Counted from the stretch's first letter, positions 1-64,000 are shown. The stretch: DNA of 64,000 bases from Nitrospinaceae bacterium (GCA_965223665.1 OZ245011.1:3168001-3232000), one strand, 5' to 3'. The notes: a model not told the origin generated them from the letters alone. Numbers and translations are program-made.

Positions 1-1
1 C

Positions 2-1591
2 TTTAAAGAAGGCGAAATTATCAATGGGAAAGTATTGAATGTTGGAAAAGGAATGGTAACCATTGATGTGGGATTTAAATCAGAGGGAATTGTAAATTTA
101 AATGAATTCCCCGAATCAGAAAAAAATCTCCAAATTGGAGACGATGTTGAAGTTTTCCTTGAACGGGTAGAGGATAATGATGGCATTGTTGTCCTGTCCA
201 AGGAAAAAGCCAACAAAATTAAAATTTGGGAAAAACTTGTTACAGCTTTTGAATCTGGAGAAATTATTGAAGGAGTGGTTGTTGCTAAAGCTAAAGGTGG
301 CCTTACGGTGGATATAGGGTTGAAGGCCTTTTTACCTGGTTCTCAAATTGATCTTCGCCCAGTGAGAAATCTTGAAAAGTTGATTGGTGATCGATTTGAA
401 ATGAAGATCATTAAAATGAATAAAAAAAGGGGAAATATAGTACTTTCGCGAAGAATTTTGTTGGAAGAAGAACGGCAACAGGCTCGAGAAGGTACCCTCC
501 AAAAAATGGAAGAAGGAAATAAAGTGGAAGGTATTGTCAAAAACATTACCGATTACGGAGTGTTTATTGACTTAGGAGGTATTGATGGTCTTCTTCATAT
601 TACTGACATGTCGTGGGGACGCGTGAACCACCCCTCAGAAATGTTTTCCATCGGGGACAAGGTGACCGTCATGGTCTTGAAATACGATAAAGAAAAAGAA
701 AGGGTTTCCCTGGGGCTAAAACAGATCACTCCTGATCCATGGGTTAATGTTGAAGAAAAATATCCTGTTAATACCAAAATTCAGGGCAATGTAGTTAGTA
801 TTACAGATTATGGTGCTTTTGTAGAATTAGAAAAGGGGATTGAAGGGTTAGTGCACGTTTCTGAAATTTCATGGAGCAGGCATGTAAAACATCCCAATAA
901 AGTGGTTTCCATTGGAGACTCTGTGGATGCTATTGTGCTTACACTTGATAAAGAAAAGAAACGAATTTCATTGGGAATGAAGCAAACTGAACCGAATCCT
1001 TGGAATGAAATTGAAGATAAATATCCAATTGGTTCTCAAGTGGAAGGTATTGTCCGAAATTTAACCGATTTTGGAGCTTTTGTAGAATTAGAGGATGGTG
1101 TGGATGGTTTGATCCATATTTCAGATATGGCTTGGAACAAGAAAATTAAACATCCCTCAGAGGCCCTTAAGAAAAAGGACAAAGTCACAGCCGCTGTTTT
1201 GAATATTGATAAGGAAGCTTGCCGTATTTCCCTGGGTATAAAGCAACTTGAGCCAGACCCATGGGAAAAAATCCCTGAACAATATCCAATAGGAAAAGAT
1301 GTTTCAGGCACGATTGTAAAAGTTACCGGTTTCGGGGCTTTTGCAGAATTTGATGATGGGTTAGAAGGTTTGATCCATGTTTCTCAGTTAAGTTCTGAAA
1401 AAGTTACTCATCCGGAAAAGGTTGTAAAAGTTGGAGATTCTATTAAGGCGAAGGTGGTTAAGGTCGATACCACTAATAAGAAGATTGGTTTAAGTATTAA
1501 GGCTTATGAAGAGAACATGGATCCTTCGCAAATTGCCATGGAAGATGTTCAACTTGATGATCCTGAAGAACAAACCGAAGAATCCTCTTAA
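2..1591 (+). CDS. rpsA: 30S ribosomal protein S1 (5' end outside window)
   Basis: Repeated S1 domains (YGVFIDLGGIDGLLHITDMSW, FGAFVELEDGVDGLIHISD). The frame is open back to base 2 (FKEGEIINGKV), so the true start lies upstream of the window. Confidence 0.98.
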   Translation, partial: FKEGEIINGKVLNVGKGMVTIDVGFKSEGIVNLNEFPESEKNLQIGDDVEVFLERVEDNDGIVVLSKEKANKIKIWEKLVTAFESGEIIEGVVVAKAKGGLTVDIGLKAFLPGSQIDLRPVRNLEKLIGDRFEMKIIKMNKKRGNIVLSRRILLEEERQQAREGTLQKMEEGNKVEGIVKNITDYGVFIDLGGIDGLLHITDMSWGRVNHPSEMFSIGDKVTVMVLKYDKEKERVSLGLKQITPDPWVNVEEKYPVNTKIQGNVVSITDYGAFVELEKGIEGLVHVSEISWSRHVKHPNKVVSIGDSVDAIVLTLDKEKKRISLGMKQTEPNPWNEIEDKYPIGSQVEGIVRNLTDFGAFVELEDGVDGLIHISDMAWNKKIKHPSEALKKKDKVTAAVLNIDKEACRISLGIKQLEPDPWEKIPEQYPIGKDVSGTIVKVTGFGAFAEFDDGLEGLIHVSQLSSEKVTHPEKVVKVGDSIKAKVVKVDTTNKKIGLSIKAYEENMDPSQIAMEDVQLDDPEEQTEESS

Positions 1592-1614
1592 CCTTAAATT
1601 CTTTGGAGAGCAAT

Positions 1615-2526
1615 ATGGCAGGAACAGCACCCAATAAACCGAAAAGATCCTTTAGTCGAGGTTTAATTTATTTTTTTGTGGGTCTTTTGGCCCTGATTGG
1701 ATTTTCATCTGTATTAGGGAAATTCATGTCGGATGACTTGGACAGTGGCAAGGAAAAGATTGCTTTAGTCGAGGTCACAGGCATGATATCCGATTCTTCT
1801 GAAGTGGTGAATCAATTATCCCAGTACGGGAGAAATAAAAGTATTAAGGGTATTATTTTACGTATTGATTCACCAGGGGGAGCGGTTGCGCCTTCACAAG
1901 AAATATATGATGAAGTTCTAAGGACTCGTGCAAAGAATAAAACGGTTTATGCTTCTATGGGAAGTCTGGCTGCTTCAGGGGGTTATTATATAGCAGCCGC
2001 GGCTGATCGTATCTTTGCAAACCCAGGCACTCTAACTGGAAGTATAGGAGTGATTATGGCTTTTTCCAATGCAGAAGAATTGATCCATAAAATTGGGTTG
2101 AAGCCGGAAGTAGTTAAAAGTGGAAAATTTAAGGATACGGGTTCTCCTGCAAGAAAAATGAGTAAAGAAGAAAGAGGGTATTTGCAGAGAGTAGTAAATG
2201 ATGTTCACCAACAATTTGTGGAAGCAGTCGCAAAGGGAAGAAATTTAAAAATTCCCGAAGCTAGAAAGTTAGCTGATGGGCGAATATACACAGGTCGCCA
2301 GGCTTTTAAATTAAAGATGGTAGACCAAATAGGTAGTCTGGAAGATGCCATTGCAAGTTTAAGTGAGGTTTTAGGGATACGAGGAAGACCAAAAATAGTA
2401 AAAGAATCTAAAAAACAAAGCTTTATGGAATGGTTTATGGGAAATAATGCAGTTGCGGAAAATATAAAAAGCGCTCTTTGGCCGGCTCGGTTTCCCCACC
2501 TTCAGTATCTATGGCTTCCGGGATAG
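1615..2526 (+). CDS. sppA: Signal peptide peptidase SppA (36K type, S49)
   Basis: RIDSPGG, AASGGYY and TGSIGV motifs plus an N-terminal TM helix; ATG at 1615 follows GGAG. Confidence 0.95.
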   Translation: MAGTAPNKPKRSFSRGLIYFFVGLLALIGFSSVLGKFMSDDLDSGKEKIALVEVTGMISDSSEVVNQLSQYGRNKSIKGIILRIDSPGGAVAPSQEIYDEVLRTRAKNKTVYASMGSLAASGGYYIAAAADRIFANPGTLTGSIGVIMAFSNAEELIHKIGLKPEVVKSGKFKDTGSPARKMSKEERGYLQRVVNDVHQQFVEAVAKGRNLKIPEARKLADGRIYTGRQAFKLKMVDQIGSLEDAIASLSEVLGIRGRPKIVKESKKQSFMEWFMGNNAVAENIKSALWPARFPHLQYLWLPG

Positions 2527-2715
2527 TTTACAGATAAAAATTTTGCTATTTCGATAATTTTATGGCTCATAAAGGGTATTAATCGATTTTATAATATTTT
2601 TTGAAGCTTGCTAACCTTTATTAAAGAAACCATCTAACAAGAAAAAGTCCAAATTTTTAAAAAATCCCAATACATACAAAAAAGGTATTATCTATTTCGA
2701 TATGCTCAAAAACTC

Positions 2716-2743
2716 TTGACTTAGTTGGGGTTAGTGGTATACT
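2716..2743 (+). promoter_or_regulatory. Sigma70-type promoter of ihfB
   Basis: TTGACT (2716-2721), 16-nt spacer, extended TG-n-TATACT (2735-2743). Confidence 0.65.
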
Positions 2744-2780
2744 TCTCGCATATTACGAGGCCATTAGGGGGAGAAGTTTC

Positions 2781-3113
2781 ATGACCAAAGCGGAGTTGGT
2801 AGAAAAGGTTTCCGCGCAAATCAACCTGACCAAAAAACAAACCGAGGTTGTGGTCAACACTGTGTTTCAAAGTATCACAGAATCTTTGGCGCAAGGCAAA
2901 AAGGTTGAGCTACGTGGATTTGGAAGTTTTCGAGTGCGAAATCGTAATGCCCGGATTGGAAGAAATCCTAAGTCCGGTGATCGTGTTGATGTTCCAGCCA
3001 AGAAAGTCCCTTTTTTTAAAGCAGGTAAGGAACTCAGGGAACTAGTAGATGGGCATTTTGAAATCATGGACGATGATGATTATGATGATCTTGAGGAAGG
3101 TTCCGAAGATTAA
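2781..3113 (+). CDS. ihfB: Integration host factor beta / HU-family DNA-binding protein with acidic tail
   Basis: MTKAEL, VELRGFGSF, GRNPKSG and VPFFKAGKELRE; follows rpsA-sppA. Confidence 0.9.
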   Translation: MTKAELVEKVSAQINLTKKQTEVVVNTVFQSITESLAQGKKVELRGFGSFRVRNRNARIGRNPKSGDRVDVPAKKVPFFKAGKELRELVDGHFEIMDDDDYDDLEEGSED

Positions 3114-3150
3114 TTTTTGTTCATGATTTGTATATTTTAGTTTTGTCTTT

Positions 3151-3176
3151 AAGCAGGGTTTGGCCCTGCTTTTTTT
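3151..3176 (+). terminator. Rho-independent terminator after ihfB
   Basis: AAGCAGGG-tttgg-CCCTGCTT stem followed by a T run. Confidence 0.85.
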
Positions 3177-3240
3177 ATTTGCTGACACTGTCATTATCCT
3201 ACACTACACCTACTTTTTCGATTTTAACCTAAGATAATAT

Positions 3241-4311
3241 ATGCCTGGAAATACATTTGGACATTTATTTAAAGTGACTACCTGGGGTGAATCCCACGGA
3301 AAGGGTATTGGCGTTGTTGTTGATGGTTGCCCATCAGGATTACCTCTGGTTGAAAAAGATATTCAAAAAGAATTGGAACGTCGTCGCACAGGACAAAGTA
3401 AAGTCACCACCACCAGAAAAGAACCAGATCAAATTGTAATACTCTCAGGGGTTTTTAATGGAAAAACCACTGGGACCCCAATTGCAATGATGGTGGAAAA
3501 TAGTGATGCGGACTCATCAAAGTATGAGCTTATTAAAGATCTTTATCGCCCAGGTCATGCGGATTTTACTTATGATGAAAAGTTTGGATTTAGAGATTAC
3601 CGTGGGGGTGGTCGAAGTAGTGCAAGAGAAACAGTAGGGCGAGTAGCGGCCGGAGCCATTGCCAAAAAGCTATTGGCCCTTAAAAAAATTAAAGTTTTTG
3701 CCTACACAAAACAAATCGGAGAATTGGTGGCAAAAAAGTTTGACATAAAGGAAATTGAAAAAAATATTGTAAGATGCCCAGATAAAAAAGTTGCAGCGCA
3801 AATGGTTGATGCCATTATGAAAGTGCGCAAGCAAGGAGATTCTTTAGGGGGTGTTATAGAAATAATTGCTCAGGGTGTGCCAGCCGGGTTAGGAGAACCT
3901 GTATTTGACCGATTAGATGCTGAGTTAGCAAAAGCATTAATGTCCCTTCCTGCGGTTAAAGGGGTTGAGGTAGGGATAGGATTTGAGGCCGCGAAACTTA
4001 AAGGATCACAATGTAATGATATCTTTATTAAAAAAGGAAAAAAAATTACCACCAAAACAAACAATGCGGGTGGAATTTTAGGCGGGATTTCAAATGGAAA
4101 TGATATTGTTTTGCGAATGGTTGTAAAACCTACCTCTTCTATTAATCGGGTTCAAGATACCGTAAATCAAACCGGAAAAAAATCAAAAATCAGAGTGGAA
4201 GGTAGACATGATCCTTGTGTAGCACCTCGAGCAGTTCCCATGGCAGAAACTATGGTTGCTTTAGTTTTAATTGACCATTTATTTCTCCAGGAACATTCGC
4301 AGCTTAAATAA
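3241..4311 (+). CDS. aroC: Chorismate synthase
   Basis: GESHG, RPGHAD, GGGRSSARET and GRHDPC signatures. Confidence 0.98.
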   Translation: MPGNTFGHLFKVTTWGESHGKGIGVVVDGCPSGLPLVEKDIQKELERRRTGQSKVTTTRKEPDQIVILSGVFNGKTTGTPIAMMVENSDADSSKYELIKDLYRPGHADFTYDEKFGFRDYRGGGRSSARETVGRVAAGAIAKKLLALKKIKVFAYTKQIGELVAKKFDIKEIEKNIVRCPDKKVAAQMVDAIMKVRKQGDSLGGVIEIIAQGVPAGLGEPVFDRLDAELAKALMSLPAVKGVEVGIGFEAAKLKGSQCNDIFIKKGKKITTKTNNAGGILGGISNGNDIVLRMVVKPTSSINRVQDTVNQTGKKSKIRVEGRHDPCVAPRAVPMAETMVALVLIDHLFLQEHSQLK

Positions 4312-4344
4312 TAGCCCTCGAAAAGCTTCCTCCAAAAATTATAT

Positions 4345-5148
4345 ATGACAACCCCCTATAAAATTGGATTTTTACAAACCAATCCCCTATTTGGCAAGGT
4401 AGAAAGCAATCTAAACAAAATCGAACAATATTTCCAGAATGTAAACGCCAATTTGATGGTATTACCTGAACTTTTTAATACAGGATATCAGTTTAAAAGC
4501 ATTGAAGAAGCGAAAGCCATTTCGGAAGAAATACCAGCCGGGAAAACCACACAGTTTTTAATTAATTTAGCGCAAAAGACTCAATCGGCAATTATTGCAG
4601 GAATTGCAGAGATTGATAATGGAGCCTTATTCAACTCCGCTGTGATTATTGGTACGCAAGGTTTTATGGGAAAATACAGAAAGGCCCATATATTTGATAC
4701 AGAAAAAAAATTTTTTAATCCTGGAAATTTACCTTTAAAAACCTTTCAACTTGGCTCCGCCAATGTTGGGGTCATGATCTGCTTTGATTGGCGATTTCCT
4801 GAAGTTTCCCGTACGTTAGCGTTGAAAGGGGCGGACATTATTGCCCATCCATCCAATTTAGTTTTACCGCATTGCCCCCAATCTATGATTACCCGGTGTT
4901 TGGAAAATCGGATATATGCTGTAACCTCGGATCGCATTGGGACTGAAAACAGGATTACAGATGAATCCCTCAAATTTATAGGACAAAGTCAAATTGTTGA
5001 TCCTAATGGCGAAGTACTTTATCGGGCTTCACAGGACCAGGAAGAGATAAAAGTCATTGAAATTGATCTTGACCTGGCAAGAGAAAAGAAAATTAACCCA
5101 CACAATGATCTACTAAAAGATCGAAGAGAAGACCTTTACAGAGCGTAA
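4345..5148 (+). CDS. Nitrilase-superfamily carbon-nitrogen hydrolase
   Basis: Glu-Lys-Cys triad motifs LPELF, YRKAH and ICFDWRFPE. Confidence 0.9.
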   Translation: MTTPYKIGFLQTNPLFGKVESNLNKIEQYFQNVNANLMVLPELFNTGYQFKSIEEAKAISEEIPAGKTTQFLINLAQKTQSAIIAGIAEIDNGALFNSAVIIGTQGFMGKYRKAHIFDTEKKFFNPGNLPLKTFQLGSANVGVMICFDWRFPEVSRTLALKGADIIAHPSNLVLPHCPQSMITRCLENRIYAVTSDRIGTENRITDESLKFIGQSQIVDPNGEVLYRASQDQEEIKVIEIDLDLAREKKINPHNDLLKDRREDLYRA

Positions 5149-5335
5149 TCAAATTTGTAAACTAGGCCTAATTTTTTTCAGAATAATACTTTGGGATCTC
5201 AAAATATATATTTTTTGAGGCGTTTAAATTCTCTCTCTAGATAAGGAGGGAGGGTTTCCGTCCAATAAAATTATTTTAAAGGCTCCCTTAAATTCAAAGC
5301 GGTGACTTTGAAAATATTGATATAAAGGACTATTT

Positions 5336-5761
5336 ATGCAACCTCCAAAATCTCGATTTTTAAAAAAAGATGATGGCACAATATATGACTCTCTTACCAG
5401 CCTTACTTGGAAAGCTAAAGATTCTTTGTTAGATTTAGAAAAAGAAGTTTCCTGGGACGAGGCAAACCAATACGCTCAAAATACCAATAATGATCAATTT
5501 GGAGGGCATAATGATTGGAGAGTACCCACGATTCACGAAGCTTCTTCACTGTACGAAGAAGAAAAGTTAAACAAAGACGCAAAAGGAGGGGATATTCACC
5601 TTGATTCTATTTTTCCGCCCGGAGCTGGTAATTGCACTTGGACAAGTAACGAAAGGGGGGGTGAAGCCCAAATCATGTTTTATTTAAATGGTTGTCCTTA
5701 TTGGTATGATAAAAATGATAAAACTATTTCCCATTCAGTCCGCTTAGTAAGAAGAGGTTAA
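5336..5761 (+). CDS. DUF1566 (Lcl C-terminal-like) domain protein
   Basis: DGTIYDSLTSLTW, GGHNDWRVPT and a C-terminal VRLVR match the DUF1566 pattern. Confidence 0.75.
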   Translation: MQPPKSRFLKKDDGTIYDSLTSLTWKAKDSLLDLEKEVSWDEANQYAQNTNNDQFGGHNDWRVPTIHEASSLYEEEKLNKDAKGGDIHLDSIFPPGAGNCTWTSNERGGEAQIMFYLNGCPYWYDKNDKTISHSVRLVRRG

Positions 5762-5837
5762 ATTTAAAATCTAATTTTTTGTTTTATCTTTTTAAAAAAT
5801 CTGAGAACCTAAAGTAAAATAACTTTATTCTCTTTCA

Positions 5838-6290
5838 ATGGATAAGCTTAAGGTTCTTCAGGGTATAGACAGTGCATTTGGTCATATATCTCGTCCAGTC
5901 CATTTTCTAAAAAACCCTAACCATTGTTGTGAATGTGCTGAGCATGAAGACACATTGCAACAAGTTACCCCAATCACTATCAGCCTAAAAGAAGTTGGAT
6001 CCCCTGCATGGGACCCTTTATGTGGAGTGAAACCGGCAGCATTTCAATATTTGATGCCGGGTTTAGCGCGTCTTGCAATGGGGAAAGGGGATAGTTATTA
6101 TTTAGATCAATTCATGTTTCATTTGGAATCCTTCCAAATTGATGAATTCAACCCAGCTCAATCTCAAGCGGTCTTAAATTTGCTTTGGTTTCTTTTTGAA
6201 ACCATGCCAGAGGAAATTGAATCTTCCGTATGGGATGAATTAACCTTAGGAAGGGTAATTGAAAAGTTGGAATTGCAACTTTTCAAATAA
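5838..6290 (+). CDS. Hypothetical protein with HCCECAEH putative metal-binding motif
   Basis: 150-aa ORF with plausible composition; no family recognised. Confidence 0.7.
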   Translation: MDKLKVLQGIDSAFGHISRPVHFLKNPNHCCECAEHEDTLQQVTPITISLKEVGSPAWDPLCGVKPAAFQYLMPGLARLAMGKGDSYYLDQFMFHLESFQIDEFNPAQSQAVLNLLWFLFETMPEEIESSVWDELTLGRVIEKLELQLFK

Positions 6291-6296
6291 ATCCTC

Positions 6297-7133
6297 TTAT
6301 TTTTTATCCAAATTATAAACTAGAGGGATTCCATTAGTTCCCACCGGGATATAAACTGTAGTGTGATTTGGGGAATCTGCCATTTTATTCTGTGCGTTTA
6401 TAGCTTCATGCTGCAAATAATTTTTTGTTAATGTGGAGTTGATAATTTTCTGTGATTCCGCAATTCCCCTGGCCTCTTCTACTCGGATTTCGGCATTTTT
6501 TATAGCAATTTGTCGTTCAATTGCTTTTTTTTCCAGTTCTTGTTCAGCGGCTAGTTTTCTTTCCACAGCTTGAGCCACAGCTTGAGGATAATCTATATTG
6601 CCGACCACCAGTTTTAACAATTTAAATGGGGTTCCTTCTAAGTGGTTCCTAAGCTTTATCAAAACTTGTTGGGCGATTTTTTCTCGATTAGCTTTTATTT
6701 CTCGTGAATCGAAACTGTGGACAGCATCACGCACAAAAGATCGAAAAGGCTCCTTAACAAAACGAGCATACCAATTTCTTCCACCATAATTCTCCACGAC
6801 CTTTTGAATCGTCCCTTCTTGGATTTCAAAAACTCCCTGAAACCTAAAATTTACATTTAGATCATCTTTAGCAAGAATTTTAAACTCCTCATTCAAAGTC
6901 ATGGGGCGAAAATCAACATTTATGGTTCGGTTTCGCCAAAGTGATACGCCAAAATTTCCTGGCCCTTTCACCCTTCCTTTAAAACCACCATTTCCCCACA
7001 CTCGAGGTTTTTCAAATACATATCCTTCATGGCCTTCGGGTGTGTATGGATTGGTATAAATAGAAAAGAAAATAATTAGAAAGATAAAAATACACACTAA
7101 GCCAAATGTAAAAAAAATATTGGATGTTTTCAT
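6297..7133 (-). CDS. SPFH/band-7 (prohibitin-like) membrane protein
   Basis: N-terminal TM helix, band-7 core and an AVERKLAAEQE...EEARGIAESQ coiled coil; start moved to ATG 7133 after GGAG. Confidence 0.85.
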   Translation of the reverse strand: MKTSNIFFTFGLVCIFIFLIIFFSIYTNPYTPEGHEGYVFEKPRVWGNGGFKGRVKGPGNFGVSLWRNRTINVDFRPMTLNEEFKILAKDDLNVNFRFQGVFEIQEGTIQKVVENYGGRNWYARFVKEPFRSFVRDAVHSFDSREIKANREKIAQQVLIKLRNHLEGTPFKLLKLVVGNIDYPQAVAQAVERKLAAEQELEKKAIERQIAIKNAEIRVEEARGIAESQKIINSTLTKNYLQHEAINAQNKMADSPNHTTVYIPVGTNGIPLVYNLDKK

Positions 7134-7292
7134 ATCTCCCTCTTGTAAACGGAGGCCTTGATTAGCCATAAAATTATTCCACAATTTTTTTGTCCAAGCA
7201 TAGAATCGCTCGGGGAAATAATTTTTCACTTTATGATTAATGGGGTTCTGGTTTTTTTACTATTTTGTTGGGAAGGAAGTTAAATAGAATTT

Positions 7293-7916
7293 CTAAATAC
7301 TATTAATGTCGTAAACTAGTTCTTCACCTCGCAAAGCAGGCTCCTCGACTTTAATAAATAAATCTTTTAATTTCTCAAGCATATCAGTGTCGATGGCGCT
7401 GGTTCCACGGGATTGGGCGGTAATAGAATCAAAAAGATGTTGATAATATAATCGATACGTTTTCGCTAATATGATGGAATAATTGTTTTCTATTTCTTCA
7501 TCATAAAATCGATTTAATACACTTTGAATTAGGGTATATAAAGCTTCTGAATATAGTTGGAAATAAGCAGACTGTTTTTCAAATTCTTCAAAACGAATTT
7601 CATCTTGGTCACCTTTTAAATATTTAAAGATAACTTTTCCATCCACATCTGTATTTCTTTTAAAATATTCTTGCCACATCACCATATTTTTAATGTTTTC
7701 AATAAGAGTTTTTCTAAAGGCACATTTCTGATCTAAATGATTGTCTTTAGAACAAACATCGTTAACCACAGAAAAAAAAGCCTGGTGAACATCCCCATTT
7801 AACTGAGAGTTATTCTGCAATGCTTTTGCAAAAAGAAACTTTTTTTTAGCTTCTTCCTCGTTTGCGTATTGATCAAATATCCTTTGACCAAAATCTTTGA
7901 CAGTCCCTATATCCAT
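7293..7916 (-). CDS. Hypothetical helical protein
   Basis: 207-aa ORF with an AGGA SD; no family recognised. Confidence 0.7.
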   Translation of the reverse strand: MDIGTVKDFGQRIFDQYANEEEAKKKFLFAKALQNNSQLNGDVHQAFFSVVNDVCSKDNHLDQKCAFRKTLIENIKNMVMWQEYFKRNTDVDGKVIFKYLKGDQDEIRFEEFEKQSAYFQLYSEALYTLIQSVLNRFYDEEIENNYSIILAKTYRLYYQHLFDSITAQSRGTSAIDTDMLEKLKDLFIKVEEPALRGEELVYDINSI

Positions 7917-8211
7917 TGAATCCTTTCTTGGCCAATCTAAGTGTACAAGCAGATTAGCACGTCATTCCTCTAAGGTAAACAGGGACTCCTACTATATTCA
8001 AGAGGGAAAACTATGGGGAAAAAAGAAAAATATATTGTAAGAAAAATCGTATGCAAAAACTTTTGAAAAGGTCTTTGTTATCCTTATATCCTTCAATTGA
8101 ATAGTGAATTAGATAAATTATTTTTTTTAAAAAAACTTTGGAGATCTTAAAAATAATTGACTAAGAATTATTTTAAAATAAATCTTTAATATGATTTCAA
8201 GAAGTGGATTT

Positions 8212-9015
8212 CTAAAGTGGGCGTTGCGATTTTTTGACGATGTCTTTATCGAAATAATTAATGGACATTCCTGCATCGAGAACGATTCCCTGTGCATTAA
8301 TACCACTGGAGCGTTCACTTAATAAAAACACTGCTGTGTTGGCTACTTCTTGAGTGGTGAGAGCCTTTTTTCTTAGAGTCAATTGTTCCGCATGAAGGTA
8401 GGAGTCAATATAACCAGGAATACCCGCTGATGCAGAGGATTTAAGTAGACCTGCATTGACAGAATTAAAACGAATTTGTGAGAAGGTGCTGAAGGACTTA
8501 GCAAGAAAGCAAAGGGATGAATCCAGTGCCGCTTTTGCAGGCCCCATATAGCCATAGTTTTCTGCCGCCATTCGTGTTGTGGATATTGATACGGTAACAA
8601 TGGAGGCATTTTTATCAAACAATTCTTTAAATGCGTTGGCAAGTTGAATAAGTGAAAAACACGAAATATCCACGCACTGCAAAAAATCTTGTTTTTTAGT
8701 CTCGTGGAATGGCTTCAATCCTTCTGCAAAGTTTGCAAATGCAATCGAGTGGACCATTCCGTGAAGAACATCAGTTTCGTTTTTAATCTGATTTCGTAAT
8801 TTCTCAATTTCTTCAGACTTCTCAACGTCGCAAACGAACACCGGTGCTGGTTTTACCAAAGCTTCAGTACATTTTTTTCGATTTTCGCTGCGCACACTAT
8901 ATAGAACATTTGCTCCTTGCTCGGTAAGAGTTTTCCCAATATAGTGAGCCACACTTTTTTTGTTTGCCACCCCGGTGACTAAAATGGTTTTACCTTGCAA
9001 CTCAAGAAAGCTCAC
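8212..9015 (-). CDS. fabI: Enoyl-ACP reductase (FabI-like)
   Basis: [15 protein letters not shown] and YGYMGPAK (YxxMxxxK); GTG start overlaps the fabZ stop. Confidence 0.88.
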
Positions 9016-9437
9016 AGGCTATCCTCCATCATCATTGCAGTGAATTCAACTGAGCAAGCGAGCTTACCATTAACAAAAGCTTTGCCCTTAAGGTAATGAG
9101 CCGGTCCAATGGCCTCAACATGATTTACTTCCATTTCTAGTTGGTCACCTGGATAAACAGGATTCTTGAACTTTACATTTTGTATTCTAGTTAATACAGG
9201 AACGCCGGAAGGAAATCCTCCTAAACGTTTTGATATTAATATGGCTCCAGTTTGGAATACACTTTCACAAATTAAAACTCCCGGCATGATGGGATGATTG
9301 GGATAATGCCCTTTAAAAAAGGATTCGTCAGAATTAATTTGCTTGTGGGCTTTAATATATTGATCTGTTTGTTCCAGGATTTTATCAACAAATAAAAATG
9401 GAGGCCGGTGTGGAATAGAATTTTCAATTTCGTTCAT
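9012..9437 (-). CDS. fabZ: 3-hydroxyacyl-ACP dehydratase (FabZ-like)
   Basis: [11 protein letters not shown] and [19 protein letters not shown]; start moved to ATG 9437. Confidence 0.9.
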
Positions 9438-9439
9438 GG

Positions 9440-10183
9440 TTACAAACCTCCTGTAACTTCCAATACTGCACCATTGATATAAGATGATTCTCTGGAAGCA
9501 AGAAATAGTACACAATGTGCTACATCATCTACATTCCCAAATCGTTTTAGAGGAATTTGTTTTAAATATTTTTCCTTTTGGTCTTCAGACAAGTCAGCGA
9601 TAAACTCAGTATCAATAAATCCGGGAGAAACACAGTTGACAGTTATTTTGCGAGTAGCTACTTCTTTGGATAAGGACTTGGTAAGTGCGACTTGTCCCGC
9701 TTTGGTAGCAGCATAATTTGACTGACCAGGAAAACCAAATTTACCTATGGGGGAAGTGATATTAATGATTCGACCGTAGCGTTGTCGCATCAAATTCTGT
9801 ACTCCCAATTTACACATATGAAATGTTCCGGTGAGATTGGTATCTATGACTTGAGTCCAGTCCTCCTCACGCATCATCCCTAAAACTGAGTCCCGGCGAA
9901 TTCCCGAATTGTTTACTAAGATTTCAAATTTACCGAAGGATTCTTCAATAAACCTAAAAAAACTTTCAACCTCTGAAAATTGTGTTATATCAAATTGTTT
10001 TAGATGCAATTGATTTTTAAATTCTTTATTAGCTTCTAGAAATTTTTCAGCTGCTTGTTGATTAGCCTGAAAGGTAGCAACTACAGTTGCGCCTGCTTTT
10101 AAAAAGGACTCGACAATACCTCGACCAATGCCGCGGGTACCACCTGTTACAATTACAGTTTGGCCTGTAAAATCGAATTTCAT
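9440..10183 (-). CDS. fabG: 3-oxoacyl-ACP reductase (FabG-like SDR)
   Basis: TGGTRGIG, NNSG, YAATK and VSPGFIDT. Confidence 0.9.
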   Translation of the reverse strand: MKFDFTGQTVIVTGGTRGIGRGIVESFLKAGATVVATFQANQQAAEKFLEANKEFKNQLHLKQFDITQFSEVESFFRFIEESFGKFEILVNNSGIRRDSVLGMMREEDWTQVIDTNLTGTFHMCKLGVQNLMRQRYGRIINITSPIGKFGFPGQSNYAATKAGQVALTKSLSKEVATRKITVNCVSPGFIDTEFIADLSEDQKEKYLKQIPLKRFGNVDDVAHCVLFLASRESSYINGAVLEVTGGL

Positions 10184-10253
10184 GGATAAGGAAGATTAAA
10201 GGAAGAGAGTACCCAATATTCATTTAAAGAAACTGTATTGAGTAATTTTTTAA

Positions 10254-11702
10254 TTATACACTTACAACTTCTAGTTCTTCTTTTGGCGTATGGATCTTTT
10301 GTAAAAACTTGTCCACTTCGTTTGCGACTATTACGCCATAGTTTGCTGCACCCAACCAACCCGACATGATTATCCCAACTGATCCAGCATGAAACAAGCC
10401 AGCAATTTCTTTTGGTAGTTCTTTACTTACCTTGAGGCCCTCAAATTTGGTTCCAAATGAAACCCCTCCAGGGTGCTGGGTGTAACGTTTAAATGTTTTA
10501 GGGGTAGAAGCTTCTAAGTGACCTATCTTATTTCTAATTTCAGGTACATACCGTTCCAGGGCATTTAGAGTAGTTTCAATTAATTCCTGTTTCTTTTTTT
10601 TATATTCTTGTTCTTTCAAATGGGCCCAGTCCTGAAAACGGGCATTCGTGGAAGCTACGATGGCATACATTTTAGATCCGGGTCTCAATTCCGGGTAATA
10701 AAAAGAAAATGTTCTGCTAGTGGTATGAGGTTCTAAAAGCTTTTCAGAATCAAATTCTGGTTCTTGTGAAGTGAATAACAGATCCCCGATATTATCGATT
10801 TTTTCACCACGTTTTATTCCTATATATACTTGGCAACTACTGTCGTTCAGTCTTACCTTTTTTACTTCGTTCAGGTACTCTTCTGAGAAATGTTCATCTC
10901 CTGCCAATTTATGAATAGTTGTCAATAGGTTTGAATTAGACAGTACCGCATTAGAATGAACCTCTCTTCCATTAACCCTGACTCCAACAATCTTTTTATT
11001 TTCCACCAGAATTTTATCCACTAAGCAATGAGTGCGGATGTCCACTCCATTTCGAAGAAGTTCTTTTTTCATCTTTTTTATGAGAGCATTGGTTCCTCCC
11101 TCAAAGGTATAAACCCCTTTGTCCATGAAATTTGAAAATACGATACCATAAGTGATAGCAGGGTCATCTAATGTAGATCCATTGGCATACGTAATGGGTT
11201 CCATGAGAAGGCGATGAACATCAGTTCGTCCAGGGAAAAACTTTTCAAATAGATCCCGAGTGGTCATACTTAAGTCATCATAAAAATTCATTCCCCGAAC
11301 GGTAGTAAAAAAATCATCTATAGTTTCTTTTAAAATTCCAAATCGTTCGCGCATTAGGCGGGTGAAGTCCACCTTGTCGAAGGAGGTCATGAAAGAAAAC
11401 TGTGGATTATCAAATCGAATATTTTTAAGACGGATGATAGAATCAGCAATTTCTTTAGACCAGTATTTTCTACAAGTCTTAATCATACCAATTGGAAAGC
11501 CATGAAGGGAAATATCTAATATATGTCCCCCTTTTCGCTTAAACCAGGTAGCTAATCCTCCTAAATTATAATGATGCTCAAGGATCAGTACTTTATGACC
11601 CATTTTTGCTAATTTGTTTGCAGCAGTGAGTCCACCTAAACCGCTACCGATGATTATTGTGTCGTATGCTTGTTTTACTCCTTTTAACCAGTATTTCGAC
11701 AT
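10254..11702 (-). CDS. Phytoene desaturase / retinol saturase-like FAD-dependent oxidoreductase (2)
   Basis: IIGSGLGGL dinucleotide fold, [19 protein letters not shown] and GLFHAG. Start moved to ATG 11702, which overlaps the upstream TAA (TAATG). Confidence 0.85.
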
Positions 11703-13114
11703 TAAATTCTCCCGTATTCCGGTTTGCTTTGACCCTGCAAAACATGCAGATTGGCCATCGATATCCCACTCAGCGTCGCACCAATAATACCTAAAAATCC
11801 CTGATCTGTCCCACAAATAAACAAATTTCTGATGGGTGTGAATCCGTTTTTGACTTTTTTAGGGGAACCATAAACTGCACCATTGAGGTGTCCTGTGTAT
11901 TTTTTTATGGTTTTTGGCGTAAAAGTGTCTAAAAATACCACATGTTCCCGAAAATCGGGAAAAAATTTGAGCAAAGCTTCTACCGCCTGGTCCCTGCAGG
12001 CTTTCTTGGCAGCACGGTAGTCTTTACGAATCATAGAGTCCCAGAATTTAAAATTCGCTTGATTCGTCACGCGTATTATCCCCTCGAAATTGGAGCCATT
12101 ATAATTAAAATTATTGGGGACACATAATACCCCACTGGTTGTGTCGGTCAGTTTGTCTGGAACGCGATAATGAAATTGAGGTTCTGTACAATAGAACACT
12201 ATACTTTTATCATAACCGATTTTTTTTGGTTCACTACCTAAAACGAATAAAGATTCTAAAAAAGACATTTGTCCAATTTCATGATTTTCTAAGCCATCCA
12301 CATTAGGATCACAAAGTTTCATCGTTTCCACGTAACCCGCTGAGGATATTACTTTATCTACCTCAATATTTTCACCTGAATCTAACTGAATGGACTTCAA
12401 AACCCCGTTTTGGTGTCTGATTTGATTTACCCCGGCACCCATTTTTAATTCTCCCCCCAGGTTTTGGTATTTTTTTACCAACATATTAAGTATGGCGACC
12501 ATGCCATCCCGGGGGCGGGCGAACCCTTCCAAATAAACACTTTTAAACATGATGACGAATTGATAAAAATCCATATCATGCTCTTGAGCATTTCCATAAA
12601 ACATTAGGGGGCAAAATATCATATCGATCAAAAGTGGATCTGATAAATACTGATTTAAAACTTGACGGGAGGAAAGTTGCTGATGGTTATTTATGTCTAA
12701 CTCATTAAAACTCCTAATGTGATTTAGTAACTTGCGAAATCCATCAATTTGACTAGGGAATTGTTCAGCGACCTCCTGCTCAAAAAAACTAAAATCATTA
12801 TGAAACCTGAGTGATTTTCCCGGGAACCGGATTTCTGACATTTCTTGTTCGCATAATTGTAAATCTTCATGTTTCAATCGAAGTTGTTTGAGAAGTTTTC
12901 CAAGAGGGGAAGACCGCATTCCCTTAGGGGTGAAATTGGTCATAGCGTGCAAACCAACATCAAAAGTTCGGTTTTTTCTGACATAAAAGGAGTTGAGACC
13001 TCCGACTTCGACATGCTTTTCCACAATTAGTACCTTTTTATCGAAAAGCGCTAGTCGAATGCCTGCGGCCAAACCAGATAAACCGGCTCCTATTATCAAT
13101 GCATCGTAGGTCAT
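11702..13114 (-). CDS. Phytoene desaturase / retinol saturase-like FAD-dependent oxidoreductase (1)
   Basis: [34 protein letters not shown] and NLFICG. Confidence 0.85.
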
Positions 13115-13183
13115 GAAATGAATAATGAACCAGGAAACTTAATAAATCAATAGGTGGGAAAATTGAGAAAAATCAGAATTATT

Positions 13184-13447
13184 TTAGGTGACAGGCTCTT
13201 GATCCTGCAATCGGGGAAATAGATAAGCTATACAGCTCGACATACTGACAAGCTCAGGGTAATCGTTTTCAGGAACCTCCAAATTGTAACGTTTGCGTAA
13301 TTCCATCACGATGTCCAAAAAGTCCATGGAATCCAGGTCAAATTGGTCCCGAAGCTTTTCATCGTCTTTAAGCTTGCTTAAATCTTCATCTGGGGCAATA
13401 TCTGCAATGATATCAATTATCGCTTGTCGAACTTCGTCCCGGGTCAT
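13184..13447 (-). CDS. Acyl carrier protein
   Basis: Acidic 87-aa protein with LDSMD phosphopantetheine-attachment Ser motif; GGAG SD. Confidence 0.92.
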   Translation of the reverse strand: MTRDEVRQAIIDIIADIAPDEDLSKLKDDEKLRDQFDLDSMDFLDIVMELRKRYNLEVPENDYPELVSMSSCIAYLFPRLQDQEPVT

Positions 13448-13638
13448 CGAGCATAATCTCCTAAATTCTTGATCTTAGGGGAAAAGTCGCTAAATTTCAA
13501 TACTAATTTTAATTCTTTCCGGTTCTCCTTACCTTGAGTAGTTTTAATATTTGTTCCACCTCCTTATACTAATTGAATAACCCAAAAAAGAAGAGGATCT
13601 CATTATTTTAACCTTATCAGGTTCGACGGAGTTTTTAG

Positions 13639-14175
13639 GTGAAATCGTTAATTAAATTTGTTTTTATTGGATTTATTTTTATTATTTTTGTTGAGTTTGC
13701 ATTTAAGTTTTTGGCCACATTTAACCCCAAGGGCTATTTTATTGCTTCCATATTCTATCCTTTTTACCTGATCCTAATTTATTTTTTAAGCAGTCTCCTG
13801 GATAGAGTTTTTCCAAATAAACTGGTCGCCAATGTAATTGCATTTTTTCTATTTGGGTTTATGGGACTATTCATTGAATGGAATTTATTAGGGAATTCTC
13901 CCAGTGGAAATCCCAATGCCAACCAAATAGGAATGTTTGCTTTTTGGGCGGTGTATTGCTGTATGCCTCGTTTGTTTTTAGATTCGGAAACTTCTTCTAC
14001 CTTGAAGTTAAATATAAAGCGATTTTTTGGTTTAAATGTGATCGTTACTTTTCTTATAGCAGTTATATTGCATCAACCGGCTAAGTTTGTGGTGATAATG
14101 TACTTACAGGTTGTGGTTTATGTTTTATTTTCATTCTTCATTTTTTATTATTGGAAGAGTTTAGCGCAAAGATAA
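13639..14175 (+). CDS. Hypothetical multi-pass membrane protein
   Basis: About six hydrophobic segments, GTG start, opposite strand to the fab cluster. Confidence 0.65.
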   Translation: MKSLIKFVFIGFIFIIFVEFAFKFLATFNPKGYFIASIFYPFYLILIYFLSSLLDRVFPNKLVANVIAFFLFGFMGLFIEWNLLGNSPSGNPNANQIGMFAFWAVYCCMPRLFLDSETSSTLKLNIKRFFGLNVIVTFLIAVILHQPAKFVVIMYLQVVVYVLFSFFIFYYWKSLAQR

Positions 14176-14228
14176 CCCAGGCAAGTTTTATCAGGGTTTT
14201 TTGTATAGGTTTATGTATTTGGCAGAAA

Positions 14229-15461
14229 TTAAAATCGTTTTACGATTAGAACTGAATTAATTCCGAACATGCCAAAGGAATTGTTCATTATTACATCCAC
14301 CTGGTTCAGTAGTTCAGGTTGATTCGCCACAAGATTATTGAGTTGGCACTCGGGATCAATCTCATCCAAATTGATGGTAGGGTGAATATAGTTATCCTCA
14401 AAGGCAGGCAAATTTCCTGTAAGTTCCAATGCTCCAGCGGCACCCATAGTATGTCCAATGTAACTTTTGGTGTTATTGATTCTAGTTCGACCATTGGTCC
14501 CGAAGACTTCTCGAACGGCCTTACACTCTTGGATATCTCCCAGCTGAGTTGCGGTGGCGTGAGTGTTTAGTAATGCGATATCCTCGGGTTGTAATTCTGC
14601 ACGTTTCAAAGCTAAACGCATGCATTCGGCTTGGCGGTTGGGTTCAGGAAGGATATAGTCATACGCATCTGAGTTACTGGCATAACCAATTATTTCACCA
14701 TAAATTTTTGCCCCGCGTTTTTGTGCATCATCTAATCGTTCGAGTGTATAAAGACAACCTCCTTCGGAGCAAACTATCCCATTACGATTTTTATCAAATG
14801 GTCGACTGGCCTTGGTAGGGTCATTATGTTCTGCCAAGGCCCCTTCACTCTTAAAGCTTGCGAATATACCAAAGGTGTGGATACTTTCCGAAACACCTCC
14901 CGCGATGGCCATATCGACTTCACCTAATCGAAGCATTTGAACCCCCTGGATAAGCCCCAAATTCCCCGCGGCGCAAGCGGCTCCAATTGCATAGTGTGGG
15001 CCGGTAATGCCCATATTCAAGGTAACTTCTCCCGCAGGATTATTGGCTACTGTGCGTGGGTTGTGATGATGCGACCAATATTTGGTGTCATACTCATATT
15101 GGCTTATGTTATAGACTTCGTTTTCTGTTTCAACATTTCCATGCTCAGTTGTTCCTATGTAAACCCCAATCCGTGATTTGTCGAGAGCATCAAAATCAAT
15201 CGATGAATCAAGGACTGCTTCGCGGGAACAATAGACTGCAATTGATCCGGCACGTGTTCCGCGACGGACATCTTTTTTCTTTTGGTAACGCAGTTCATCG
15301 AAATCACACACCCCTGCAAGAACTTCACCCATGAATCGGGTTTTAAACTTTCGAACACCAGATTTACCTTCCAGCAATGATTTGCGAAACTCCGCTAAAG
15401 AATTACCGTTAGGTGCAGTAAGTCCAATTCCTGTAATTACAATACGATCATTTAATGACAC
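14229..15461 (-). CDS. fabF: Beta-ketoacyl-ACP synthase (FabF/FabB family)
   Basis: Catalytic Cys-His-His motifs GAACAAG, NTHATAT and IGHTMGAA; SRPFD; NSFGMFG. Confidence 0.9.
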   Translation of the reverse strand: MSLNDRIVITGIGLTAPNGNSLAEFRKSLLEGKSGVRKFKTRFMGEVLAGVCDFDELRYQKKKDVRRGTRAGSIAVYCSREAVLDSSIDFDALDKSRIGVYIGTTEHGNVETENEVYNISQYEYDTKYWSHHHNPRTVANNPAGEVTLNMGITGPHYAIGAACAAGNLGLIQGVQMLRLGEVDMAIAGGVSESIHTFGIFASFKSEGALAEHNDPTKASRPFDKNRNGIVCSEGGCLYTLERLDDAQKRGAKIYGEIIGYASNSDAYDYILPEPNRQAECMRLALKRAELQPEDIALLNTHATATQLGDIQECKAVREVFGTNGRTRINNTKSYIGHTMGAAGALELTGNLPAFEDNYIHPTINLDEIDPECQLNNLVANQPELLNQVDVIMNNSFGMFGINSVLIVKRF

Positions 15462-15614
15462 AAAATTATCCTAAAATGAAACCTCATGGGTTGGTTATTA
15501 TAGGCAGGTTTAAACTAAAAATCATTATATACGAAGAATTGGGAAATAGGGAGAATGGAGTTTTAAATAGTAATCTTAAATTTTAAAAGTTAAAGGCAGG
15601 ATACCAAAAATTAT

Positions 15615-16091
15615 TCAAATTTTCTCAATGAGTGCCACTGCGTATGCGGCCAGGCCTTCTTCTCGTCCAGGAAACCCAAGTTTCTCAGTAGTTGTTGCTT
15701 TTATATTGACTTGAAAGGGAGAAATACTGAGGGCTTTTGCGAGGTTATCCTTCATTGCGTTCATATAAGACGCTAACTTAGGTTTTTGAGCCACAATGGT
15801 AGAATCAATATTCATGATTTGAAAACCTTTTTCATTAACCATTCGTCCAACCTTTTCCAAAAGCACCAGGCTGGAAACACCGCGCCAACGAGGATCGGTG
15901 TCAGGAAAATAAAGGCCTAAATCGCCACCCCCACTAGCCCCAAGTAGGGCATCACAAATTGCATGGCATAAAGCATCAGCATCTGAATGACCCAAAAGCC
16001 CTTTAGGATGTGGAATTTCCACACCTCCTAAGATCAGTTTTTCGCCTTCTTCAAGGCGATGCACATCATATCCATTACCGACTCTAAACAT
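15615..16091 (-). CDS. ispF: 2-C-methyl-D-erythritol 2,4-cyclodiphosphate synthase
   Basis: GYDVH, GHSDAD and KATTTEKLG. Confidence 0.97.
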
Positions 16092-16283
16092 AAACTCTCT
16101 TTAAAGTTCATAATCCTTCACACTCATTTACCATTGTACCTAGAGTCGTCTTACCTCTACAATACTTTACTTAATCTTTTAGGAATTTTATGTTGTTTTC
16201 CCCAGATAATATTATTTTGCGTATTGAAAAAGCCAGATTCCATATTATTAAGGAACATTAGGTTCTAAAATAATAATCAAAAA

Positions 16284-17189
16284 TTAAGGACTTTCTTCAG
16301 TTTCACAACCGGGGGGTTGAGTTTTGCAAATATAGGTAAGGTGTTTATCCGTTTTGGAATTTTCCAATGGCCAAATACGTTCATCAATAAATCGAGCCAG
16401 GGTGGAAATCTTAAACTCTTTCACAGACTGAGGAACTCTTAAAACAATAAAAAATCTAATTTCATCATTAATTAAATCATCTGAGGCAATCATCCAACGA
16501 CTACGTGGCAGGTTCACCCCTGTAGTCGCAATTTCAACTTTTTCGATATCGTAATTACCTTCCCATTGAAAATTAAAATCTTGTTTTCCTTTGGCGGCAG
16601 CCTTGGCATGGTTCTCACCTATTAGTTTTTTACCAATGGCCAGTTGAAAATCCCCTCCTAAATTTATTTTTGTTTCCCCTCCCAATGTAAAAAGAGATTT
16701 CGTTTTGCTGGCGGGTAATTTGGAAAAAGTAGAAACTTTATTAGGGGAGTATTTCAGTTCAAAAATTAAGACATCAATATCCTCATATTTTTTGGTTTGA
16801 ATCGATAATCCCGTTTCTAAAAAGAAAAATTGATCTTTGGTTTGGTCAACAAGAGCTTGAGCATTGGATTCCAATGGTTTATTTTCTCGCTCCATTTTTT
16901 GGACATAATCAAACAGGATGGGGTTTGAAACAATTTCTGAGTCTGCACCCGGAGGGGTAAAAAATCCACTTTTTGTGGGTCGTTTTTGTAATTTTTCCTG
17001 GGCATTGAGAGTTAAAAGGTTTTTCTCTTCCTCAGACAAATCCTCCAAACCTTCAGACCAGGATTGGACAACCTGTTCCTCAGTTGCAGTTTCAGCGAAT
17101 ACAGGAGAATTTGCGAAAATGAAAATAATAAATATGCCAAGTAGAAAAAGGAAGTGGCAAAAGAGGATGGTTTTTTTATTGGAATTCAA
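16284..17189 (-). CDS. Hypothetical exported protein
   Basis: Signal-peptide-like N-terminus (..SPVFA|ET); 301 aa; two C-terminal Cys. Confidence 0.7.
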   Translation of the reverse strand: MNSNKKTILFCHFLFLLGIFIIFIFANSPVFAETATEEQVVQSWSEGLEDLSEEEKNLLTLNAQEKLQKRPTKSGFFTPPGADSEIVSNPILFDYVQKMERENKPLESNAQALVDQTKDQFFFLETGLSIQTKKYEDIDVLIFELKYSPNKVSTFSKLPASKTKSLFTLGGETKINLGGDFQLAIGKKLIGENHAKAAAKGKQDFNFQWEGNYDIEKVEIATTGVNLPRSRWMIASDDLINDEIRFFIVLRVPQSVKEFKISTLARFIDERIWPLENSKTDKHLTYICKTQPPGCETEESP

Positions 17190-17210
17190 TATTAGTTTTT
17201 TTGATAGTTT

Positions 17211-18521
17211 TTACGTTGTGGTAACTTTTGTTTTTACCAGACTAAGTAATGCAAATGGGTGAACCGGCGCTTCCATTTGTATCCAGACACGACCATTCCC
17301 ACCATGGGCAATCGATATAGATTCTTTATTCATATTTTCCATAGCGGTTAATTGAAATTTATGTTGTCCTTCCGGAGAAATGTATTCAAGTTCGTCTCCA
17401 ATTTCAATTCTATTTTTTACTTCAACTTCCATCCACCCCCCAGGCCGTTCTCCAGTAACCTGGCCGGCAAACACTTGCATTAAATCTTCTTCTTGTGGGG
17501 AATCAAATCGTTCGGTTTCATGGTCAGATTTAGGAACATAAAATGCTGAAGTAAAGCCGCGATTGGCTGTTTTATTTAGCTCTTCTAATAAACCAGGATT
17601 AAATGGCCGACCTTCAGCAAGGTCGCTCAAGGCTTTGCGATAGGTTCTTACAACCAAGGATAAATAATATATTGTTTTTGAGCGGCCTTCGATTTTTAAA
17701 GAACACACCCCAGCATCTTGGATTTGTTTTAAGAATTCCAAAGCCCGTAAATCTTTAGAATTCATTATGTAGGTCCCGTGCTCGTCTTCATCAATGGGCA
17801 TTAATTCTCCGGGACGCAGTTTCTCTTCAATAAAATATTCGCCTTGAAGAATTTCAGGGTTGTGGGTGCTTTGTGAATAGTCTGTTGTGGATTCAGAATT
17901 TTCTTGGGTTAGGTTATATTCCCAACGACAACTGTTAGTGCATGTTCCCTGGTTAGCATCACGGTGGTTAAAATAATTTGATAAAAGGCATCGGCCCGAA
18001 TAAGCAATACAAATTGCACCATGAACAAATGCTTCCAGCTCAATACCAGGAACTTTTTCATGAATTTCATGGACCTCGGGCAAGGACAATTCACGTGAAA
18101 GAATAATGCGTTTTACACCCTGTTCATACCAAAATTGAACAGTAGGCCAATTCATCGTATTGGTTTGTACTGAAAGATGAATGGGGATTTGTGGAAACTC
18201 TTTTCGTACAAAAGAAATCATTCCCGGATCCGCCATAATAAAAGCATCAGGCTCCGCTTCTGCGAAATATGCTAATGATTTTTTAAACGATTCGATTTTT
18301 CGATTAGGAGGTAAAATATTTGCAGTGATATAAATCTTTTTACCTAATTGATGGGACCTGTCAATTGCGGTCTTTAAGGTCGCATCTTTAAAAGGATTTT
18401 CACGCGCTCGTAAAGAGAACTTTGGAATTCCTGCATAAATCGCATCTGCTCCGTAAGCAAAAGCATATTCCATCTTTTCTGGACTGCCCGCAGGCGCTAA
18501 TAATTCTGGGATAAGATGCAT
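17211..18521 (-). CDS. trhP: U32-family tRNA hydroxylation protein TrhP (YegQ)
   Basis: PELLAPAG, HGAICIAYSGRC, CTNSCRW, EDEHGTYIMNSKDL and KIEGRSK. Confidence 0.88.
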   Translation of the reverse strand: MHLIPELLAPAGSPEKMEYAFAYGADAIYAGIPKFSLRARENPFKDATLKTAIDRSHQLGKKIYITANILPPNRKIESFKKSLAYFAEAEPDAFIMADPGMISFVRKEFPQIPIHLSVQTNTMNWPTVQFWYEQGVKRIILSRELSLPEVHEIHEKVPGIELEAFVHGAICIAYSGRCLLSNYFNHRDANQGTCTNSCRWEYNLTQENSESTTDYSQSTHNPEILQGEYFIEEKLRPGELMPIDEDEHGTYIMNSKDLRALEFLKQIQDAGVCSLKIEGRSKTIYYLSLVVRTYRKALSDLAEGRPFNPGLLEELNKTANRGFTSAFYVPKSDHETERFDSPQEEDLMQVFAGQVTGERPGGWMEVEVKNRIEIGDELEYISPEGQHKFQLTAMENMNKESISIAHGGNGRVWIQMEAPVHPFALLSLVKTKVTTT

Positions 18522-18619
18522 TTAATTATTCCGTAATTTAAGGTTTATTCGAACAATTATAGTAAATATTAAACTTAAAGGAAAAGCAAATCTCTTGATC
18601 ACTGACAAAACTTAGGGTA

Positions 18620-19294
18620 TTAAGGGCATCCTTTGGCGGGTATATACCCCGCCCGTTCTGCTTCAAGCATATTGCTAAAGATGATCGCTTGCTTTTGCGA
18701 AAAAGGTTTATAGTTAAGACAGGCGGGCCATTGGTATTGTTTCGTTTTCTTATTGGCTACGATACCATAATGAAATATTTGATTATAATCCACTTTATTG
18801 GGACTGACCGGAGCCTCAGGAATTGAAGTTTCTTTGCGAAATTCCCAGGGAGGTAACGGGTTGGGTTGCATCCACAAACCAATATGGTTTGAATAAGCAA
18901 AATATTCCAGCTTTGTTAATTTTTGCGAGGGTTGGTGTTTCACACGATAATGCCAGGCTAACCCGGAAGCTAAAAGTTCCTCATTTAAAGTTCGCCCATT
19001 GTCCAGAACGACTTTACCAATAAACAATCCGTTGGCATCAATTTGCTCAATGGTAATTTCTACTTTTCGATCATAAACCCGGTCATATGTAAAATTTTGA
19101 GCTTGCCGGCCAAAAGATTGTTTTAGCTCCGGTGCATCAACATCGGCCAAGCGAATTTTATATAATTCGTTTTCACTAAGAATGGTAAAAGTATCTCCAC
19201 TATGAACCGCCGTTCCAATTCCAGAAACCACATGTGAAGGAGTTTGAAAATTAAAAAATAAAGAGGCCATTAAAAATATTGTTTTTATGTCCAT
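18620..19294 (-). CDS. Thermonuclease (SNase)-family protein with C-terminal Ada-like metal-binding domain, degenerate motifs
   Basis: SGDT, IRLADVDAPE, LNEELLASGLAWHY, GLW...PPWEFR and C-terminal EAERAGYIPAKGCP. Confidence 0.82.
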   Translation of the reverse strand: MDIKTIFLMASLFFNFQTPSHVVSGIGTAVHSGDTFTILSENELYKIRLADVDAPELKQSFGRQAQNFTYDRVYDRKVEITIEQIDANGLFIGKVVLDNGRTLNEELLASGLAWHYRVKHQPSQKLTKLEYFAYSNHIGLWMQPNPLPPWEFRKETSIPEAPVSPNKVDYNQIFHYGIVANKKTKQYQWPACLNYKPFSQKQAIIFSNMLEAERAGYIPAKGCP

Positions 19295-19340
19295 CAAAAT
19301 CCACTTTTTATTTTAGTTTTGAACTACATTTCATTTTCTA

Positions 19341-20168
19341 TCATTCTAAAGTTTCTCCACAATGTGGGCATTGATGGGGAGTATCCGGACTTTTCCCTTT
19401 TTGCAATTCTTCTAAAAACCCTGTGGCCAGGATAGCTGCAGGTAACCCAAACATTCCCAATCCTAAAATTGCAATCAATCCCCCAAAAACTTTTCCCAAG
19501 GGAGTAATGGGATAAATATCTCCGTAGCCCACTGTGGTCATGGTAGCAACTCCCCACCACATGGAAGCAGGAATACTGGAAAAAGCATCGGGTTGAACCT
19601 CATTTTCCAAAAAATAAATAATACAGGAAGCGAATATTAAAAGAAAAATGATCATAGAAAATGTAACCACTAACTCTTCTTTTTTTTCTTTACCTACTTG
19701 AATAAATAATTTAAGAGAACGAGAGTATCGAACTAATTTTAGGACGACTAATAATCGAAAAAGTCGAAATGCCCTTATAAAACGTAAATCTACGGCAAAA
19801 AATGTTGAAAGATAAAAAGGTAAAATTGCCAACAAGTCTAAAAGCATCATGGGTGTTAGAGCATAGCGAATTCGACCATTTACGGGATCTTTGTATTGTT
19901 CCGAGGTGGTACATGCCCATAACCGTATAAGATATTCAGTAGTAAAAAATACCATTGAAAAAATTTCAAAACTAAAAAACCAAATCCCATAATTTTCATT
20001 TAGAAATTTTACCGTTTCTAAAACGACTGCTAAAACATTTAATAAGATTAAAGCTAATATGAGTTTATCAAAAGTATTGATTACTCTGTCGTGACGGGCA
20101 ACTGGACCCATCAACTCAGCAACTCTCGATTTAAAGGGCTTATTCGGTTTTTGATGTACGTAATTCAT
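19341..20168 (-). CDS. Voltage-gated potassium channel (6TM)
   Basis: TTVGYGD selectivity filter, S4 RFIRAFRLFRL and a C-terminal CPHCG. Confidence 0.93.
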   Translation of the reverse strand: MNYVHQKPNKPFKSRVAELMGPVARHDRVINTFDKLILALILLNVLAVVLETVKFLNENYGIWFFSFEIFSMVFFTTEYLIRLWACTTSEQYKDPVNGRIRYALTPMMLLDLLAILPFYLSTFFAVDLRFIRAFRLFRLLVVLKLVRYSRSLKLFIQVGKEKKEELVVTFSMIIFLLIFASCIIYFLENEVQPDAFSSIPASMWWGVATMTTVGYGDIYPITPLGKVFGGLIAILGLGMFGLPAAILATGFLEELQKGKSPDTPHQCPHCGETLE

Positions 20169-20310
20169 AAATTAAAGGTAAAGTTCCTTAGTTCTTCTTG
20201 AAACTTGATTAGATCTGGTGTTGGGCATACATTTAGATTAAATACTTTTTTGGTATTTGTGAACAAAGGTTTAAAAAAATTGTTATTTTGAATTTTTGCA
20301 GGCTTAAAAT

Positions 20311-21177
20311 ATGTCTGAACTACAACAGGCCCAATTAGCCCTGGATCAGGGGAATATTGAAAAAGCGGTCTTTATACTAAGTGGGTTTTTAAAAAAAGGA
20401 GAATTGTCTTTCTCAGATCGTCTACGAGCTTTGCATAGCCGAGGGGATGCTTTTAATAAAATAGGTCAATTTCAAAAAGCAATGGACGATTATGATCAAA
20501 TAATTGAATTAAACCCTGATTCACCTGCCTCTTATTTTCCTAGAAGTTTAGCGTATTACAGAAGAGGAATGTTTCGACAAGCCATTAAGGATTTTAGCCA
20601 AATAATTCAACTGGATCCCGATCATTTTTATGCGTATTTATATCGTAGTGAAGCATTTTTTTGGGAAGGTAATTTTGCCTTAGCAATTGAGGATTATGAC
20701 CATCTATTGCGATTAAATCCGGATGATGTGTCTATTTTCTTTCATCGAGGTATTGCTCATTTTTGCTGCGGTAATTTTGAGTCAGCTGAAGGGGATTTTG
20801 AAGCTTGCCTGAAAATAGATCCACAAGATGCATATGGAATGATTTGGCTTTTCTTAAGCCGAGAGAGAGATGGAAGAACGGGTGAACTGCAGTTGGTTAC
20901 CCAATCGATAAATATAAATCCAAAGCACTGGCCACATCCAGTTATCTTTTTTTATTTGGGAGAAATGACATCGGAATCCTTAATAAATGCTACGGTCGAC
21001 TCAAATAAGAAAATAGAAGAGAAGCGAATTTGTGAATCTCAGTTTTATATTGGCCAATATCTTTTGTTGCAGGGCGAAGATGGAAAAGCAAGTCAATGCT
21101 TTCAAAATAGTCTAGAATATTCTGGTCATGTTTTTATTTGCTCTGCGGCTCGAAAAGAATTAAATCGTTTGAAATAA
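20311..21177 (+). CDS. NlpI-like TPR protein
   Basis: TPR repeats, then YGMIWLF, WPHPVIFFYLG and CESQFYIGQ, which resemble the NlpI C-terminus. Confidence 0.8.
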   Translation: MSELQQAQLALDQGNIEKAVFILSGFLKKGELSFSDRLRALHSRGDAFNKIGQFQKAMDDYDQIIELNPDSPASYFPRSLAYYRRGMFRQAIKDFSQIIQLDPDHFYAYLYRSEAFFWEGNFALAIEDYDHLLRLNPDDVSIFFHRGIAHFCCGNFESAEGDFEACLKIDPQDAYGMIWLFLSRERDGRTGELQLVTQSININPKHWPHPVIFFYLGEMTSESLINATVDSNKKIEEKRICESQFYIGQYLLLQGEDGKASQCFQNSLEYSGHVFICSAARKELNRLK

Positions 21178-21809
21178 TCCTACCTGAATAATTTCCATTA
21201 AATCTATTTCAAAGCTTCGATATTTTTATTAGTTTCGATTAAAAAAAAATTAAGCCCTTAAATTAAGCCATGTTTTATGCGGTTGGAAAAAATTTAATTA
21301 TTGAAATTAAAAAATGATTTATGTGAATTTACAAGAATTTGTTTTGCTGAGGGTTTTCCTTATTGATTTGAAGGGTATATTATTATTGCGTAAAAACAAA
21401 AATTTTTTTTGGAGTTTTTGATTTGTCTTCTTGGATAGTTTAGACGAAGTGAGAAAAAGAAATATAGATTTACAAAGTAAACCTTGTTGGCGATTCTCCT
21501 TCTATGTTGAATTATCTTTGATTGAAGGTTTAAGGCTGGTGGGTAGGATTTGGCAAAGATAATTGTAATGAAAATTTTACTCTTTTAATTTTAAATAACC
21601 CTTACACTATTTTATATATTGAGATAATGACAAAGGTTGAGAAGAGGAGAAAGACTTTTTTTTGAAACCTGGGTTATTTAAGTAAGTAATTAATTTTGTA
21701 ATTGAACTTCATTAATATTTGGAGACTTATTTTAATAGAGCGGATGTTCTGGCAAAAACTTAAGGGATTTTTTGTTTAGGGCTTTATTCCATAGATTGAG
21801 GGAAATAAT

Positions 21810-22919
21810 ATGTTAGAGGAAGGACAAAAGGAAGAGGCAAAAATTCTAATTGTGGATGATACCAAACCTAACGTTGTATTACTTGAAGAAATGCTTTCAG
21901 GATTTGGTTACAAACGCATACAATCTGTTACTGATTCACGACAAGCGATTCATATGTATGAAGTTTTTCGTCCTGATGTTCTTTTGTTGGATTTGAATAT
22001 GCCTCATGTTAGTGGATTTGAAATAATGGAACAGTTGAAGACTATTGAAAGCGATTCCTATGCTCCAATTCTGGTCCTTACCGCACAATCGGATACAGAA
22101 ACAAAACGAAGAGCCCTAGAGGTTGGCGCCAAAGATTTTATTGTAAAGCCTTTCGACTTTAATGAGACCCTACAACGAATCGGGAATATGCTAGAAATCC
22201 GACTTCTCCATAAACAAACCAAAGAGCAAAATAAATATTTGGAACGAACGGTTTATGAGCGAACAAAATTGTTGGAGGATACTCGCCTGGAAGTTGTTGA
22301 ACGATTAGGAAGAGCCGCAGAGTACAGGGATAATGAGACAGGAAACCATGTGGTCCGAATGAGTCGGTTTTCAGCAATTTTGGCGCGGGCAGCTGGAATG
22401 CACGAAAACTATTGTCATTTAATTCTTCATGCCAGTCCCATGCATGATATTGGGAAAATTGGTATTCCAGATAATATTCTTTTAAAGCCGGGTAAGTTGG
22501 ATGAACAAGAATGGGAAATAATGAAGACCCATTCTACCATTGGGGGTGAAATTCTGTCAGGAGGAAAATCTGATCTCCTTAAAATGGCACAAACTATTGC
22601 TCTATCCCACCACGAAAAATGGGATGGTTCCGGATATCCTTTAAGTCTAAAAGGAAACGATATTCCTTTTGAGGGTCAAATAGTGGCCATTTGTGATGTT
22701 TTTGATGCATTATCTTCTGAGCGACCCTATAAGAAAGCGTGGCCTTTGGAAAAAACTTTGGATTTAATTAAGGAACAAAGTGGAAAGCATTTCAATCCTA
22801 AAATTGTGGACTACTTTCTCAAGTCCTTAGATGAAATTCTCAAGGTGCAAAAACAATATCAGGATCCAAGTGGGGACCATGCCCAACCTCAAATAGCCTC
22901 AATGAGAAGTGCAGTGTAA
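21810..22919 (+). CDS. Response regulator with HD-GYP cyclic-dinucleotide phosphodiesterase domain (RpfG-like)
   Basis: REC domain (IVDD, LLDLNMP, KPF) plus HDIGK, HHEKWDGSGYP and RPYK. Confidence 0.93.
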   Translation: MLEEGQKEEAKILIVDDTKPNVVLLEEMLSGFGYKRIQSVTDSRQAIHMYEVFRPDVLLLDLNMPHVSGFEIMEQLKTIESDSYAPILVLTAQSDTETKRRALEVGAKDFIVKPFDFNETLQRIGNMLEIRLLHKQTKEQNKYLERTVYERTKLLEDTRLEVVERLGRAAEYRDNETGNHVVRMSRFSAILARAAGMHENYCHLILHASPMHDIGKIGIPDNILLKPGKLDEQEWEIMKTHSTIGGEILSGGKSDLLKMAQTIALSHHEKWDGSGYPLSLKGNDIPFEGQIVAICDVFDALSSERPYKKAWPLEKTLDLIKEQSGKHFNPKIVDYFLKSLDEILKVQKQYQDPSGDHAQPQIASMRSAV

Positions 22920-22979
22920 AAGGGCCACCCTCATTTCTCAATTTGATTGTTAATATTTAAATCATGTTACAATGCTCCC

Positions 22980-23939
22980 ATGAATATCTTAGTATTTGGG
23001 GCAGGAGCCGTTGGCCTCGGATTAGCCAGTTTTATTATCCAAGCGAAACAAAATGTATTTTTGATTGGTAAAAAAGAAACAGTTGATGAATTAAAAAAAA
23101 ATGGTCTTCAACGAGTAGGTATATTTGGTGAATATCATGCCCTCCCTGATAAGTTCTTTGTAACAGATAACCTTAAAAATCTACCCCAAAAGAATTTTGA
23201 TTATGTTCTTGTATGTACAAAGTCTTTTGATTCCAGTAATTCCGCAGAAATTATTTCCAGTTTTTTAAAAGATAGTAAGAAAGAGTCTATTGTAATCCTT
23301 TGCCAGAATGGGTGGGGGAATGCAGAAACTTTTAGTCAATTTATCTCCAAACATCAAATAAAAAATGCTCGGGTAATTACTGGTTTTCGCCGCCTCTTAA
23401 ATAATAAAGTAGAAATAACCGTTCATGCGGATGCAATAAAAATGGGAAATCTCTTTGGAGAAAATGTAATGGACCTCCATCCTTTAAGGGATGTTCTAAA
23501 TGAAGGAGGGATGCCTTGTGATGTAACAGAAACCATTGAAAGAGATCTGTGGGCAAAAATGTTATATAACTGTATGCTGAATGGATTAAGTACGCTATTT
23601 AATGTTCCGTATGGAAAACTTGGAGAATCAGTTTTCACACGAAATTTAATGGATAAAATTGCTTTAGAGGTCTTTGTGGTTATGCGAGCCGCCGGCTTTA
23701 GGACGCACTGGGATTGTGTAGAAGATTATATTAAGGTTTTCTATCAAAATCAGCTGCCGGCCACTTACCACCATGAGCCCTCAATGCTGCAAGACATCCG
23801 CTCCTTAAAGCGTACCGAAATCGATACTCTCAATGGAGCGGTTATTGCACTAGGAAAAAAACATAACCTCGAAACTCCACATAATTTCTTTATTTCCTCA
23901 GCCATTCATTTTTTGGAAAATCAGTCCAAAAAATATTGA
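22980..23939 (+). CDS. panE: 2-dehydropantoate 2-reductase
   Basis: GAGAVG, QNG, WAKMLYN, SMLQD and TEID; start at ATG 22980. Confidence 0.88.
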   Translation: MNILVFGAGAVGLGLASFIIQAKQNVFLIGKKETVDELKKNGLQRVGIFGEYHALPDKFFVTDNLKNLPQKNFDYVLVCTKSFDSSNSAEIISSFLKDSKKESIVILCQNGWGNAETFSQFISKHQIKNARVITGFRRLLNNKVEITVHADAIKMGNLFGENVMDLHPLRDVLNEGGMPCDVTETIERDLWAKMLYNCMLNGLSTLFNVPYGKLGESVFTRNLMDKIALEVFVVMRAAGFRTHWDCVEDYIKVFYQNQLPATYHHEPSMLQDIRSLKRTEIDTLNGAVIALGKKHNLETPHNFFISSAIHFLENQSKKY

Positions 23940-23950
23940 TCAATATACAC

Positions 23951-26900
23951 TTATTGCGAGTAAGTAATAGTGATCTTAGGTCTTTTTGAAGAAGCTTCAC
24001 TGGAATTAAAACCAATTCCATTGTTAGACCCATTAGAACGGATAATGAATCCTCGATTCCAAATACTGCCGTCGATCCAACCTTGAACTATGTTTATACC
24101 ATTCTGATTCAAAAAGATTTCCTGTTCATTGAAAATGTTAGATGGAATGGTGCCCAAAATGGTCGATCCAATTTCGCCGGATCCGCTAAATTCATTCCAA
24201 TCAACGGTGCTTTCAGACCAGGAGGATTTGGCTTCATACAAATGATGGTCAGCCGAACTACCATCTGAAATGTTAAAGGTCATACTGACGGATTGGACAA
24301 CAGCATTGCTGGGAATAGAAGACAAGTCCCATAAGATAACACTCATAACTTCCCCATAATTTCCGTTTGAAGGATCAGAGGCCACCCCGTCAACTAACAA
24401 TATGTTATCGTTTCCGACATTCGAGTTTGGAGAAGTTTCTCTTAAGGAAGCATCTCTAGTACCTGAATAACCGTCCACCCCATTTTGAAGGCTAACTGTG
24501 TTTCCACCTCCAACGGAATAAGTAATAGTGATCTTAGGTCTTTTTGAAGAAGCTTCACTGGAATTAAAACCAATTCCATTGTTAGACCCATTAGAACGGA
24601 TAATGAATCCTCGATTCCAAATACTGCCGTCGATCCAACCTTGAACTATGTTTATACCATTCTGATTCAAAAAGATTTCCTGTTCATTGAAAATGTTAGA
24701 TGGAATGGTGCCCAAAATGGTCGATCCAATTTCGCCGGATCCGCTAAATTCATTCCAATCAACGGTGCTTTCAGACCAGGAGGATTTGGCTTCATACAAA
24801 TGATGGTCAGCCGAACTACCATCTGAAATGTTAAAGGTCATACTGACGGATTGGACAACAGCATTGCTGGGAATAGAAGACAAGTCCCATAAGATAACAC
24901 TCATAACTTCCCCATAATTTCCGTTTGAAGGATCAGAGGCCACCCCGTCAACTAACAATATGTTATCGTTTCCGACATTCGAGTTTGGAGAAGTTTCTCT
25001 TAAGGAAGCATCTCTAGTACCTGAATAACCGTCCACCCCATTTTGAAGGCTAACTGTGTTTCCACCTCCAACGGAATAAGTAATAGTGATCTTAGGTCTT
25101 TTTGAAGAAGCTTCACTGGAATTAAAACCAATTCCATTATTATTTCCATCGGTCCGTATAACAAAACCTCTATTAGAAATGCTTCCATCAACCCAACTTT
25201 GAACCAAATTTACACCACTCTGATTTAAAGGAATTTCTTGTTCATTAAAAAGATTAGGGCCAATTGTTCCTAGGATAGCAGAACCGATATCACCAGAATT
25301 ATTAAAGTCGTTCCAATCAACCGTACTTTCAGACCATGAAGATTTGGCTTCATGAAAATAATGGTTTCCAGAACTGGCATCTGAAAAGTTTAGTGTCACA
25401 CTGACGGATTGGACCACCGCATTGCTGGGAATTGAAGACAAATCCCATAAGAGCACTGACACTACTTCCCCATAAGAACCATTTTCAGGATCGGGCGCAG
25501 TACCATCAACCCATAGGAGACTGTCGTTTCCATAATTGGTGTTTGGAGAAGATTCTCGCAACAAAGCGTCTCTTGTTCCGCTATAACCGTCCACCCCATT
25601 TTGAAGGCTAACTGTGTTTCCACCTCCAGGAGGGGGCGGTGGCGGAGGAGGAGGTGGCGGACTTCCGCCACTAAAAGTCGAATTTTCATTTATATTAAAT
25701 TGAATTCCTGGACTTGGAATGGGCAAATTCGCTGCATAGTCTTTGACATTAACCACGGTTAATACTTCGGATCCTGTGGCTGATGAGGATGTAGTTAATC
25801 GAACCACTCTTGGATCACTAAGCCGAACGGCACTGCTTATGGATACACCGTTATCTAACGAATAATTGCTTTTAGTTTCAGCACTCGATTTATGGACGGG
25901 TTCTGAAAATTGCACATCCAGTTTTGTACTATTAATTCGGTGCACCGCAAAAATTGCAGGGGGTGCCACATCACCAGATTTTGCAATGGTGAACTTATCG
26001 CGAATCAATCCATCGTCATCCAGGAACTGGGCTTCCATTCGATTAGCGTAGATATCTAAAATCATAGAACCCAGGATGGCATCTCCATAATCATATTCAG
26101 TGTACATAATGGGATGCATTGGGGATCCATTGGTGGACTGATGACGGCTGGATATTCCCATAACGGCATACACCGTTCCGGTATTACCAGATTTTATATA
26201 GGCTCCATCTGCTCCTGATTCCGGAAATGATTTTCCATTGCTGGAAGTGATTTTACTTCCATTATTTGTTAGAAAGGAACGTTCATACCAGTGATTATTT
26301 CCACTCAATACTAAATCGACACCATGAGACTCCAGGATTGGAACGATATTTTCCCGTAATTCGTTTGGAATTAAGCTGGTGTTATTAACTGCATTGGAGT
26401 AAGGAGGATTGTGAAAGATGCAGATAATCCAATCCTGGTTTGTTGAACTCAAATCATCATCCAACCAATTTACCATTGCAGATCCGGAATTGCGGGGTCG
26501 AGTCAGAGAATTTAAAACTACTATATGGATATTGTTGTAATCGAAAGAATAATAATCTTCGACACCGGAAGACACTCCCCCATTTTCTCCATTCTTAGGA
26601 AATTCAAAATTATTGAAAAAAGGACCTGCTTGAGTGTTTACATCTGAATAAGGTTCGCCATCTGAGAATGTGGTGTATATTGGAGTGTCTTTTAATATTT
26701 CTGAAATTGCATTAAACAATCCACCCTGATACGCCCCATCGGAGCCTTCCCAAAAACCTCCATTGGTATAAGCATTATCACCTAGGGCAAATAAGAGATC
26801 CGCTCGCCGTTTTTTTGTGTAATTTTTAAAGGAATCACGAACTTTGGCCGCATTAGCATCTCCGGTACCCGAATCACCAATAACCCATATTCGTGTTGGT

Positions 26901-27346
26901 TGTGGGCTACCGCCACCAACGGGTGTCATAAAACTACCCCGGGCAGAGGACTCGTTTAATGGAGAGCTTGAAGTTCCAATTTCATAATAATATCGAGTGC
27001 CGGGACTCAAATTAGTTAAAGTAACTGTATGCTCTAGCAAGTTTCCACAACTACTGCACAAAGAAACGCTTTTGGGGTCGGAATCGGATTTAACAGCGCT
27101 GTAATTTTGGGGAAACTCGCCATAGTGAACACTCTTATAGGAGGACTCTGAAGTGCTCACTCTCCATTTAACTACCACACTCGTGGGACTTATTTTTTGT
27201 AAGTATGGACCCCGATCAACTGTACCAGCGGTGACTTCTAAAACATGGAGAAGTAGAAAGGCAACGATAAGAAAAGTGTGAAGTAAATAAGGAAAAAGAT
27301 GTTTTTGAGTTTTTTCTGTAAAACAAAATTTCACGATATACCTCAT
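23951..27346 (-). CDS. Secreted purple-acid-phosphatase-like protein: FN3 + metallophosphoesterase + Ig-like + Pro11 linker + 3 DNRLRE/CBM96-like modules
   Basis: Signal peptide, RGPYLQ, IGDSG, LGDNAY, FHNPPY, poly-Pro, and three modules running YSGTRDA...SSEASSKRPKITITY. Confidence 0.82.
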   Translation of the reverse strand: MRYIVKFCFTEKTQKHLFPYLLHTFLIVAFLLLHVLEVTAGTVDRGPYLQKISPTSVVVKWRVSTSESSYKSVHYGEFPQNYSAVKSDSDPKSVSLCSSCGNLLEHTVTLTNLSPGTRYYYEIGTSSSPLNESSARGSFMTPVGGGSPQPTRIWVIGDSGTGDANAAKVRDSFKNYTKKRRADLLFALGDNAYTNGGFWEGSDGAYQGGLFNAISEILKDTPIYTTFSDGEPYSDVNTQAGPFFNNFEFPKNGENGGVSSGVEDYYSFDYNNIHIVVLNSLTRPRNSGSAMVNWLDDDLSSTNQDWIICIFHNPPYSNAVNNTSLIPNELRENIVPILESHGVDLVLSGNNHWYERSFLTNNGSKITSSNGKSFPESGADGAYIKSGNTGTVYAVMGISSRHQSTNGSPMHPIMYTEYDYGDAILGSMILDIYANRMEAQFLDDDGLIRDKFTIAKSGDVAPPAIFAVHRINSTKLDVQFSEPVHKSSAETKSNYSLDNGVSISSAVRLSDPRVVRLTTSSSATGSEVLTVVNVKDYAANLPIPSPGIQFNINENSTFSGGSPPPPPPPPPPPGGGNTVSLQNGVDGYSGTRDALLRESSPNTNYGNDSLLWVDGTAPDPENGSYGEVVSVLLWDLSSIPSNAVVQSVSVTLNFSDASSGNHYFHEAKSSWSESTVDWNDFNNSGDIGSAILGTIGPNLFNEQEIPLNQSGVNLVQSWVDGSISNRGFVIRTDGNNNGIGFNSSEASSKRPKITITYSVGGGNTVSLQNGVDGYSGTRDASLRETSPNSNVGNDNILLVDGVASDPSNGNYGEVMSVILWDLSSIPSNAVVQSVSMTFNISDGSSADHHLYEAKSSWSESTVDWNEFSGSGEIGSTILGTIPSNIFNEQEIFLNQNGINIVQGWIDGSIWNRGFIIRSNGSNNGIGFNSSEASSKRPKITITYSVGGGNTVSLQNGVDGYSGTRDASLRETSPNSNVGNDNILLVDGVASDPSNGNYGEVMSVILWDLSSIPSNAVVQSVSMTFNISDGSSADHHLYEAKSSWSESTVDWNEFSGSGEIGSTILGTIPSNIFNEQEIFLNQNGINIVQGWIDGSIWNRGFIIRSNGSNNGIGFNSSEASSKRPKITITYSQ
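23961..25138. repeat. Apparently exact 558-bp tandem duplication (about 2.1 copies) within the CDS
   Basis: taagtaatagtgatcttaggtc recurs at 23961, 24519 and 25077; the shadow ORFs at 24083 and 24641 are identical. Confidence 0.95.
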
Positions 27347-27868
27347 TATTACAAAAATAAAATTGAAGGGACTTAAACCTTTTGAGTAGAAAGCATCGAG
27401 TTTCCGAAAAAAACTCGAATCCTTACAAAAGCTTTATAAAAAATTTGTCATCGTTAAAAAAAAGTGCACACCATAAAAATGAGAATCATTTTAAAAATGT
27501 AGCACTCTTCTAAGGAATAGGGATAAACTGTTATTTTCCCTAAAAAAAACAAGTAAAACTGTTCAATTTGAATTTTAGGAAGCTGAGCAAGATTAAACAG
27601 TATTCTTCAATGCAATTATTGTGCGGAATGGACCATTTTTATCAAACTTTTGGCAATAAATAAATAAAAACCTTTTTTACAAAAGTTTCAAATTGTTCTG
27701 ATGGACTACCGTTTAAAATATTTTAAAGAGTTTTATTACCTTAAAAACACTGTTTAAACCTAGTAATTGACTTTTATTGCTATTCCTTAATAAATTTTTT
27801 AGCCATTAAACATTTTAAAAATAATATTTTGTTGAATTTTCATTAGTTAAAAAAAAATAGGTTTTTCT

Positions 27869-27895
27869 TGTAAACAAATTCCAGGGTGAAGCGTT
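27869..27895 (+). promoter_or_regulatory. ECF-sigma-type promoter
   Basis: TGTAAAC (27869-27875), 16-nt spacer, CGTT (27892-27895): the AAC...CGT ECF signature, about 45 nt before the ATG at 27942. Confidence 0.6.
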
Positions 27896-27941
27896 TTATT
27901 TTTTAAGCAACGGATTGGATTTAACAACAAGGAGGAATGAA

Positions 27942-28466
27942 ATGACAAAATACAAATTATTAAACGCTTTTACTTTGGCAACGATATTAACCGCGTCCCC
28001 AGCTTTGGCAGACAACGGGGGATTTGGACAAAAAGTAGAAAACCATTGGGATAGAAAAGGAAACCGAATTGAAAATAGATTAGATGCTAAAGGGGATCGT
28101 ATTAATAATCATTTAGAAAATAAGGGGCAACGGATTGATGATCGTTTAGATGCTAAAGGTCAAAGAATTAATGATCGTCTGGATAACCTGTCCGAGCGAG
28201 CAAAACAGCAGGGAAAAGATGGTTTAGCACGAAAATTAGACCGTAGAGGAAATCGAATTGAACGAAAACTGGACAGAAAAGGAAATAGAATTGAGCGTAA
28301 ATTAGATCGTAGGGGAAATCGAATCGATCGAAAATTAGATCGAAAAGGAAAAAAAATTAATCGACGTATGGACCGTAAAGGAAAACGACTCCATCGAAGA
28401 ATTGACCGCCGAAGCTTTTTTGTTCCTATGAATTTAAACTCCAAAGTTACAAATAACTTTGCTTAA
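27942..28466 (+). CDS. Secreted cationic 11-residue-repeat protein
   Basis: AGGAGG SD, signal peptide (..SPALA|D) and repeats of the RKLDRRGNRIE type. Confidence 0.82.
   Translation: MTKYKLLNAFTLATILTASPALADNGGFGQKVENHWDRKGNRIENRLDAKGDRINNHLENKGQRIDDRLDAKGQRINDRLDNLSERAKQQGKDGLARKLDRRGNRIERKLDRKGNRIERKLDRRGNRIDRKLDRKGKKINRRMDRKGKRLHRRIDRRSFFVPMNLNSKVTNNFA
28041..28412 (+). repeat. Imperfect 33-bp (11-aa) coding repeats
   Basis: Units NHWDRKGNRIE, NRLDAKGDRIN ... RKLDRRGNRIE, RKLDRKGNRIE, RKLDRRGNRID. Confidence 0.85.
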
Positions 28467-28622
28467 AGTCTATAACGAGAAAAAATACTTTTGGGAATAC
28501 TTGAATGTGTAGGCCCGGTTTATAAAGATTTTCGAACCATTATACTATGAAAGGAGGATAGAGATCCTTAATTCGTTTAAAAGATCTCTTTCTCTTTTCA
28601 TGTTCAAGAAAATTCCTAAACT

Positions 28623-29150
28623 ATGGAAGAATTTTTAGCATCGGTGGAAAAAAGGGCATTTCAAATGGCCCATTTTGCAACAGGTAATATTGATGAAGCA
28701 ATGGATATTGTTCAAGATAGTATGTTGCAACTAGTTCGTACTTATTCGAATAAACCCAAGGAAGAACTGCGTCCATTATTTTTTCAAATATTGCAAAATC
28801 GGATTCGTGATTGGTATAGAAGACAAAGTGTTCGAAATCGATTGTATTCATTATGGAGTAACTTTAAAAATCATGATGAGGGACTGGAGAATCCTATTGA
28901 TTTACTACCTGATACTAGGGCATCAAAACCTGAGGATGGTGTTGCTGAAAAGTTTACCAGGGTAAAGCTTGAAAAAGTGCTTAAAGAATTACCATTGCGT
29001 CAACAGCAGGCTTTTCTTTTAAGAGCATGGGAAGAACTTAGTATTTCAGAAACTGCGTTGGCTATGAAATGTTCAGAAGGTTCGGTGAAATCTCATTATT
29101 TTCGTGCTTTACAAACTCTACGTGAAAAATTGGAAGGTTTGGAATTATGA
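28623..29150 (+). CDS. ECF RNA polymerase sigma factor
   Basis: Region 2 (AMDIVQDSM...LFFQILQNRIRD) and region 4 (LPLRQQQAFLLR...ETALAMKCSEGSVKSHYFRA). Confidence 0.93.
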   Translation: MEEFLASVEKRAFQMAHFATGNIDEAMDIVQDSMLQLVRTYSNKPKEELRPLFFQILQNRIRDWYRRQSVRNRLYSLWSNFKNHDEGLENPIDLLPDTRASKPEDGVAEKFTRVKLEKVLKELPLRQQQAFLLRAWEELSISETALAMKCSEGSVKSHYFRALQTLREKLEGLEL

Positions 29151-29500
29151 AAACTAATGATTCAAAGGATAAATTTATAAAACGAATCAAAGAAGAATTA
29201 GATGGTGCCGAAGACAACCTTGATCCTGGCATTAAATCTAGATTAAGCCGAATGCGCTATCAGGTTTTAGAATCTCAAAAAGAAACTCACTGGTTTCCAA
29301 ACAGGATTCTAAATCCAAAGGTGGTATTTGCATCTTTTGTCATTTTGATCTTGGCGAGTGTTTTATTAATCAAATCACCAACCTCGGTTAATCTAGACTT
29401 TGAAGATGTCGATCTTTTGATATCTACTGAACAACCTGAATTTTACGAAGATTTGGATTTCTATGTTTGGCTAGAACTGGAAGGGATCGATGCAGGTTAA
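29147..29500 (+). CDS. Putative transmembrane anti-sigma factor (DUF3619-like)
   Basis: ATGA overlap with the sigma gene, SRLSRMR, one TM helix and a C-terminal EDLDFYVWL. Confidence 0.75.
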   Translation: MKTNDSKDKFIKRIKEELDGAEDNLDPGIKSRLSRMRYQVLESQKETHWFPNRILNPKVVFASFVILILASVLLIKSPTSVNLDFEDVDLLISTEQPEFYEDLDFYVWLELEGIDAG

Positions 29501-29750
29501 AAATATTTTATGGATTTTGTCCCTTATCCTTTGGAACTTATTTCCTTTAGGAGTTTTTGCAGAGGATTCTCCACAGGACAAAGGAAAGCCATCAGACCAA
29601 GATATTGAAGATGAGGTTCCATCCATGGAATTATTGGAATTTTTAGCAGATTTTGAAACAGATGAAGGGCAGTGGTTGGATCCGGAAGACCTCGATCAAA
29701 TTGATTTACCAGAGCCCAAGCAAGGTGAAAATGAAAAATCAGATAAATAA
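29490..29750 (+). CDS. Small exported acidic protein
   Basis: Signal peptide and PSMELLEFLADFETDEGQWLDP motif; overlaps both neighbours. Confidence 0.7.
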   Translation: MQVKNILWILSLILWNLFPLGVFAEDSPQDKGKPSDQDIEDEVPSMELLEFLADFETDEGQWLDPEDLDQIDLPEPKQGENEKSDK

Positions 29751-30279
29751 AACTATAGGGATAAGTGCAGTTTTTTGTTTGATCAGTCTTTTTAATTTAT
29801 CTTTTGTATTAGCTGAAGATAATCCTGTTTTGTGGAATTCCCTATCCCAAAAGGAACAAAAAATTTTAAAACCCTTTTCAGAGAAATGGAATCAATTACC
29901 GGTTGAACGACAACGTAAACTACAAAAGGGAGCCATACGCTGGTCTAGGCTAAGCCCAGATGAGCGCGCAACCTTTAAACAGCGTTTTAGAAGGTGGAAG
30001 CAATTCCCTTCGGAAAAGCGAGAACGAATCCGAAAAAAATTTAGACAATTTCGAAACTTGTCGCCAAATCAGCGGAAAAACATTCGCCAAACACGAAAAT
30101 GGTTTCGGAATTTGCCCCCTAAGCAACAGCAAAAATTTAAAAAACGTTGGCGTAATCTTTCCCCTGAAAAAAAGAAAGCATTCAAAAAGCGAATGCGAAA
30201 CATGACTCCTCAACAACGAAAGCGTTTCCTGAATCATAAGAAAAGGAAATTTCAAAAACATCGACGTGGTAAAAAGTAA
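29731..30279 (+). CDS. DUF3106-like periplasmic helical repeat protein
   Basis: Signal peptide and about 18-aa WxxLS/PPEQR repeats, very basic; start moved to ATG 29731. Confidence 0.78.
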   Translation: MKNQINKTIGISAVFCLISLFNLSFVLAEDNPVLWNSLSQKEQKILKPFSEKWNQLPVERQRKLQKGAIRWSRLSPDERATFKQRFRRWKQFPSEKRERIRKKFRQFRNLSPNQRKNIRQTRKWFRNLPPKQQQKFKKRWRNLSPEKKKAFKKRMRNMTPQQRKRFLNHKKRKFQKHRRGKK

Positions 30280-30328
30280 ATAATTATCCTCAAGGTTTAG
30301 CTTGCCAAAAATTAATTTATTACTTTTG

Positions 30329-30811
30329 CTAGGGTTTTATATAAATGTATCCTTCCCGTTGCAAGTCGGCAATTCGTTTTACAGCCACTGGATGACCTGT
30401 AGGTTTAAAACCGGGAGCCAGTTTGTCTAATGGAGTATTAAATAATTTCATCGATACCTGACACATTTCAGCATCGATTCCTTGATCTAACACTTTCTTT
30501 AGTTTGGCTTTAAGTTCTGGATCAATAGTATCTGCTTTAAATAAATGAAGTGCCGGGCCGTGTACAACAAGCTTGACATCTATTTTATCTGGTCCGCCCT
30601 CTGCTTCAATATGTTTATTGATCAATGCCATTGCATATTTTGCTGTTCCCAAATCTTTACCATCTACATGATACAAAACTTTAACTTTTTCATCTGCCCA
30701 GGCAGTGCTAAACTCCGAATTAATTACTCCAACGAGAGATAATATAAACAAAAAGACAACCGCTGAAAGTATTTTTGAGGCAATGGATGAGTATTTATAT
30801 TTTAATGACAT
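30329..30811 (-). CDS. Exported DsrE-family protein
   Basis: KVLYHVD, LVVHGPAL, a single Cys in EMCQVS and LQREGYIYIKP; GGAGG SD before ATG 30811. Confidence 0.8.
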   Translation of the reverse strand: MSLKYKYSSIASKILSAVVFLFILSLVGVINSEFSTAWADEKVKVLYHVDGKDLGTAKYAMALINKHIEAEGGPDKIDVKLVVHGPALHLFKADTIDPELKAKLKKVLDQGIDAEMCQVSMKLFNTPLDKLAPGFKPTGHPVAVKRIADLQREGYIYIKP

Positions 30812-31044
30812 GACGTCCTCCGTCGAATAGATAGATTTCATATGAATTAGATAAACAATTGTATCACGGATTTTTAAACCGGGTTTAAATAGAATGAAGT
30901 AAATTTCATACTTGAGAGTCAGGAGTATTTCATCACCTCTATCGTTCCAATAAAAGTAGTTCTTTGTGCTAACATAAAATGTTTTTAAGAGATCAAAAAA
31001 TAAAAAAGTAATTTTAAATTTAGTTGCCTATTTTTATGGGTAAA

Positions 31045-31416
31045 TTACTTCGGTATGGGAGGGAGATCATTGTATGAAATTTTGTAACCAGGATGACCAA
31101 ATTCTAAAAGTAGATGAATCACTTGTTTTATTGCTGCCACATGATATTTTCGGCTTGCCATTCCATCAAAATGAGGATCATTTTCTTCAATAGATATGGA
31201 ACCAGGTTTCAGGTAGTTTAAATAGAATGCTCCCAAAGGTCTAAATTTTTCCAAGGGCTCATCCTCCGGGCAGGAATTTACTATTATCATATGAATGTCT
31301 TCACCAGGAGTAGAATACACCTCAAACAAGCCCCCTTTTTGAATACTATTTGTCTGGCAGTAGTTCAAAATGCGTTGGGCGTCCTGAATATTGATTTCTT
31401 TAAATAGAGTATGCAT
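31045..31416 (-). CDS. Hypothetical protein
   Basis: 123-aa ORF with a purine-rich SD-like element; no family recognised. Confidence 0.65.
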   Translation of the reverse strand: MHTLFKEINIQDAQRILNYCQTNSIQKGGLFEVYSTPGEDIHMIIVNSCPEDEPLEKFRPLGAFYLNYLKPGSISIEENDPHFDGMASRKYHVAAIKQVIHLLLEFGHPGYKISYNDLPPIPK

Positions 31417-31518
31417 AAATAAACGGTCCCTTAACTTAATATATTAATATCAGGAAATTTCCCGTTTTCAATTAAATAATGGTAATCTGAGTTTTGAAAT
31501 TTTCTAAGTGAGGTTTTC

Positions 31519-32106
31519 ATGCCAAACTCAATGGACAAATGGTTAGAAAAATTTAAAAACCTTGAAAAAGAACTTTTACAAGAAATTCAAAAAAAAGAAA
31601 AAGAATTTTTTTATAAAATAAGAAAGAAACGCGTTCGATTTGAGAAAGAGGTTCGACAACAACATAAGCTCCTTGTAAAAAAAACTTTTCGTTATATCAA
31701 AGACGCTCGAATTCTTGTAATTTTAACGGCTCCTATCATTTGGTTCTGCCTGGTGCCGGCATTATTGATGGATTTAGTGATTTCATTTTATCAAACTATT
31801 TGTTTCCCTATTTATGGAATTCCTAAAGTAAAAAGGGGAGATTTTATTGTGATTGACCGTCATTATTTGGCTTATTTAAATCCCATTGAGAAAATGAATT
31901 GTGTCTATTGTGGTTATTTCAATGGGGTCATTGCTTATAGTCGGGAAATTGCAGCTAGAACCGAACAGTATTGGTGCCCTATCAAGCATGCTCGAAAATC
32001 TCGAGCTATTCATAATCGGATTCCTTTCTTTTTCGATTATGGAGATGGCAATCGATATCGTAAGGAAATTGAGACTGTGCGGCGAGATTTTAAGGACATT
32101 CAATAA
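31519..32106 (+). CDS. Conserved-looking hypothetical membrane protein with CVYCGY and WCPIKH motifs
   Basis: GAGG SD, one TM region and clustered Cys/His residues. Confidence 0.75.
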   Translation: MPNSMDKWLEKFKNLEKELLQEIQKKEKEFFYKIRKKRVRFEKEVRQQHKLLVKKTFRYIKDARILVILTAPIIWFCLVPALLMDLVISFYQTICFPIYGIPKVKRGDFIVIDRHYLAYLNPIEKMNCVYCGYFNGVIAYSREIAARTEQYWCPIKHARKSRAIHNRIPFFFDYGDGNRYRKEIETVRRDFKDIQ

Positions 32107-32138
32107 TTTTCATTAATAAATCTGAAGAGGGATAGAAT

Positions 32139-32723
32139 ATGGAAATGTTTAGTGTAAAAAAGTTGTTAATTCTGGCAGGTACTCTGCTTATTCTTTTTGT
32201 TGGATTTCCTTTTCAAGCAGGGGCTGAATCTTCCGCTGAAAAAAAAGCTGATATTCGCAAGCTCCTTGAGGTTACCGGAATAAAAGATCAGTTAGCTTAT
32301 ATGAAAACTAGTTTATTAAAATCATATTCTGTTGTTGTAACTTCAACCTATCCGAAAATACCGAAGGAGTTTTGGGATGATTATAACGATTTGATTGGGC
32401 AAAAAGATTTAGAAAAGCTAGTGGATGAAGTAGTACCAATTTATGAAAAGCATATGAGCCATGATGCGATAAAAAAATTAGTAGAAATGTTTGATACTCC
32501 CTTTTGGAATGAGTGGAAAAATAAAATGCCCATCATTAGTAAAGAGGCAGGAGTAACGGGTAGTCAGTGGGGACAAAAAAAAGTTCAATCTAAAGAATTT
32601 ACAGATAAGCTGGATGCGCTCATTAAAAAACATAAACTAGAAGATTTGAATAAGAAAAAAGAAGAGCCTAAAAAGAAAGAACAAGATGCTCCTCAAACTA
32701 AAAAAGAATCTCCGAAACCATGA
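32139..32723 (+). CDS. DUF2059-like exported protein
   Basis: Signal peptide, IRKLLEVTG and PIYEKHMSHDAIKKLVEMFDTP. Confidence 0.7.
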   Translation: MEMFSVKKLLILAGTLLILFVGFPFQAGAESSAEKKADIRKLLEVTGIKDQLAYMKTSLLKSYSVVVTSTYPKIPKEFWDDYNDLIGQKDLEKLVDEVVPIYEKHMSHDAIKKLVEMFDTPFWNEWKNKMPIISKEAGVTGSQWGQKKVQSKEFTDKLDALIKKHKLEDLNKKKEEPKKKEQDAPQTKKESPKP

Positions 32724-33196
32724 GTATATTCGACCTAAAAAACCTTTTAGAAATTCCCATTAAAGGATCGGATCAAAAACGAGCTATAAAAGTAATCCAA
32801 ATTATGCAACAAATATCTGCCAAGGGTGGAGGCAATATTCCCTTGCAAGCTCTTATTCCAATACTAGGATTTGATAAACCAATTGCTGAAAAGATAATCC
32901 AAAAGCGTGGTGATATCAAAGTACATTGCCCTAAGGGGAAGGAAGGCAAATTAGAAGGACTCATTCTAAACATTGGGCAACCTATGCAAGAGGTAATTCC
33001 AAAATTAAAAACATTGAAACCAGAAATTGTAGGAGAGAAAAGGATTTTTGGACGTTATAAAGCTAAACCAAAATTACTGGAAATTTATCAGATTAATGGA
33101 TTAAAGTTAGTGAAGCGCATGTCTAAAAGAGAATGGGACCTCTCCCTGCCGATTCGAAACATCCACCTGAAGCCTAATTCAATAGCGGTATTTTAA
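32720..33196 (+). CDS. Hypothetical basic protein
   Basis: ATGA overlap with the upstream gene; 158 aa. Confidence 0.65.
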   Translation: MSIFDLKNLLEIPIKGSDQKRAIKVIQIMQQISAKGGGNIPLQALIPILGFDKPIAEKIIQKRGDIKVHCPKGKEGKLEGLILNIGQPMQEVIPKLKTLKPEIVGEKRIFGRYKAKPKLLEIYQINGLKLVKRMSKREWDLSLPIRNIHLKPNSIAVF

Positions 33197-33243
33197 AATA
33201 TCGAAAATTTTCATACATTGAATCATCTAAACTATTTCATAAG

Positions 33244-33272
33244 TTGACAGCAATTATCCACTCTGTTAAAAC
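33244..33272 (+). promoter_or_regulatory. Sigma70-type promoter of glyQ
   Basis: TTGACA (33244-33249), 17-nt spacer, TG-n-TAAAAC (33264-33272). Confidence 0.55.
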
Positions 33273-33280
33273 CCTAGGAT

Positions 33281-34159
33281 ATGAATTTTCAAAATGTAAT
33301 TTTAAAATTGAATGAATATTGGGGATCAAGAGATTGTGTGATTCAGCAACCCTATGATATAGAAGTAGGGGCTGGAACCTTCAATCCTGCCACATTTTTT
33401 CGGGTGCTCGGACCTGAACCTTTTAGAGCGGCCTATGTGGAGCCTTCACGGCGCCCTACGGACGGTCGCTATGGTGAAAACCCCAACCGTTTGCAGCATT
33501 ATTATCAGTATCAAGTAATTCTTAAACCTTCTCCAGAGGATGTTCAAGACCAATATCTCGATAGTCTTAAGGTTTTGGGAATTGATCCATTAAAGCATGA
33601 TATCCGGTTCGTCGAAGATGATTGGGAATCACCTACGCTGGGTGCTTGGGGGTTAGGTTGGGAAGTCTGGCTCGATGGAATGGAAATCACTCAGTTTACT
33701 TATTTCCAACAAGTGGGAAGTATTGATTTGGATCCTATCTCGGTTGAATTGACATACGGGCTTGAACGTATCACGATGTATTTGCAAAACGTTGATAATG
33801 TTTATGATTTAAAATGGAATGAAAATGTGAAGTACGGCGACGTGCATTTAGAAACAGAGAAACAATTTTCCCGTTATAATTTTGAAGAATCGGACAAAGA
33901 ACGTTTGTTTCAGTGGTTTAATATGTATGAAGCGGAAGCATTAAATCTTATGGAAAGAAACTTAGTTTTGCCTGCTTATGACTATACTCTAAAATGTTCT
34001 CACGCTTTTAATCTTTTAGATGCTCGAGGAGCGATTAGTGTTACTGAAAGAACAGGTTTCATTGGTCGCGTCCGCAAATTGGCCAGACTTTGTGCCGAAG
34101 GCTATGTGCAACAACGCGAAGAATTAGGCCACCCTCTCCTTGCGAATTCTGATAAATAA
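33281..34159 (+). CDS. glyQ: Glycine-tRNA ligase alpha subunit
   Basis: [43 protein letters not shown] and ELTYGLER. Confidence 0.98.
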
Positions 34160-34161
34160 AA

Positions 34162-35223
34162 TCATTTGTTTTTTCCTGAAATTCCGGCGGTTTTAAAAGT
34201 CGCCATTTCGTTGTAAATCCTTACACTGGCTTCAATCAATTGCATCCCTAATATTGCACCTGTTCCTTCGCCCAATCGCATACCTAAATCAAAAAGTGGA
34301 GGCACGTCTAAAAGTTTAAAAAAAACTTGGTGCCCCAGCTCCTTAGATTGATGAGAGACAAAAATAAAATCTTTCACCTTTGGCTGAATTTTTAAAGCTA
34401 AAACTGCTGCGGCTCCGGAGATCAAACCATCCACAACGATTGGAATTTTATGGGACGCAGCCCCAAGGATCAATCCTGTCAGTCCCCCAATTTCAAAACC
34501 CCCAACTTTTGCGAGTACATCTATAGGGTCTTTTGCCTTCGGCTTGTTTTTTCTAATAGCGCGTTCAATTATTGATATTTTATTCAGCCATTGCTCTTCC
34601 GAAATGCCCGTTCCTCTCCCTGTAGTAAATTTAGGTTTTTTTTCTCCATATACAGAAAGAATAGCTGAACTGGGAGTGGTATTTCCAATACCCATTTCAC
34701 CGGTACAAATTATATCGAAGCCTTTTTGTGAACAATTCTCGGCCAATTCTATTCCTATTTTCAATGACTCCTCTGCCTGGTTACGTGTCATGCTGGGGCC
34801 GTGACTCATATTTTTTGTTCCCTTGGCAATTTTTTTATGGATCAATTTAGGAAGGGAATCAAAATTATGGTTTACTCCAATGTCTACAAGCAAAATTTCT
34901 GCTTCTGCAAAATTGGCGAGTACATTAATGGCTGCCCCTCCATTTAAAAAGTTAAGGACCATTTGCTGGGTTACTGTTTGTGGATAGGCACTGACCCCTT
35001 CTTCCACAACACCATGATCTGCAGCGAAAATGACGACGGCTTTTTTATCAATTTTGGGATTCTTATCACCCCGGATAGCAATATACTGTCGTGCCAACTC
35101 TTCTAACCGCCCTAAGCTTCCGGGTGGTTTTGTCAGGGAATCGATATGCCATTGTGCAGCAATTATTTTTTCAGAATCGATGGATTCAATATTATGGATA
35201 GTATTTTCAATTATGGGAAGCAT
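34162..35223 (-). CDS. cobT: Nicotinate-nucleotide--dimethylbenzimidazole phosphoribosyltransferase
   Basis: TKPPGSLGRLE, FAADHG, GEMGIGNTT and MRLGEGTG. Confidence 0.96.
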   Translation of the reverse strand: MLPIIENTIHNIESIDSEKIIAAQWHIDSLTKPPGSLGRLEELARQYIAIRGDKNPKIDKKAVVIFAADHGVVEEGVSAYPQTVTQQMVLNFLNGGAAINVLANFAEAEILLVDIGVNHNFDSLPKLIHKKIAKGTKNMSHGPSMTRNQAEESLKIGIELAENCSQKGFDIICTGEMGIGNTTPSSAILSVYGEKKPKFTTGRGTGISEEQWLNKISIIERAIRKNKPKAKDPIDVLAKVGGFEIGGLTGLILGAASHKIPIVVDGLISGAAAVLALKIQPKVKDFIFVSHQSKELGHQVFFKLLDVPPLFDLGMRLGEGTGAILGMQLIEASVRIYNEMATFKTAGISGKNK

Positions 35224-35282
35224 TACTAATATTGGTCAGGAGTGTCAGGGTTTTCAATAAGAAGAAAATAATTATTTAATTT

Positions 35283-35837
35283 CTAAAACTCTATTCCTTT
35301 TTGTGCAGGAATTTTCTGATCTTTAAAAGGATGTTTAATGCACTTCATCTCTGTTACCAAATCGGCGATTTCAATTAATCCCTTGGAAGCGTTTCTACCG
35401 GTGCAAACGATATGGACACTTTTCGGTTTATTTTTAAGAGCATTTAAAAATTCACTTTCTGGTAAAAATTCATAATGGAGTACATAGTTAATTTCATCCA
35501 GAATGACTAATGAGTAATCCTCACTCATAATTTTAGAATGTGCGATTTTCCAGGCTTTGCTTGCGGTTTCAATATCTTGATCACGGTTATTGGTGTCCCA
35601 AGTGAATCCATCTCCCATGGGTACAACCTCTATAAGGGAAGGAAACTTTTCCAGACTTTTTCTTTCTCCGGATTTCCATTGGCCTTTCATAAACTGCATT
35701 ATGAATACTTTCATTTTGTTTCCAGCAGCTCGTATTGCCATTCCAAAGGCTGCAGTGGATTTTCCCTTTCCATCGCCAGTATTCACAATTATTAGCCCCT
35801 TACGTTTTCTGGGATCAGAACCGGGTCGTTTTTTCAT
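35283..35837 (-). CDS. cobO: Cob(I)alamin adenosyltransferase (CobO/BtuR type)
   Basis: TGDGKGKSTAAFG, QFMKG, GFTW, LDEIN, TGR and KHPF. Confidence 0.95.
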   Translation of the reverse strand: MKKRPGSDPRKRKGLIIVNTGDGKGKSTAAFGMAIRAAGNKMKVFIMQFMKGQWKSGERKSLEKFPSLIEVVPMGDGFTWDTNNRDQDIETASKAWKIAHSKIMSEDYSLVILDEINYVLHYEFLPESEFLNALKNKPKSVHIVCTGRNASKGLIEIADLVTEMKCIKHPFKDQKIPAQKGIEF

Positions 35838-35865
35838 GGGAGATGGCCACTCCTTATATTAATAT

Positions 35866-36456
35866 TTAATTTCTTTTCTTAAGCTGTTGCATTGAAGGTC
35901 CAAAGGATCCTGAAATGATTTGAACAAAATTCGTAGCGAGGGCAAAAATTGAAACATATAAAAAAACTGATCCTAAGTATTTTGGGAAATTATAATGTGC
36001 CCTATAAAACTTTTCTACGAAAACAGTCGAATCATAATAACCTGAAAATAAATAAAAACTACCTGTAGATATCCAAAAAGCTAAGGTTCCACACAAAAAA
36101 ACAATACCAATCAAAGCTAATAGTTGGTGGATAGAGGATATCCTCAAATTTCGAAAATGAGTTCCTCCCCACCAAAGAGATAAATAAGTTGGTACTAAAT
36201 AGGCGTATGCGGGAGTAACACACCAACTACTCACACCATTTTTTATTGATACGAAGTCAATGAGTACCACTCCCGTTAATAAAATTATTGAGTAAATATA
36301 CTTTCGCATATAAACCCCTGCTAAGAAAAAAGCGGCAAGTGTAAAATCCGGAACTTCCCAGTGAGAGCGAAATAGTGAACTGCGGGTTCCAATCATAATG
36401 GCAATACAAATTGCCAAGAAAATTACTGGGTGGTGCCAAATATGTTTTCTTTGCAT
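35866..36456 (-). CDS. btuM: BtuM-family solitary S-component cobalamin transporter
   Basis: TRS...PD..AFFLAGVY, IDFV, GVSSWCVTPAY (cobalt-ligating Cys motif) and STGSFYLFSG; lies between btuB and cobO. Confidence 0.82.
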   Translation of the reverse strand: MQRKHIWHHPVIFLAICIAIMIGTRSSLFRSHWEVPDFTLAAFFLAGVYMRKYIYSIILLTGVVLIDFVSIKNGVSSWCVTPAYAYLVPTYLSLWWGGTHFRNLRISSIHQLLALIGIVFLCGTLAFWISTGSFYLFSGYYDSTVFVEKFYRAHYNFPKYLGSVFLYVSIFALATNFVQIISGSFGPSMQQLKKRN

Positions 36457-36468
36457 TTGTATTCTCCA

Positions 36469-38307
36469 TTAGAAGTTGATAGTAAAACCGGCATATCCGG
36501 AAATTCCAGCCGTTCCAAATCCTAAAATTTCTTGGTACTGTTTATCGAGCAAATTTTCTCCACGGACAGAAACTTTAATGAATTTATTAATTTTATATTG
36601 CAGTACGGCCCTCAGTAATACATAACCTCCTGTTCCTTGAGGGATATCAAAAGTATTACTTTTGTAGGTAATTCCTAAAAGACTAGAAAGTTTCTTTTGC
36701 CAGGTATGTTGTATATTTGCGTGAAATTTATTTTGAGCCCGTCTTCTTAACCTTTGTTTGGTCACATCATCAATGGCTCTATTCCATGTATAGTTCATGG
36801 TTAATAGAAAGTTTTGTGGCAACTTTATTTTTAGAGAAGATTCTACCCCTTGAGATGTGGCACGTCCTATATTTTCAGGACGAAAGGTAACTAAACTGAA
36901 TTGAATTAAATTATCATAATCCGAATCAAAATAAACAACACTTAGGGTTGCTTTTCCACCCCAAAAAGCTTGATCAAACCCTACTTCCCAATTTTTTACT
37001 TTTTCAGGTAATAAGTTTGGGTTACTGAACCCCGGAAAGAATAAATCATTCAGTGTGGGAGCACGAAATCCAGTTGCGTAGGTGGCGCGAACGCGGGTTC
37101 CAGTATTTTTTACGCGATAAGCTGCTTCAAATTTATAAGTTAACTTATCTTCAAAAGCGCTATTATCATCAAATCGAAATCCAGCAGTAAAAATAAAACT
37201 TTCGAACAAATCCAAAACTCCCTGCATGAAAACGCTCCAATTTTCTAAATGGCGATTGAAAGTATTCACGTTTCGGCCAATTCTATTTTGGTATTCTCCT
37301 CCTACAACTAAGGATAAAAACTCTCCAATGATAAAATTATTTTGAATATCTAAAGTATAAGTAGTGCTATAGACATTTGAATCCGGGAAAGTTTGTGCGC
37401 GAGATTTTACTGAATCATAGGAAATATTCGGATTGAATTTGATGTCCCACCAGGGTAAAACGACAAAACTTATGGGACCAGCCAAATAAAAAGATTCCCC
37501 TCTGGAAAAAGGGGGGCCATCGACATTTCCAATTCCAAATATAAAGTTATCAAATTCTACATGGTTATCGATATAGCGACCAATAAACTCAGCTCTGCCT
37601 TTTTCATCTAGAAAATTTATTCCTGACCTTATTGAAAGAGAAGTATTCTGGTAACCATCATTTTCTGTGTTTCCATTAAACTCATCCGCGGATGAAAATC
37701 CCTGTGAGTCAGTTCTAGAAACGGTGGCTGAATAATCGAACTTACCGATTTCACCGGAACTTCCAAGAGTTTCTTTAAAAGTGAAAAAGCTTCCTCCTTC
37801 AAAAGCAAAATAATGTGAAGGCGCCCCTTTACCTTTCTTGGTTACAATATTAATGACACCACCCACAGCATCAGCTCCCCAAATTGTGCTTTGCGGTCCG
37901 CGTAAAATTTCAACTTTTTCAATATTCTCTGGCTGTATATGTGCAAAGTTAAAAGAACCGGTAGTATTAGAATTTATTTGGACTCCATCAACTAAAACCA
38001 AAGTAGAGGAGGAACCGGCCCCTCGTGTAAAAACTGTAGTGTTTGAACCTAAAGCACCATTTTGAACTACATCCAAACCCAACTCTTCCCTTAACATATT
38101 TTCTACATTGATATAGCTTTTTTCTTCAATTTGCTGTTGAGTTATGACGGTTACTGAGGTGGGAAGATTTTTTAATGCCAGGGGATTCCTTGTTGCGTCT
38201 ACATCGATTTGCTTTAATTTTTCAACTTTTTCCGTAGCAAGTAATTGAAGAGGACATATCAATTGAAAAAAGATGGCAGTAATAATTAAAAACTTTAATA
38301 ATTTCAT
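36469..38307 (-). CDS. btuB: TonB-dependent cobalamin receptor (BtuB-like)
   Basis: Plug motifs (LVLVDG, IEKVEILRGPQSTIWG), GFRAPT, ENLLDK and a C-terminal Phe; lies directly under a cobalamin riboswitch; start at ATG 38307. Confidence 0.9.
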   Translation of the reverse strand: MKLLKFLIITAIFFQLICPLQLLATEKVEKLKQIDVDATRNPLALKNLPTSVTVITQQQIEEKSYINVENMLREELGLDVVQNGALGSNTTVFTRGAGSSSTLVLVDGVQINSNTTGSFNFAHIQPENIEKVEILRGPQSTIWGADAVGGVINIVTKKGKGAPSHYFAFEGGSFFTFKETLGSSGEIGKFDYSATVSRTDSQGFSSADEFNGNTENDGYQNTSLSIRSGINFLDEKGRAEFIGRYIDNHVEFDNFIFGIGNVDGPPFSRGESFYLAGPISFVVLPWWDIKFNPNISYDSVKSRAQTFPDSNVYSTTYTLDIQNNFIIGEFLSLVVGGEYQNRIGRNVNTFNRHLENWSVFMQGVLDLFESFIFTAGFRFDDNSAFEDKLTYKFEAAYRVKNTGTRVRATYATGFRAPTLNDLFFPGFSNPNLLPEKVKNWEVGFDQAFWGGKATLSVVYFDSDYDNLIQFSLVTFRPENIGRATSQGVESSLKIKLPQNFLLTMNYTWNRAIDDVTKQRLRRRAQNKFHANIQHTWQKKLSSLLGITYKSNTFDIPQGTGGYVLLRAVLQYKINKFIKVSVRGENLLDKQYQEILGFGTAGISGYAGFTINF

Positions 38308-38339
38308 AATCTTTCCTTTCTCTCGAAGGCAATAGATTT

Positions 38340-38476
38340 TTCTGATCAGGTATCCTGACTTAGGGATATTGCAACCGCGCCTTCCCATCGAACGACAGTG
38401 GCTTAGAGCGGTCCTTTTCCCATTACAGTTGCGGGACAGTATCGGATTCTCACCGAGCTTCCCTAACCAGAAAAGT
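38340..38476 (-). ncRNA. Cobalamin riboswitch upstream of btuB
   Basis: Minus strand reads AGGGAAgctCGGTGagaaTCCG..ACTGTCCCGCAACTGTAA...GCCACTG...TGGGAAGG...AAGTCAGGAtACCTG (B12 box). Confidence 0.93.
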
Positions 38477-38794
38477 TAATAAAATTTAAATTAATAAAAA
38501 TTCCAAAAGGGTTAATTGAAAAACAATACAAGTTAGTAAAGATAAAACCGATGTTATAAACATTAACTTCTGGGTTCTAAAAATATCTTCTATTTCTAAA
38601 CTTCTTACATTCATTCCAATGAATGGTTTAAATTTTGAGTATCTCTACCAACAATGTGTGACAGTTTTTTTCTTGATAGCTTAATATAACCTTGTTCCAA
38701 AAGTAAATTCACCGGTCGACTTTCTTCATAAAGACTTCGAATGGATAATGAAGTAAAAATAAAAATTATTGATACTTCATCCTTAATTTAAGAA

Positions 38795-40054
38795 TTAAAG
38801 CTCAACAGAAAAATTCTGTGAACGTCCATTCCATTGATTGTAGTAAATTAGATTTTTTAAATCTAAGCGATCCGTCCAACCTTTAGATTCTAATATAGGT
38901 TTGTCTTCAAACTTATCTGTATGCCCTATACATAAATAAGCAATTGGAATAACATTGTCTGGAAGATCTAAATCTTTTCTGATTTGATCAGTATTTAATA
39001 TGCTGACCCAACCAACGGCTAATCCTTCAGCTCTGGCGGCTAACCATAGATTTTGTACTGCGCAACAGGTGCTATAAATATCTGTTTCAAAAATTGTATT
39101 CCTTCCTAAAACATGAGGACCAAATCGAGATCGATCGCATGTGACACAAATATTAATTGGAGCGTCCCGAATGCCCTCTAATTTTAAACTATCGTAGAGT
39201 TCTTGGCGCTCACCTTTGAAGTGCGTCCTTGCTTGAGAATTGGCTTCCTTGAAGTTCTCTGCCACTTTTTGCTTAATTCGGTTATTATCAATGATGATGA
39301 AATTCCAAGGTTGCATAAAACCTACAGAACCTGCGTTGTGTGCTGCATGTAAAACTTTCCCTAAAACTTTTGGAGGAATAGGTTTTGAATTAAAGCTACG
39401 AATGTCTCGACGTTTAAAAATTGCTTGATAAAGACCTTGCTTATGGATCTCCGAAAACTCATGGGTATTTGTATTTTTTCTTTCACTCAAAAAAGAATCG
39501 GTGGATTGACTTTCACGATTTTTACCATTATTTTTTATGACCATGGGAATACCGGAGACCATATGTATCACTGCATCAAAATGTAAAGCAAATTTTTGAT
39601 TAACGATTCCCGCTAAATCTCTAAACTTGCGCCCTAGTTCGTTTTCGGGAACAATCCCTGCACCCACCTCGTTGGTAATAAAAATAAGTTTCAACTTGGA
39701 TTGATTGATGTAATTTAATACTTCTTCCACCTTCATTAATATTTCATCTGGAGAAAGTGGTTTTAATAACAAATTTGAAATCCAAAGAGTAATGCAGTCT
39801 AAAACTATTATTTCCGTTTGTTTTTTTTTCTCTTCTTTTAGGGCCCTAACTAGGTTTAAGGGTTCTTCTACGGTTACCCAATCAGGCCCTCTTTCTTTTT
39901 GGTGTTTTTTAATCCTCATAGACATTTCTTCATCGTTGGCTTCGGCAGTTGCAATAAATACTTTTCGAACTGACAATTTAGAGGCTAAATTCAAGGCGTA
40001 TTGACTTTTACCGCTTCGGCAGCCACCGGTAATAAGTGTTTTCAAATTCTCCAT
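38795..40054 (-). CDS. cobU-bluB: Fusion of adenosylcobinamide kinase/guanylyltransferase (CobU) and 5,6-dimethylbenzimidazole synthase (BluB)
   Basis: N-half: GGCRSGKS, RIKKHQKER, TNEVG, FRDLAG. C-half: RRDIR, SVGFMQPW, LKLEGI, YSTCCAVQNLWLAARAEG..GWVS. One continuous frame. Confidence 0.9.
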   Translation of the reverse strand: MENLKTLITGGCRSGKSQYALNLASKLSVRKVFIATAEANDEEMSMRIKKHQKERGPDWVTVEEPLNLVRALKEEKKKQTEIIVLDCITLWISNLLLKPLSPDEILMKVEEVLNYINQSKLKLIFITNEVGAGIVPENELGRKFRDLAGIVNQKFALHFDAVIHMVSGIPMVIKNNGKNRESQSTDSFLSERKNTNTHEFSEIHKQGLYQAIFKRRDIRSFNSKPIPPKVLGKVLHAAHNAGSVGFMQPWNFIIIDNNRIKQKVAENFKEANSQARTHFKGERQELYDSLKLEGIRDAPINICVTCDRSRFGPHVLGRNTIFETDIYSTCCAVQNLWLAARAEGLAVGWVSILNTDQIRKDLDLPDNVIPIAYLCIGHTDKFEDKPILESKGWTDRLDLKNLIYYNQWNGRSQNFSVEL

Positions 40055-40069
40055 AATTACTTAGTGGTC

Positions 40070-40813
40070 TTAACCCATACTCGTATAGGGGCAAACCACT
40101 CCTCCGTAAATAAAGAAACAGATTTCTATAATTTCATTAAGTGCGCCAAAATTATCTCCCGTCATCCCGCCAATTTTTTGATGGAAGAAAAATAAAATAA
40201 AAAATGTGAGTAAAATAAATATTCCTATTGATAAAACTCCTACCCAAAAATTTAAAACAAAAATTGGTAAAAAAGGAAAAACACATCCAACCAAACTTTT
40301 ATAGGATTTTCCATAGTAGAGATCATTGGCAAGACCGCGGGTGTTCTCGGGATAATTCATAAAAGTAAGACCAAAAACCTGGGAAGAACGCGCTATGGCC
40401 GGAGTAATTAACATCCAAAGCCAACAATTTTGAGTTGGAATATTTAATAGAGCGTAAAACTTTAAGAGAACAGAAAAGATTAGCGCAATTGCACCCATCA
40501 CGCCTACCCTTGGATCTTTCATGATTTCTAAAATTTTTTCTTTAGATTTATGCGAAAAAAAACCGTCCGCAGAATCTGCTAAACCGTCTAAATGTAAACC
40601 ACCCGTCACTACAATTAAAAAAAGTAAATCCATGAGAACGCGGATTTCATCCGCAAGGAAAAGAGCACATAATCTATCCACTCCGATTAGAAAGGCCCCT
40701 ATAAGAAATCCCACCAGTGGGAAATAAAATACCATTCGGGAGGAAACCGAATAGTCTTTAAAAGGATTCGGTAGAACGGTCAAAAAATTTAAAGCGGAAA
40801 AAAAATTTCTCAT
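40070..40813 (-). CDS. cobS: Cobalamin synthase (adenosylcobinamide-GDP ribazoletransferase)
   Basis: TGGLHLDGLADSADG, IMKDPRVG and GGMTGD; start at ATG 40813. Confidence 0.95.
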   Translation of the reverse strand: MRNFFSALNFLTVLPNPFKDYSVSSRMVFYFPLVGFLIGAFLIGVDRLCALFLADEIRVLMDLLFLIVVTGGLHLDGLADSADGFFSHKSKEKILEIMKDPRVGVMGAIALIFSVLLKFYALLNIPTQNCWLWMLITPAIARSSQVFGLTFMNYPENTRGLANDLYYGKSYKSLVGCVFPFLPIFVLNFWVGVLSIGIFILLTFFILFFFHQKIGGMTGDNFGALNEIIEICFFIYGGVVCPYTSMG

Positions 40814-41130
40814 GACTTCCAAATGAAAAATTTTAGAGTAAAAATTATTTGATAATTATTACTTGGAAGATAAATACCGAACGATTTACAAAGTGAAGAA
40901 GAGGCAGGTTTAAAAAAAGTATGACTCAATATTTTGAACGACAAAATAAAGCCAAAAAAAATCCCCACTGAGGGGGCCAATCTAGCCAGGGCAAAGTGAA
41001 TAATTTTCTATTGTCCAGGTTTCCTATAAAAAATATATTTCTACTTGAATTTAGGAATCCAAAGAAAATTAAAGGCGACCTACGCTAGCGGGCCAACAAC
41101 CTCTCATTCCACGAAGAGTTCGATGGTTTA

Positions 41131-41275
41131 TCCAAACTGGTAAGGTTTTCTGGCTTTGGGTCTCACATTTCCCCAGCCTTCCCATTTAACATATAAACAG
41201 TGGCAATTTGAGGAAACAACCCAGTCACAGCGGCGGGTCCGCAACGGATTTTCACCGTTTTCCCTTTTCCAGTTG
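41131..41275 (-). ncRNA. Cobalamin riboswitch upstream of cobS
   Basis: Minus strand reads AAAGGGAAaACGGTGAAAATCCGTtGCGGaCCCGCCGCTGTGA...GCCACTG...TGGGAAGG...AAGCCAGAAaACCT. Confidence 0.92.
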
Positions 41276-41394
41276 TTAAACTTCGTTACGAAAATAGCAG
41301 TTTTCAATTGTTTGTCAATAGAAAAGGAAATTAAAATTATCTTATGGTTATTTATCTATGGTAAATATTTTTTAGGTTCTTTGGGGTTAGTTAT

Positions 41395-41856
41395 TTACTT
41401 TTTTTCAGGTTCGCTGCCTGGAATGCCACCGACAATCTCTCCAGTTGCCTCATCTTCAAACCAAAATCTTACGTGGTAACCTTTTGCTTCAAACTTAACT
41501 ATGTAAGTTTTTCCCGGTTCTGCATCCAACCACAACACACCATAAGCAGATTGATTATCAAAATAATATCTAATTCCCAAGTAGTGTCTACTTGGCTCCA
41601 GTAAAACACTTTTAGGTGGATTCGAAAATATATTTGTTGTTAGTCTACCGTCCACCGTTTTTATAACAACACCTCTTTCTAAATCTATCAAAAAACTTTC
41701 TACTTTTTCAGAATGACCTTTAATTAGTGCTAATTGCTCTTGAGGTTTCGTTTCTCCTTTGTAAAATTTTAATGGTCCCTTTGAAGCACAGCCTACTGAC
41801 AAGTAAGATAAAAATAAAAAAATAAGAAAATAATTTAAATTTTTAAAAAATGGGAT
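41395..41856 (-). CDS. Putative lipoprotein (start uncertain, possibly non-canonical ATC)
   Basis: Lipobox LSVG|C. The in-frame hydrophobic signal extends upstream of TTG 41802 to the stop at 41872-41874. Confidence 0.65.
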   Translation of the reverse strand: MPFFKNLNYFLIFLFLSYLSVGCASKGPLKFYKGETKPQEQLALIKGHSEKVESFLIDLERGVVIKTVDGRLTTNIFSNPPKSVLLEPSRHYLGIRYYFDNQSAYGVLWLDAEPGKTYIVKFEAKGYHVRFWFEDEATGEIVGGIPGSEPEKK

Positions 41857-41930
41857 TGTCTTAAATCTTTGCTATATAAAAAGTAGTGAATTTTATCAAA
41901 AATTTAAGAAAAAATTTTTTTAATTTAGAA

Positions 41931-43157
41931 TCAATTGAAAATTGAAGAAATAGTTTGAGTAATATTTTCTTTTTCTTTGAAACTTAATGTGAAAAAAGAA
42001 ATTCCAATTTTATATGCTTTAATATAAGATTCCACTCGAGTTACTGAACCCATTAAATTTAAAGAGGTTTCTAAGGCAGGAATGGAAAGGCTCAATTTCA
42101 CTTTAGTGCCTTTACTTATAACTGTTGTTGATTCCACCAGCAATCCGGACTGGCTGATATTGATTAAATTTGTTTCCAAATAATTATTTGTAGAGGAAAA
42201 ACGTAATGGGTGAATTTCTACTTTTCCTGAACAGGAAAAACGGTTACTGTTTCGCATTTCTTTGGAATACAATTTAGCGCGATTTTTTCCCAGGGCCTTT
42301 GCCATATATAGAGCTTTATCGGCACAATCCAATAGTTCTATCGAAGTCAAAGCATCTAATGGGAAAGTGGCTATCCCACAGCTAACTGTAATACCCACCT
42401 GTTGATTTCCAAAATTAAATTTTAAGTTTTCAATATTTTGTCGAAATCGTTGGGCCAGGACTAATGCTTTTTGTTTACTAGTTTCGGGTAGAATTAATAC
42501 CAACTCTTCTCCCCCGTATCTAGCTGCTGTATCTTCCCCACGTTTATTTCTTTTAATTTCGTTTGCCACCTTCCTAAGAACCTCATCCCCTGCAAGGTGA
42601 CCATATAAATCATTTATGGTTTTAAAATCATCTAAATCAAAAAATACAATAGAAAAATCTGTTTCATAACGCTTGGCCCGGGATAATTCAACTTTCAATA
42701 TTTCTTCAAATGAACTTCGGTTAAATAATCCTGTAAGTGAATCATTCCTTGAATTTTGTTGTGTTTTTTCAAATTCACTTAACTCGACAAGTTTGGGATG
42801 ATTAAAATATATTTTTTCAGATAATAAAAAGTCGCAGGCCGCAGTGATTAAATTCACTGAGCGGTCCAATCCTTTTTCCATGCTCCTCCAGTGGGAGACG
42901 ATTTTTTGCCAAATCTGTTCTGCCTGATTTTCTTTGAAATCTAATTGGGTCAGTAATTTAAGAAGAATGGAATAAACGGGTTTTCCAAAGGCTTTTTCTA
43001 AAGCATCGATTTCAGTTAAAATATTGATCTGATTTTTGGGAAATCGATTTATTAAATCAAGGAGTGTTCTTCTAAGGTAGACTTTTTGGGGAATGATTTC
43101 TGATTTATCCCAACTTAGAATTCCATCCGTAGAGTTCTTTGTATTCAGTTTTGCCAT
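41931..43157 (-). CDS. Diguanylate cyclase with C-terminal PilZ domain (2)
   Basis: DSLTGLFNR, FKTINDLYGH, I-site RGED, RYGGEEL; PilZ RNSNR and NISQSG. Confidence 0.88.
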   Translation of the reverse strand: MAKLNTKNSTDGILSWDKSEIIPQKVYLRRTLLDLINRFPKNQINILTEIDALEKAFGKPVYSILLKLLTQLDFKENQAEQIWQKIVSHWRSMEKGLDRSVNLITAACDFLLSEKIYFNHPKLVELSEFEKTQQNSRNDSLTGLFNRSSFEEILKVELSRAKRYETDFSIVFFDLDDFKTINDLYGHLAGDEVLRKVANEIKRNKRGEDTAARYGGEELVLILPETSKQKALVLAQRFRQNIENLKFNFGNQQVGITVSCGIATFPLDALTSIELLDCADKALYMAKALGKNRAKLYSKEMRNSNRFSCSGKVEIHPLRFSSTNNYLETNLINISQSGLLVESTTVISKGTKVKLSLSIPALETSLNLMGSVTRVESYIKAYKIGISFFTLSFKEKENITQTISSIFN

Positions 43158-43250
43158 TATAAGTATGAAAAATTTTTTCTTAATTAATGGGCATCCTGCC
43201 TTTTAATTATTAATTCAATTTTGGGGTTACTAACTTAATTCTTAAAAGAG

Positions 43251-44426
43251 TTATTTAGACTCCATTACTGAAAATTGTGACTGCTTGATCAAAAAATCTA
43301 AAATTTCTTTTTGTTCTTTGTGCCTGACTTGAACAAATGAAACTCCAATATCATACCCTGGATCCAAAGATTCTAGTCGAACAACCGTTCCCAAAAGAAT
43401 GGTTGGATTTTGTGGATTAGGAATAGGAACTTGTAATTGAATGCGAGATCCTATTTCTATTACTTCAGAACTTTCAAATAACATTCCAGAAAGACTTAAA
43501 TCTTTTCCAGTTGCAGAAACTTGATTATAGTTTAACCAATTATCCAGTCTGTTAATGACCACTGGGCCAGCAAAATCCGCACGGACATATTGTCGTTTGT
43601 CAGAGGAATATAAATTAATCTGATTTTTTCCGGAAGCCTTGGATCGATAAAGGGCTTGATCAGCACATTCAATAATTCCCTCAGCAGTAATAGCATCATG
43701 TGGATAAGTAGCAATTCCTCCACTCATGGTTACGGAAAAGTTTATTCCTCCGAACGATAGAGGAAGTTCAGAAATTTTTTGTCGAATCCGTTCAGCCTTT
43801 ATTACTGCATTGGATTTGCTAGTTGATGGAAGGACCAGAACCAATTCTTCTCCTCCATAACGGGCAGCAATATCTTCCCCTCGCTTTTCTGTTCTTATTA
43901 AGTCTGCAATTTTACTGAGCGCTAAATCTCCACCCAGGTGACCCACAGTATCGTTAATACGCTTAAAATTATCTATATCAAAAAATATGAGAGAAAATTC
44001 GGTTTTGTAGCGTTTAGCTCGGGAGATTTCCCCCTGAAGAGCTTCTTCAAAATAACCTCTATTATATAAACCAGTTAGGTAATCACATTTAGAATAGTGG
44101 CTGGCTTCTTCAAAAACTTTCAACTCAACAACTTTAGGATAGGTAAAAGCTTTACGAACCGTAAGAAAGTAATCGCAAATCGCGGTTAATAAATTAACTT
44201 GCCTAGAAAGAGATTGGCTAATTTTTTTTCTATGCTTTAAGATCTCTTCCCAAATACCTTTAGCCTCAAGGTCGCTAAATTCTAATTGTGTCAAAACATT
44301 AAGTAGAACAGGAAAAACCAGATCACCTTCCTTTTCTACTATGGCTTCTAAATCATGCAAGAATAGTTCTTCATCCTCACCATGATTTTTAACAAATTCA
44401 ATAATTGTGTTTCTAAGAGGTTGCAT
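43251..44426 (-). CDS. Diguanylate cyclase with C-terminal PilZ domain (1)
   Basis: DYLTGLYNR, FKRINDTVGH, RGED, RYGGEEL; PilZ RQYVR and DLSLSG. Confidence 0.9.
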   Translation of the reverse strand: MQPLRNTIIEFVKNHGEDEELFLHDLEAIVEKEGDLVFPVLLNVLTQLEFSDLEAKGIWEEILKHRKKISQSLSRQVNLLTAICDYFLTVRKAFTYPKVVELKVFEEASHYSKCDYLTGLYNRGYFEEALQGEISRAKRYKTEFSLIFFDIDNFKRINDTVGHLGGDLALSKIADLIRTEKRGEDIAARYGGEELVLVLPSTSKSNAVIKAERIRQKISELPLSFGGINFSVTMSGGIATYPHDAITAEGIIECADQALYRSKASGKNQINLYSSDKRQYVRADFAGPVVINRLDNWLNYNQVSATGKDLSLSGMLFESSEVIEIGSRIQLQVPIPNPQNPTILLGTVVRLESLDPGYDIGVSFVQVRHKEQKEILDFLIKQSQFSVMESK

Positions 44427-44601
44427 AACAGATTTACAGAATTCTTATAAATTAGACCAATTAAAGTAATACAGATTTGAAGTGAAAATTTAAATACCCC
44501 ATAGAGGTGATTTTGTAAAACTCACCCCTTTTTAATTTAAATTGATGAATTTGTCAAAGGGTTTTCGAATCCAAGTTTTCAACTAGGCCAAATTCAACAC
44601 A

Positions 44602-45954
44602 TTATACCACTTCTAGCGTTTTTAGGTTCTTTAAATTTTCGGAGAATCGTAATGCATCTTCCCCAACTGGGGTGAGTTTGTTTCCAATTACATTTAAAAA
44701 TACCAATTCGTTAAGAAATTTGGAGTTCGCTAGTGAGCGTGCCCCGTCATCGCCTATGAAATTTAATCCAAGAACCAATATGCGTAAATTGGAAAAAGTC
44801 TTAGACTCTGCAATGGCTTTTGCCCCTGAGGCGTGAATCCAATTGTCTTGCTCTAAATATAAAGCTTCTAAGTTTTTCAGGTAATTGCTTTCTGCTAAAG
44901 CAGTAATGCCCTTATCTGAAATGGCATTATTGTTCAAATGGAGAGTTTTTAAGTTTATCAAATTATTTCCATTGGCTAGAGCAATTGCACCTTCAGCATT
45001 CAAATTGTTTTCACCTAGGTTTAAGAATTCCAATTGGCAGGAATTTCTAGACTCAACTAATGCTTTGGTCCCTTCAGCACGAATATCATTATTATTTAAA
45101 TTAAGACGTTTCAGTTGGGTAAATCTATTAGATTTACCCAGGGTGATAGCACTATCTGCTGTTAAACTGTTACATTTTAATTGTAATTCTTCTAATGACA
45201 GGCAAAGGTCCGAGTTAGCAATGGAGTAAACCCCATCATCTCCTAAATGGTTATTATTTAATTTTAAAGATTTTAAATTGGGAAAAGAGGTGGTTTGCCC
45301 TAAATAATCTGCACCACGATCAGTTAAATTATTTTCTGAAAGATCTAGCATTTCCAATTTTTCCATTCGTGGAAATTTGGGAAAATATTTTGTCCCTTCA
45401 TCGCCGATTCCAGTGTCAGTAAGGTTTAAGGAACGAAGACGATTCCCCAACTCGGATTCAGCTAATGCTTTTGCACCTAAGTTTGTGATCTGGTTATATG
45501 AAAGATCCAGATTTTCCAGGTTAACTAAAGTCATGCTTTTGGATAATGCTTTGGAACCAATTGGGCCCAATTCATTACAGGTTAAATTCAAAGATTTTAA
45601 ATTTTTGAATACCTCGACTTTGGATAAATAAAAAACACCATCATCATCGACATTATTATTTCCCAGGTTTAAATGTTCTAACCCAGATAAAAAAGGAGAT
45701 ACGCATAAGTATTGAAGGTTAGTCGTGTTAAGACCGGCTTGAGTTAGGTTTAACTTTTTAACGTTTGCTAAAGGTTTTAATGCCGAAAGAATTTTATATT
45801 CTTTTTCTGAAAGGGGTTGCAAAGAAAGATCAAGATGGGTGGGGTCTTTCTCCAACTTTTGCTGAATGATATATATCAAATCTTCAGCCTCAGTGTACTT
45901 CTCAAAATATCGAAGGAATTCCAAGCTATTATTAATGTCTTTAGCTTCCGTCAT
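44602..45954 (-). CDS. Leucine-rich repeat protein (RI-like, about 28-aa repeats)
   Basis: Recurrent LxxLxLxxNxIxxxGAxALA units. Confidence 0.9.
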   Translation of the reverse strand: MTEAKDINNSLEFLRYFEKYTEAEDLIYIIQQKLEKDPTHLDLSLQPLSEKEYKILSALKPLANVKKLNLTQAGLNTTNLQYLCVSPFLSGLEHLNLGNNNVDDDGVFYLSKVEVFKNLKSLNLTCNELGPIGSKALSKSMTLVNLENLDLSYNQITNLGAKALAESELGNRLRSLNLTDTGIGDEGTKYFPKFPRMEKLEMLDLSENNLTDRGADYLGQTTSFPNLKSLKLNNNHLGDDGVYSIANSDLCLSLEELQLKCNSLTADSAITLGKSNRFTQLKRLNLNNNDIRAEGTKALVESRNSCQLEFLNLGENNLNAEGAIALANGNNLINLKTLHLNNNAISDKGITALAESNYLKNLEALYLEQDNWIHASGAKAIAESKTFSNLRILVLGLNFIGDDGARSLANSKFLNELVFLNVIGNKLTPVGEDALRFSENLKNLKTLEVV

Positions 45955-46089
45955 TTACTTTTAGGATTGGGATTTGTCTTGCCTGGATTATATCATTCAA
46001 ATAATAAGAGGAAAAGAGGTTGGCAAAAGAGGGTTTCTATAAGAAAAAAGAGGAGAAAAAAGAAAGAAGAAAAAAGGGAAAATATTTGA

Positions 46090-49000
46090 TTAATTCAAAT
46101 TTACTGAAACTACTTTAGAAACGCCGCGTTCTTCCATGGTGACACCATATAGGGTATTGGCAAAAGACATACTTTTTTGATTATGGGTGATGATGATGAA
46201 TTGCGTTTTTTCAGACATTTCTTTGAGCATTTCTTGAAATCGAACTACATTGGCTTCGTCTAAGGCAGCATCAACTTCATCTAAGAGAACAAAAGGGCTG
46301 GGACGCACTTTTAATATTGCAAAAACCAATGCAATGGCGGTCATGGATTTTTCTCCCCCCGAGAGAAGTGTGATATTGTGCATGGATTTACCTAAGGGGC
46401 TGGCGGTGATCTCAATTCCCGTTTCCAAAGGATCTTCAGGATCCACCAGGGAAAGTTCTGCTTTACCACCCAAAAACAACCTTTGAAAAATAGATTTAAA
46501 TTTTTCATTTACCTCTTCAAAAGTATCCAAAAATAATTTTTTTGTGGTTTTATCCATCTTTTCAACTGTCTGGTGGAGAGAAAGAATAGATTCAGCTAAA
46601 TCTTCTTGTTGTTTTTGAAGAAACAAATATCTTTCATTAGCTACTTTAAAATCAGACAAAGCTGCTAAATTAACTTCTCCAATACGTGCTACTTTGTCTT
46701 TTAGGGCGGCTAACTTTTCTGCAACTTCCTCTTCATCTACATCCCCTTCACTGGTATGGAGGATGTCATCAACGGTTACGTTAAAATCTTCCCAAGCTCT
46801 TTCTTCAATATGGGAAATTTGTAAATTTAATTCAGAACTTTTTAGTTCATTTTTGGAAATTGCTTCGGTCAATTCTTGAATTTGTCTTGAAAGTAGTCTG
46901 GAATCTTGATCCAGTTGATTCAGTAAAGTTTCTTTTTCTTTAAATATCTCCTCTTCTTGAACAATATGTTTTCGCAAACCTTCTGTTTCTTCAGAGTTTC
47001 TTAAAATTAAATTTTCAAATTCACTGATTGCCTGTGAACCTGATTCAATTTTTTCCTTATTAGTCTTACCTTCGGATTCCCTCAAGGTAATTCGCTGTTT
47101 TAAGTTTTCTTGTTGTAATTGTAAACGCTTTATATCAATTTCTATGTTCTCAAATTTTCCTTTCTGTGAAGCCATTTGAACTTTAATCTGATTTATTTCC
47201 TCGTTTTGTTGGTCCAGAACAATACGCTGCTCATTGGAGGTTTTCTGCAAGTCTTGAAGCAGGGTTTCTAATTGTTGCTTTTCTTCTTCTGTCTGACTTT
47301 TTGAGCTTACGATAGTTTCTAATTCCTGGGACAATTCATTTTTTTCATGAAGATTATTAGATTGCTCATATTTTAAATTGGACAATTTTTTTTCCAGTCG
47401 CCCTAACTCAATTTGCAGTTGTTCCATCTCATTTTTTCGATTATTTTTTTCAATTTCGATTTCATGTATTTCCGAGTTGAGATTTTTGTAATTTTCATTC
47501 ACCAAAGAAAAACTACTAGCAACATTTTCTTTGTCAGCAACCACCGTATTTAAAGCTTGGTTTAAAGCTTCCACTTGATTGCCCAGTTCATCGATTTCAC
47601 GGTTTTGGACTAACAAACCCTGGTTGGATTCTTCAGACAACCCTCCTGTCACCACCCCCTGTGAATCAATAACTTCTCCATTTAAAGTTACGACGGTTCC
47701 AGTGAATTCTTCCATATGGTGTATGTGAAAAGCGGTCTCTAAATCTTTTACTACCACTACATTTCCTAAAAGCATATTTAGAAGAGTTTTATATTCTTCT
47801 GGTGTTTCAATGAAGTCCGATAACTTCCCAATGGCTCCTTGATTTCCATTCATAGTAGCAAAAGTAATTGCTGTTGGTTTAGGCTGTAATGGAATAAATG
47901 AACCTCGTCCCGATTTATGTTCCCTTAAGTAGCGGATTGCGTCTACGGTATTGGAATAGGAGTCTACAATAATACTTTGAAGTCGATCCCCCAAAACCGC
48001 TTCCACTGCTTTTTCAAATTCAGCCGGAGCTTTTATGACATCTACAATTACTTCTTTTAATCCTAATGGTCGGTCCCCATTCGCGTGGCTCATTAATGCT
48101 TTTACGCCTTCACCAAATCCCTCAAATTTTGTTCGCAATTCTTTTAAGGATTTGAAAAGAGAAGATTGCGAAAGAAATGCTTCTTTGGAAGAATGAATTT
48201 CCTGATCTAAAATTTCTAGTTTTGAGTTTAAGGCATTTAACTCTAACTCCATTTGAGCCTGATTTTGTTTGCTGGATTCCCAGTGGTGCTTTTTTTCATT
48301 AAAAAGGGATTCTGCCTTCTGTAATTTAGTTTGAATCTCAATTGATTGGGATTCCGTGTCTTTTTGCTCATTCTGAAGTTTGATTTCTCTATCTTTTAGA
48401 AACTCTTGTCGGGTTTCCAACGAAGCAATTTGATTTTTTTGCTGGGAAATTTTATTAAATAGATCTAGTAGTTGGCTTTCGCTGGATTTTATTCGATTGC
48501 CAAGTTCATTTAGTAGTCCTTTCCCATGCTCCCATTCGCGCAATTTAAACTCACACTTTTCTTCATGGGATTTAATTTCCTCGCCCACCAAATTAAGTTC
48601 GTTTTGTTGCTTTTCTGTTTCTAATTTATGCGATTCCATTTCCGAGATCATTTGCGAAATTTCATTTTGTCCCATTTCTATATCTTTTTTTGCTTGATCG
48701 ATCTGTGCCTTTTTGAGCTCAATGTTGTGTTCGTTAGTTCGGATTTCATCGTTTAATTGTTGTAATTGTTCTCGTTTTTGATTCAGAGCTTTTGTGAGTT
48801 CCTCAATGCCTAATCGTAATTCTGTGATTTGAGAATCATATGTGGATGATTTGGCATTTAAATTTACTTTTTGTTCATTTTCTTCTTCCAAAATTTCTGT
48901 GATTTGCTCAAGTTCCTGTTGGAACTTTCTAATTCTTTTGGAAAAAAGATTAAGTGATAATTCTTTGATCTCACTTTGGAACTGCTTATAACGCTCGGCT

Positions 49001-49647
49001 TTTGCGGCTTGCCGCTTTAAAGATTCTACTTGTCGACTCAATTCCTGGACGATATCTGAAATGCGATCTAAGTTTTGTCCGGCAGTTTCAAGTTTTCTTA
49101 AAGCCTCATTTTTGCGAACTTTGAATTTCAATATCCCAGCCGCTTCCTCAATCCAAATTCTACGATCTTCCGGCTTAGAGGTAACAATATCCTGAATATG
49201 GTTCTGCTCGATCACGGTCAATACTTTGGGACTGATTCCCACGTCCAAAAATAAATCAGTGATGTCTTTTAATCTGCAAGGTATCTGATTTATATAGAAT
49301 TCACTCTCTCCAGATCTGTGGTAACACCGAGTCACTTTGATTTCGTCAGATAGGTTTTGAATATTTGCTATTCGTAAACCTTCAGGTACATTTCCCAAAG
49401 TAATGGTAATTTCTGCACGATGGACAGGTTTTCGAGAACTGCTTCCATTAAAAATTAAGTCGGTTATACGAGTTCCTCTTAGGTTTTTGGAGCTTTGCTC
49501 TCCAATAACCCAACGAATGGCATCTGATATATTGCTTTTTCCACAGCCATTTGGACCTACTACTGCAGTAAAGCCTTGGGTAAAGTCCAAACGCGTGGAA
49601 TCTACAAATGATTTAAATCCGGTCAATTCTAAATGTTTAAGGAGCAT
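46090..49647 (-). CDS. smc: Chromosome segregation protein SMC
   Basis: GPNGCGKSN Walker A, long coiled coils, hinge (GRGSFIPL, GVVTGG), LSGGE signature and LLDEVDAALD. Confidence 0.97.
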   Translation of the reverse strand: MLLKHLELTGFKSFVDSTRLDFTQGFTAVVGPNGCGKSNISDAIRWVIGEQSSKNLRGTRITDLIFNGSSSRKPVHRAEITITLGNVPEGLRIANIQNLSDEIKVTRCYHRSGESEFYINQIPCRLKDITDLFLDVGISPKVLTVIEQNHIQDIVTSKPEDRRIWIEEAAGILKFKVRKNEALRKLETAGQNLDRISDIVQELSRQVESLKRQAAKAERYKQFQSEIKELSLNLFSKRIRKFQQELEQITEILEEENEQKVNLNAKSSTYDSQITELRLGIEELTKALNQKREQLQQLNDEIRTNEHNIELKKAQIDQAKKDIEMGQNEISQMISEMESHKLETEKQQNELNLVGEEIKSHEEKCEFKLREWEHGKGLLNELGNRIKSSESQLLDLFNKISQQKNQIASLETRQEFLKDREIKLQNEQKDTESQSIEIQTKLQKAESLFNEKKHHWESSKQNQAQMELELNALNSKLEILDQEIHSSKEAFLSQSSLFKSLKELRTKFEGFGEGVKALMSHANGDRPLGLKEVIVDVIKAPAEFEKAVEAVLGDRLQSIIVDSYSNTVDAIRYLREHKSGRGSFIPLQPKPTAITFATMNGNQGAIGKLSDFIETPEEYKTLLNMLLGNVVVVKDLETAFHIHHMEEFTGTVVTLNGEVIDSQGVVTGGLSEESNQGLLVQNREIDELGNQVEALNQALNTVVADKENVASSFSLVNENYKNLNSEIHEIEIEKNNRKNEMEQLQIELGRLEKKLSNLKYEQSNNLHEKNELSQELETIVSSKSQTEEEKQQLETLLQDLQKTSNEQRIVLDQQNEEINQIKVQMASQKGKFENIEIDIKRLQLQQENLKQRITLRESEGKTNKEKIESGSQAISEFENLILRNSEETEGLRKHIVQEEEIFKEKETLLNQLDQDSRLLSRQIQELTEAISKNELKSSELNLQISHIEERAWEDFNVTVDDILHTSEGDVDEEEVAEKLAALKDKVARIGEVNLAALSDFKVANERYLFLQKQQEDLAESILSLHQTVEKMDKTTKKLFLDTFEEVNEKFKSIFQRLFLGGKAELSLVDPEDPLETGIEITASPLGKSMHNITLLSGGEKSMTAIALVFAILKVRPSPFVLLDEVDAALDEANVVRFQEMLKEMSEKTQFIIITHNQKSMSFANTLYGVTMEERGVSKVVSVNLN

Positions 49648-49702
49648 AGTGATTCGGTCTTTCTAAAAAGAAGAGGTGAGTCTTGCAATAAGATGCCGAG
49701 AC

Positions 49703-49711
49703 ATTATATCA
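49703..49711 (-). promoter_or_regulatory. Extended -10 promoter element of smc
   Basis: Minus strand reads TG-a-TATAAT about 55 nt upstream of the smc ATG. Confidence 0.5.
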
Positions 49712-49768
49712 TTCCATTGACATTGTGAAACAAAATTATACATTTGGTTGGGTAAATATTTTTTTTAC

Positions 49769-49784
49769 CTACAATATATTGTGG
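49769..49784. promoter_or_regulatory. Candidate NrdR box
   Basis: ctACAATATATTGTgg: a perfect 12-bp palindromic core resembling the NrdR consensus, in the divergent smc/arsC-like intergenic region. Confidence 0.55.
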
Positions 49785-49869
49785 TTTGATTTGAATTTTT
49801 GTTAATTGATGGAACCCTTAATTTTTAAGTTATTAACGAACTTTTAAAACCCCGAGAGGCAAATAAAAC

Positions 49870-50214
49870 ATGAAATTCTATGGATACAATAAATGCGGTA
49901 CCTGTCAAAAAGCGAAAAAATTTTTAACCAGCAAGAAATTGGAATACCAGGATATTGATATCACCCAAAATCCTCCGCCCAAAACCGTTTTAAAAAAAGC
50001 CATGAAAATTTATGGGACCAAAAAACTGTTTAATACCAGCGGAGTTCAATACAAAGAACTAAAAATTAAAGATAAAATTAAAACCATGACTGAAAAAGAA
50101 GCCCTCGAATTGTTAGCAGGTAATGGACGGTTAATAAAAAGACCCATTGCAGTTGAAGGTGATAAGATAACTGTGGGCTTTAACGAAGCGGAGTATGCTC
50201 AGTCTTGGAGTTAA
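49870..50214 (+). CDS. ArsC/Spx-family (YffB/YusI-like) protein
   Basis: YNKCGTCQKA, LFNTSG and LIKRPI. Confidence 0.88.
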   Translation: MKFYGYNKCGTCQKAKKFLTSKKLEYQDIDITQNPPPKTVLKKAMKIYGTKKLFNTSGVQYKELKIKDKIKTMTEKEALELLAGNGRLIKRPIAVEGDKITVGFNEAEYAQSWS

Positions 50215-50242
50215 GACTTTCGAATGTTTTTTTAAAAATTAA

Positions 50243-50797
50243 ATGAACCTTACGTTATTTACCAACAAACTAATTACAGAGTACCCGGTTTTACTCCAAC
50301 CTTCAAGTGGGGATGCTAAAAGCGCGGCGGTATTGGTAATTTTTTTTAATAAGCATAACAAGCTGCATTTATTGTTAATAAAGCGCTCCGATAGACTGAA
50401 TTTACATGCTGGAGAAATTTCTTTTCCAGGTGGAAAATTTGAAGTATCCGATGAAACATTAATGAATACGGCACTAAGAGAAACTCTGGAAGAAATAAAT
50501 TTAGCGGTAGAATCACAAAAAGTATTGGCCCAATTGCCGCAAGTGAAAACCAGAACGGGATTTCTTGTGAGTCCTTTCATTTGTTATTTAGAGCAATTGA
50601 CTCCTCTCAAAAGCAATCCACGGGAAGTTTCCGAAATTCTAGAGGCGCCATTGATACCCTTGTTAGCCACCCACCACCGAGATGTGGGGCACCAATCCTC
50701 TAAAGATATGGTGGCCTATTGGTATAAACATCATAGAATTTGGGGTGCCACCGCAAAAATTATCCATCAAATTGGGAAAATCACTTCTCTAATTTAA
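50243..50797 (+). CDS. Nudix CoA pyrophosphatase (NudL-like)
   Basis: LLIKRS..HAGEISFPGG, ALRETLEE and IWGATA. Confidence 0.88.
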   Translation: MNLTLFTNKLITEYPVLLQPSSGDAKSAAVLVIFFNKHNKLHLLLIKRSDRLNLHAGEISFPGGKFEVSDETLMNTALRETLEEINLAVESQKVLAQLPQVKTRTGFLVSPFICYLEQLTPLKSNPREVSEILEAPLIPLLATHHRDVGHQSSKDMVAYWYKHHRIWGATAKIIHQIGKITSLI

Positions 50798-50806
50798 AAA
50801 ATATGA

Positions 50807-51781
50807 ATGACAAATAATAATATGAAAGATATAAATTTACTTTTTCTTGCTCCGCATTGGCGAGTTTCCTTGATCCAGGCCTTCCAACAATCCTGGAAGC
50901 GATCTTCTCTATCAGGAAAATTGATAGGTGCTGATAGCGATCCCTATGCAGCGGGTCAAAAAGCTCTGGAGCAATTTTACCAAATTCCCCAATTTGAACA
51001 TCTGGATTGCAAACAATCCCTACTTGAAATTTGTAAAGTGGAATCTGTAGATGCCATTTTACCCTTAACAAATAAAGCTATTGAGTTCTTAGATAATCAT
51101 CGTGAATCATTTTCAAATAATAATTGTCGACTCTATATTCAAAGCTCTGAAACTATCCAAGTGTGCCACGATAAACTTTTGTTATTTAATTATTTAAAAA
51201 AAATAGGTTTGAAAACACCTCATTCTTTTTCTCTGAAAAATTTACCCGCATCCCTTTCCTTTCCTTTGGTTTTGAAGGATAGAAAAGGTGAGGGAGGGAA
51301 AAATGTCACTATTATTAAAAACTCTGAAGAATTTGATTTTTATAAAAAGTCTGTAAATGAAGAAATTTTTCAAGAAAAGCTGGAAGGACAGGAATTTAGT
51401 GTTGACTGGTACTCTAACCTGGAAGGGAAGCCATTAATTATTGTTCCTCGCGAACGAATAAAGGTCCGATCAGGAGAGGTGATGCAAAGTAAGATTCAGC
51501 TAAAAGAAGAAATAATTGACGCTGTTTCTCTTGTGGGGAAATATCTTAATTTAAAGGGGCCATGTACCTTACAGGGTTTTTTATCTGAGAGTGGTGATTT
51601 TTTTTTCACGGATATTAATTTGCGATTTGGGAGTGGCTATGTCCATACTTTGGCGGCAGGAGGAGATGTGCCCCTGATGATGTACCGAGAACTTTCCGGA
51701 GAAGAAAGCACCAATGCTTCAATTAAAATCAAAGAGGGTTCAATAATGACTCGTTTTTTAGATGCGTTTTTTATTCAATAA
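50807..51781 (+). CDS. ATP-grasp protein (carbamoyl-phosphate-synthase-like, stand-alone)
   Basis: CHDKL, FQEKLEGQEFSVD, VPRERIKVRSGE and DINLRFGSG; start may be 50822. Confidence 0.8.
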   Translation: MTNNNMKDINLLFLAPHWRVSLIQAFQQSWKRSSLSGKLIGADSDPYAAGQKALEQFYQIPQFEHLDCKQSLLEICKVESVDAILPLTNKAIEFLDNHRESFSNNNCRLYIQSSETIQVCHDKLLLFNYLKKIGLKTPHSFSLKNLPASLSFPLVLKDRKGEGGKNVTIIKNSEEFDFYKKSVNEEIFQEKLEGQEFSVDWYSNLEGKPLIIVPRERIKVRSGEVMQSKIQLKEEIIDAVSLVGKYLNLKGPCTLQGFLSESGDFFFTDINLRFGSGYVHTLAAGGDVPLMMYRELSGEESTNASIKIKEGSIMTRFLDAFFIQ

Positions 51782-51787
51782 ACCTGG

Positions 51788-51816
51788 TTTACAAACTGCC
51801 AATACAAGCCTATAGT
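51788..51816 (+). promoter_or_regulatory. Sigma70-type promoter of the pyrF operon
   Basis: TTTACA, 17-nt spacer, TATAGT. Confidence 0.55.
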
Positions 51817-51852
51817 GATTCGAAATAAATCCTTAAAAATTTTTTAAAAAAA

Positions 51853-52614
51853 ATGAGTTTTCCTATTCAAAATTTGCAAGCCAAAGATCGCTTAATTTTT
51901 GCCCTTGATACTCCCCATCTTGAAAGTGCTACCTATTATGTAAAAGTTTTAAACGGATTGGTGGGTGTATTTAAGGTGGGGCTGGAGTTATTTATCAAGG
52001 AAGGGCCAATAATTTTGCAGATGATAAAAGAAAACAGTGATGCAAAAATTTTTCTTGATCTCAAATTGCATGATATCCCTGCTACCGTTCGAGGAGGTCT
52101 TCGTTCAGCCGTAGATCATGAAATTGAGTTTATCACTGTCCATTGTTCCGGTGGAGAAGCTATGTTGAGAACTAGCCAGCAGGCTTTGGATAATTTGAAA
52201 GTGTTGGGCGTTACCGTTCTGACAAATCTTAATAAAAATGACCTTAGTGAGGAACAAGGATATAGAAGTAATATAAATACGAAAGACTTGGTAATGGCTC
52301 GAGCACATTTAGCTAAACAATGCGGGTGTTCTGGTATTGTTTGCTCTGGAGAAGAAGTGGGTGAGGTGAAGCGACGTTTTGGTAAAGATTTTTTAACAGT
52401 TGTGCCCGGTATACGTCCTCAATGGAGCGTTGTTGAAAAAGATGATCAAAGTCGAATAGTAACTCCTGAATCTGCAATTCAACTTGGTGCAGATTATTTA
52501 GTGGTAGGTCGTCCTATTAGAGATGCATCCGACCCAGGGGTTGCAGCGAAAAAAGTGGTCAAAGAAATTTTCGAAGCTTTAAAAACTTTTAGGAACAGTG
52601 AACTTCCTCATTAA
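51853..52614 (+). CDS. pyrF: Orotidine-5'-phosphate decarboxylase
   Basis: FKVGLEL, FLDLKLHDIPATV, VPGIR, DDQSR and VVGRPI. Confidence 0.97.
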   Translation: MSFPIQNLQAKDRLIFALDTPHLESATYYVKVLNGLVGVFKVGLELFIKEGPIILQMIKENSDAKIFLDLKLHDIPATVRGGLRSAVDHEIEFITVHCSGGEAMLRTSQQALDNLKVLGVTVLTNLNKNDLSEEQGYRSNINTKDLVMARAHLAKQCGCSGIVCSGEEVGEVKRRFGKDFLTVVPGIRPQWSVVEKDDQSRIVTPESAIQLGADYLVVGRPIRDASDPGVAAKKVVKEIFEALKTFRNSELPH

Positions 52615-52620
52615 AACTAA

Positions 52621-53076
52621 ATGATTACATTGATAAACTTTATACATTTGTTGGCTTTGGTATGTTGGATTGGAAGTATAATCTTTTTTTCTTTTTTTGT
52701 AGCGCCTTCGGTATTTAAAGTTTTAGAACGTAAACAAGCTGGTGAAGTGATTGGAAGTGTTTTCCCTAAGTATTATGGGTTGGGTTATGTCTGCTGCCTA
52801 TTAGCCGTTGCCACTTTATTAATGAGTCCCAGGGGTTCGGTTGGTTTGCGTTTGCCCTTTTTAGTTATTATGGCTGCTTGTACTTTTTATGCAGGAATGG
52901 TGATTAACCCTCAAGCACGCAAAATTAAACAACAATTGTTGGAACAACCTGAAAATAAACAAGCCTTAGAACTTCAATTTAAAAATCTGCATGGCTGGTC
53001 AGTTAGGCTTAATAGTTCTGTGCTAATTTTTGGATTGGGATTGTTATGGATAACTGCAATGGGCATCCAGATTTAA
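52621..53076 (+). CDS. DUF4149-family membrane protein
   Basis: Four TM helices, FFVAPSVF, FPKYY and FKNLHGWS. Confidence 0.8.
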   Translation: MITLINFIHLLALVCWIGSIIFFSFFVAPSVFKVLERKQAGEVIGSVFPKYYGLGYVCCLLAVATLLMSPRGSVGLRLPFLVIMAACTFYAGMVINPQARKIKQQLLEQPENKQALELQFKNLHGWSVRLNSSVLIFGLGLLWITAMGIQI

Positions 53077-53086
53077 TTGACCCACC

Positions 53087-54247
53087 ATGAGTATTTCAAG
53101 GTCTTATAGACCATTTTATACAAAGACTTCATTTATTTTATCCATACTCTTAGCAGGGATAATATACAGCTATGGTTGGAAAGTTACTCAAATCGATCTT
53201 GGAGAATTAATCCGTGATGTTCACCTGGTTCGTCCTTTAATTTCGGCTTTGATACAACCGGACTTGATTTCATGGGAGACGAAATCAACATCGGTTGAAA
53301 CTACATTCTATATTGATGAATCTACAAATGAAAAGCCGCTCCCACTCGAAAAAAAATCATTAGAACCTCAATTAAAATTATCTAAAATGAAGGGTAAGGT
53401 TGGGGATGAAATATCCATTGAAGGGTTTAATTTAAAACCTTCAAGCAATGGAAGTTTATTTTGGGTTAATTCTATTGAACAAGAATTTCCACTGGGTTCA
53501 TTTACCACAAATTCAGAGGGGTATTTTTTAATTAAGTCGCAGGTTCCTCCTTCAGCTCGAGGGGATCAGCAGTGGGTTCGTGCCGTTATGTCATGGCGAA
53601 CCGGGGGTTGGAAATTCAGCCATACTTTAAAGTTAACAATTGAAAAAATTATCGAAACTATTTTTTTGGGTTTGATGGCAACTTCTATGGCTGTAATTTT
53701 AGCTGGACCATTGAGTTTTTTTGGGGCTCGAAATTTAATGTTTCGAAACAGGGTTACTGCTGCATTTTATTATTTAGTTAGAACTATCTTTAATGTGCTT
53801 CGTTCCATTGAACCTCTCATTATGGCAATCATTTTTGCGGTTTGGGTAGGAATTGGTCCATTTGCAGGGGTTTTAGCGTTGGGAATCCATTCAACTGCTG
53901 CTCTAGGTAAGCTTTTTTCTGAGCAAATTGAAAGTATTGATTCTGGGTTGGTAGAGGCAATCAAAGCAACGGGAGCTTCACCGCTTCAGATTATTTTGTA
54001 TGGAGTGGTTCCACAGGTAATTCCCCAATTCTTGGCTTTAACATTTTATCGTTGGGATATTAATGTGAGGATGTCTACGATAATTGGGTTTGTAGGTGGG
54101 GGAGGCATTGGGTTTCTACTCCAACAATGGATCAACCTCTTAAAATATAATCAAGCTGGAACAGCGCTATTAGCAATTGCACTTGTAGTTATAACACTTG
54201 ATGTTATTAGTGCAAAGATAAGAGCAAAAATACTAAACCCCAATTAG
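53087..54247 (+). CDS. phnE: Phosphate/phosphonate ABC permease PhnE with large extracytoplasmic insert
   Basis: RSIEPLI, GKLFSEQIE, EAA-loop VEAIKATGA and WDINVRMSTIIGFVGGGGIG. Confidence 0.88.
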   Translation: MSISRSYRPFYTKTSFILSILLAGIIYSYGWKVTQIDLGELIRDVHLVRPLISALIQPDLISWETKSTSVETTFYIDESTNEKPLPLEKKSLEPQLKLSKMKGKVGDEISIEGFNLKPSSNGSLFWVNSIEQEFPLGSFTTNSEGYFLIKSQVPPSARGDQQWVRAVMSWRTGGWKFSHTLKLTIEKIIETIFLGLMATSMAVILAGPLSFFGARNLMFRNRVTAAFYYLVRTIFNVLRSIEPLIMAIIFAVWVGIGPFAGVLALGIHSTAALGKLFSEQIESIDSGLVEAIKATGASPLQIILYGVVPQVIPQFLALTFYRWDINVRMSTIIGFVGGGGIGFLLQQWINLLKYNQAGTALLAIALVVITLDVISAKIRAKILNPN

Positions 54248-54279
54248 AAAATTGTAGATTAAATAAATGAAATTATCAG

Positions 54280-55113
54280 CTACCAAAGAGGTTTGCTTTT
54301 TTTCTTTGGTTTAGTTTTTTTTACTTCTTGAGACGGGTAGGAACTGGTTGGGTTTTCTACCGTTTGAATCAAGGGGCTTTGAGACTGGTACTTATCTAAC
54401 TTAGCCATTGAACCCGGGTACAACTCTTTAGAGGCTGGGGTCATTCGATTAAAATCCCGCATAAATCGCTTCGATGATTCTGGCAATCTTCTTAAGGTTT
54501 TGGTGATCATTATTTCTTTTGGAGTTAATTCGCTCCGATAATACTCATTATTTAAATCATAATGAGGCTTGATGACCGTTCCTTTTAAGGAAATTCCAAG
54601 AAAAATACCCTTACTTTTCGAATAAGAATAAACATCACCTTGTAATAAAATATCCAATCCAATTTCCGCATGTCTTCCAACGGGCCCTGCTGTAACGGCA
54701 AGGTCGCTTCCTAAAGTAAATTGATTTTTTAAAAGACCATTTACACCGCGTTCAGTCATAACTAATAGCACTAAATCTATTGCTTGAGCTCCGGCCTGAA
54801 ATCCTACACTTCCCCCCAAGGTCGTAAAAAATGAAGGTGGGCCCCATTTCCCTGTTTCAGGATGACGCACAGTTGCAACACCCTTTCCATAACGGACGGC
54901 CCCAATAAATCCTGCTTTTAACATTGCAGGAAAAACTAAAATTGCCTTTGCTTGGGAAGTTAACCTTTGTGGAATTTCTAAATCTGGAATACTTAAGATT
55001 TCTTCTAATACTTCAGTGGAATCTTTCAATAAGTTATGTTGTTTAGTTATTTCTGCAAAGGCACTATTGGAAAAGACCAAGCAAAAAATAATGAGAGACG
55101 ATAAAAATTTCAT
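54280..55113 (-). CDS. Exported YSC84/SYLF lipid-binding domain protein
   Basis: KAGFIG..YGKG, GGSVGFQAG, AGPVGR and YSYSKSKGIFLGISLKG; start at ATG 55113. Confidence 0.88.
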   Translation of the reverse strand: MKFLSSLIIFCLVFSNSAFAEITKQHNLLKDSTEVLEEILSIPDLEIPQRLTSQAKAILVFPAMLKAGFIGAVRYGKGVATVRHPETGKWGPPSFFTTLGGSVGFQAGAQAIDLVLLVMTERGVNGLLKNQFTLGSDLAVTAGPVGRHAEIGLDILLQGDVYSYSKSKGIFLGISLKGTVIKPHYDLNNEYYRSELTPKEIMITKTLRRLPESSKRFMRDFNRMTPASKELYPGSMAKLDKYQSQSPLIQTVENPTSSYPSQEVKKTKPKKKSKPLW

Positions 55114-55433
55114 GGGGCTCTCCTTAATAGAGAAAATTTTATTGGGCAAATTCAATTTGCGCTTAGTTCAAAAAAGTCAGGGATTCTGGAGCTAAGAATC
55201 AAATTTATGTTATAACAAATTATTAAATTAATACAATAAGTTATAGAGAGTTTGGCAGCTTAAGTTAATGCACCCAACATCAATGGGTTACTAATATTTT
55301 AAAAGTATTTTTTTGAAAAAAGCTATTAAAATCGAATTTTATTTTTGCCTAACTTTGCAAATTTCAGAGAAATCCCGCTATTTGTTGTAAAAATACTTTA
55401 CCCCTAAATGAATCCCACCTAGTATTCATATTT

Positions 55434-57392
55434 ATGGAAGCAATGACTATTCAAAAATATTTTGATTCTGGTGGAAAATTATCGCAAAAGCTCCCTGGAT
55501 ATGAACATCGACCGCAACAAATTGAAATGGCGGCACAAGTTGCAGATTCGTTAGAAAAATCTAAACATTTAATGGTGGAAGCAGGGACCGGGACAGGTAA
55601 AAGTTTGGCTTATCTTATTCCCTCAGTTTTATGGGCATTGGAAAATAATAAACGCGTTGTTATTTCCACTTACACTAAGACTTTGCAGGAACAAATCATA
55701 AATCAAGACATCCCCTTTATTAACAGGACTCTTGGAATTCCATTTCGGTTTTCATTATGTCTGGGAAATGAAAACTATCTTTCCTTGCGTCGAATGAAAA
55801 GAGCATCGCAAACTAATTTATTTAATGAGATTGAAGCCGAGGAACAATGGAACGAAATTTTTGAGTGGTCTCAATCTACTATAACAGGAATAAGAAGTGA
55901 TTTGCCTTTCGAACCTTTTTCTTCAGTTTGGGATGAGGTGGGTCGGAATAAAGATCTATGTATGGGGAAAAATTGTGAAACTTATGACCAATGCTTTTAT
56001 TTTAAAGAAAGAAGACGTTGGTACGGTGCTCAACTACTTATAGTCAATCACCACTTATTTTTTGCAAATGTTGCAAACAATGGAGCTGTTTTGCCACGAT
56101 ATGATGCGGTAATATTTGATGAGGCGCAAAACCTTGAGGAAGCCGCAACATCCTTTTTGGGATTAGAAATTTCTAATTCCAGTTTGTTTTACTTTTTAGA
56201 TCGATTTTACAACCCCAGAACGAGACGAGGTTCCTTAACCCGTCTTCCATCAGAACTTACCCACGGTATAAAAATACAAGTTACTAAGGTCAGAGCTGCA
56301 GTAGAGGCTTTTTTCCAAAATGTGCTAGACGAATATGGATTACAAGATAGAAGCCTGAGGTTTTACAATCCTCCAGCTATCAATAATAATTTGTTTATTC
56401 CAATGCAAGATCTTCATGAAATGTTAAAAACGCTAACTAATCAATTAGTGGAGGAAGAATATTTAGAAATTAATGCAGCGGCAAATCGAGTTTTTGAGTT
56501 TAATAATGCCTTGTCAGCTTTATTGAACCAAAATCTTCCTGGATATGTTTATTGGTTGGAAATTAATAGAAAGAAACGTTTTATACGTGCATCCCTTCGC
56601 GGAGTACCAGTAAATATTGAAGATGAATTACGTGAGCAAGTATTTAAAAAAACGGATCGAATAGTTTTAACCTCAGCCACTTTATCAACTAATCAAGATT
56701 TTTCCTATATTAAAAAACGATTAGGATTTGAGCCTGCTGAGGAATCTATTTTAGACTCCCCTTTTCAATATGCAAAACAAGCGTTACTTTATTTGCCAAA
56801 AGATTTACCCGAGCCAAATGAAACGATGGACATTTATATTAAATCTCTTTCAAATCGATGTCTGGAATTAATTAATGCTACAGAAGGAAAAACGTTTATT
56901 CTATTCACAAGTTATGACACTTTAAATCGAGTTTTTCAAAAGTTAGATCCCCAAATACAAAAGTATCAATTATTAAAACAGGGAGAATTATCTCCCACCC
57001 GAATGATAGAAAAATTCAAGGAAAAGCCCTCGATTATATTTGGAACTAATTCTTTTTGGCAGGGGGTTGACATTCCTGGGGAAGCTTTATCAAGCGTCAT
57101 TATTACCAAATTGCCTTTCGATGTTCCTTCAGAACCTTTAATAGAGGCTCGTATTGAAGATTTAAAAAAACGATCTATTAATCCCTTTCGGCATTTCCAG
57201 ATGCCGCGAGCAATAATTCAGTTACGTCAGGGCTTTGGGCGGTTGATCCGTACTTGTAATGATAAAGGTATAGTTTCGATATTAGACTCCCGATTGGTCA
57301 ATAAAGGGTATGGAAAGCAATTCATTGAATCACTCCCACCCGTCAACCAAACTTCGTCAATCGATGATATTAAAGAGTTCTTAATAAAATAA
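55434..57392 (+). CDS. DinG/YoaA-family ATP-dependent helicase
   Basis: Q-motif RPQQ, EAGTGTGKS, NHHLFF, DEAQ, SAT, FWQGVD and QGFGRLIR; Cys cluster CxxxxCxxxxxC. Confidence 0.92.
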   Translation: MEAMTIQKYFDSGGKLSQKLPGYEHRPQQIEMAAQVADSLEKSKHLMVEAGTGTGKSLAYLIPSVLWALENNKRVVISTYTKTLQEQIINQDIPFINRTLGIPFRFSLCLGNENYLSLRRMKRASQTNLFNEIEAEEQWNEIFEWSQSTITGIRSDLPFEPFSSVWDEVGRNKDLCMGKNCETYDQCFYFKERRRWYGAQLLIVNHHLFFANVANNGAVLPRYDAVIFDEAQNLEEAATSFLGLEISNSSLFYFLDRFYNPRTRRGSLTRLPSELTHGIKIQVTKVRAAVEAFFQNVLDEYGLQDRSLRFYNPPAINNNLFIPMQDLHEMLKTLTNQLVEEEYLEINAAANRVFEFNNALSALLNQNLPGYVYWLEINRKKRFIRASLRGVPVNIEDELREQVFKKTDRIVLTSATLSTNQDFSYIKKRLGFEPAEESILDSPFQYAKQALLYLPKDLPEPNETMDIYIKSLSNRCLELINATEGKTFILFTSYDTLNRVFQKLDPQIQKYQLLKQGELSPTRMIEKFKEKPSIIFGTNSFWQGVDIPGEALSSVIITKLPFDVPSEPLIEARIEDLKKRSINPFRHFQMPRAIIQLRQGFGRLIRTCNDKGIVSILDSRLVNKGYGKQFIESLPPVNQTSSIDDIKEFLIK

Positions 57393-57417
57393 ATTTATAC
57401 TTGGAGTTTTGCTCAAA

Positions 57418-60378
57418 TTACGATGGAGGTATAGGAGCTGTCGAACTTTCTGACTTAGATTTTTTACTTTTCTCTTTTTTGGATTGAGAAGACAGAATAG
57501 AATTTTTTTCTGTTAACTTGGGTGTAGTTGGATCGATGCTTAATTCGCCGGTTATTTTCTTAAACCAATTAGAATTTCTAACAGAAGCAAACTTTTCTTC
57601 TTTTTTTAGCTGTGAGGTTGGAGGCAAAGTTCCTTGTTCTTTACATTTTTTTAACCATTCACGACAACTCGATTCGTTACCCAATTGAGCCATTAACTTA
57701 GCTAAACTAAAGGAAGCAATTCCAGGTTGAAGATCCTCAGCTTGTTGAAGTTTACCTTTTGCCTCAGCCAATAAAGGATGTGCATTTATCCCACGTTTAG
57801 TGGACGCTTGTTCCATTAAAGCGTCTGCCATAAATGTAAGAGCCTCAGGTATATCTTCACGAATATCAAGAGCGGATTGAAAATTATCTAATGCCTGGTT
57901 TAATAAAGAATCTGCCTTTTTCCCAGATTCTTTCTTAGATTTATTTAATAGAATTTCACCCCAATAAGTTAAGGCTAATGGATCGTTGGGTTGAGATTTG
58001 ATTACGGTCTTATATTTTTCTTCGGCTTGTTTAACAAGGGATTCCTTTTCTTCATTATTTAAAAATTGGGACATCTTATAAATAGCGTTTCCCCAAAGAG
58101 TCATTGCGTTCAAATGATCTGGGCTTACTTTTAAAGCTGATTTGCATTTTTCTATAACAGCTTCTAATAAAGGAGTGGCCTCCTCCTGTTCCTTGTTTTG
58201 GGCCTGTTGAAAATAAACCTGTCCCAAATATGTCAAAGCTTCATGATTGGCTTTTTCAGATTTAACGGCTTCTTTAAAATAATGTTCTGCACTGCCAAGA
58301 AGAGCTTCAGCTTCTATTCCACTTTTAGTTTTCCCTAATTGGAAATAAACATTACCGAGACGAATTTGGGCGTCATAATTTTTTGGATTGGTTTTTAAAG
58401 CTGTTTTAAATTGATCTGCAGCTTGGTTTAGGAGCTTGGATTCGGCGTCTCCCTTTCTCCTCAGAGCCATATTAAAAAGGCCGTTTCCCCATCTATAGTG
58501 AACACGATGGTTCCCGGGTTTTAGTTCAATTACTTTTTCAAATTTTTTCCGGGCCAACCCAAAAAGTTCTTTGCTGACATTATCATTTCGTAACATGCTG
58601 CGTTCCAATAATGCGTCGGCCCAACCAAGATAAGCTTCCGGCGTATTAGGGTTTAACTTTGTAGCCCATTGAAATTTTTCTGCAGCAATTGATAACATAC
58701 GATCTGCTTCCTCGCCCTTTTTTACACGAGAAAACTTTAATAGGGATTGACCCATTGGAATAAGGGCATCAATTCGGTTGGGTTGCTTTTTTAACACCAG
58801 TTGGAATTTTTCGGCAGCCTGTCCATAAAAGCGTAAAGCTTCTGAACCTTTTTTACGCTTTGCCATTGAATATAATGCAATGGCACACCCAAAAGCTGCT
58901 TCGGCATCATCAGGGTTTTGTTTCAATGCTGATTGTAAATTCTCAACAGCATCACCATAAAGAGAGGCATTTTCATCTTCGACGAGATTTGCTTTTTCGA
59001 CGTAAATTAAACCGAGGTGCATTTTCGCATCTTCATGTTCTGGAATTAATGAAAGCACTTTATTGAAATTTTTTTCCGCTAATTTTAGATATTTTTCTTT
59101 TTCTTCTGCTGAACTATGCTCCATTCTTTTGAAGTAAACCTTGCCGAGGTTAGAATATATTTCAGAATTTTCAGATTTTATTTCTAAGGCTAAGTTAAAG
59201 TTAGTTTCTGCTTTTTCTAAAAGTGGATTCATCTTTTCAATTGAAGATTCTATTGAATTGTTCAAATGGGATTCTCCAACCGTTAAATAAGCCCATGTAA
59301 GCAAACTTGCTAATTGAGGAGTAGGAGTGAGATCATACTGTTTGCGTTGTTCTAAAACTTTTTCAGGATCACCTGCCATGAAGCTAAATCGAGCATTTTT
59401 AATGGCTTCAACAAGATCTTGGTTTTCAGAATCAAAGCTAACCTTTTCAAAGTTTAAATCTTTTGCTTTTTGCTCTCCTTCATACTTGTGAATTGTATCC
59501 TCAATTTGTTTCAGAGCGATGTCAGTTACCTTGATTTCTTCATTTTCATAATTGGAAGGATAAGCAGCAGCAGATTGAATCACCTCACCTAGAAAGGAAA
59601 ATGGATTTGCTATAAACTCAGGAACTGGTAAAGTCAATTCTTGTGCTAAAGATGTAAAAAATTTATCAGGATCTGCATAGATAATTTTTGCATCTTTTGA
59701 AATAAAACTAATTTTTTCTTCCATCGATTTAGAAAGGCGAGACGTATCTGAATGCACCCAGAATAATCCTTGATCAATACCCTCTGAACCTCTTATCAAA
59801 TGTTTTAGAATTAGGTCGTCTTCTTCAGGATAAAATCCTACAACTACCCAAGGGCCTTGAGAACAAGCCTTATTAAATAGACTTTCCCAGGAACCCTGAC
59901 CTGCTCCCAGGGTTTGACCCCGCAAATAGTAAATGGCTTTAGAGGATACCCAATCGGGTTTTATCAGAGTACCGGCTGCGCAATCATATATGGAAGGAAA
60001 CTCTTTAAATAGCGAACAAGCTCTAACCAATAGGGAATCTATTGAAGTTGTCATAACTTGTTTAAAATAATCTTGGGAAATCATTTGGGCGGCGTATATG
60101 TTAGCCCAATTTAATTTAGCGTTTTTTTCAAAGTCACCCAACAAGGTTTCATTTTCCAATTGGGTGAGTTGCTCAACACAACTTTTTAAATCTTTTGTTT
60201 CGGCTCTCTTATAAGCTTTAGGATATTTATCTTTTATTAAACCAACAAATTCGTTAGTGGATGGGATTCCTGCTTTTGCGGAACAACTCTCCCCCAAAAA
60301 TAATGTGGCTGCTTTGCCATTGTTTTTATTCTCTTTTAAAAGAGATATTAATTGATTTAAATTTTCCTGAAAACTCAT
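57418..60378 (-). CDS. Degenerate SIR2-like domain fused to a long TPR array
   Basis: LFLGESCS..AGIP, NWAN, VMTTSID, YLRG, VVVGF and GLFWV occur in SIR2_2 order; followed by more than 10 TPR-like repeats and a capping helix. Confidence 0.78.
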   Translation of the reverse strand: MSFQENLNQLISLLKENKNNGKAATLFLGESCSAKAGIPSTNEFVGLIKDKYPKAYKRAETKDLKSCVEQLTQLENETLLGDFEKNAKLNWANIYAAQMISQDYFKQVMTTSIDSLLVRACSLFKEFPSIYDCAAGTLIKPDWVSSKAIYYLRGQTLGAGQGSWESLFNKACSQGPWVVVGFYPEEDDLILKHLIRGSEGIDQGLFWVHSDTSRLSKSMEEKISFISKDAKIIYADPDKFFTSLAQELTLPVPEFIANPFSFLGEVIQSAAAYPSNYENEEIKVTDIALKQIEDTIHKYEGEQKAKDLNFEKVSFDSENQDLVEAIKNARFSFMAGDPEKVLEQRKQYDLTPTPQLASLLTWAYLTVGESHLNNSIESSIEKMNPLLEKAETNFNLALEIKSENSEIYSNLGKVYFKRMEHSSAEEKEKYLKLAEKNFNKVLSLIPEHEDAKMHLGLIYVEKANLVEDENASLYGDAVENLQSALKQNPDDAEAAFGCAIALYSMAKRKKGSEALRFYGQAAEKFQLVLKKQPNRIDALIPMGQSLLKFSRVKKGEEADRMLSIAAEKFQWATKLNPNTPEAYLGWADALLERSMLRNDNVSKELFGLARKKFEKVIELKPGNHRVHYRWGNGLFNMALRRKGDAESKLLNQAADQFKTALKTNPKNYDAQIRLGNVYFQLGKTKSGIEAEALLGSAEHYFKEAVKSEKANHEALTYLGQVYFQQAQNKEQEEATPLLEAVIEKCKSALKVSPDHLNAMTLWGNAIYKMSQFLNNEEKESLVKQAEEKYKTVIKSQPNDPLALTYWGEILLNKSKKESGKKADSLLNQALDNFQSALDIREDIPEALTFMADALMEQASTKRGINAHPLLAEAKGKLQQAEDLQPGIASFSLAKLMAQLGNESSCREWLKKCKEQGTLPPTSQLKKEEKFASVRNSNWFKKITGELSIDPTTPKLTEKNSILSSQSKKEKSKKSKSESSTAPIPPS

Positions 60379-60402
60379 CTAACACTCGATTGATAAAAAA
60401 AT

Positions 60403-61656
60403 TTAATTTTCGGACTTTGCAGATTTGAATTTGCTATAAGCAACGATTCCTGCAAACACTAAAGAGCCCATTGCCGTGAGGCCCAAAAAAATCGGAAGTT
60501 GATTTATTAAAGCCAAGATAAATAGAAGATAGATAAAATCCCTATTGATAAATTCATCAGCATGCGCCACTTCTACTGCTCTGGTTTCAGCTTTTCCATC
60601 GGATCTTTTAAATTGAATTGCCGATTGCATTAAGATGTAACATAAAAAGGAACCCAAAACGGCTAATCCTCCTAGCCATTTATAAACTGCTTCCCCAGTG
60701 GAAATAAATAAACCCATTCCAATTGCCCAAAAGACAGCAAAATGAACAATATTGTCAGCTATTATGTCAAATTGGGCTCCACCTTTAGATTGTCTAAACG
60801 TTAACCGAGCCACTTCTCCATCTGAGCTGTCCAGCCACAAAGAAATCATCAGTAATAAGGACCCCATGACATTGAGTGCGTAATCCCCTTGGTAAAAAAA
60901 GCCTGCAGAAATTAATCCGATGATTAAATGCATCCAGGTAATTTGATTGGGGGTTACAGATGTTTGAACGAAAAAACGGGTGAACTCCCTAGAAGCACGT
61001 CTTGTTATCCAACGATCCATCAAGCTATCGTTTTCCATTCCTGCTTGTTTTAGTAAACGTTCTTTTTGTTTCTTGAAACCAACACGATCTTTTATTTGGT
61101 TTTCTAAGGAACCTAATAAGAGTTTCCAGCGGGGAAAGCTTGGATCAGCTACTTTTTTGCTAATGAATTTTGGGATAGATTGAATATCTACATTATCATT
61201 TCCTAGAAGTAAAATTTCTTTTAGGGTTTCTGGGACTTCCCAGTACCCTGAATGCTCCTTTATCTTGGCACTCAAGTTTCCTTGTAATGCATTTTCAATA
61301 TGGAGATGATTGTGAAGGGCCATTCCTGATACTAACAATTGGCAATCCTCATTTAATAAAAATTCTTTCAATTCTTTAGTTCCAGATAACCAGGTTATAT
61401 TTAAATCTAGTCGATTATCATTAGAAACAATGTTTAAAGCCTCAATATCTGTGGTATCCCAATTCCTGGAGTAAATTCCTAATTGGCTAATTCCTCCTTT
61501 TTGTAGATTCAACAAATTAATTAAAAGAAAAGGTAACCCAACAATTTTTCTTAAATACCAATTTGCCAAACCTGATGACACCGGAGGTTTCTCTAAAAAA
61601 AGGACTGCTTTACCAGTCTGCTTTTGAGTGAGTTTCACAAACAATAAACCCCACAC
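60403..61656 (-). CDS. CDP-alcohol phosphotransferase with N-terminal nucleotidyltransferase-like region
   Basis: TPNQIT and LDSSDGEVAR...GAQFDIIAD (DxxDGxxAR...GxxxDxxxD); start codon uncertain. Confidence 0.85.
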   Translation of the reverse strand: MWGLLFVKLTQKQTGKAVLFLEKPPVSSGLANWYLRKIVGLPFLLINLLNLQKGGISQLGIYSRNWDTTDIEALNIVSNDNRLDLNITWLSGTKELKEFLLNEDCQLLVSGMALHNHLHIENALQGNLSAKIKEHSGYWEVPETLKEILLLGNDNVDIQSIPKFISKKVADPSFPRWKLLLGSLENQIKDRVGFKKQKERLLKQAGMENDSLMDRWITRRASREFTRFFVQTSVTPNQITWMHLIIGLISAGFFYQGDYALNVMGSLLLMISLWLDSSDGEVARLTFRQSKGGAQFDIIADNIVHFAVFWAIGMGLFISTGEAVYKWLGGLAVLGSFLCYILMQSAIQFKRSDGKAETRAVEVAHADEFINRDFIYLLFILALINQLPIFLGLTAMGSLVFAGIVAYSKFKSAKSEN

Positions 61657-62060
61657 CCCTTACCACTTGGAAAGGCCAAAAAACTGGTAAAGGGATATAA
61701 TTAGGATAACAAGAAGTTAATATAATACAAGAGGTTATGGAGAAAACTAGAAATTTACTGGAAATTTCAATCTAATTGCCCATTTTACCAGAATTTTGGG
61801 TTTTTTTTAGCGCTTTTCCAGTCTTTTTTCAAATATTGTTTAAATTCAATTAGCGAACCTTATTCCACCCTAACATCAATAATCAAATTAATGGTTTTAA
61901 TAAAATGAAATAACACACCTTTTTTTTGTTGCTTGGATATTTGCCTATTGCCAATTTTTAAATTTGGAACCAAATTTATTGTATTGAACCCCCTGGGATA
62001 CTTGCAATACAAATAGCCTTAAAAAACTTTTTTATAAAATTAATTTTTGGAGGGGTTATT

Positions 62061-62486
62061 ATGAGTGCCAAAAGACTTTTTCTTATAACTTCCATAATTG
62101 CCTTCACCCTTGGACTTTGTATCAGCCAAGGTACGGCTAAAACAAAAGTATTACAAATTGGGGAAGATTCCATTTTAGACCCTGGAAAGCTCCTGGTGTG
62201 TCCTTCAGATTTTATTGTAGAAAATTCGAATAATGATGCTTCTTCTTTGAAGGTAGTATTGGGCAACAAGGTTTATATTAGTGAAATGGTGAATCCTGGC
62301 GAAAAACTAGCATACAATTTACCGGCAATAATTTCTACGGCAAGATTTCATGGACAAGAAGAGCTTACCTCAGATGAATCGGCGGTGATCATCAATTTAG
62401 GCCCCGTGTCTAAATTACAAATTAGCTGTCTTCAACTTAAAAAGAATCCACTAAAAAGGGAGGATCCTTTATCAACATTTAAGTAA
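62061..62486 (+). CDS. Hypothetical exported protein
   Basis: GGAGG SD and a signal-peptide-like N-terminus. Confidence 0.7.
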   Translation: MSAKRLFLITSIIAFTLGLCISQGTAKTKVLQIGEDSILDPGKLLVCPSDFIVENSNNDASSLKVVLGNKVYISEMVNPGEKLAYNLPAIISTARFHGQEELTSDESAVIINLGPVSKLQISCLQLKKNPLKREDPLSTFK

Positions 62487-62738
62487 AAAATTGAAGTTTG
62501 AAATCTTTTCTTCATAATTGGAATTAATGGTGGCAGTCATTTCCCAGATGGAGTTCAGGCGACTGATTTTTCAATCATTTAAATAAAAAAACAAATGACG
62601 AAACTCTGGAAGGTAAATTTGAGATTGGACTATCACAAAAAACACTAATATGCTATTTTGATAAAAAAACATCAGATGACTCTCTAATAAGGGGAGCTTT
62701 AATCAAATCCGATTTAAAATCGAAGTGGCTTTTTCTAT

Positions 62739-63098
62739 ATGGCTAGGGAAAAGATTTTTAAACTATTAGAATTAACAACTTCGGATAACGATGCGGAAGC
62801 CCTTAATGCTATTCGCAAAGCAAATGAAGTTCGTGAAAAAGCTGATTTACAGTGGCATCAAATTTTTGCCCAGCCTTTAAAGTCTAACAATAATATCCCA
62901 CCAATGGTCCACCGACGTCCCCCTCCACCAAGAATTCTTACTGTGGAAATAATGTTCGATGAAATTTTAAAACGTAATTTAAGCGATCCATTGCGTGCTC
63001 AAATCGAACAACTTAAATATGTTTACGAATGGACCGAATCCCTTTCGGGGGATGAAGTTAATACCCTTGTGAATACTTACAACCGCAATTGTTTTTAA
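62739..63098 (+). CDS. Hypothetical protein with DUF2786-like N-terminus
   Basis: KIFKLLELTTSDNDAEALNA resembles the DUF2786 KIxKLLxLxxSxNxxEA pattern. Confidence 0.6.
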   Translation: MAREKIFKLLELTTSDNDAEALNAIRKANEVREKADLQWHQIFAQPLKSNNNIPPMVHRRPPPPRILTVEIMFDEILKRNLSDPLRAQIEQLKYVYEWTESLSGDEVNTLVNTYNRNCF

Positions 63099-63143
63099 AT
63101 TCAATATTCGAAAACTCATCATGATGAAAGAAAGGAATATTTT

Positions 63144-63854
63144 TTGTCATTATTAAATTACGTTGGAAATATTTTTGCTACGGTGCCATTTTTGGCAGAG
63201 CTAATATTGTTCATTTTGTTATCTATACCTTGGATAATACTAAAAGATAAATCGAGAAAAAAAGAAAGTGATCCCCAGCAAGGACTTGTACGTTTGCTTT
63301 GCTATACCATTCTTATTGTTGGAGGATTAAAAATAGGTTTAAGTATTATTTTCGGAAAGGGATTTCCAGTTTTGATGCTAATTACCTATTTAATATGTGC
63401 AGTAATTGTTTTTTGGTTGAGTTTTTTAAAGTTTCGCTTTCTTGTTTTCGTGGCACTTTGTGTTTCCGCAGGAATTTATGTAATTGCCCTAAACTTATTC
63501 ACAAACATTTCTATGACTCAAACCTATAATGCAAAATGGAAAATACAAAAACCAGAACAAATGGGCATGCATTCTGATGCAGCAGATTATATTCAATTTA
63601 ACTACAAAGAATCTCCTGAATATTTTGATTTTATTTACTCCGATCAAATTTCTACAATGCTCATGATAGGAAAAAAGGAAGAAGTCTCTATAGAAGTAAA
63701 CTTAATATATCAATGGGGTTTGTTAGTGGATCATACAATTCGATCTGTTGAGGGGATAGTCTGGACCCCGTCCCGCACCGATGGAGCGGGAATAAAAGGA
63801 AACTCTAATTCCAATCCACCGTTTCCTAAATATTATTTAGGTTTCTCAAACTAA
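63144..63854 (+). CDS. Hypothetical membrane protein
   Basis: Four N-terminal TM segments and a soluble C-terminus; TTG start after AAGGA. Confidence 0.65.
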   Translation: MSLLNYVGNIFATVPFLAELILFILLSIPWIILKDKSRKKESDPQQGLVRLLCYTILIVGGLKIGLSIIFGKGFPVLMLITYLICAVIVFWLSFLKFRFLVFVALCVSAGIYVIALNLFTNISMTQTYNAKWKIQKPEQMGMHSDAADYIQFNYKESPEYFDFIYSDQISTMLMIGKKEEVSIEVNLIYQWGLLVDHTIRSVEGIVWTPSRTDGAGIKGNSNSNPPFPKYYLGFSN

Positions 63855-63913
63855 TATGGAAGTTAAAGAGAAATTAATTTTTTCTCTAATAAAATTTCCT
63901 GGGTAGTTCCAAT

Positions 63914-64000
63914 TTACCCATTAACATATTTTATTCGAACGGGAGACAATACCATGCCCACTATTATGGACACCCCGCCGCAGGCAGTGAAAAATGATCT
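63914..64000 (-). CDS. Possible 3' end of a gene entering from beyond the window
   Basis: Open frame RSFFTACGGVSIIVGMVLSPVRIKYVNG* ending at TAA 63916-63914. Confidence 0.35.
   Translation of the reverse strand, partial: RSFFTACGGVSIIVGMVLSPVRIKYVNG

Follow-up and report, generated by a model that had tools for sequence, protein, structure and literature searches.

What two carotenoid-desaturase-like flavoproteins are doing inside a set of fatty acid synthesis genes is the question raised by a locus in a Nitrospinaceae (Nitrospina-like) bacterium, of which a 64-kb stretch of DNA (the window) was analyzed. The best match, at 93% identity, is on a 4.0-Mb Nitrospinaceae contig, and the organism names among the 120 matches listed are all of Nitrospinota type. 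The first-pass annotation had read the locus as a one-strand array of ketosynthase (KS), acyl carrier protein (ACP), two FAD-dependent proteins, FabG, FabZ, and FabI. All seven open reading frames (ORFs) were recovered on the minus strand between positions 8212 and 15461, exactly where that annotation had placed them, and the expected domains were assigned with Pfam and NCBIfam profiles. This seven-gene set, flavoproteins included, is conserved and uncharacterized.

ispF, 15615-16091, minus strand: MEcPP synthase of the MEP pathway (TIGR00151, 212.6 bits, cut-off 116.45)
KS, 14229-15461, minus strand: FabF-like beta-ketoacyl-ACP synthase, 410 aa, first gene of the cassette
Hydrophobic ORF, 13639-14175, plus strand: 178 aa, within the insertion in the KS-ACP spacer
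ACP, 13184-13447, minus strand: dedicated acyl carrier protein, 87 aa, phosphopantetheine serine in LDSMD (PF00550)
FlvA, 11702-13114, minus strand: FAD-dependent oxidoreductase of the CrtI/CrtISO (amine-oxidase) superfamily, 470 aa (PF01593 and PF13450)
FlvB, 10254-11702, minus strand: second, paralogous FAD-dependent oxidoreductase, 482 aa
FabG, 9440-10183, minus strand: FabG-like 3-oxoacyl-ACP reductase, 247 aa
FabZ, 9012-9437, minus strand: 3-hydroxyacyl-ACP dehydratase of the His/Glu type, not the FabA type, 141 aa
FabI, 8212-9015, minus strand: FabI-like enoyl-ACP reductase, 267 aa, GTG start (PF13561)

Gene content and sequence constraint

The close coupling of the genes that had been described is visible in the junction sequences. 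The FlvA stop and the FlvB ATG have the sequence TAATG in common, FabG and FabZ are separated by 2 nt, and the FabZ stop overlaps the GTG start of FabI in the sequence GTGA; the FlvB-FabG spacer is 70 nt. The KS-ACP spacer, at 781 bp, houses the opposite-strand ORF, which lies within a strain-specific insertion of ∼620 bp and is absent from the closest relative (locus L001), where the spacer is 158 bp. The ORF has a GC content of 0.317 (0.38-0.44 in the cassette genes), has no Pfam or NCBIfam match and no tblastn match in 80 loci, and is not a conserved component of the cassette. Several hydrophobic stretches are present in its product. On the other side of KS, ispF is located 153 bp upstream of the cassette on the same strand; it occupies this position in 7 of 11 Nitrospinota loci and in none from other phyla, and is a conserved upstream neighbor, particular to Nitrospinota, that probably stands outside the pathway.

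The cluster had also been called self-contained, a description that may be too strong, as FabD, FabH, PPTase, thioesterase, acyl-CoA ligase, and chain-release enzyme are all missing from the 64-kb window. No ole-like (olefin) genes were found in the window either. As first reported, phytoene synthase, prenyltransferase, radical-SAM, and methyltransferase domains are absent among the window ORFs scanned.

The cassette genes are intact and strongly constrained. The Cys-His-His triad of KS (C163/H301/H337) is invariant in 58 of 58 orthologues and Ser40 of ACP in 55 of 55, bearing out the initial reading of both proteins. The same is true of FabZ His44 and Glu58 (30/30), FabI Tyr154 and Lys161 (24/24), and FabG Ser144, Tyr157, and Lys161 (17/17), and the GxGxxG motif is kept in FlvA (73/73) and FlvB (37/37). 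Against L001, a 93%-identical relative, dN/dS is 0-0.07 for each of the seven genes, and the two ACPs are 100% identical (dN 0).

The cassette is distinct from canonical fab equivalogs and is not a canonical fab locus. KS contains the Pfam ketoacyl-synt N and C domains and scores 333.6 bits against TIGR03150 (fabF), under the cut-off of 493.75, and 84.6 bits against the PfaA model (cut-off 1010). The best ACP model gives 37.9 bits (cut-off 66) and the best FabI model 179.8 bits (cut-off 391). FabG reaches 284.2 bits against TIGR01830 (cut-off 297.75) and 254.7 bits against the subfamily model NF009466 (cut-off 222), and FabZ reaches 137.7 bits against NF000582 (cut-off 113), with FabA models at only 27-32 bits.

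Distribution and linkage to olefin genes

FlvA relatives are encoded in at least 599 GTDB species genomes; at E ≤ 1e-30, the family comprises 270 clusters at 50% identity. Synteny was counted in the best 80 loci with fetched flanks. The order KS-ACP-FlvA(-FlvB-FabG-FabZ-FabI) recurs in Nitrospinota, Chloroflexota, Planctomycetota, Smithella-type Deltaproteobacteria, and an Opitutaceae. KS precedes FlvA by no more than 3.5 kb in 51 of the 66 loci whose flanks are long enough, and ACP precedes it by no more than 1 kb in 61 of 78; the association of the flavoproteins with fab genes, which a gene-neighborhood search was meant to check, thus extends well beyond this genome. FlvB is present in 33 of 62 loci (Nitrospinota 9/9, Chloroflexota 3/3, Deltaproteobacteria 3/4, Planctomycetota 18/46), an adjacent copy being missing from 28 of the 46 Planctomycetota loci whose downstream flank is 3 kb or longer. 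Among the 29 loci that have FlvB and a downstream flank of 5 kb or more, FabZ is present in 27 and FabI in 24; FabG belongs to the cassette in 13 of 29, exclusively outside Planctomycetota.

Identity to other-phylum orthologues is 61-71% for KS and 57-69% for FlvB (mean column identity 72%). Pairwise identities of FlvA, FlvB, KS, and FabI correlate at 0.86-0.91, and the FlvA tree, a quick tree with eight rows dropped, tracks taxonomy. The cassette is co-inherited as a unit across phyla, and gene order kept over five phyla, together with the low dN/dS values, places the seven-gene arrangement beyond chance.

Beyond Nitrospinota, oleABCD-like genes and the cassette occur together in one operon-like block, a link that is new here and was absent from the first-pass annotation. 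Such genes are found in the flanks of 25 of the 80 loci (Chloroflexota 4/5, Deltaproteobacteria 4/5, Planctomycetota 17/58); none occur in the flanks of the other 55, among which are all 11 loci from Nitrospinota. Three loci (L047, L056, and L078) have the order KS-ACP-FlvA-OleA-OleB-OleC-OleD-FlvB-FabG-FabZ-FabI on one strand with abutting genes, and a fourth (L074) matches it up to OleB, where the contig stops; Smithella-type loci carry the complete oleABCD-like set between FlvA and FlvB. A further locus (L025) reads OleC-OleD-KS-ACP-FlvA-FlvB-FabZ-FabI, accompanied by a divergent OleA-like gene. The OleA-like proteins score 394-456 bits against PRK09258 (cut-off 285), and the OleB-like genes match haloalkane-dehalogenase-type hydrolases. 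OleC-like proteins score 489-607 bits against olefin beta-lactone synthetase models, and OleD-like proteins 361-401 bits against 2-alkyl-3-oxoalkanoate reductase models, under the curated NCBIfam cut-offs of 850-900 and 580, respectively. For the Chloroflexota OleA-like gene, 3 among the 120 matches listed are named acyl-CoA:acyl-CoA alkyltransferase (JGI naming). This gene arrangement suggests that the cassette probably supplies chains for head-to-head olefin synthesis outside Nitrospinota. Previous reports describe ole genes in Planctomycetes, Verrucomicrobia, Chloroflexi, and Deltaproteobacteria (PMC7158056) and oleC in a Nitrospinaceae MAG (PMC10176705).

The flavoproteins and known systems

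FlvA and FlvB are 24% identical to each other and align with an hhalign probability of 100% across 426 columns; with regard to the heterodimer suggested at first, no FlvA-FlvB fusion is found among the best 150 representatives, the longest of which is 531 aa. Both share the FAD-binding amine-oxidase fold of CrtI, CrtD, and CrtISO (4dgk, 4rep; TIGR02734, TIGR02733, TIGR02730) over a full-length alignment, a family whose chemistry is dehydrogenation or redox-neutral isomerization of C-C double bonds in long hydrophobic chains. The best solved relatives of FlvA are CrtD (4rep) and CrtI (4dgk) at ∼87 bits. Carotenoid-family scores are 65-104 bits against cut-offs of 238-587, that is, 4- to 9-fold below (for FlvA, 102.4 bits against TIGR02730, cut-off 586.9, and 64.7 bits against crtI_fam, cut-off 238.1), and judged by sequence the pair is distinct from carotenoid enzymes. 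The genomic partners of FlvA and FlvB are KS and ACP rather than phytoene or squalene synthases, and a fatty acyl chain bound as a thioester is the presumed substrate. Given this synteny, the sub-cut-off carotenoid scores, and the lack of an isoprenoid-substrate gene in the loci scanned, our best inference is that FlvA and FlvB act on ACP-bound acyl chains, as was originally suggested.

The olefin genes oleABCD were described only after a related proposal of 2009. In that proposal, Rattray et al. assigned FAS-II clusters with phytoene-dehydrogenase-like genes to a novel anaerobic pathway to PUFA or polyunsaturated hydrocarbons, citing Desulfotalea psychrophila, which makes C31:8 and C31:9 hydrocarbons without possessing a polyketide PUFA pathway and whose FAS-II clusters encode three flavoproteins of this kind (PMC2649909). 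As described there, the D. psychrophila and Kuenenia stuttgartiensis clusters resemble the cassette in combining type II fab genes with amine-oxidase-fold flavoproteins, including the tandem DP2405/DP2406, and differ in having radical-SAM enzymes, SAM methylases, a CoA-ligase-like gene, and divergent KS paralogues (PMC2649909). Desulfotalea is not named among the 120 matches listed, and DP2405/DP2406 are likened to FlvA/FlvB by description. That proposal did not involve oleABCD and is not known to have been proven biochemically. The claim that the pathway is undescribed therefore stands in part: the cassette is uncharacterized and the ole link is new, but the general idea dates from 2009.

Two characterized systems offer functional comparisons. 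FabX of Helicobacter pylori has a fold unrelated to that of FlvA and FlvB, uses FMN and a [4Fe-4S] cluster, and, unlike the cassette, is a single enzyme that works with the housekeeping ACP and FAS-II and has no known ole linkage. It is the nearest functional precedent, a flavoenzyme dehydrogenase/isomerase that acts on acyl-ACP to start unsaturated fatty acid synthesis (PMC8626469). In Shewanella, the Pfa synthase supplies OleA (PMC6463001), and this Pfa-OleABCD system resembles the cassette in that a dedicated synthase with its own carriers delivers an unsaturated acyl chain made without O2, and in that the synthase genes are often linked to ole genes (PMC6463001; PMC4882568). Pfa, as described, is of type I and multidomain, its dehydratase/isomerase domains are FabA-like, and it includes no flavoprotein with the fold of FlvA and FlvB, whereas the cassette proteins are discrete and the isomerase role would fall to FlvA and FlvB. 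The main text of a survey of pfa-like genes does not name Rhodopirellula, P. maris, Opitutaceae, or Desulfotalea (PMC3098273).

A proposed route and its alternatives

We favor, with a probability of roughly 0.55, a dedicated type II synthase in which the flavoproteins would introduce or isomerize double bonds on ACP-bound chains without O2, and which elsewhere probably feeds olefin synthesis. Ordinary KS/FabG/FabZ/FabI cycles would elongate the chain while it is bound to the dedicated ACP. In defined rounds of elongation, FlvA and FlvB would intercept an ACP-bound intermediate, either trans-2-enoyl or saturated, and isomerize or dehydrogenate it to yield a cis double bond that survives later elongation. 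Since FabZ is of the His/Glu type and lacks FabA-like isomerase features, the isomerase function would come from the flavoproteins; two distinct enzymes could correspond to the two kinds of double-bond placement required by methylene-interrupted polyenes. Smithella and Dehalococcoidia are lineages of strict anaerobes, and their presence among the carriers is consistent with chemistry that has no need for O2, in line with the first-pass annotation. The presence of FabI shows that fully reduced cycles occur, which counts against this model. So do the absence of ole-like genes from the window and from the flanks of 55 of the 80 loci, the sub-cut-off scores of the OleC-like and OleD-like proteins, the Planctomycetota loci with no adjacent FlvB, and the enzymes missing from the window. 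Where ole genes are present, the unsaturated or polyunsaturated product would pass to OleA for head-to-head condensation into long-chain olefins, for example, C31 polyenes; in this Nitrospinaceae it could meet ole genes elsewhere in the genome or enter membrane lipids.

The last destination leads to an alternative that we consider unlikely, namely that the cassette makes ordinary monounsaturated fatty acids for the membrane without oxygen and so stands in functionally for FabA/FabB, FabM, or FabX. The flavoproteins would make a cis-3-enoyl-ACP that KS elongates, and the ole link would reflect the use of the same unsaturated chains as building blocks. The Nitrospinota cassette comes after frr-uppS-cdsA-dxr-ispF, a block of housekeeping genes for membrane biogenesis, and this setting suits a role in membrane lipids no less well; the full set is present in all nine Nitrospinota loci with enough flank, and FlvB (dN/dS 0.007 against L001) is under the same constraint as IspF (0.008). 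The need for an isomerase from a source other than FabZ, the FabX precedent (PMC8626469), and the isotopic closeness of PUHC to particular 16:1 and 18:1 isomers (Rattray et al., PMC2649909) point the same way. However, a private, divergent ACP with its own FabG, FabZ, and FabI would be superfluous for a simple branch of housekeeping FAS-II, the retention of two different flavoproteins suggests more than one kind of step, and in Smithella-type loci the ole genes are embedded within the cassette.

Somewhat more doubtful is a role for the flavoproteins in the saturation or other tailoring (by RetSat-like reduction or by hydration-linked or conjugating isomerization) of a specialized ACP-bound product that is neither membrane fatty acid nor olefin precursor, such as a signaling lipid or a pigment-like polyene. 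Among named models, carotenoid isomerase and CrtD come closer than CrtI itself, all at ∼100 bits, which leaves room for other reaction types; 55 of 80 loci have no nearby ole gene, and the cassette has its own ACP, as do secondary-metabolite systems. Against this, the cassette has no conserved companion genes for tailoring, export, regulation, or release, the largely vertical inheritance and very high cross-phylum conservation are unlike those of typical secondary-metabolite clusters, and the flexirubin FlxB model (241 bits, cut-off 340) and an ApeI-like match (21.5, cut-off 28.5) both fall short.

It is very improbable that FlvA and FlvB belong to a carotenoid or squalene pathway and only happen to be encoded beside fab genes. 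Membership of the CrtI/CrtISO superfamily and the ispF gene directly upstream in Nitrospinota hint at isoprenoid metabolism, but the scores lie far under every carotenoid-family cut-off, no phytoene or squalene synthase is found in the window or the scanned loci, the cassette is interleaved with ole genes, and KS-ACP-FlvA adjacency spans five phyla while ispF adjacency is confined to one.

A ladderane-type pathway can be dismissed as extremely improbable: the anammox cluster amxACP-amxFabZ-FabF2/FabF-PDH-B12 rSAM likewise unites a private ACP, FabZ, KS, and a phytoene-dehydrogenase-like gene (PMC10139942, PMC4790861), and one locus (L017) is labeled Kuenenia, but the cassette lacks the B12 radical-SAM gene, the KS/CLF-like pair, and the SAM methylase, has a single KS with intact Cys-His-His plus two flavoproteins, FabG, and FabI, and occurs in Nitrospinota, Chloroflexota, Pirellulales, Smithella, and others, whereas possession of the anammox cluster is reported to be limited to organisms that make ladderanes (PMC10139942) and the L017 gene order departs from the kuste clusters as published. 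An anammox-specific identity was rejected on these grounds. Anammox phytoene-desaturase-like genes, whose products belong to a different cluster, are reported to have yielded no polyunsaturated fatty acids in E. coli (PMC10139942).

The seven genes at the Nitrospinaceae locus are one instance of a cassette that is widespread and maintained by vertical descent; given its place inside olefin-synthesis operons in other phyla, the cassette may represent a new oxygen-independent route to unsaturated lipid chains.

The cassette and its surroundings

The cassette is composed of seven genes on the minus strand of the window, in the core order KS-ACP-FlvA followed by FlvB-(FabG)-FabZ-FabI, where FlvA and FlvB denote the two paralogous FAD proteins of the CrtI/CrtISO superfamily:

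14229–15461, minus strand: KS, 410 aa (Pfam ketoacyl-synt, N- and C-terminal domains)
13184–13447, minus strand: ACP, 87 aa (Pfam PP-binding)
11702–13114, minus strand: FlvA, 470 aa (Pfam Amino_oxidase, PF01593, and NAD_binding_8, PF13450)
10254–11702, minus strand: FlvB, 482 aa (Pfam Amino_oxidase, PF01593, and NAD_binding_8, PF13450)
9440–10183, minus strand: FabG (Pfam adh_short_C2)
9012–9437, minus strand: FabZ (Pfam FabA-like)
8212–9015, minus strand: FabI (Pfam adh_short_C2)

The TAA stop codon of FlvA and the ATG of FlvB have one base in common (TAATG), FlvB and FabG are separated by 70 nt and FabG and FabZ by 2 nt, and the TGA of FabZ overlaps the GTG start of FabI. The active site residues are invariant among orthologues from related loci, with sequences that contain a stop or X, or that fall below 90% of the query length, left out of the counts: Cys163, His301 and His337 of KS (58/58), Ser40 of the ACP (LDSMD; 55/55), His44 and Glu58 of FabZ (30/30), Tyr154 and Lys161 of FabI (24/24), Ser144, Tyr157 and Lys161 of FabG (17/17), and the GxGxxG glycines of FlvA (73/73) and FlvB (37/37). 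Measured against L001, the closest relative of the window, all seven genes are under strong purifying selection, with dN/dS values from 0 (ACP) to 0.073 (FabZ) and with FlvB (0.007) matching ispF (0.008) in constraint. Thus, the junctions, the invariant catalytic residues and the purifying selection confirm the seven-gene set that the first-pass annotation had described. Scans for promoters and terminators returned 27 and 8 sites, respectively, compared with 28.9 and 6.5 in shuffled sequences, and operon boundaries therefore could not be drawn from them. A search of Rfam with window positions 7000–17000 gave no match at E ≤ 0.1.

The ispF gene (15615–16091) is situated 153 bp upstream of the cassette on the same strand, and genes for a 301-aa unknown protein and TrhP lie further upstream. 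The 781-bp spacer between KS and ACP contains an ORF on the plus strand (13639–14175), opposite to the cassette, that encodes a strongly hydrophobic product of 178 aa and has a GGAG 7 nt ahead of its GTG start. This ORF sits in an AT-rich insertion of ∼620 bp (13520–14140, GC 0.325) that is missing from the 93%-identical L001; repeats flanking the insertion are limited to short pairs at chance level, and the ORF has no match in Pfam or NCBIfam, nor by tblastn in the 80 related loci compared below. In another Nitrospina, the KS-ACP spacer contains an inserted gene for a 419-aa TPR-repeat protein (L005, 3459–4718). Because insertions are found in both spacers, this position seems to be a recurrent insertion site.

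The remaining window is ordinary chromosome that includes rpsA, aroC, glyQ, smc and cobalamin lower-ligand genes, among others. Outside the cassette, additional fab, ole or carotenoid genes are absent, and neither fabH, fabD and plsX nor a gene for a phosphopantetheinyl transferase (PPTase) was found within the 64 kb. A block of cobalamin lower-ligand and salvage genes (34162–40822) encodes a CobT-like phosphoribosyltransferase, a CobO/BtuR adenosyltransferase, a TonB-dependent receptor, CobS, and a 419-aa protein in which CobU is joined to a nitroreductase-family domain. Two adjoining paralogues (41931–44426) each combine a GGDEF diguanylate cyclase with a C-terminal PilZ domain and are followed by a 450-aa leucine-rich-repeat protein (44602–45954). 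A protein of 1131 aa (23951–27346) contains purple-acid-phosphatase/metallophosphoesterase domains, three CBM96 modules and disaggregatase-like repeats.

Distribution of the cassette and linkage to ole-like genes

Among 50%-identity cluster representatives, FlvA has 4875 relatives at E ≤ 1e-3, of which 270 reach E ≤ 1e-30; the best 150 of these representatives are at most 531 aa long, and a FlvA-FlvB fusion is thus not seen among them. The closest FlvA match among those listed is 93% identical and derives from a Nitrospinaceae MAG, and the organism names given among the 120 matches listed are all Nitrospina, Nitrospinae, Nitrospinaceae, Nitrohelix or Nitromaritima. When GTDB was scanned with a profile, at one genome for each species, at least 605 matching stretches were obtained, at least 599 of which were confirmed. 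The best 80 of these confirmed relatives define loci L001–L080, which by record title comprise 58 from Planctomycetota (including Pirellulaceae, Planctomycetaceae, Phycisphaerae, Rhodopirellula baltica, Novipirellula and one labelled Kuenenia), 11 from Nitrospinota, 5 from Chloroflexota (Dehalococcoidia), 5 from Smithella-type and other ‘Deltaproteobacteria’, and 1 from Opitutaceae. FlvA relatives are also found in Bdellovibrionota (Halobacteriovorax, Bacteriovorax).

Synteny was assessed by tblastn with the window proteins, counting only loci with enough flank. KS lies no more than 3.5 kb upstream of FlvA in 51/66 loci, ACP is within 1 kb of FlvA in 61/78, and FlvB is present in 33/62 (Nitrospinota 9/9, Chloroflexota 3/3, deltaproteobacterial loci 3/4, Planctomycetota 18/46). 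Where FlvB is present with at least 5 kb downstream, it is followed by FabZ (27/29), FabI (24/29) and FabG (13/29), the last being missing from all 16 Planctomycetota loci of this set. The order of the cassette genes on one strand is common to the window, L001, L002, L012, L013, L016, L047 and others. Neither KS nor ACP accompanies FlvA in 13 loci with at least 3 kb of upstream flank, namely 12 from Planctomycetota and one from Nitrospinota (L003), the latter still with FlvB-FabG-FabZ-FabI; on the FlvA tree, most of the lone-FlvA cases belong to two clades, one of Planctomicrobium and one of Pirellula. Some loci carry extra FabF-like pairs and FabZ-like genes beside the cassette (L047, 4819–7330, minus strand; L043, 17030–19505), and two adjoining KS genes in L047, one with a weak C-terminal domain, recall KS/CLF pairs. 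In Chloroflexota, a 4′-phosphopantetheinyl transferase gene immediately follows FabI (L012, 15023–15592; L013, 10070–10627), which supports a private carrier-protein system.

Identity to the window proteins remains high across phyla (KS 61–71%, FlvB 57–69%, FabI 57–70%, FlvA 48–58%). Across loci, the correlations between the pairwise identities of these four proteins amount to r = 0.86–0.91, as expected under joint inheritance, although relatedness alone also lifts such values. A quick maximum-likelihood search with FlvA (74 sequences, after 8 with a stop or X were dropped) gave a tree that tracks taxonomy, with Nitrospinota, Chloroflexota, Smithella and Planctomycetota in separate clades. Judged from this tree, the conserved order and the cross-phylum identities, the cassette is an old unit that has been kept largely vertically and not a chance neighbourhood. 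The comparison of gene neighbourhoods proposed in the first-pass annotation thus places the flavoproteins in synteny with KS, ACP and fab genes in several phyla.

In Smithella-type loci, four genes split the cassette between FlvA and FlvB. The order in L047 is KS-ACP-FlvA, a KAS III-like gene, an alpha/beta-hydrolase, an AMP-ligase, a 3-beta-HSD-type reductase, and FlvB-FabG-FabZ-FabI, all on one strand with ends that abut or overlap; L056 and L078 have the same order, as does L074 up to the end of its contig. The first inserted gene of L047 (OleA-like) scores 394 bits against PRK09258 (cut-off 285), the hydrolase (OleB-like) matches haloalkane-dehalogenase-type models, and the ligase (OleC-like) scores 623 bits against PRK09274 (cut-off 478). 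Against two olefin beta-lactone synthetase models, the ligase reaches 487–489 bits, below the cut-offs of 850 and 900, and the reductase reaches 377–401 bits against two 2-alkyl-3-oxoalkanoate reductase (OleD) models, below the cut-off of 580. Together, these matches support a designation of the four genes as oleABCD-like.

The association takes other forms elsewhere. In Planctomycetota the order is OleC-like, OleD-like, KS, ACP, FlvA, FlvB, FabZ and FabI, with a divergent OleA-like gene (in L025, the OleC-, OleD- and OleA-like proteins score 607, 388 and 433 bits). In Chloroflexota, KS is immediately preceded by an OleA-like gene, the product of which scores 456 bits against PRK09258; when this product served as the query in a search for a Nitrospinota OleA, the 120 matches listed were all at least 83% identical to it and the organism names among them were all of Chloroflexota type, and 3 of these 120 are named acyl-CoA:acyl-CoA alkyltransferase (JGI). 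With fixed identity thresholds and 21 kb per genome, at least one ole-like gene was found in the flanks of 25/80 loci (Chloroflexota 4/5, deltaproteobacterial loci 4/5, Planctomycetota 17/58), which by arithmetic, and not by a computed control, is far above a random 20-kb neighbourhood for a four-gene system that occurs once per genome. No ole-like gene was found in the 11 Nitrospinota loci, in the 5-kb Opitutaceae contig, or in the 64-kb window.

Both Planctomyces maris and Opitutaceae TAV2 reportedly contain C31:9 (Sukovich et al., 2010). This compound is also described as characteristic of Gemmataceae (PMC7397252). In Shewanella, OleA is described as being fed by the Pfa synthase (PMC6463001, PMC4882568); the main text of a survey of pfa-like clusters does not name P. 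maris, Rhodopirellula, Blastopirellula, Opitutaceae or Desulfotalea (PMC3098273). The phyla in which ole genes have been described, namely Proteobacteria, Planctomycetes, Verrucomicrobia, Chloroflexi and Actinobacteria by one account (PMC7158056), largely overlap those that bear the cassette, and a Nitrospinaceae MAG that carries oleC is on record (PMC10176705). New here is the interleaving of the cassette with oleABCD-like genes in other phyla, which provides a concrete, testable role.

Candidate chemistry and competing explanations

Among the fab-like proteins, NCBIfam equivalog cut-offs are passed only by FabZ (NF000582, 137.7 bits, cut-off 113), along with a subfamily model for FabG (NF009466, 254.7 bits, cut-off 222). 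KS (333.6 bits, cut-off 493.75), ACP (37.9 bits, cut-off 66), FabI (179.8 bits, cut-off 391) and FabG (284.2 bits, cut-off 297.75) all fall below theirs, and a canonical housekeeping fab locus is rejected on this basis. A search of the PDB by sequence placed neither ACP nor KS notably near any special entry. The dehydratase is of the FabZ type (His/Glu), with scores of only 27–32 bits to FabA models, and offers no obvious isomerase. Pfa-type PUFA synthases are multidomain type I enzymes with tandem ACPs and a FabA-like dehydratase, whereas the cassette proteins are discrete, and KS scores 84.6 bits against the Pfa model TIGR02813 (cut-off 1010.1).

Our preferred reading builds on what the comparisons show, namely the gene content, the intact active sites, conservation and co-inheritance, together with the proximity to ole-like genes outside Nitrospinota. 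The odds slightly favor (probability roughly 0.55) a dedicated type II synthase in which the flavoproteins set double bonds without O2 and the product passes to OleA where that enzyme is present. The chain would grow on the private ACP through cycles of KS, FabG, FabZ and FabI. In particular rounds, FlvA and FlvB would act by isomerisation or dehydrogenation on the trans-2-enoyl (or saturated) intermediate while it is attached to the ACP, and the resulting cis double bond would evade FabI and stay in the growing chain; the product would be handed to OleA where ole genes exist. Redox-neutral isomerisation with reduced FAD, as carried out by CrtISO, is among the chemistry of the family. A CrtISO-like isomerisation of this kind would need no O2, which would fit the Smithella and Dehalococcoidia carriers. 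The action of FlvA and FlvB on chains bound to the cassette ACP, which we infer, is a stronger claim than the olefin part. More speculatively, two distinct flavoproteins that are always retained might correspond to two double-bond placements for methylene-interrupted polyenes. A more specific and tentative version, which we regard as possible but less likely than not, is a dissociated type II flavoenzyme PUFA synthase with FlvA and FlvB as two double-bond-positioning isomerases or dehydrogenases, from which OleABCD would produce C31-type polyenes.

The chief rival, although unlikely in our estimate, is that the cassette takes the place of FabA/FabB and makes ordinary monounsaturated fatty acids for the membrane without O2. 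It ranks first among the rivals because the window and all 11 Nitrospinota loci are without ole genes and because the cassette of marine Nitrospinaceae follows frr-uppS-cdsA-dxr-ispF, a housekeeping context of membrane biogenesis: ispF directly precedes the cassette in 7/11 Nitrospinota loci, the whole block leads into it in L009–L011, and frr-uppS-cdsA is found in the upstream flank of L002. A little less likely again is that the flavoproteins serve as tailoring enzymes or saturases for another specialised lipid.

A carotenoid or squalene pathway is very improbable, and is effectively excluded by scores, genomic partners and distribution. FlvA and FlvB are full-length paralogues (24% identity, BLASTP E = 5e-25; hhalign probability 100% over 426 columns) with the FAD-binding GxGxxG and amine-oxidase fold of the CrtI family, as judged from Pfam and profile matches. 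The best named model for both is the carotenoid isomerase CrtISO/CrtH (TIGR02730), to which FlvA scores 102.4 and FlvB 104.3 bits, about one-sixth of the cut-off of 586.9; the CrtI phytoene desaturase model (TIGR02734, cut-off 238.1) gives 64.7 and 79.8 bits, and CrtD is also among the best named models. The solved structures closest to the FlvA profile are CrtD (4rep) and CrtI (4dgk), at ∼87 bits, with weaker matches for FlvB, and FlvB has no match in plasmids. With carotenoid-model scores so far under the cut-offs, FlvA and FlvB are, from their sequences, members of the superfamily but of none of its described families. No phytoene or squalene synthase domain was found in the ORFs of the window or in the scanned loci. 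A flexirubin or aryl-polyene pathway is likewise rejected, given that the FlxB (241 bits, cut-off 340) and ApeI-like (21.5 bits, cut-off 28.5) matches fall short and the cassette contains no CLF-like second KS. The cassette therefore stands apart from carotenoid and aryl-polyene pathways, as had been anticipated at first pass.

The core inference of the first-pass annotation, in which the pair acts on ACP-bound acyl chains, is reasonable, but the idea itself was proposed earlier, and the term undescribed used there is only partly right. In K. stuttgartiensis (kuste3336, kuste3607) and D. psychrophila (DP1860, DP2405, DP2406), phytoene-dehydrogenase-like genes belong to FAS-II clusters, according to Rattray et al. 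(2009; PMC2649909). These authors reported that D. psychrophila produces C31:8 and C31:9 hydrocarbons and that its genome lacks a polyketide PUFA pathway, and they suggested that FAS-II is extended by a novel anaerobic route to PUFA/hydrocarbons. Our literature search, supplements aside, found no paper that characterises the cassette or reports its ole linkage. With Smithella FlvA as the query, no Desulfotalea or Kuenenia name was among the 120 matches listed, and Bacteriovorax/Halobacteriovorax were present. The two kuste proteins did not substitute for CrtI when lycopene production was assayed (Javidpour et al., 2016; PMC4790861), and heterologous expression has yielded no PUFA, according to Dietl et al. 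(2023; PMC10139942).

The chance that the cassette is the ladderane pathway is close to nil, as scores, partners and distribution effectively exclude it. The anammox cluster, as described by Dietl et al. (2023; PMC10139942), consists of amxACP, amxFabZ, two FabF forming a KS/CLF-like pair, a PDH-like protein and a B12 radical-SAM enzyme, and is stated to be exclusive to ladderane producers; in contrast, the cassette has no Radical_SAM domain and a single KS with an intact Cys/His/His triad, and occurs in Nitrospinota, Chloroflexota, non-anammox Planctomycetota, Smithella-type bacteria and one Opitutaceae. The locus labelled Candidatus Kuenenia stuttgartiensis (L017, 6914–9829) contains KS-ACP-FlvA only, and its FlvA nests among other Planctomycetota on the tree. 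Its gene order differs from the published kuste3335–3352 and kuste3603–3608 clusters, so the label needs caution; L017 may represent either an additional locus or an error of binning.

Implications for oxygen-independent lipid synthesis

To our knowledge, the O2-free routes to cis- and polyunsaturated acyl chains are limited to FabA/FabB and variants, FabX and the Pfa megasynthase. The cassette, by its gene content a new and biochemically uncharacterised variant of type II fatty-acid synthesis, would add a further O2-free solution in the form of a discrete FAS-II set with two CrtI/CrtISO-fold flavoproteins, and the flavoprotein superfamily would gain a thioester-bound fatty-acyl substrate. The 2009 Desulfotalea/Kuenenia hypothesis would become a defined seven-gene unit, small enough for expression tests, and the missing precursor arm for C31:9-type olefins in ole-positive, pfa-negative bacteria would be supplied.

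If the tentative reading as a dissociated PUFA synthase were true, it would represent a second O2-independent solution beside the Pfa megasynthase and would explain such hydrocarbons in pfa-less Planctomycetota, Opitutaceae, and Desulfotalea-like and Smithella-like bacteria. Nitrospinaceae are the main marine nitrite oxidisers, and under that reading would be an unrecognised dark-ocean source of polyunsaturated lipids or hydrocarbons. The products would also be of interest for unsaturated oleochemicals. Nitrospinaceae, Pirellulales, Dehalococcoidia and Smithella abound in oceans, sediments and anoxic systems, and the products could therefore be relevant to marine hydrocarbon cycling and as biomarkers.
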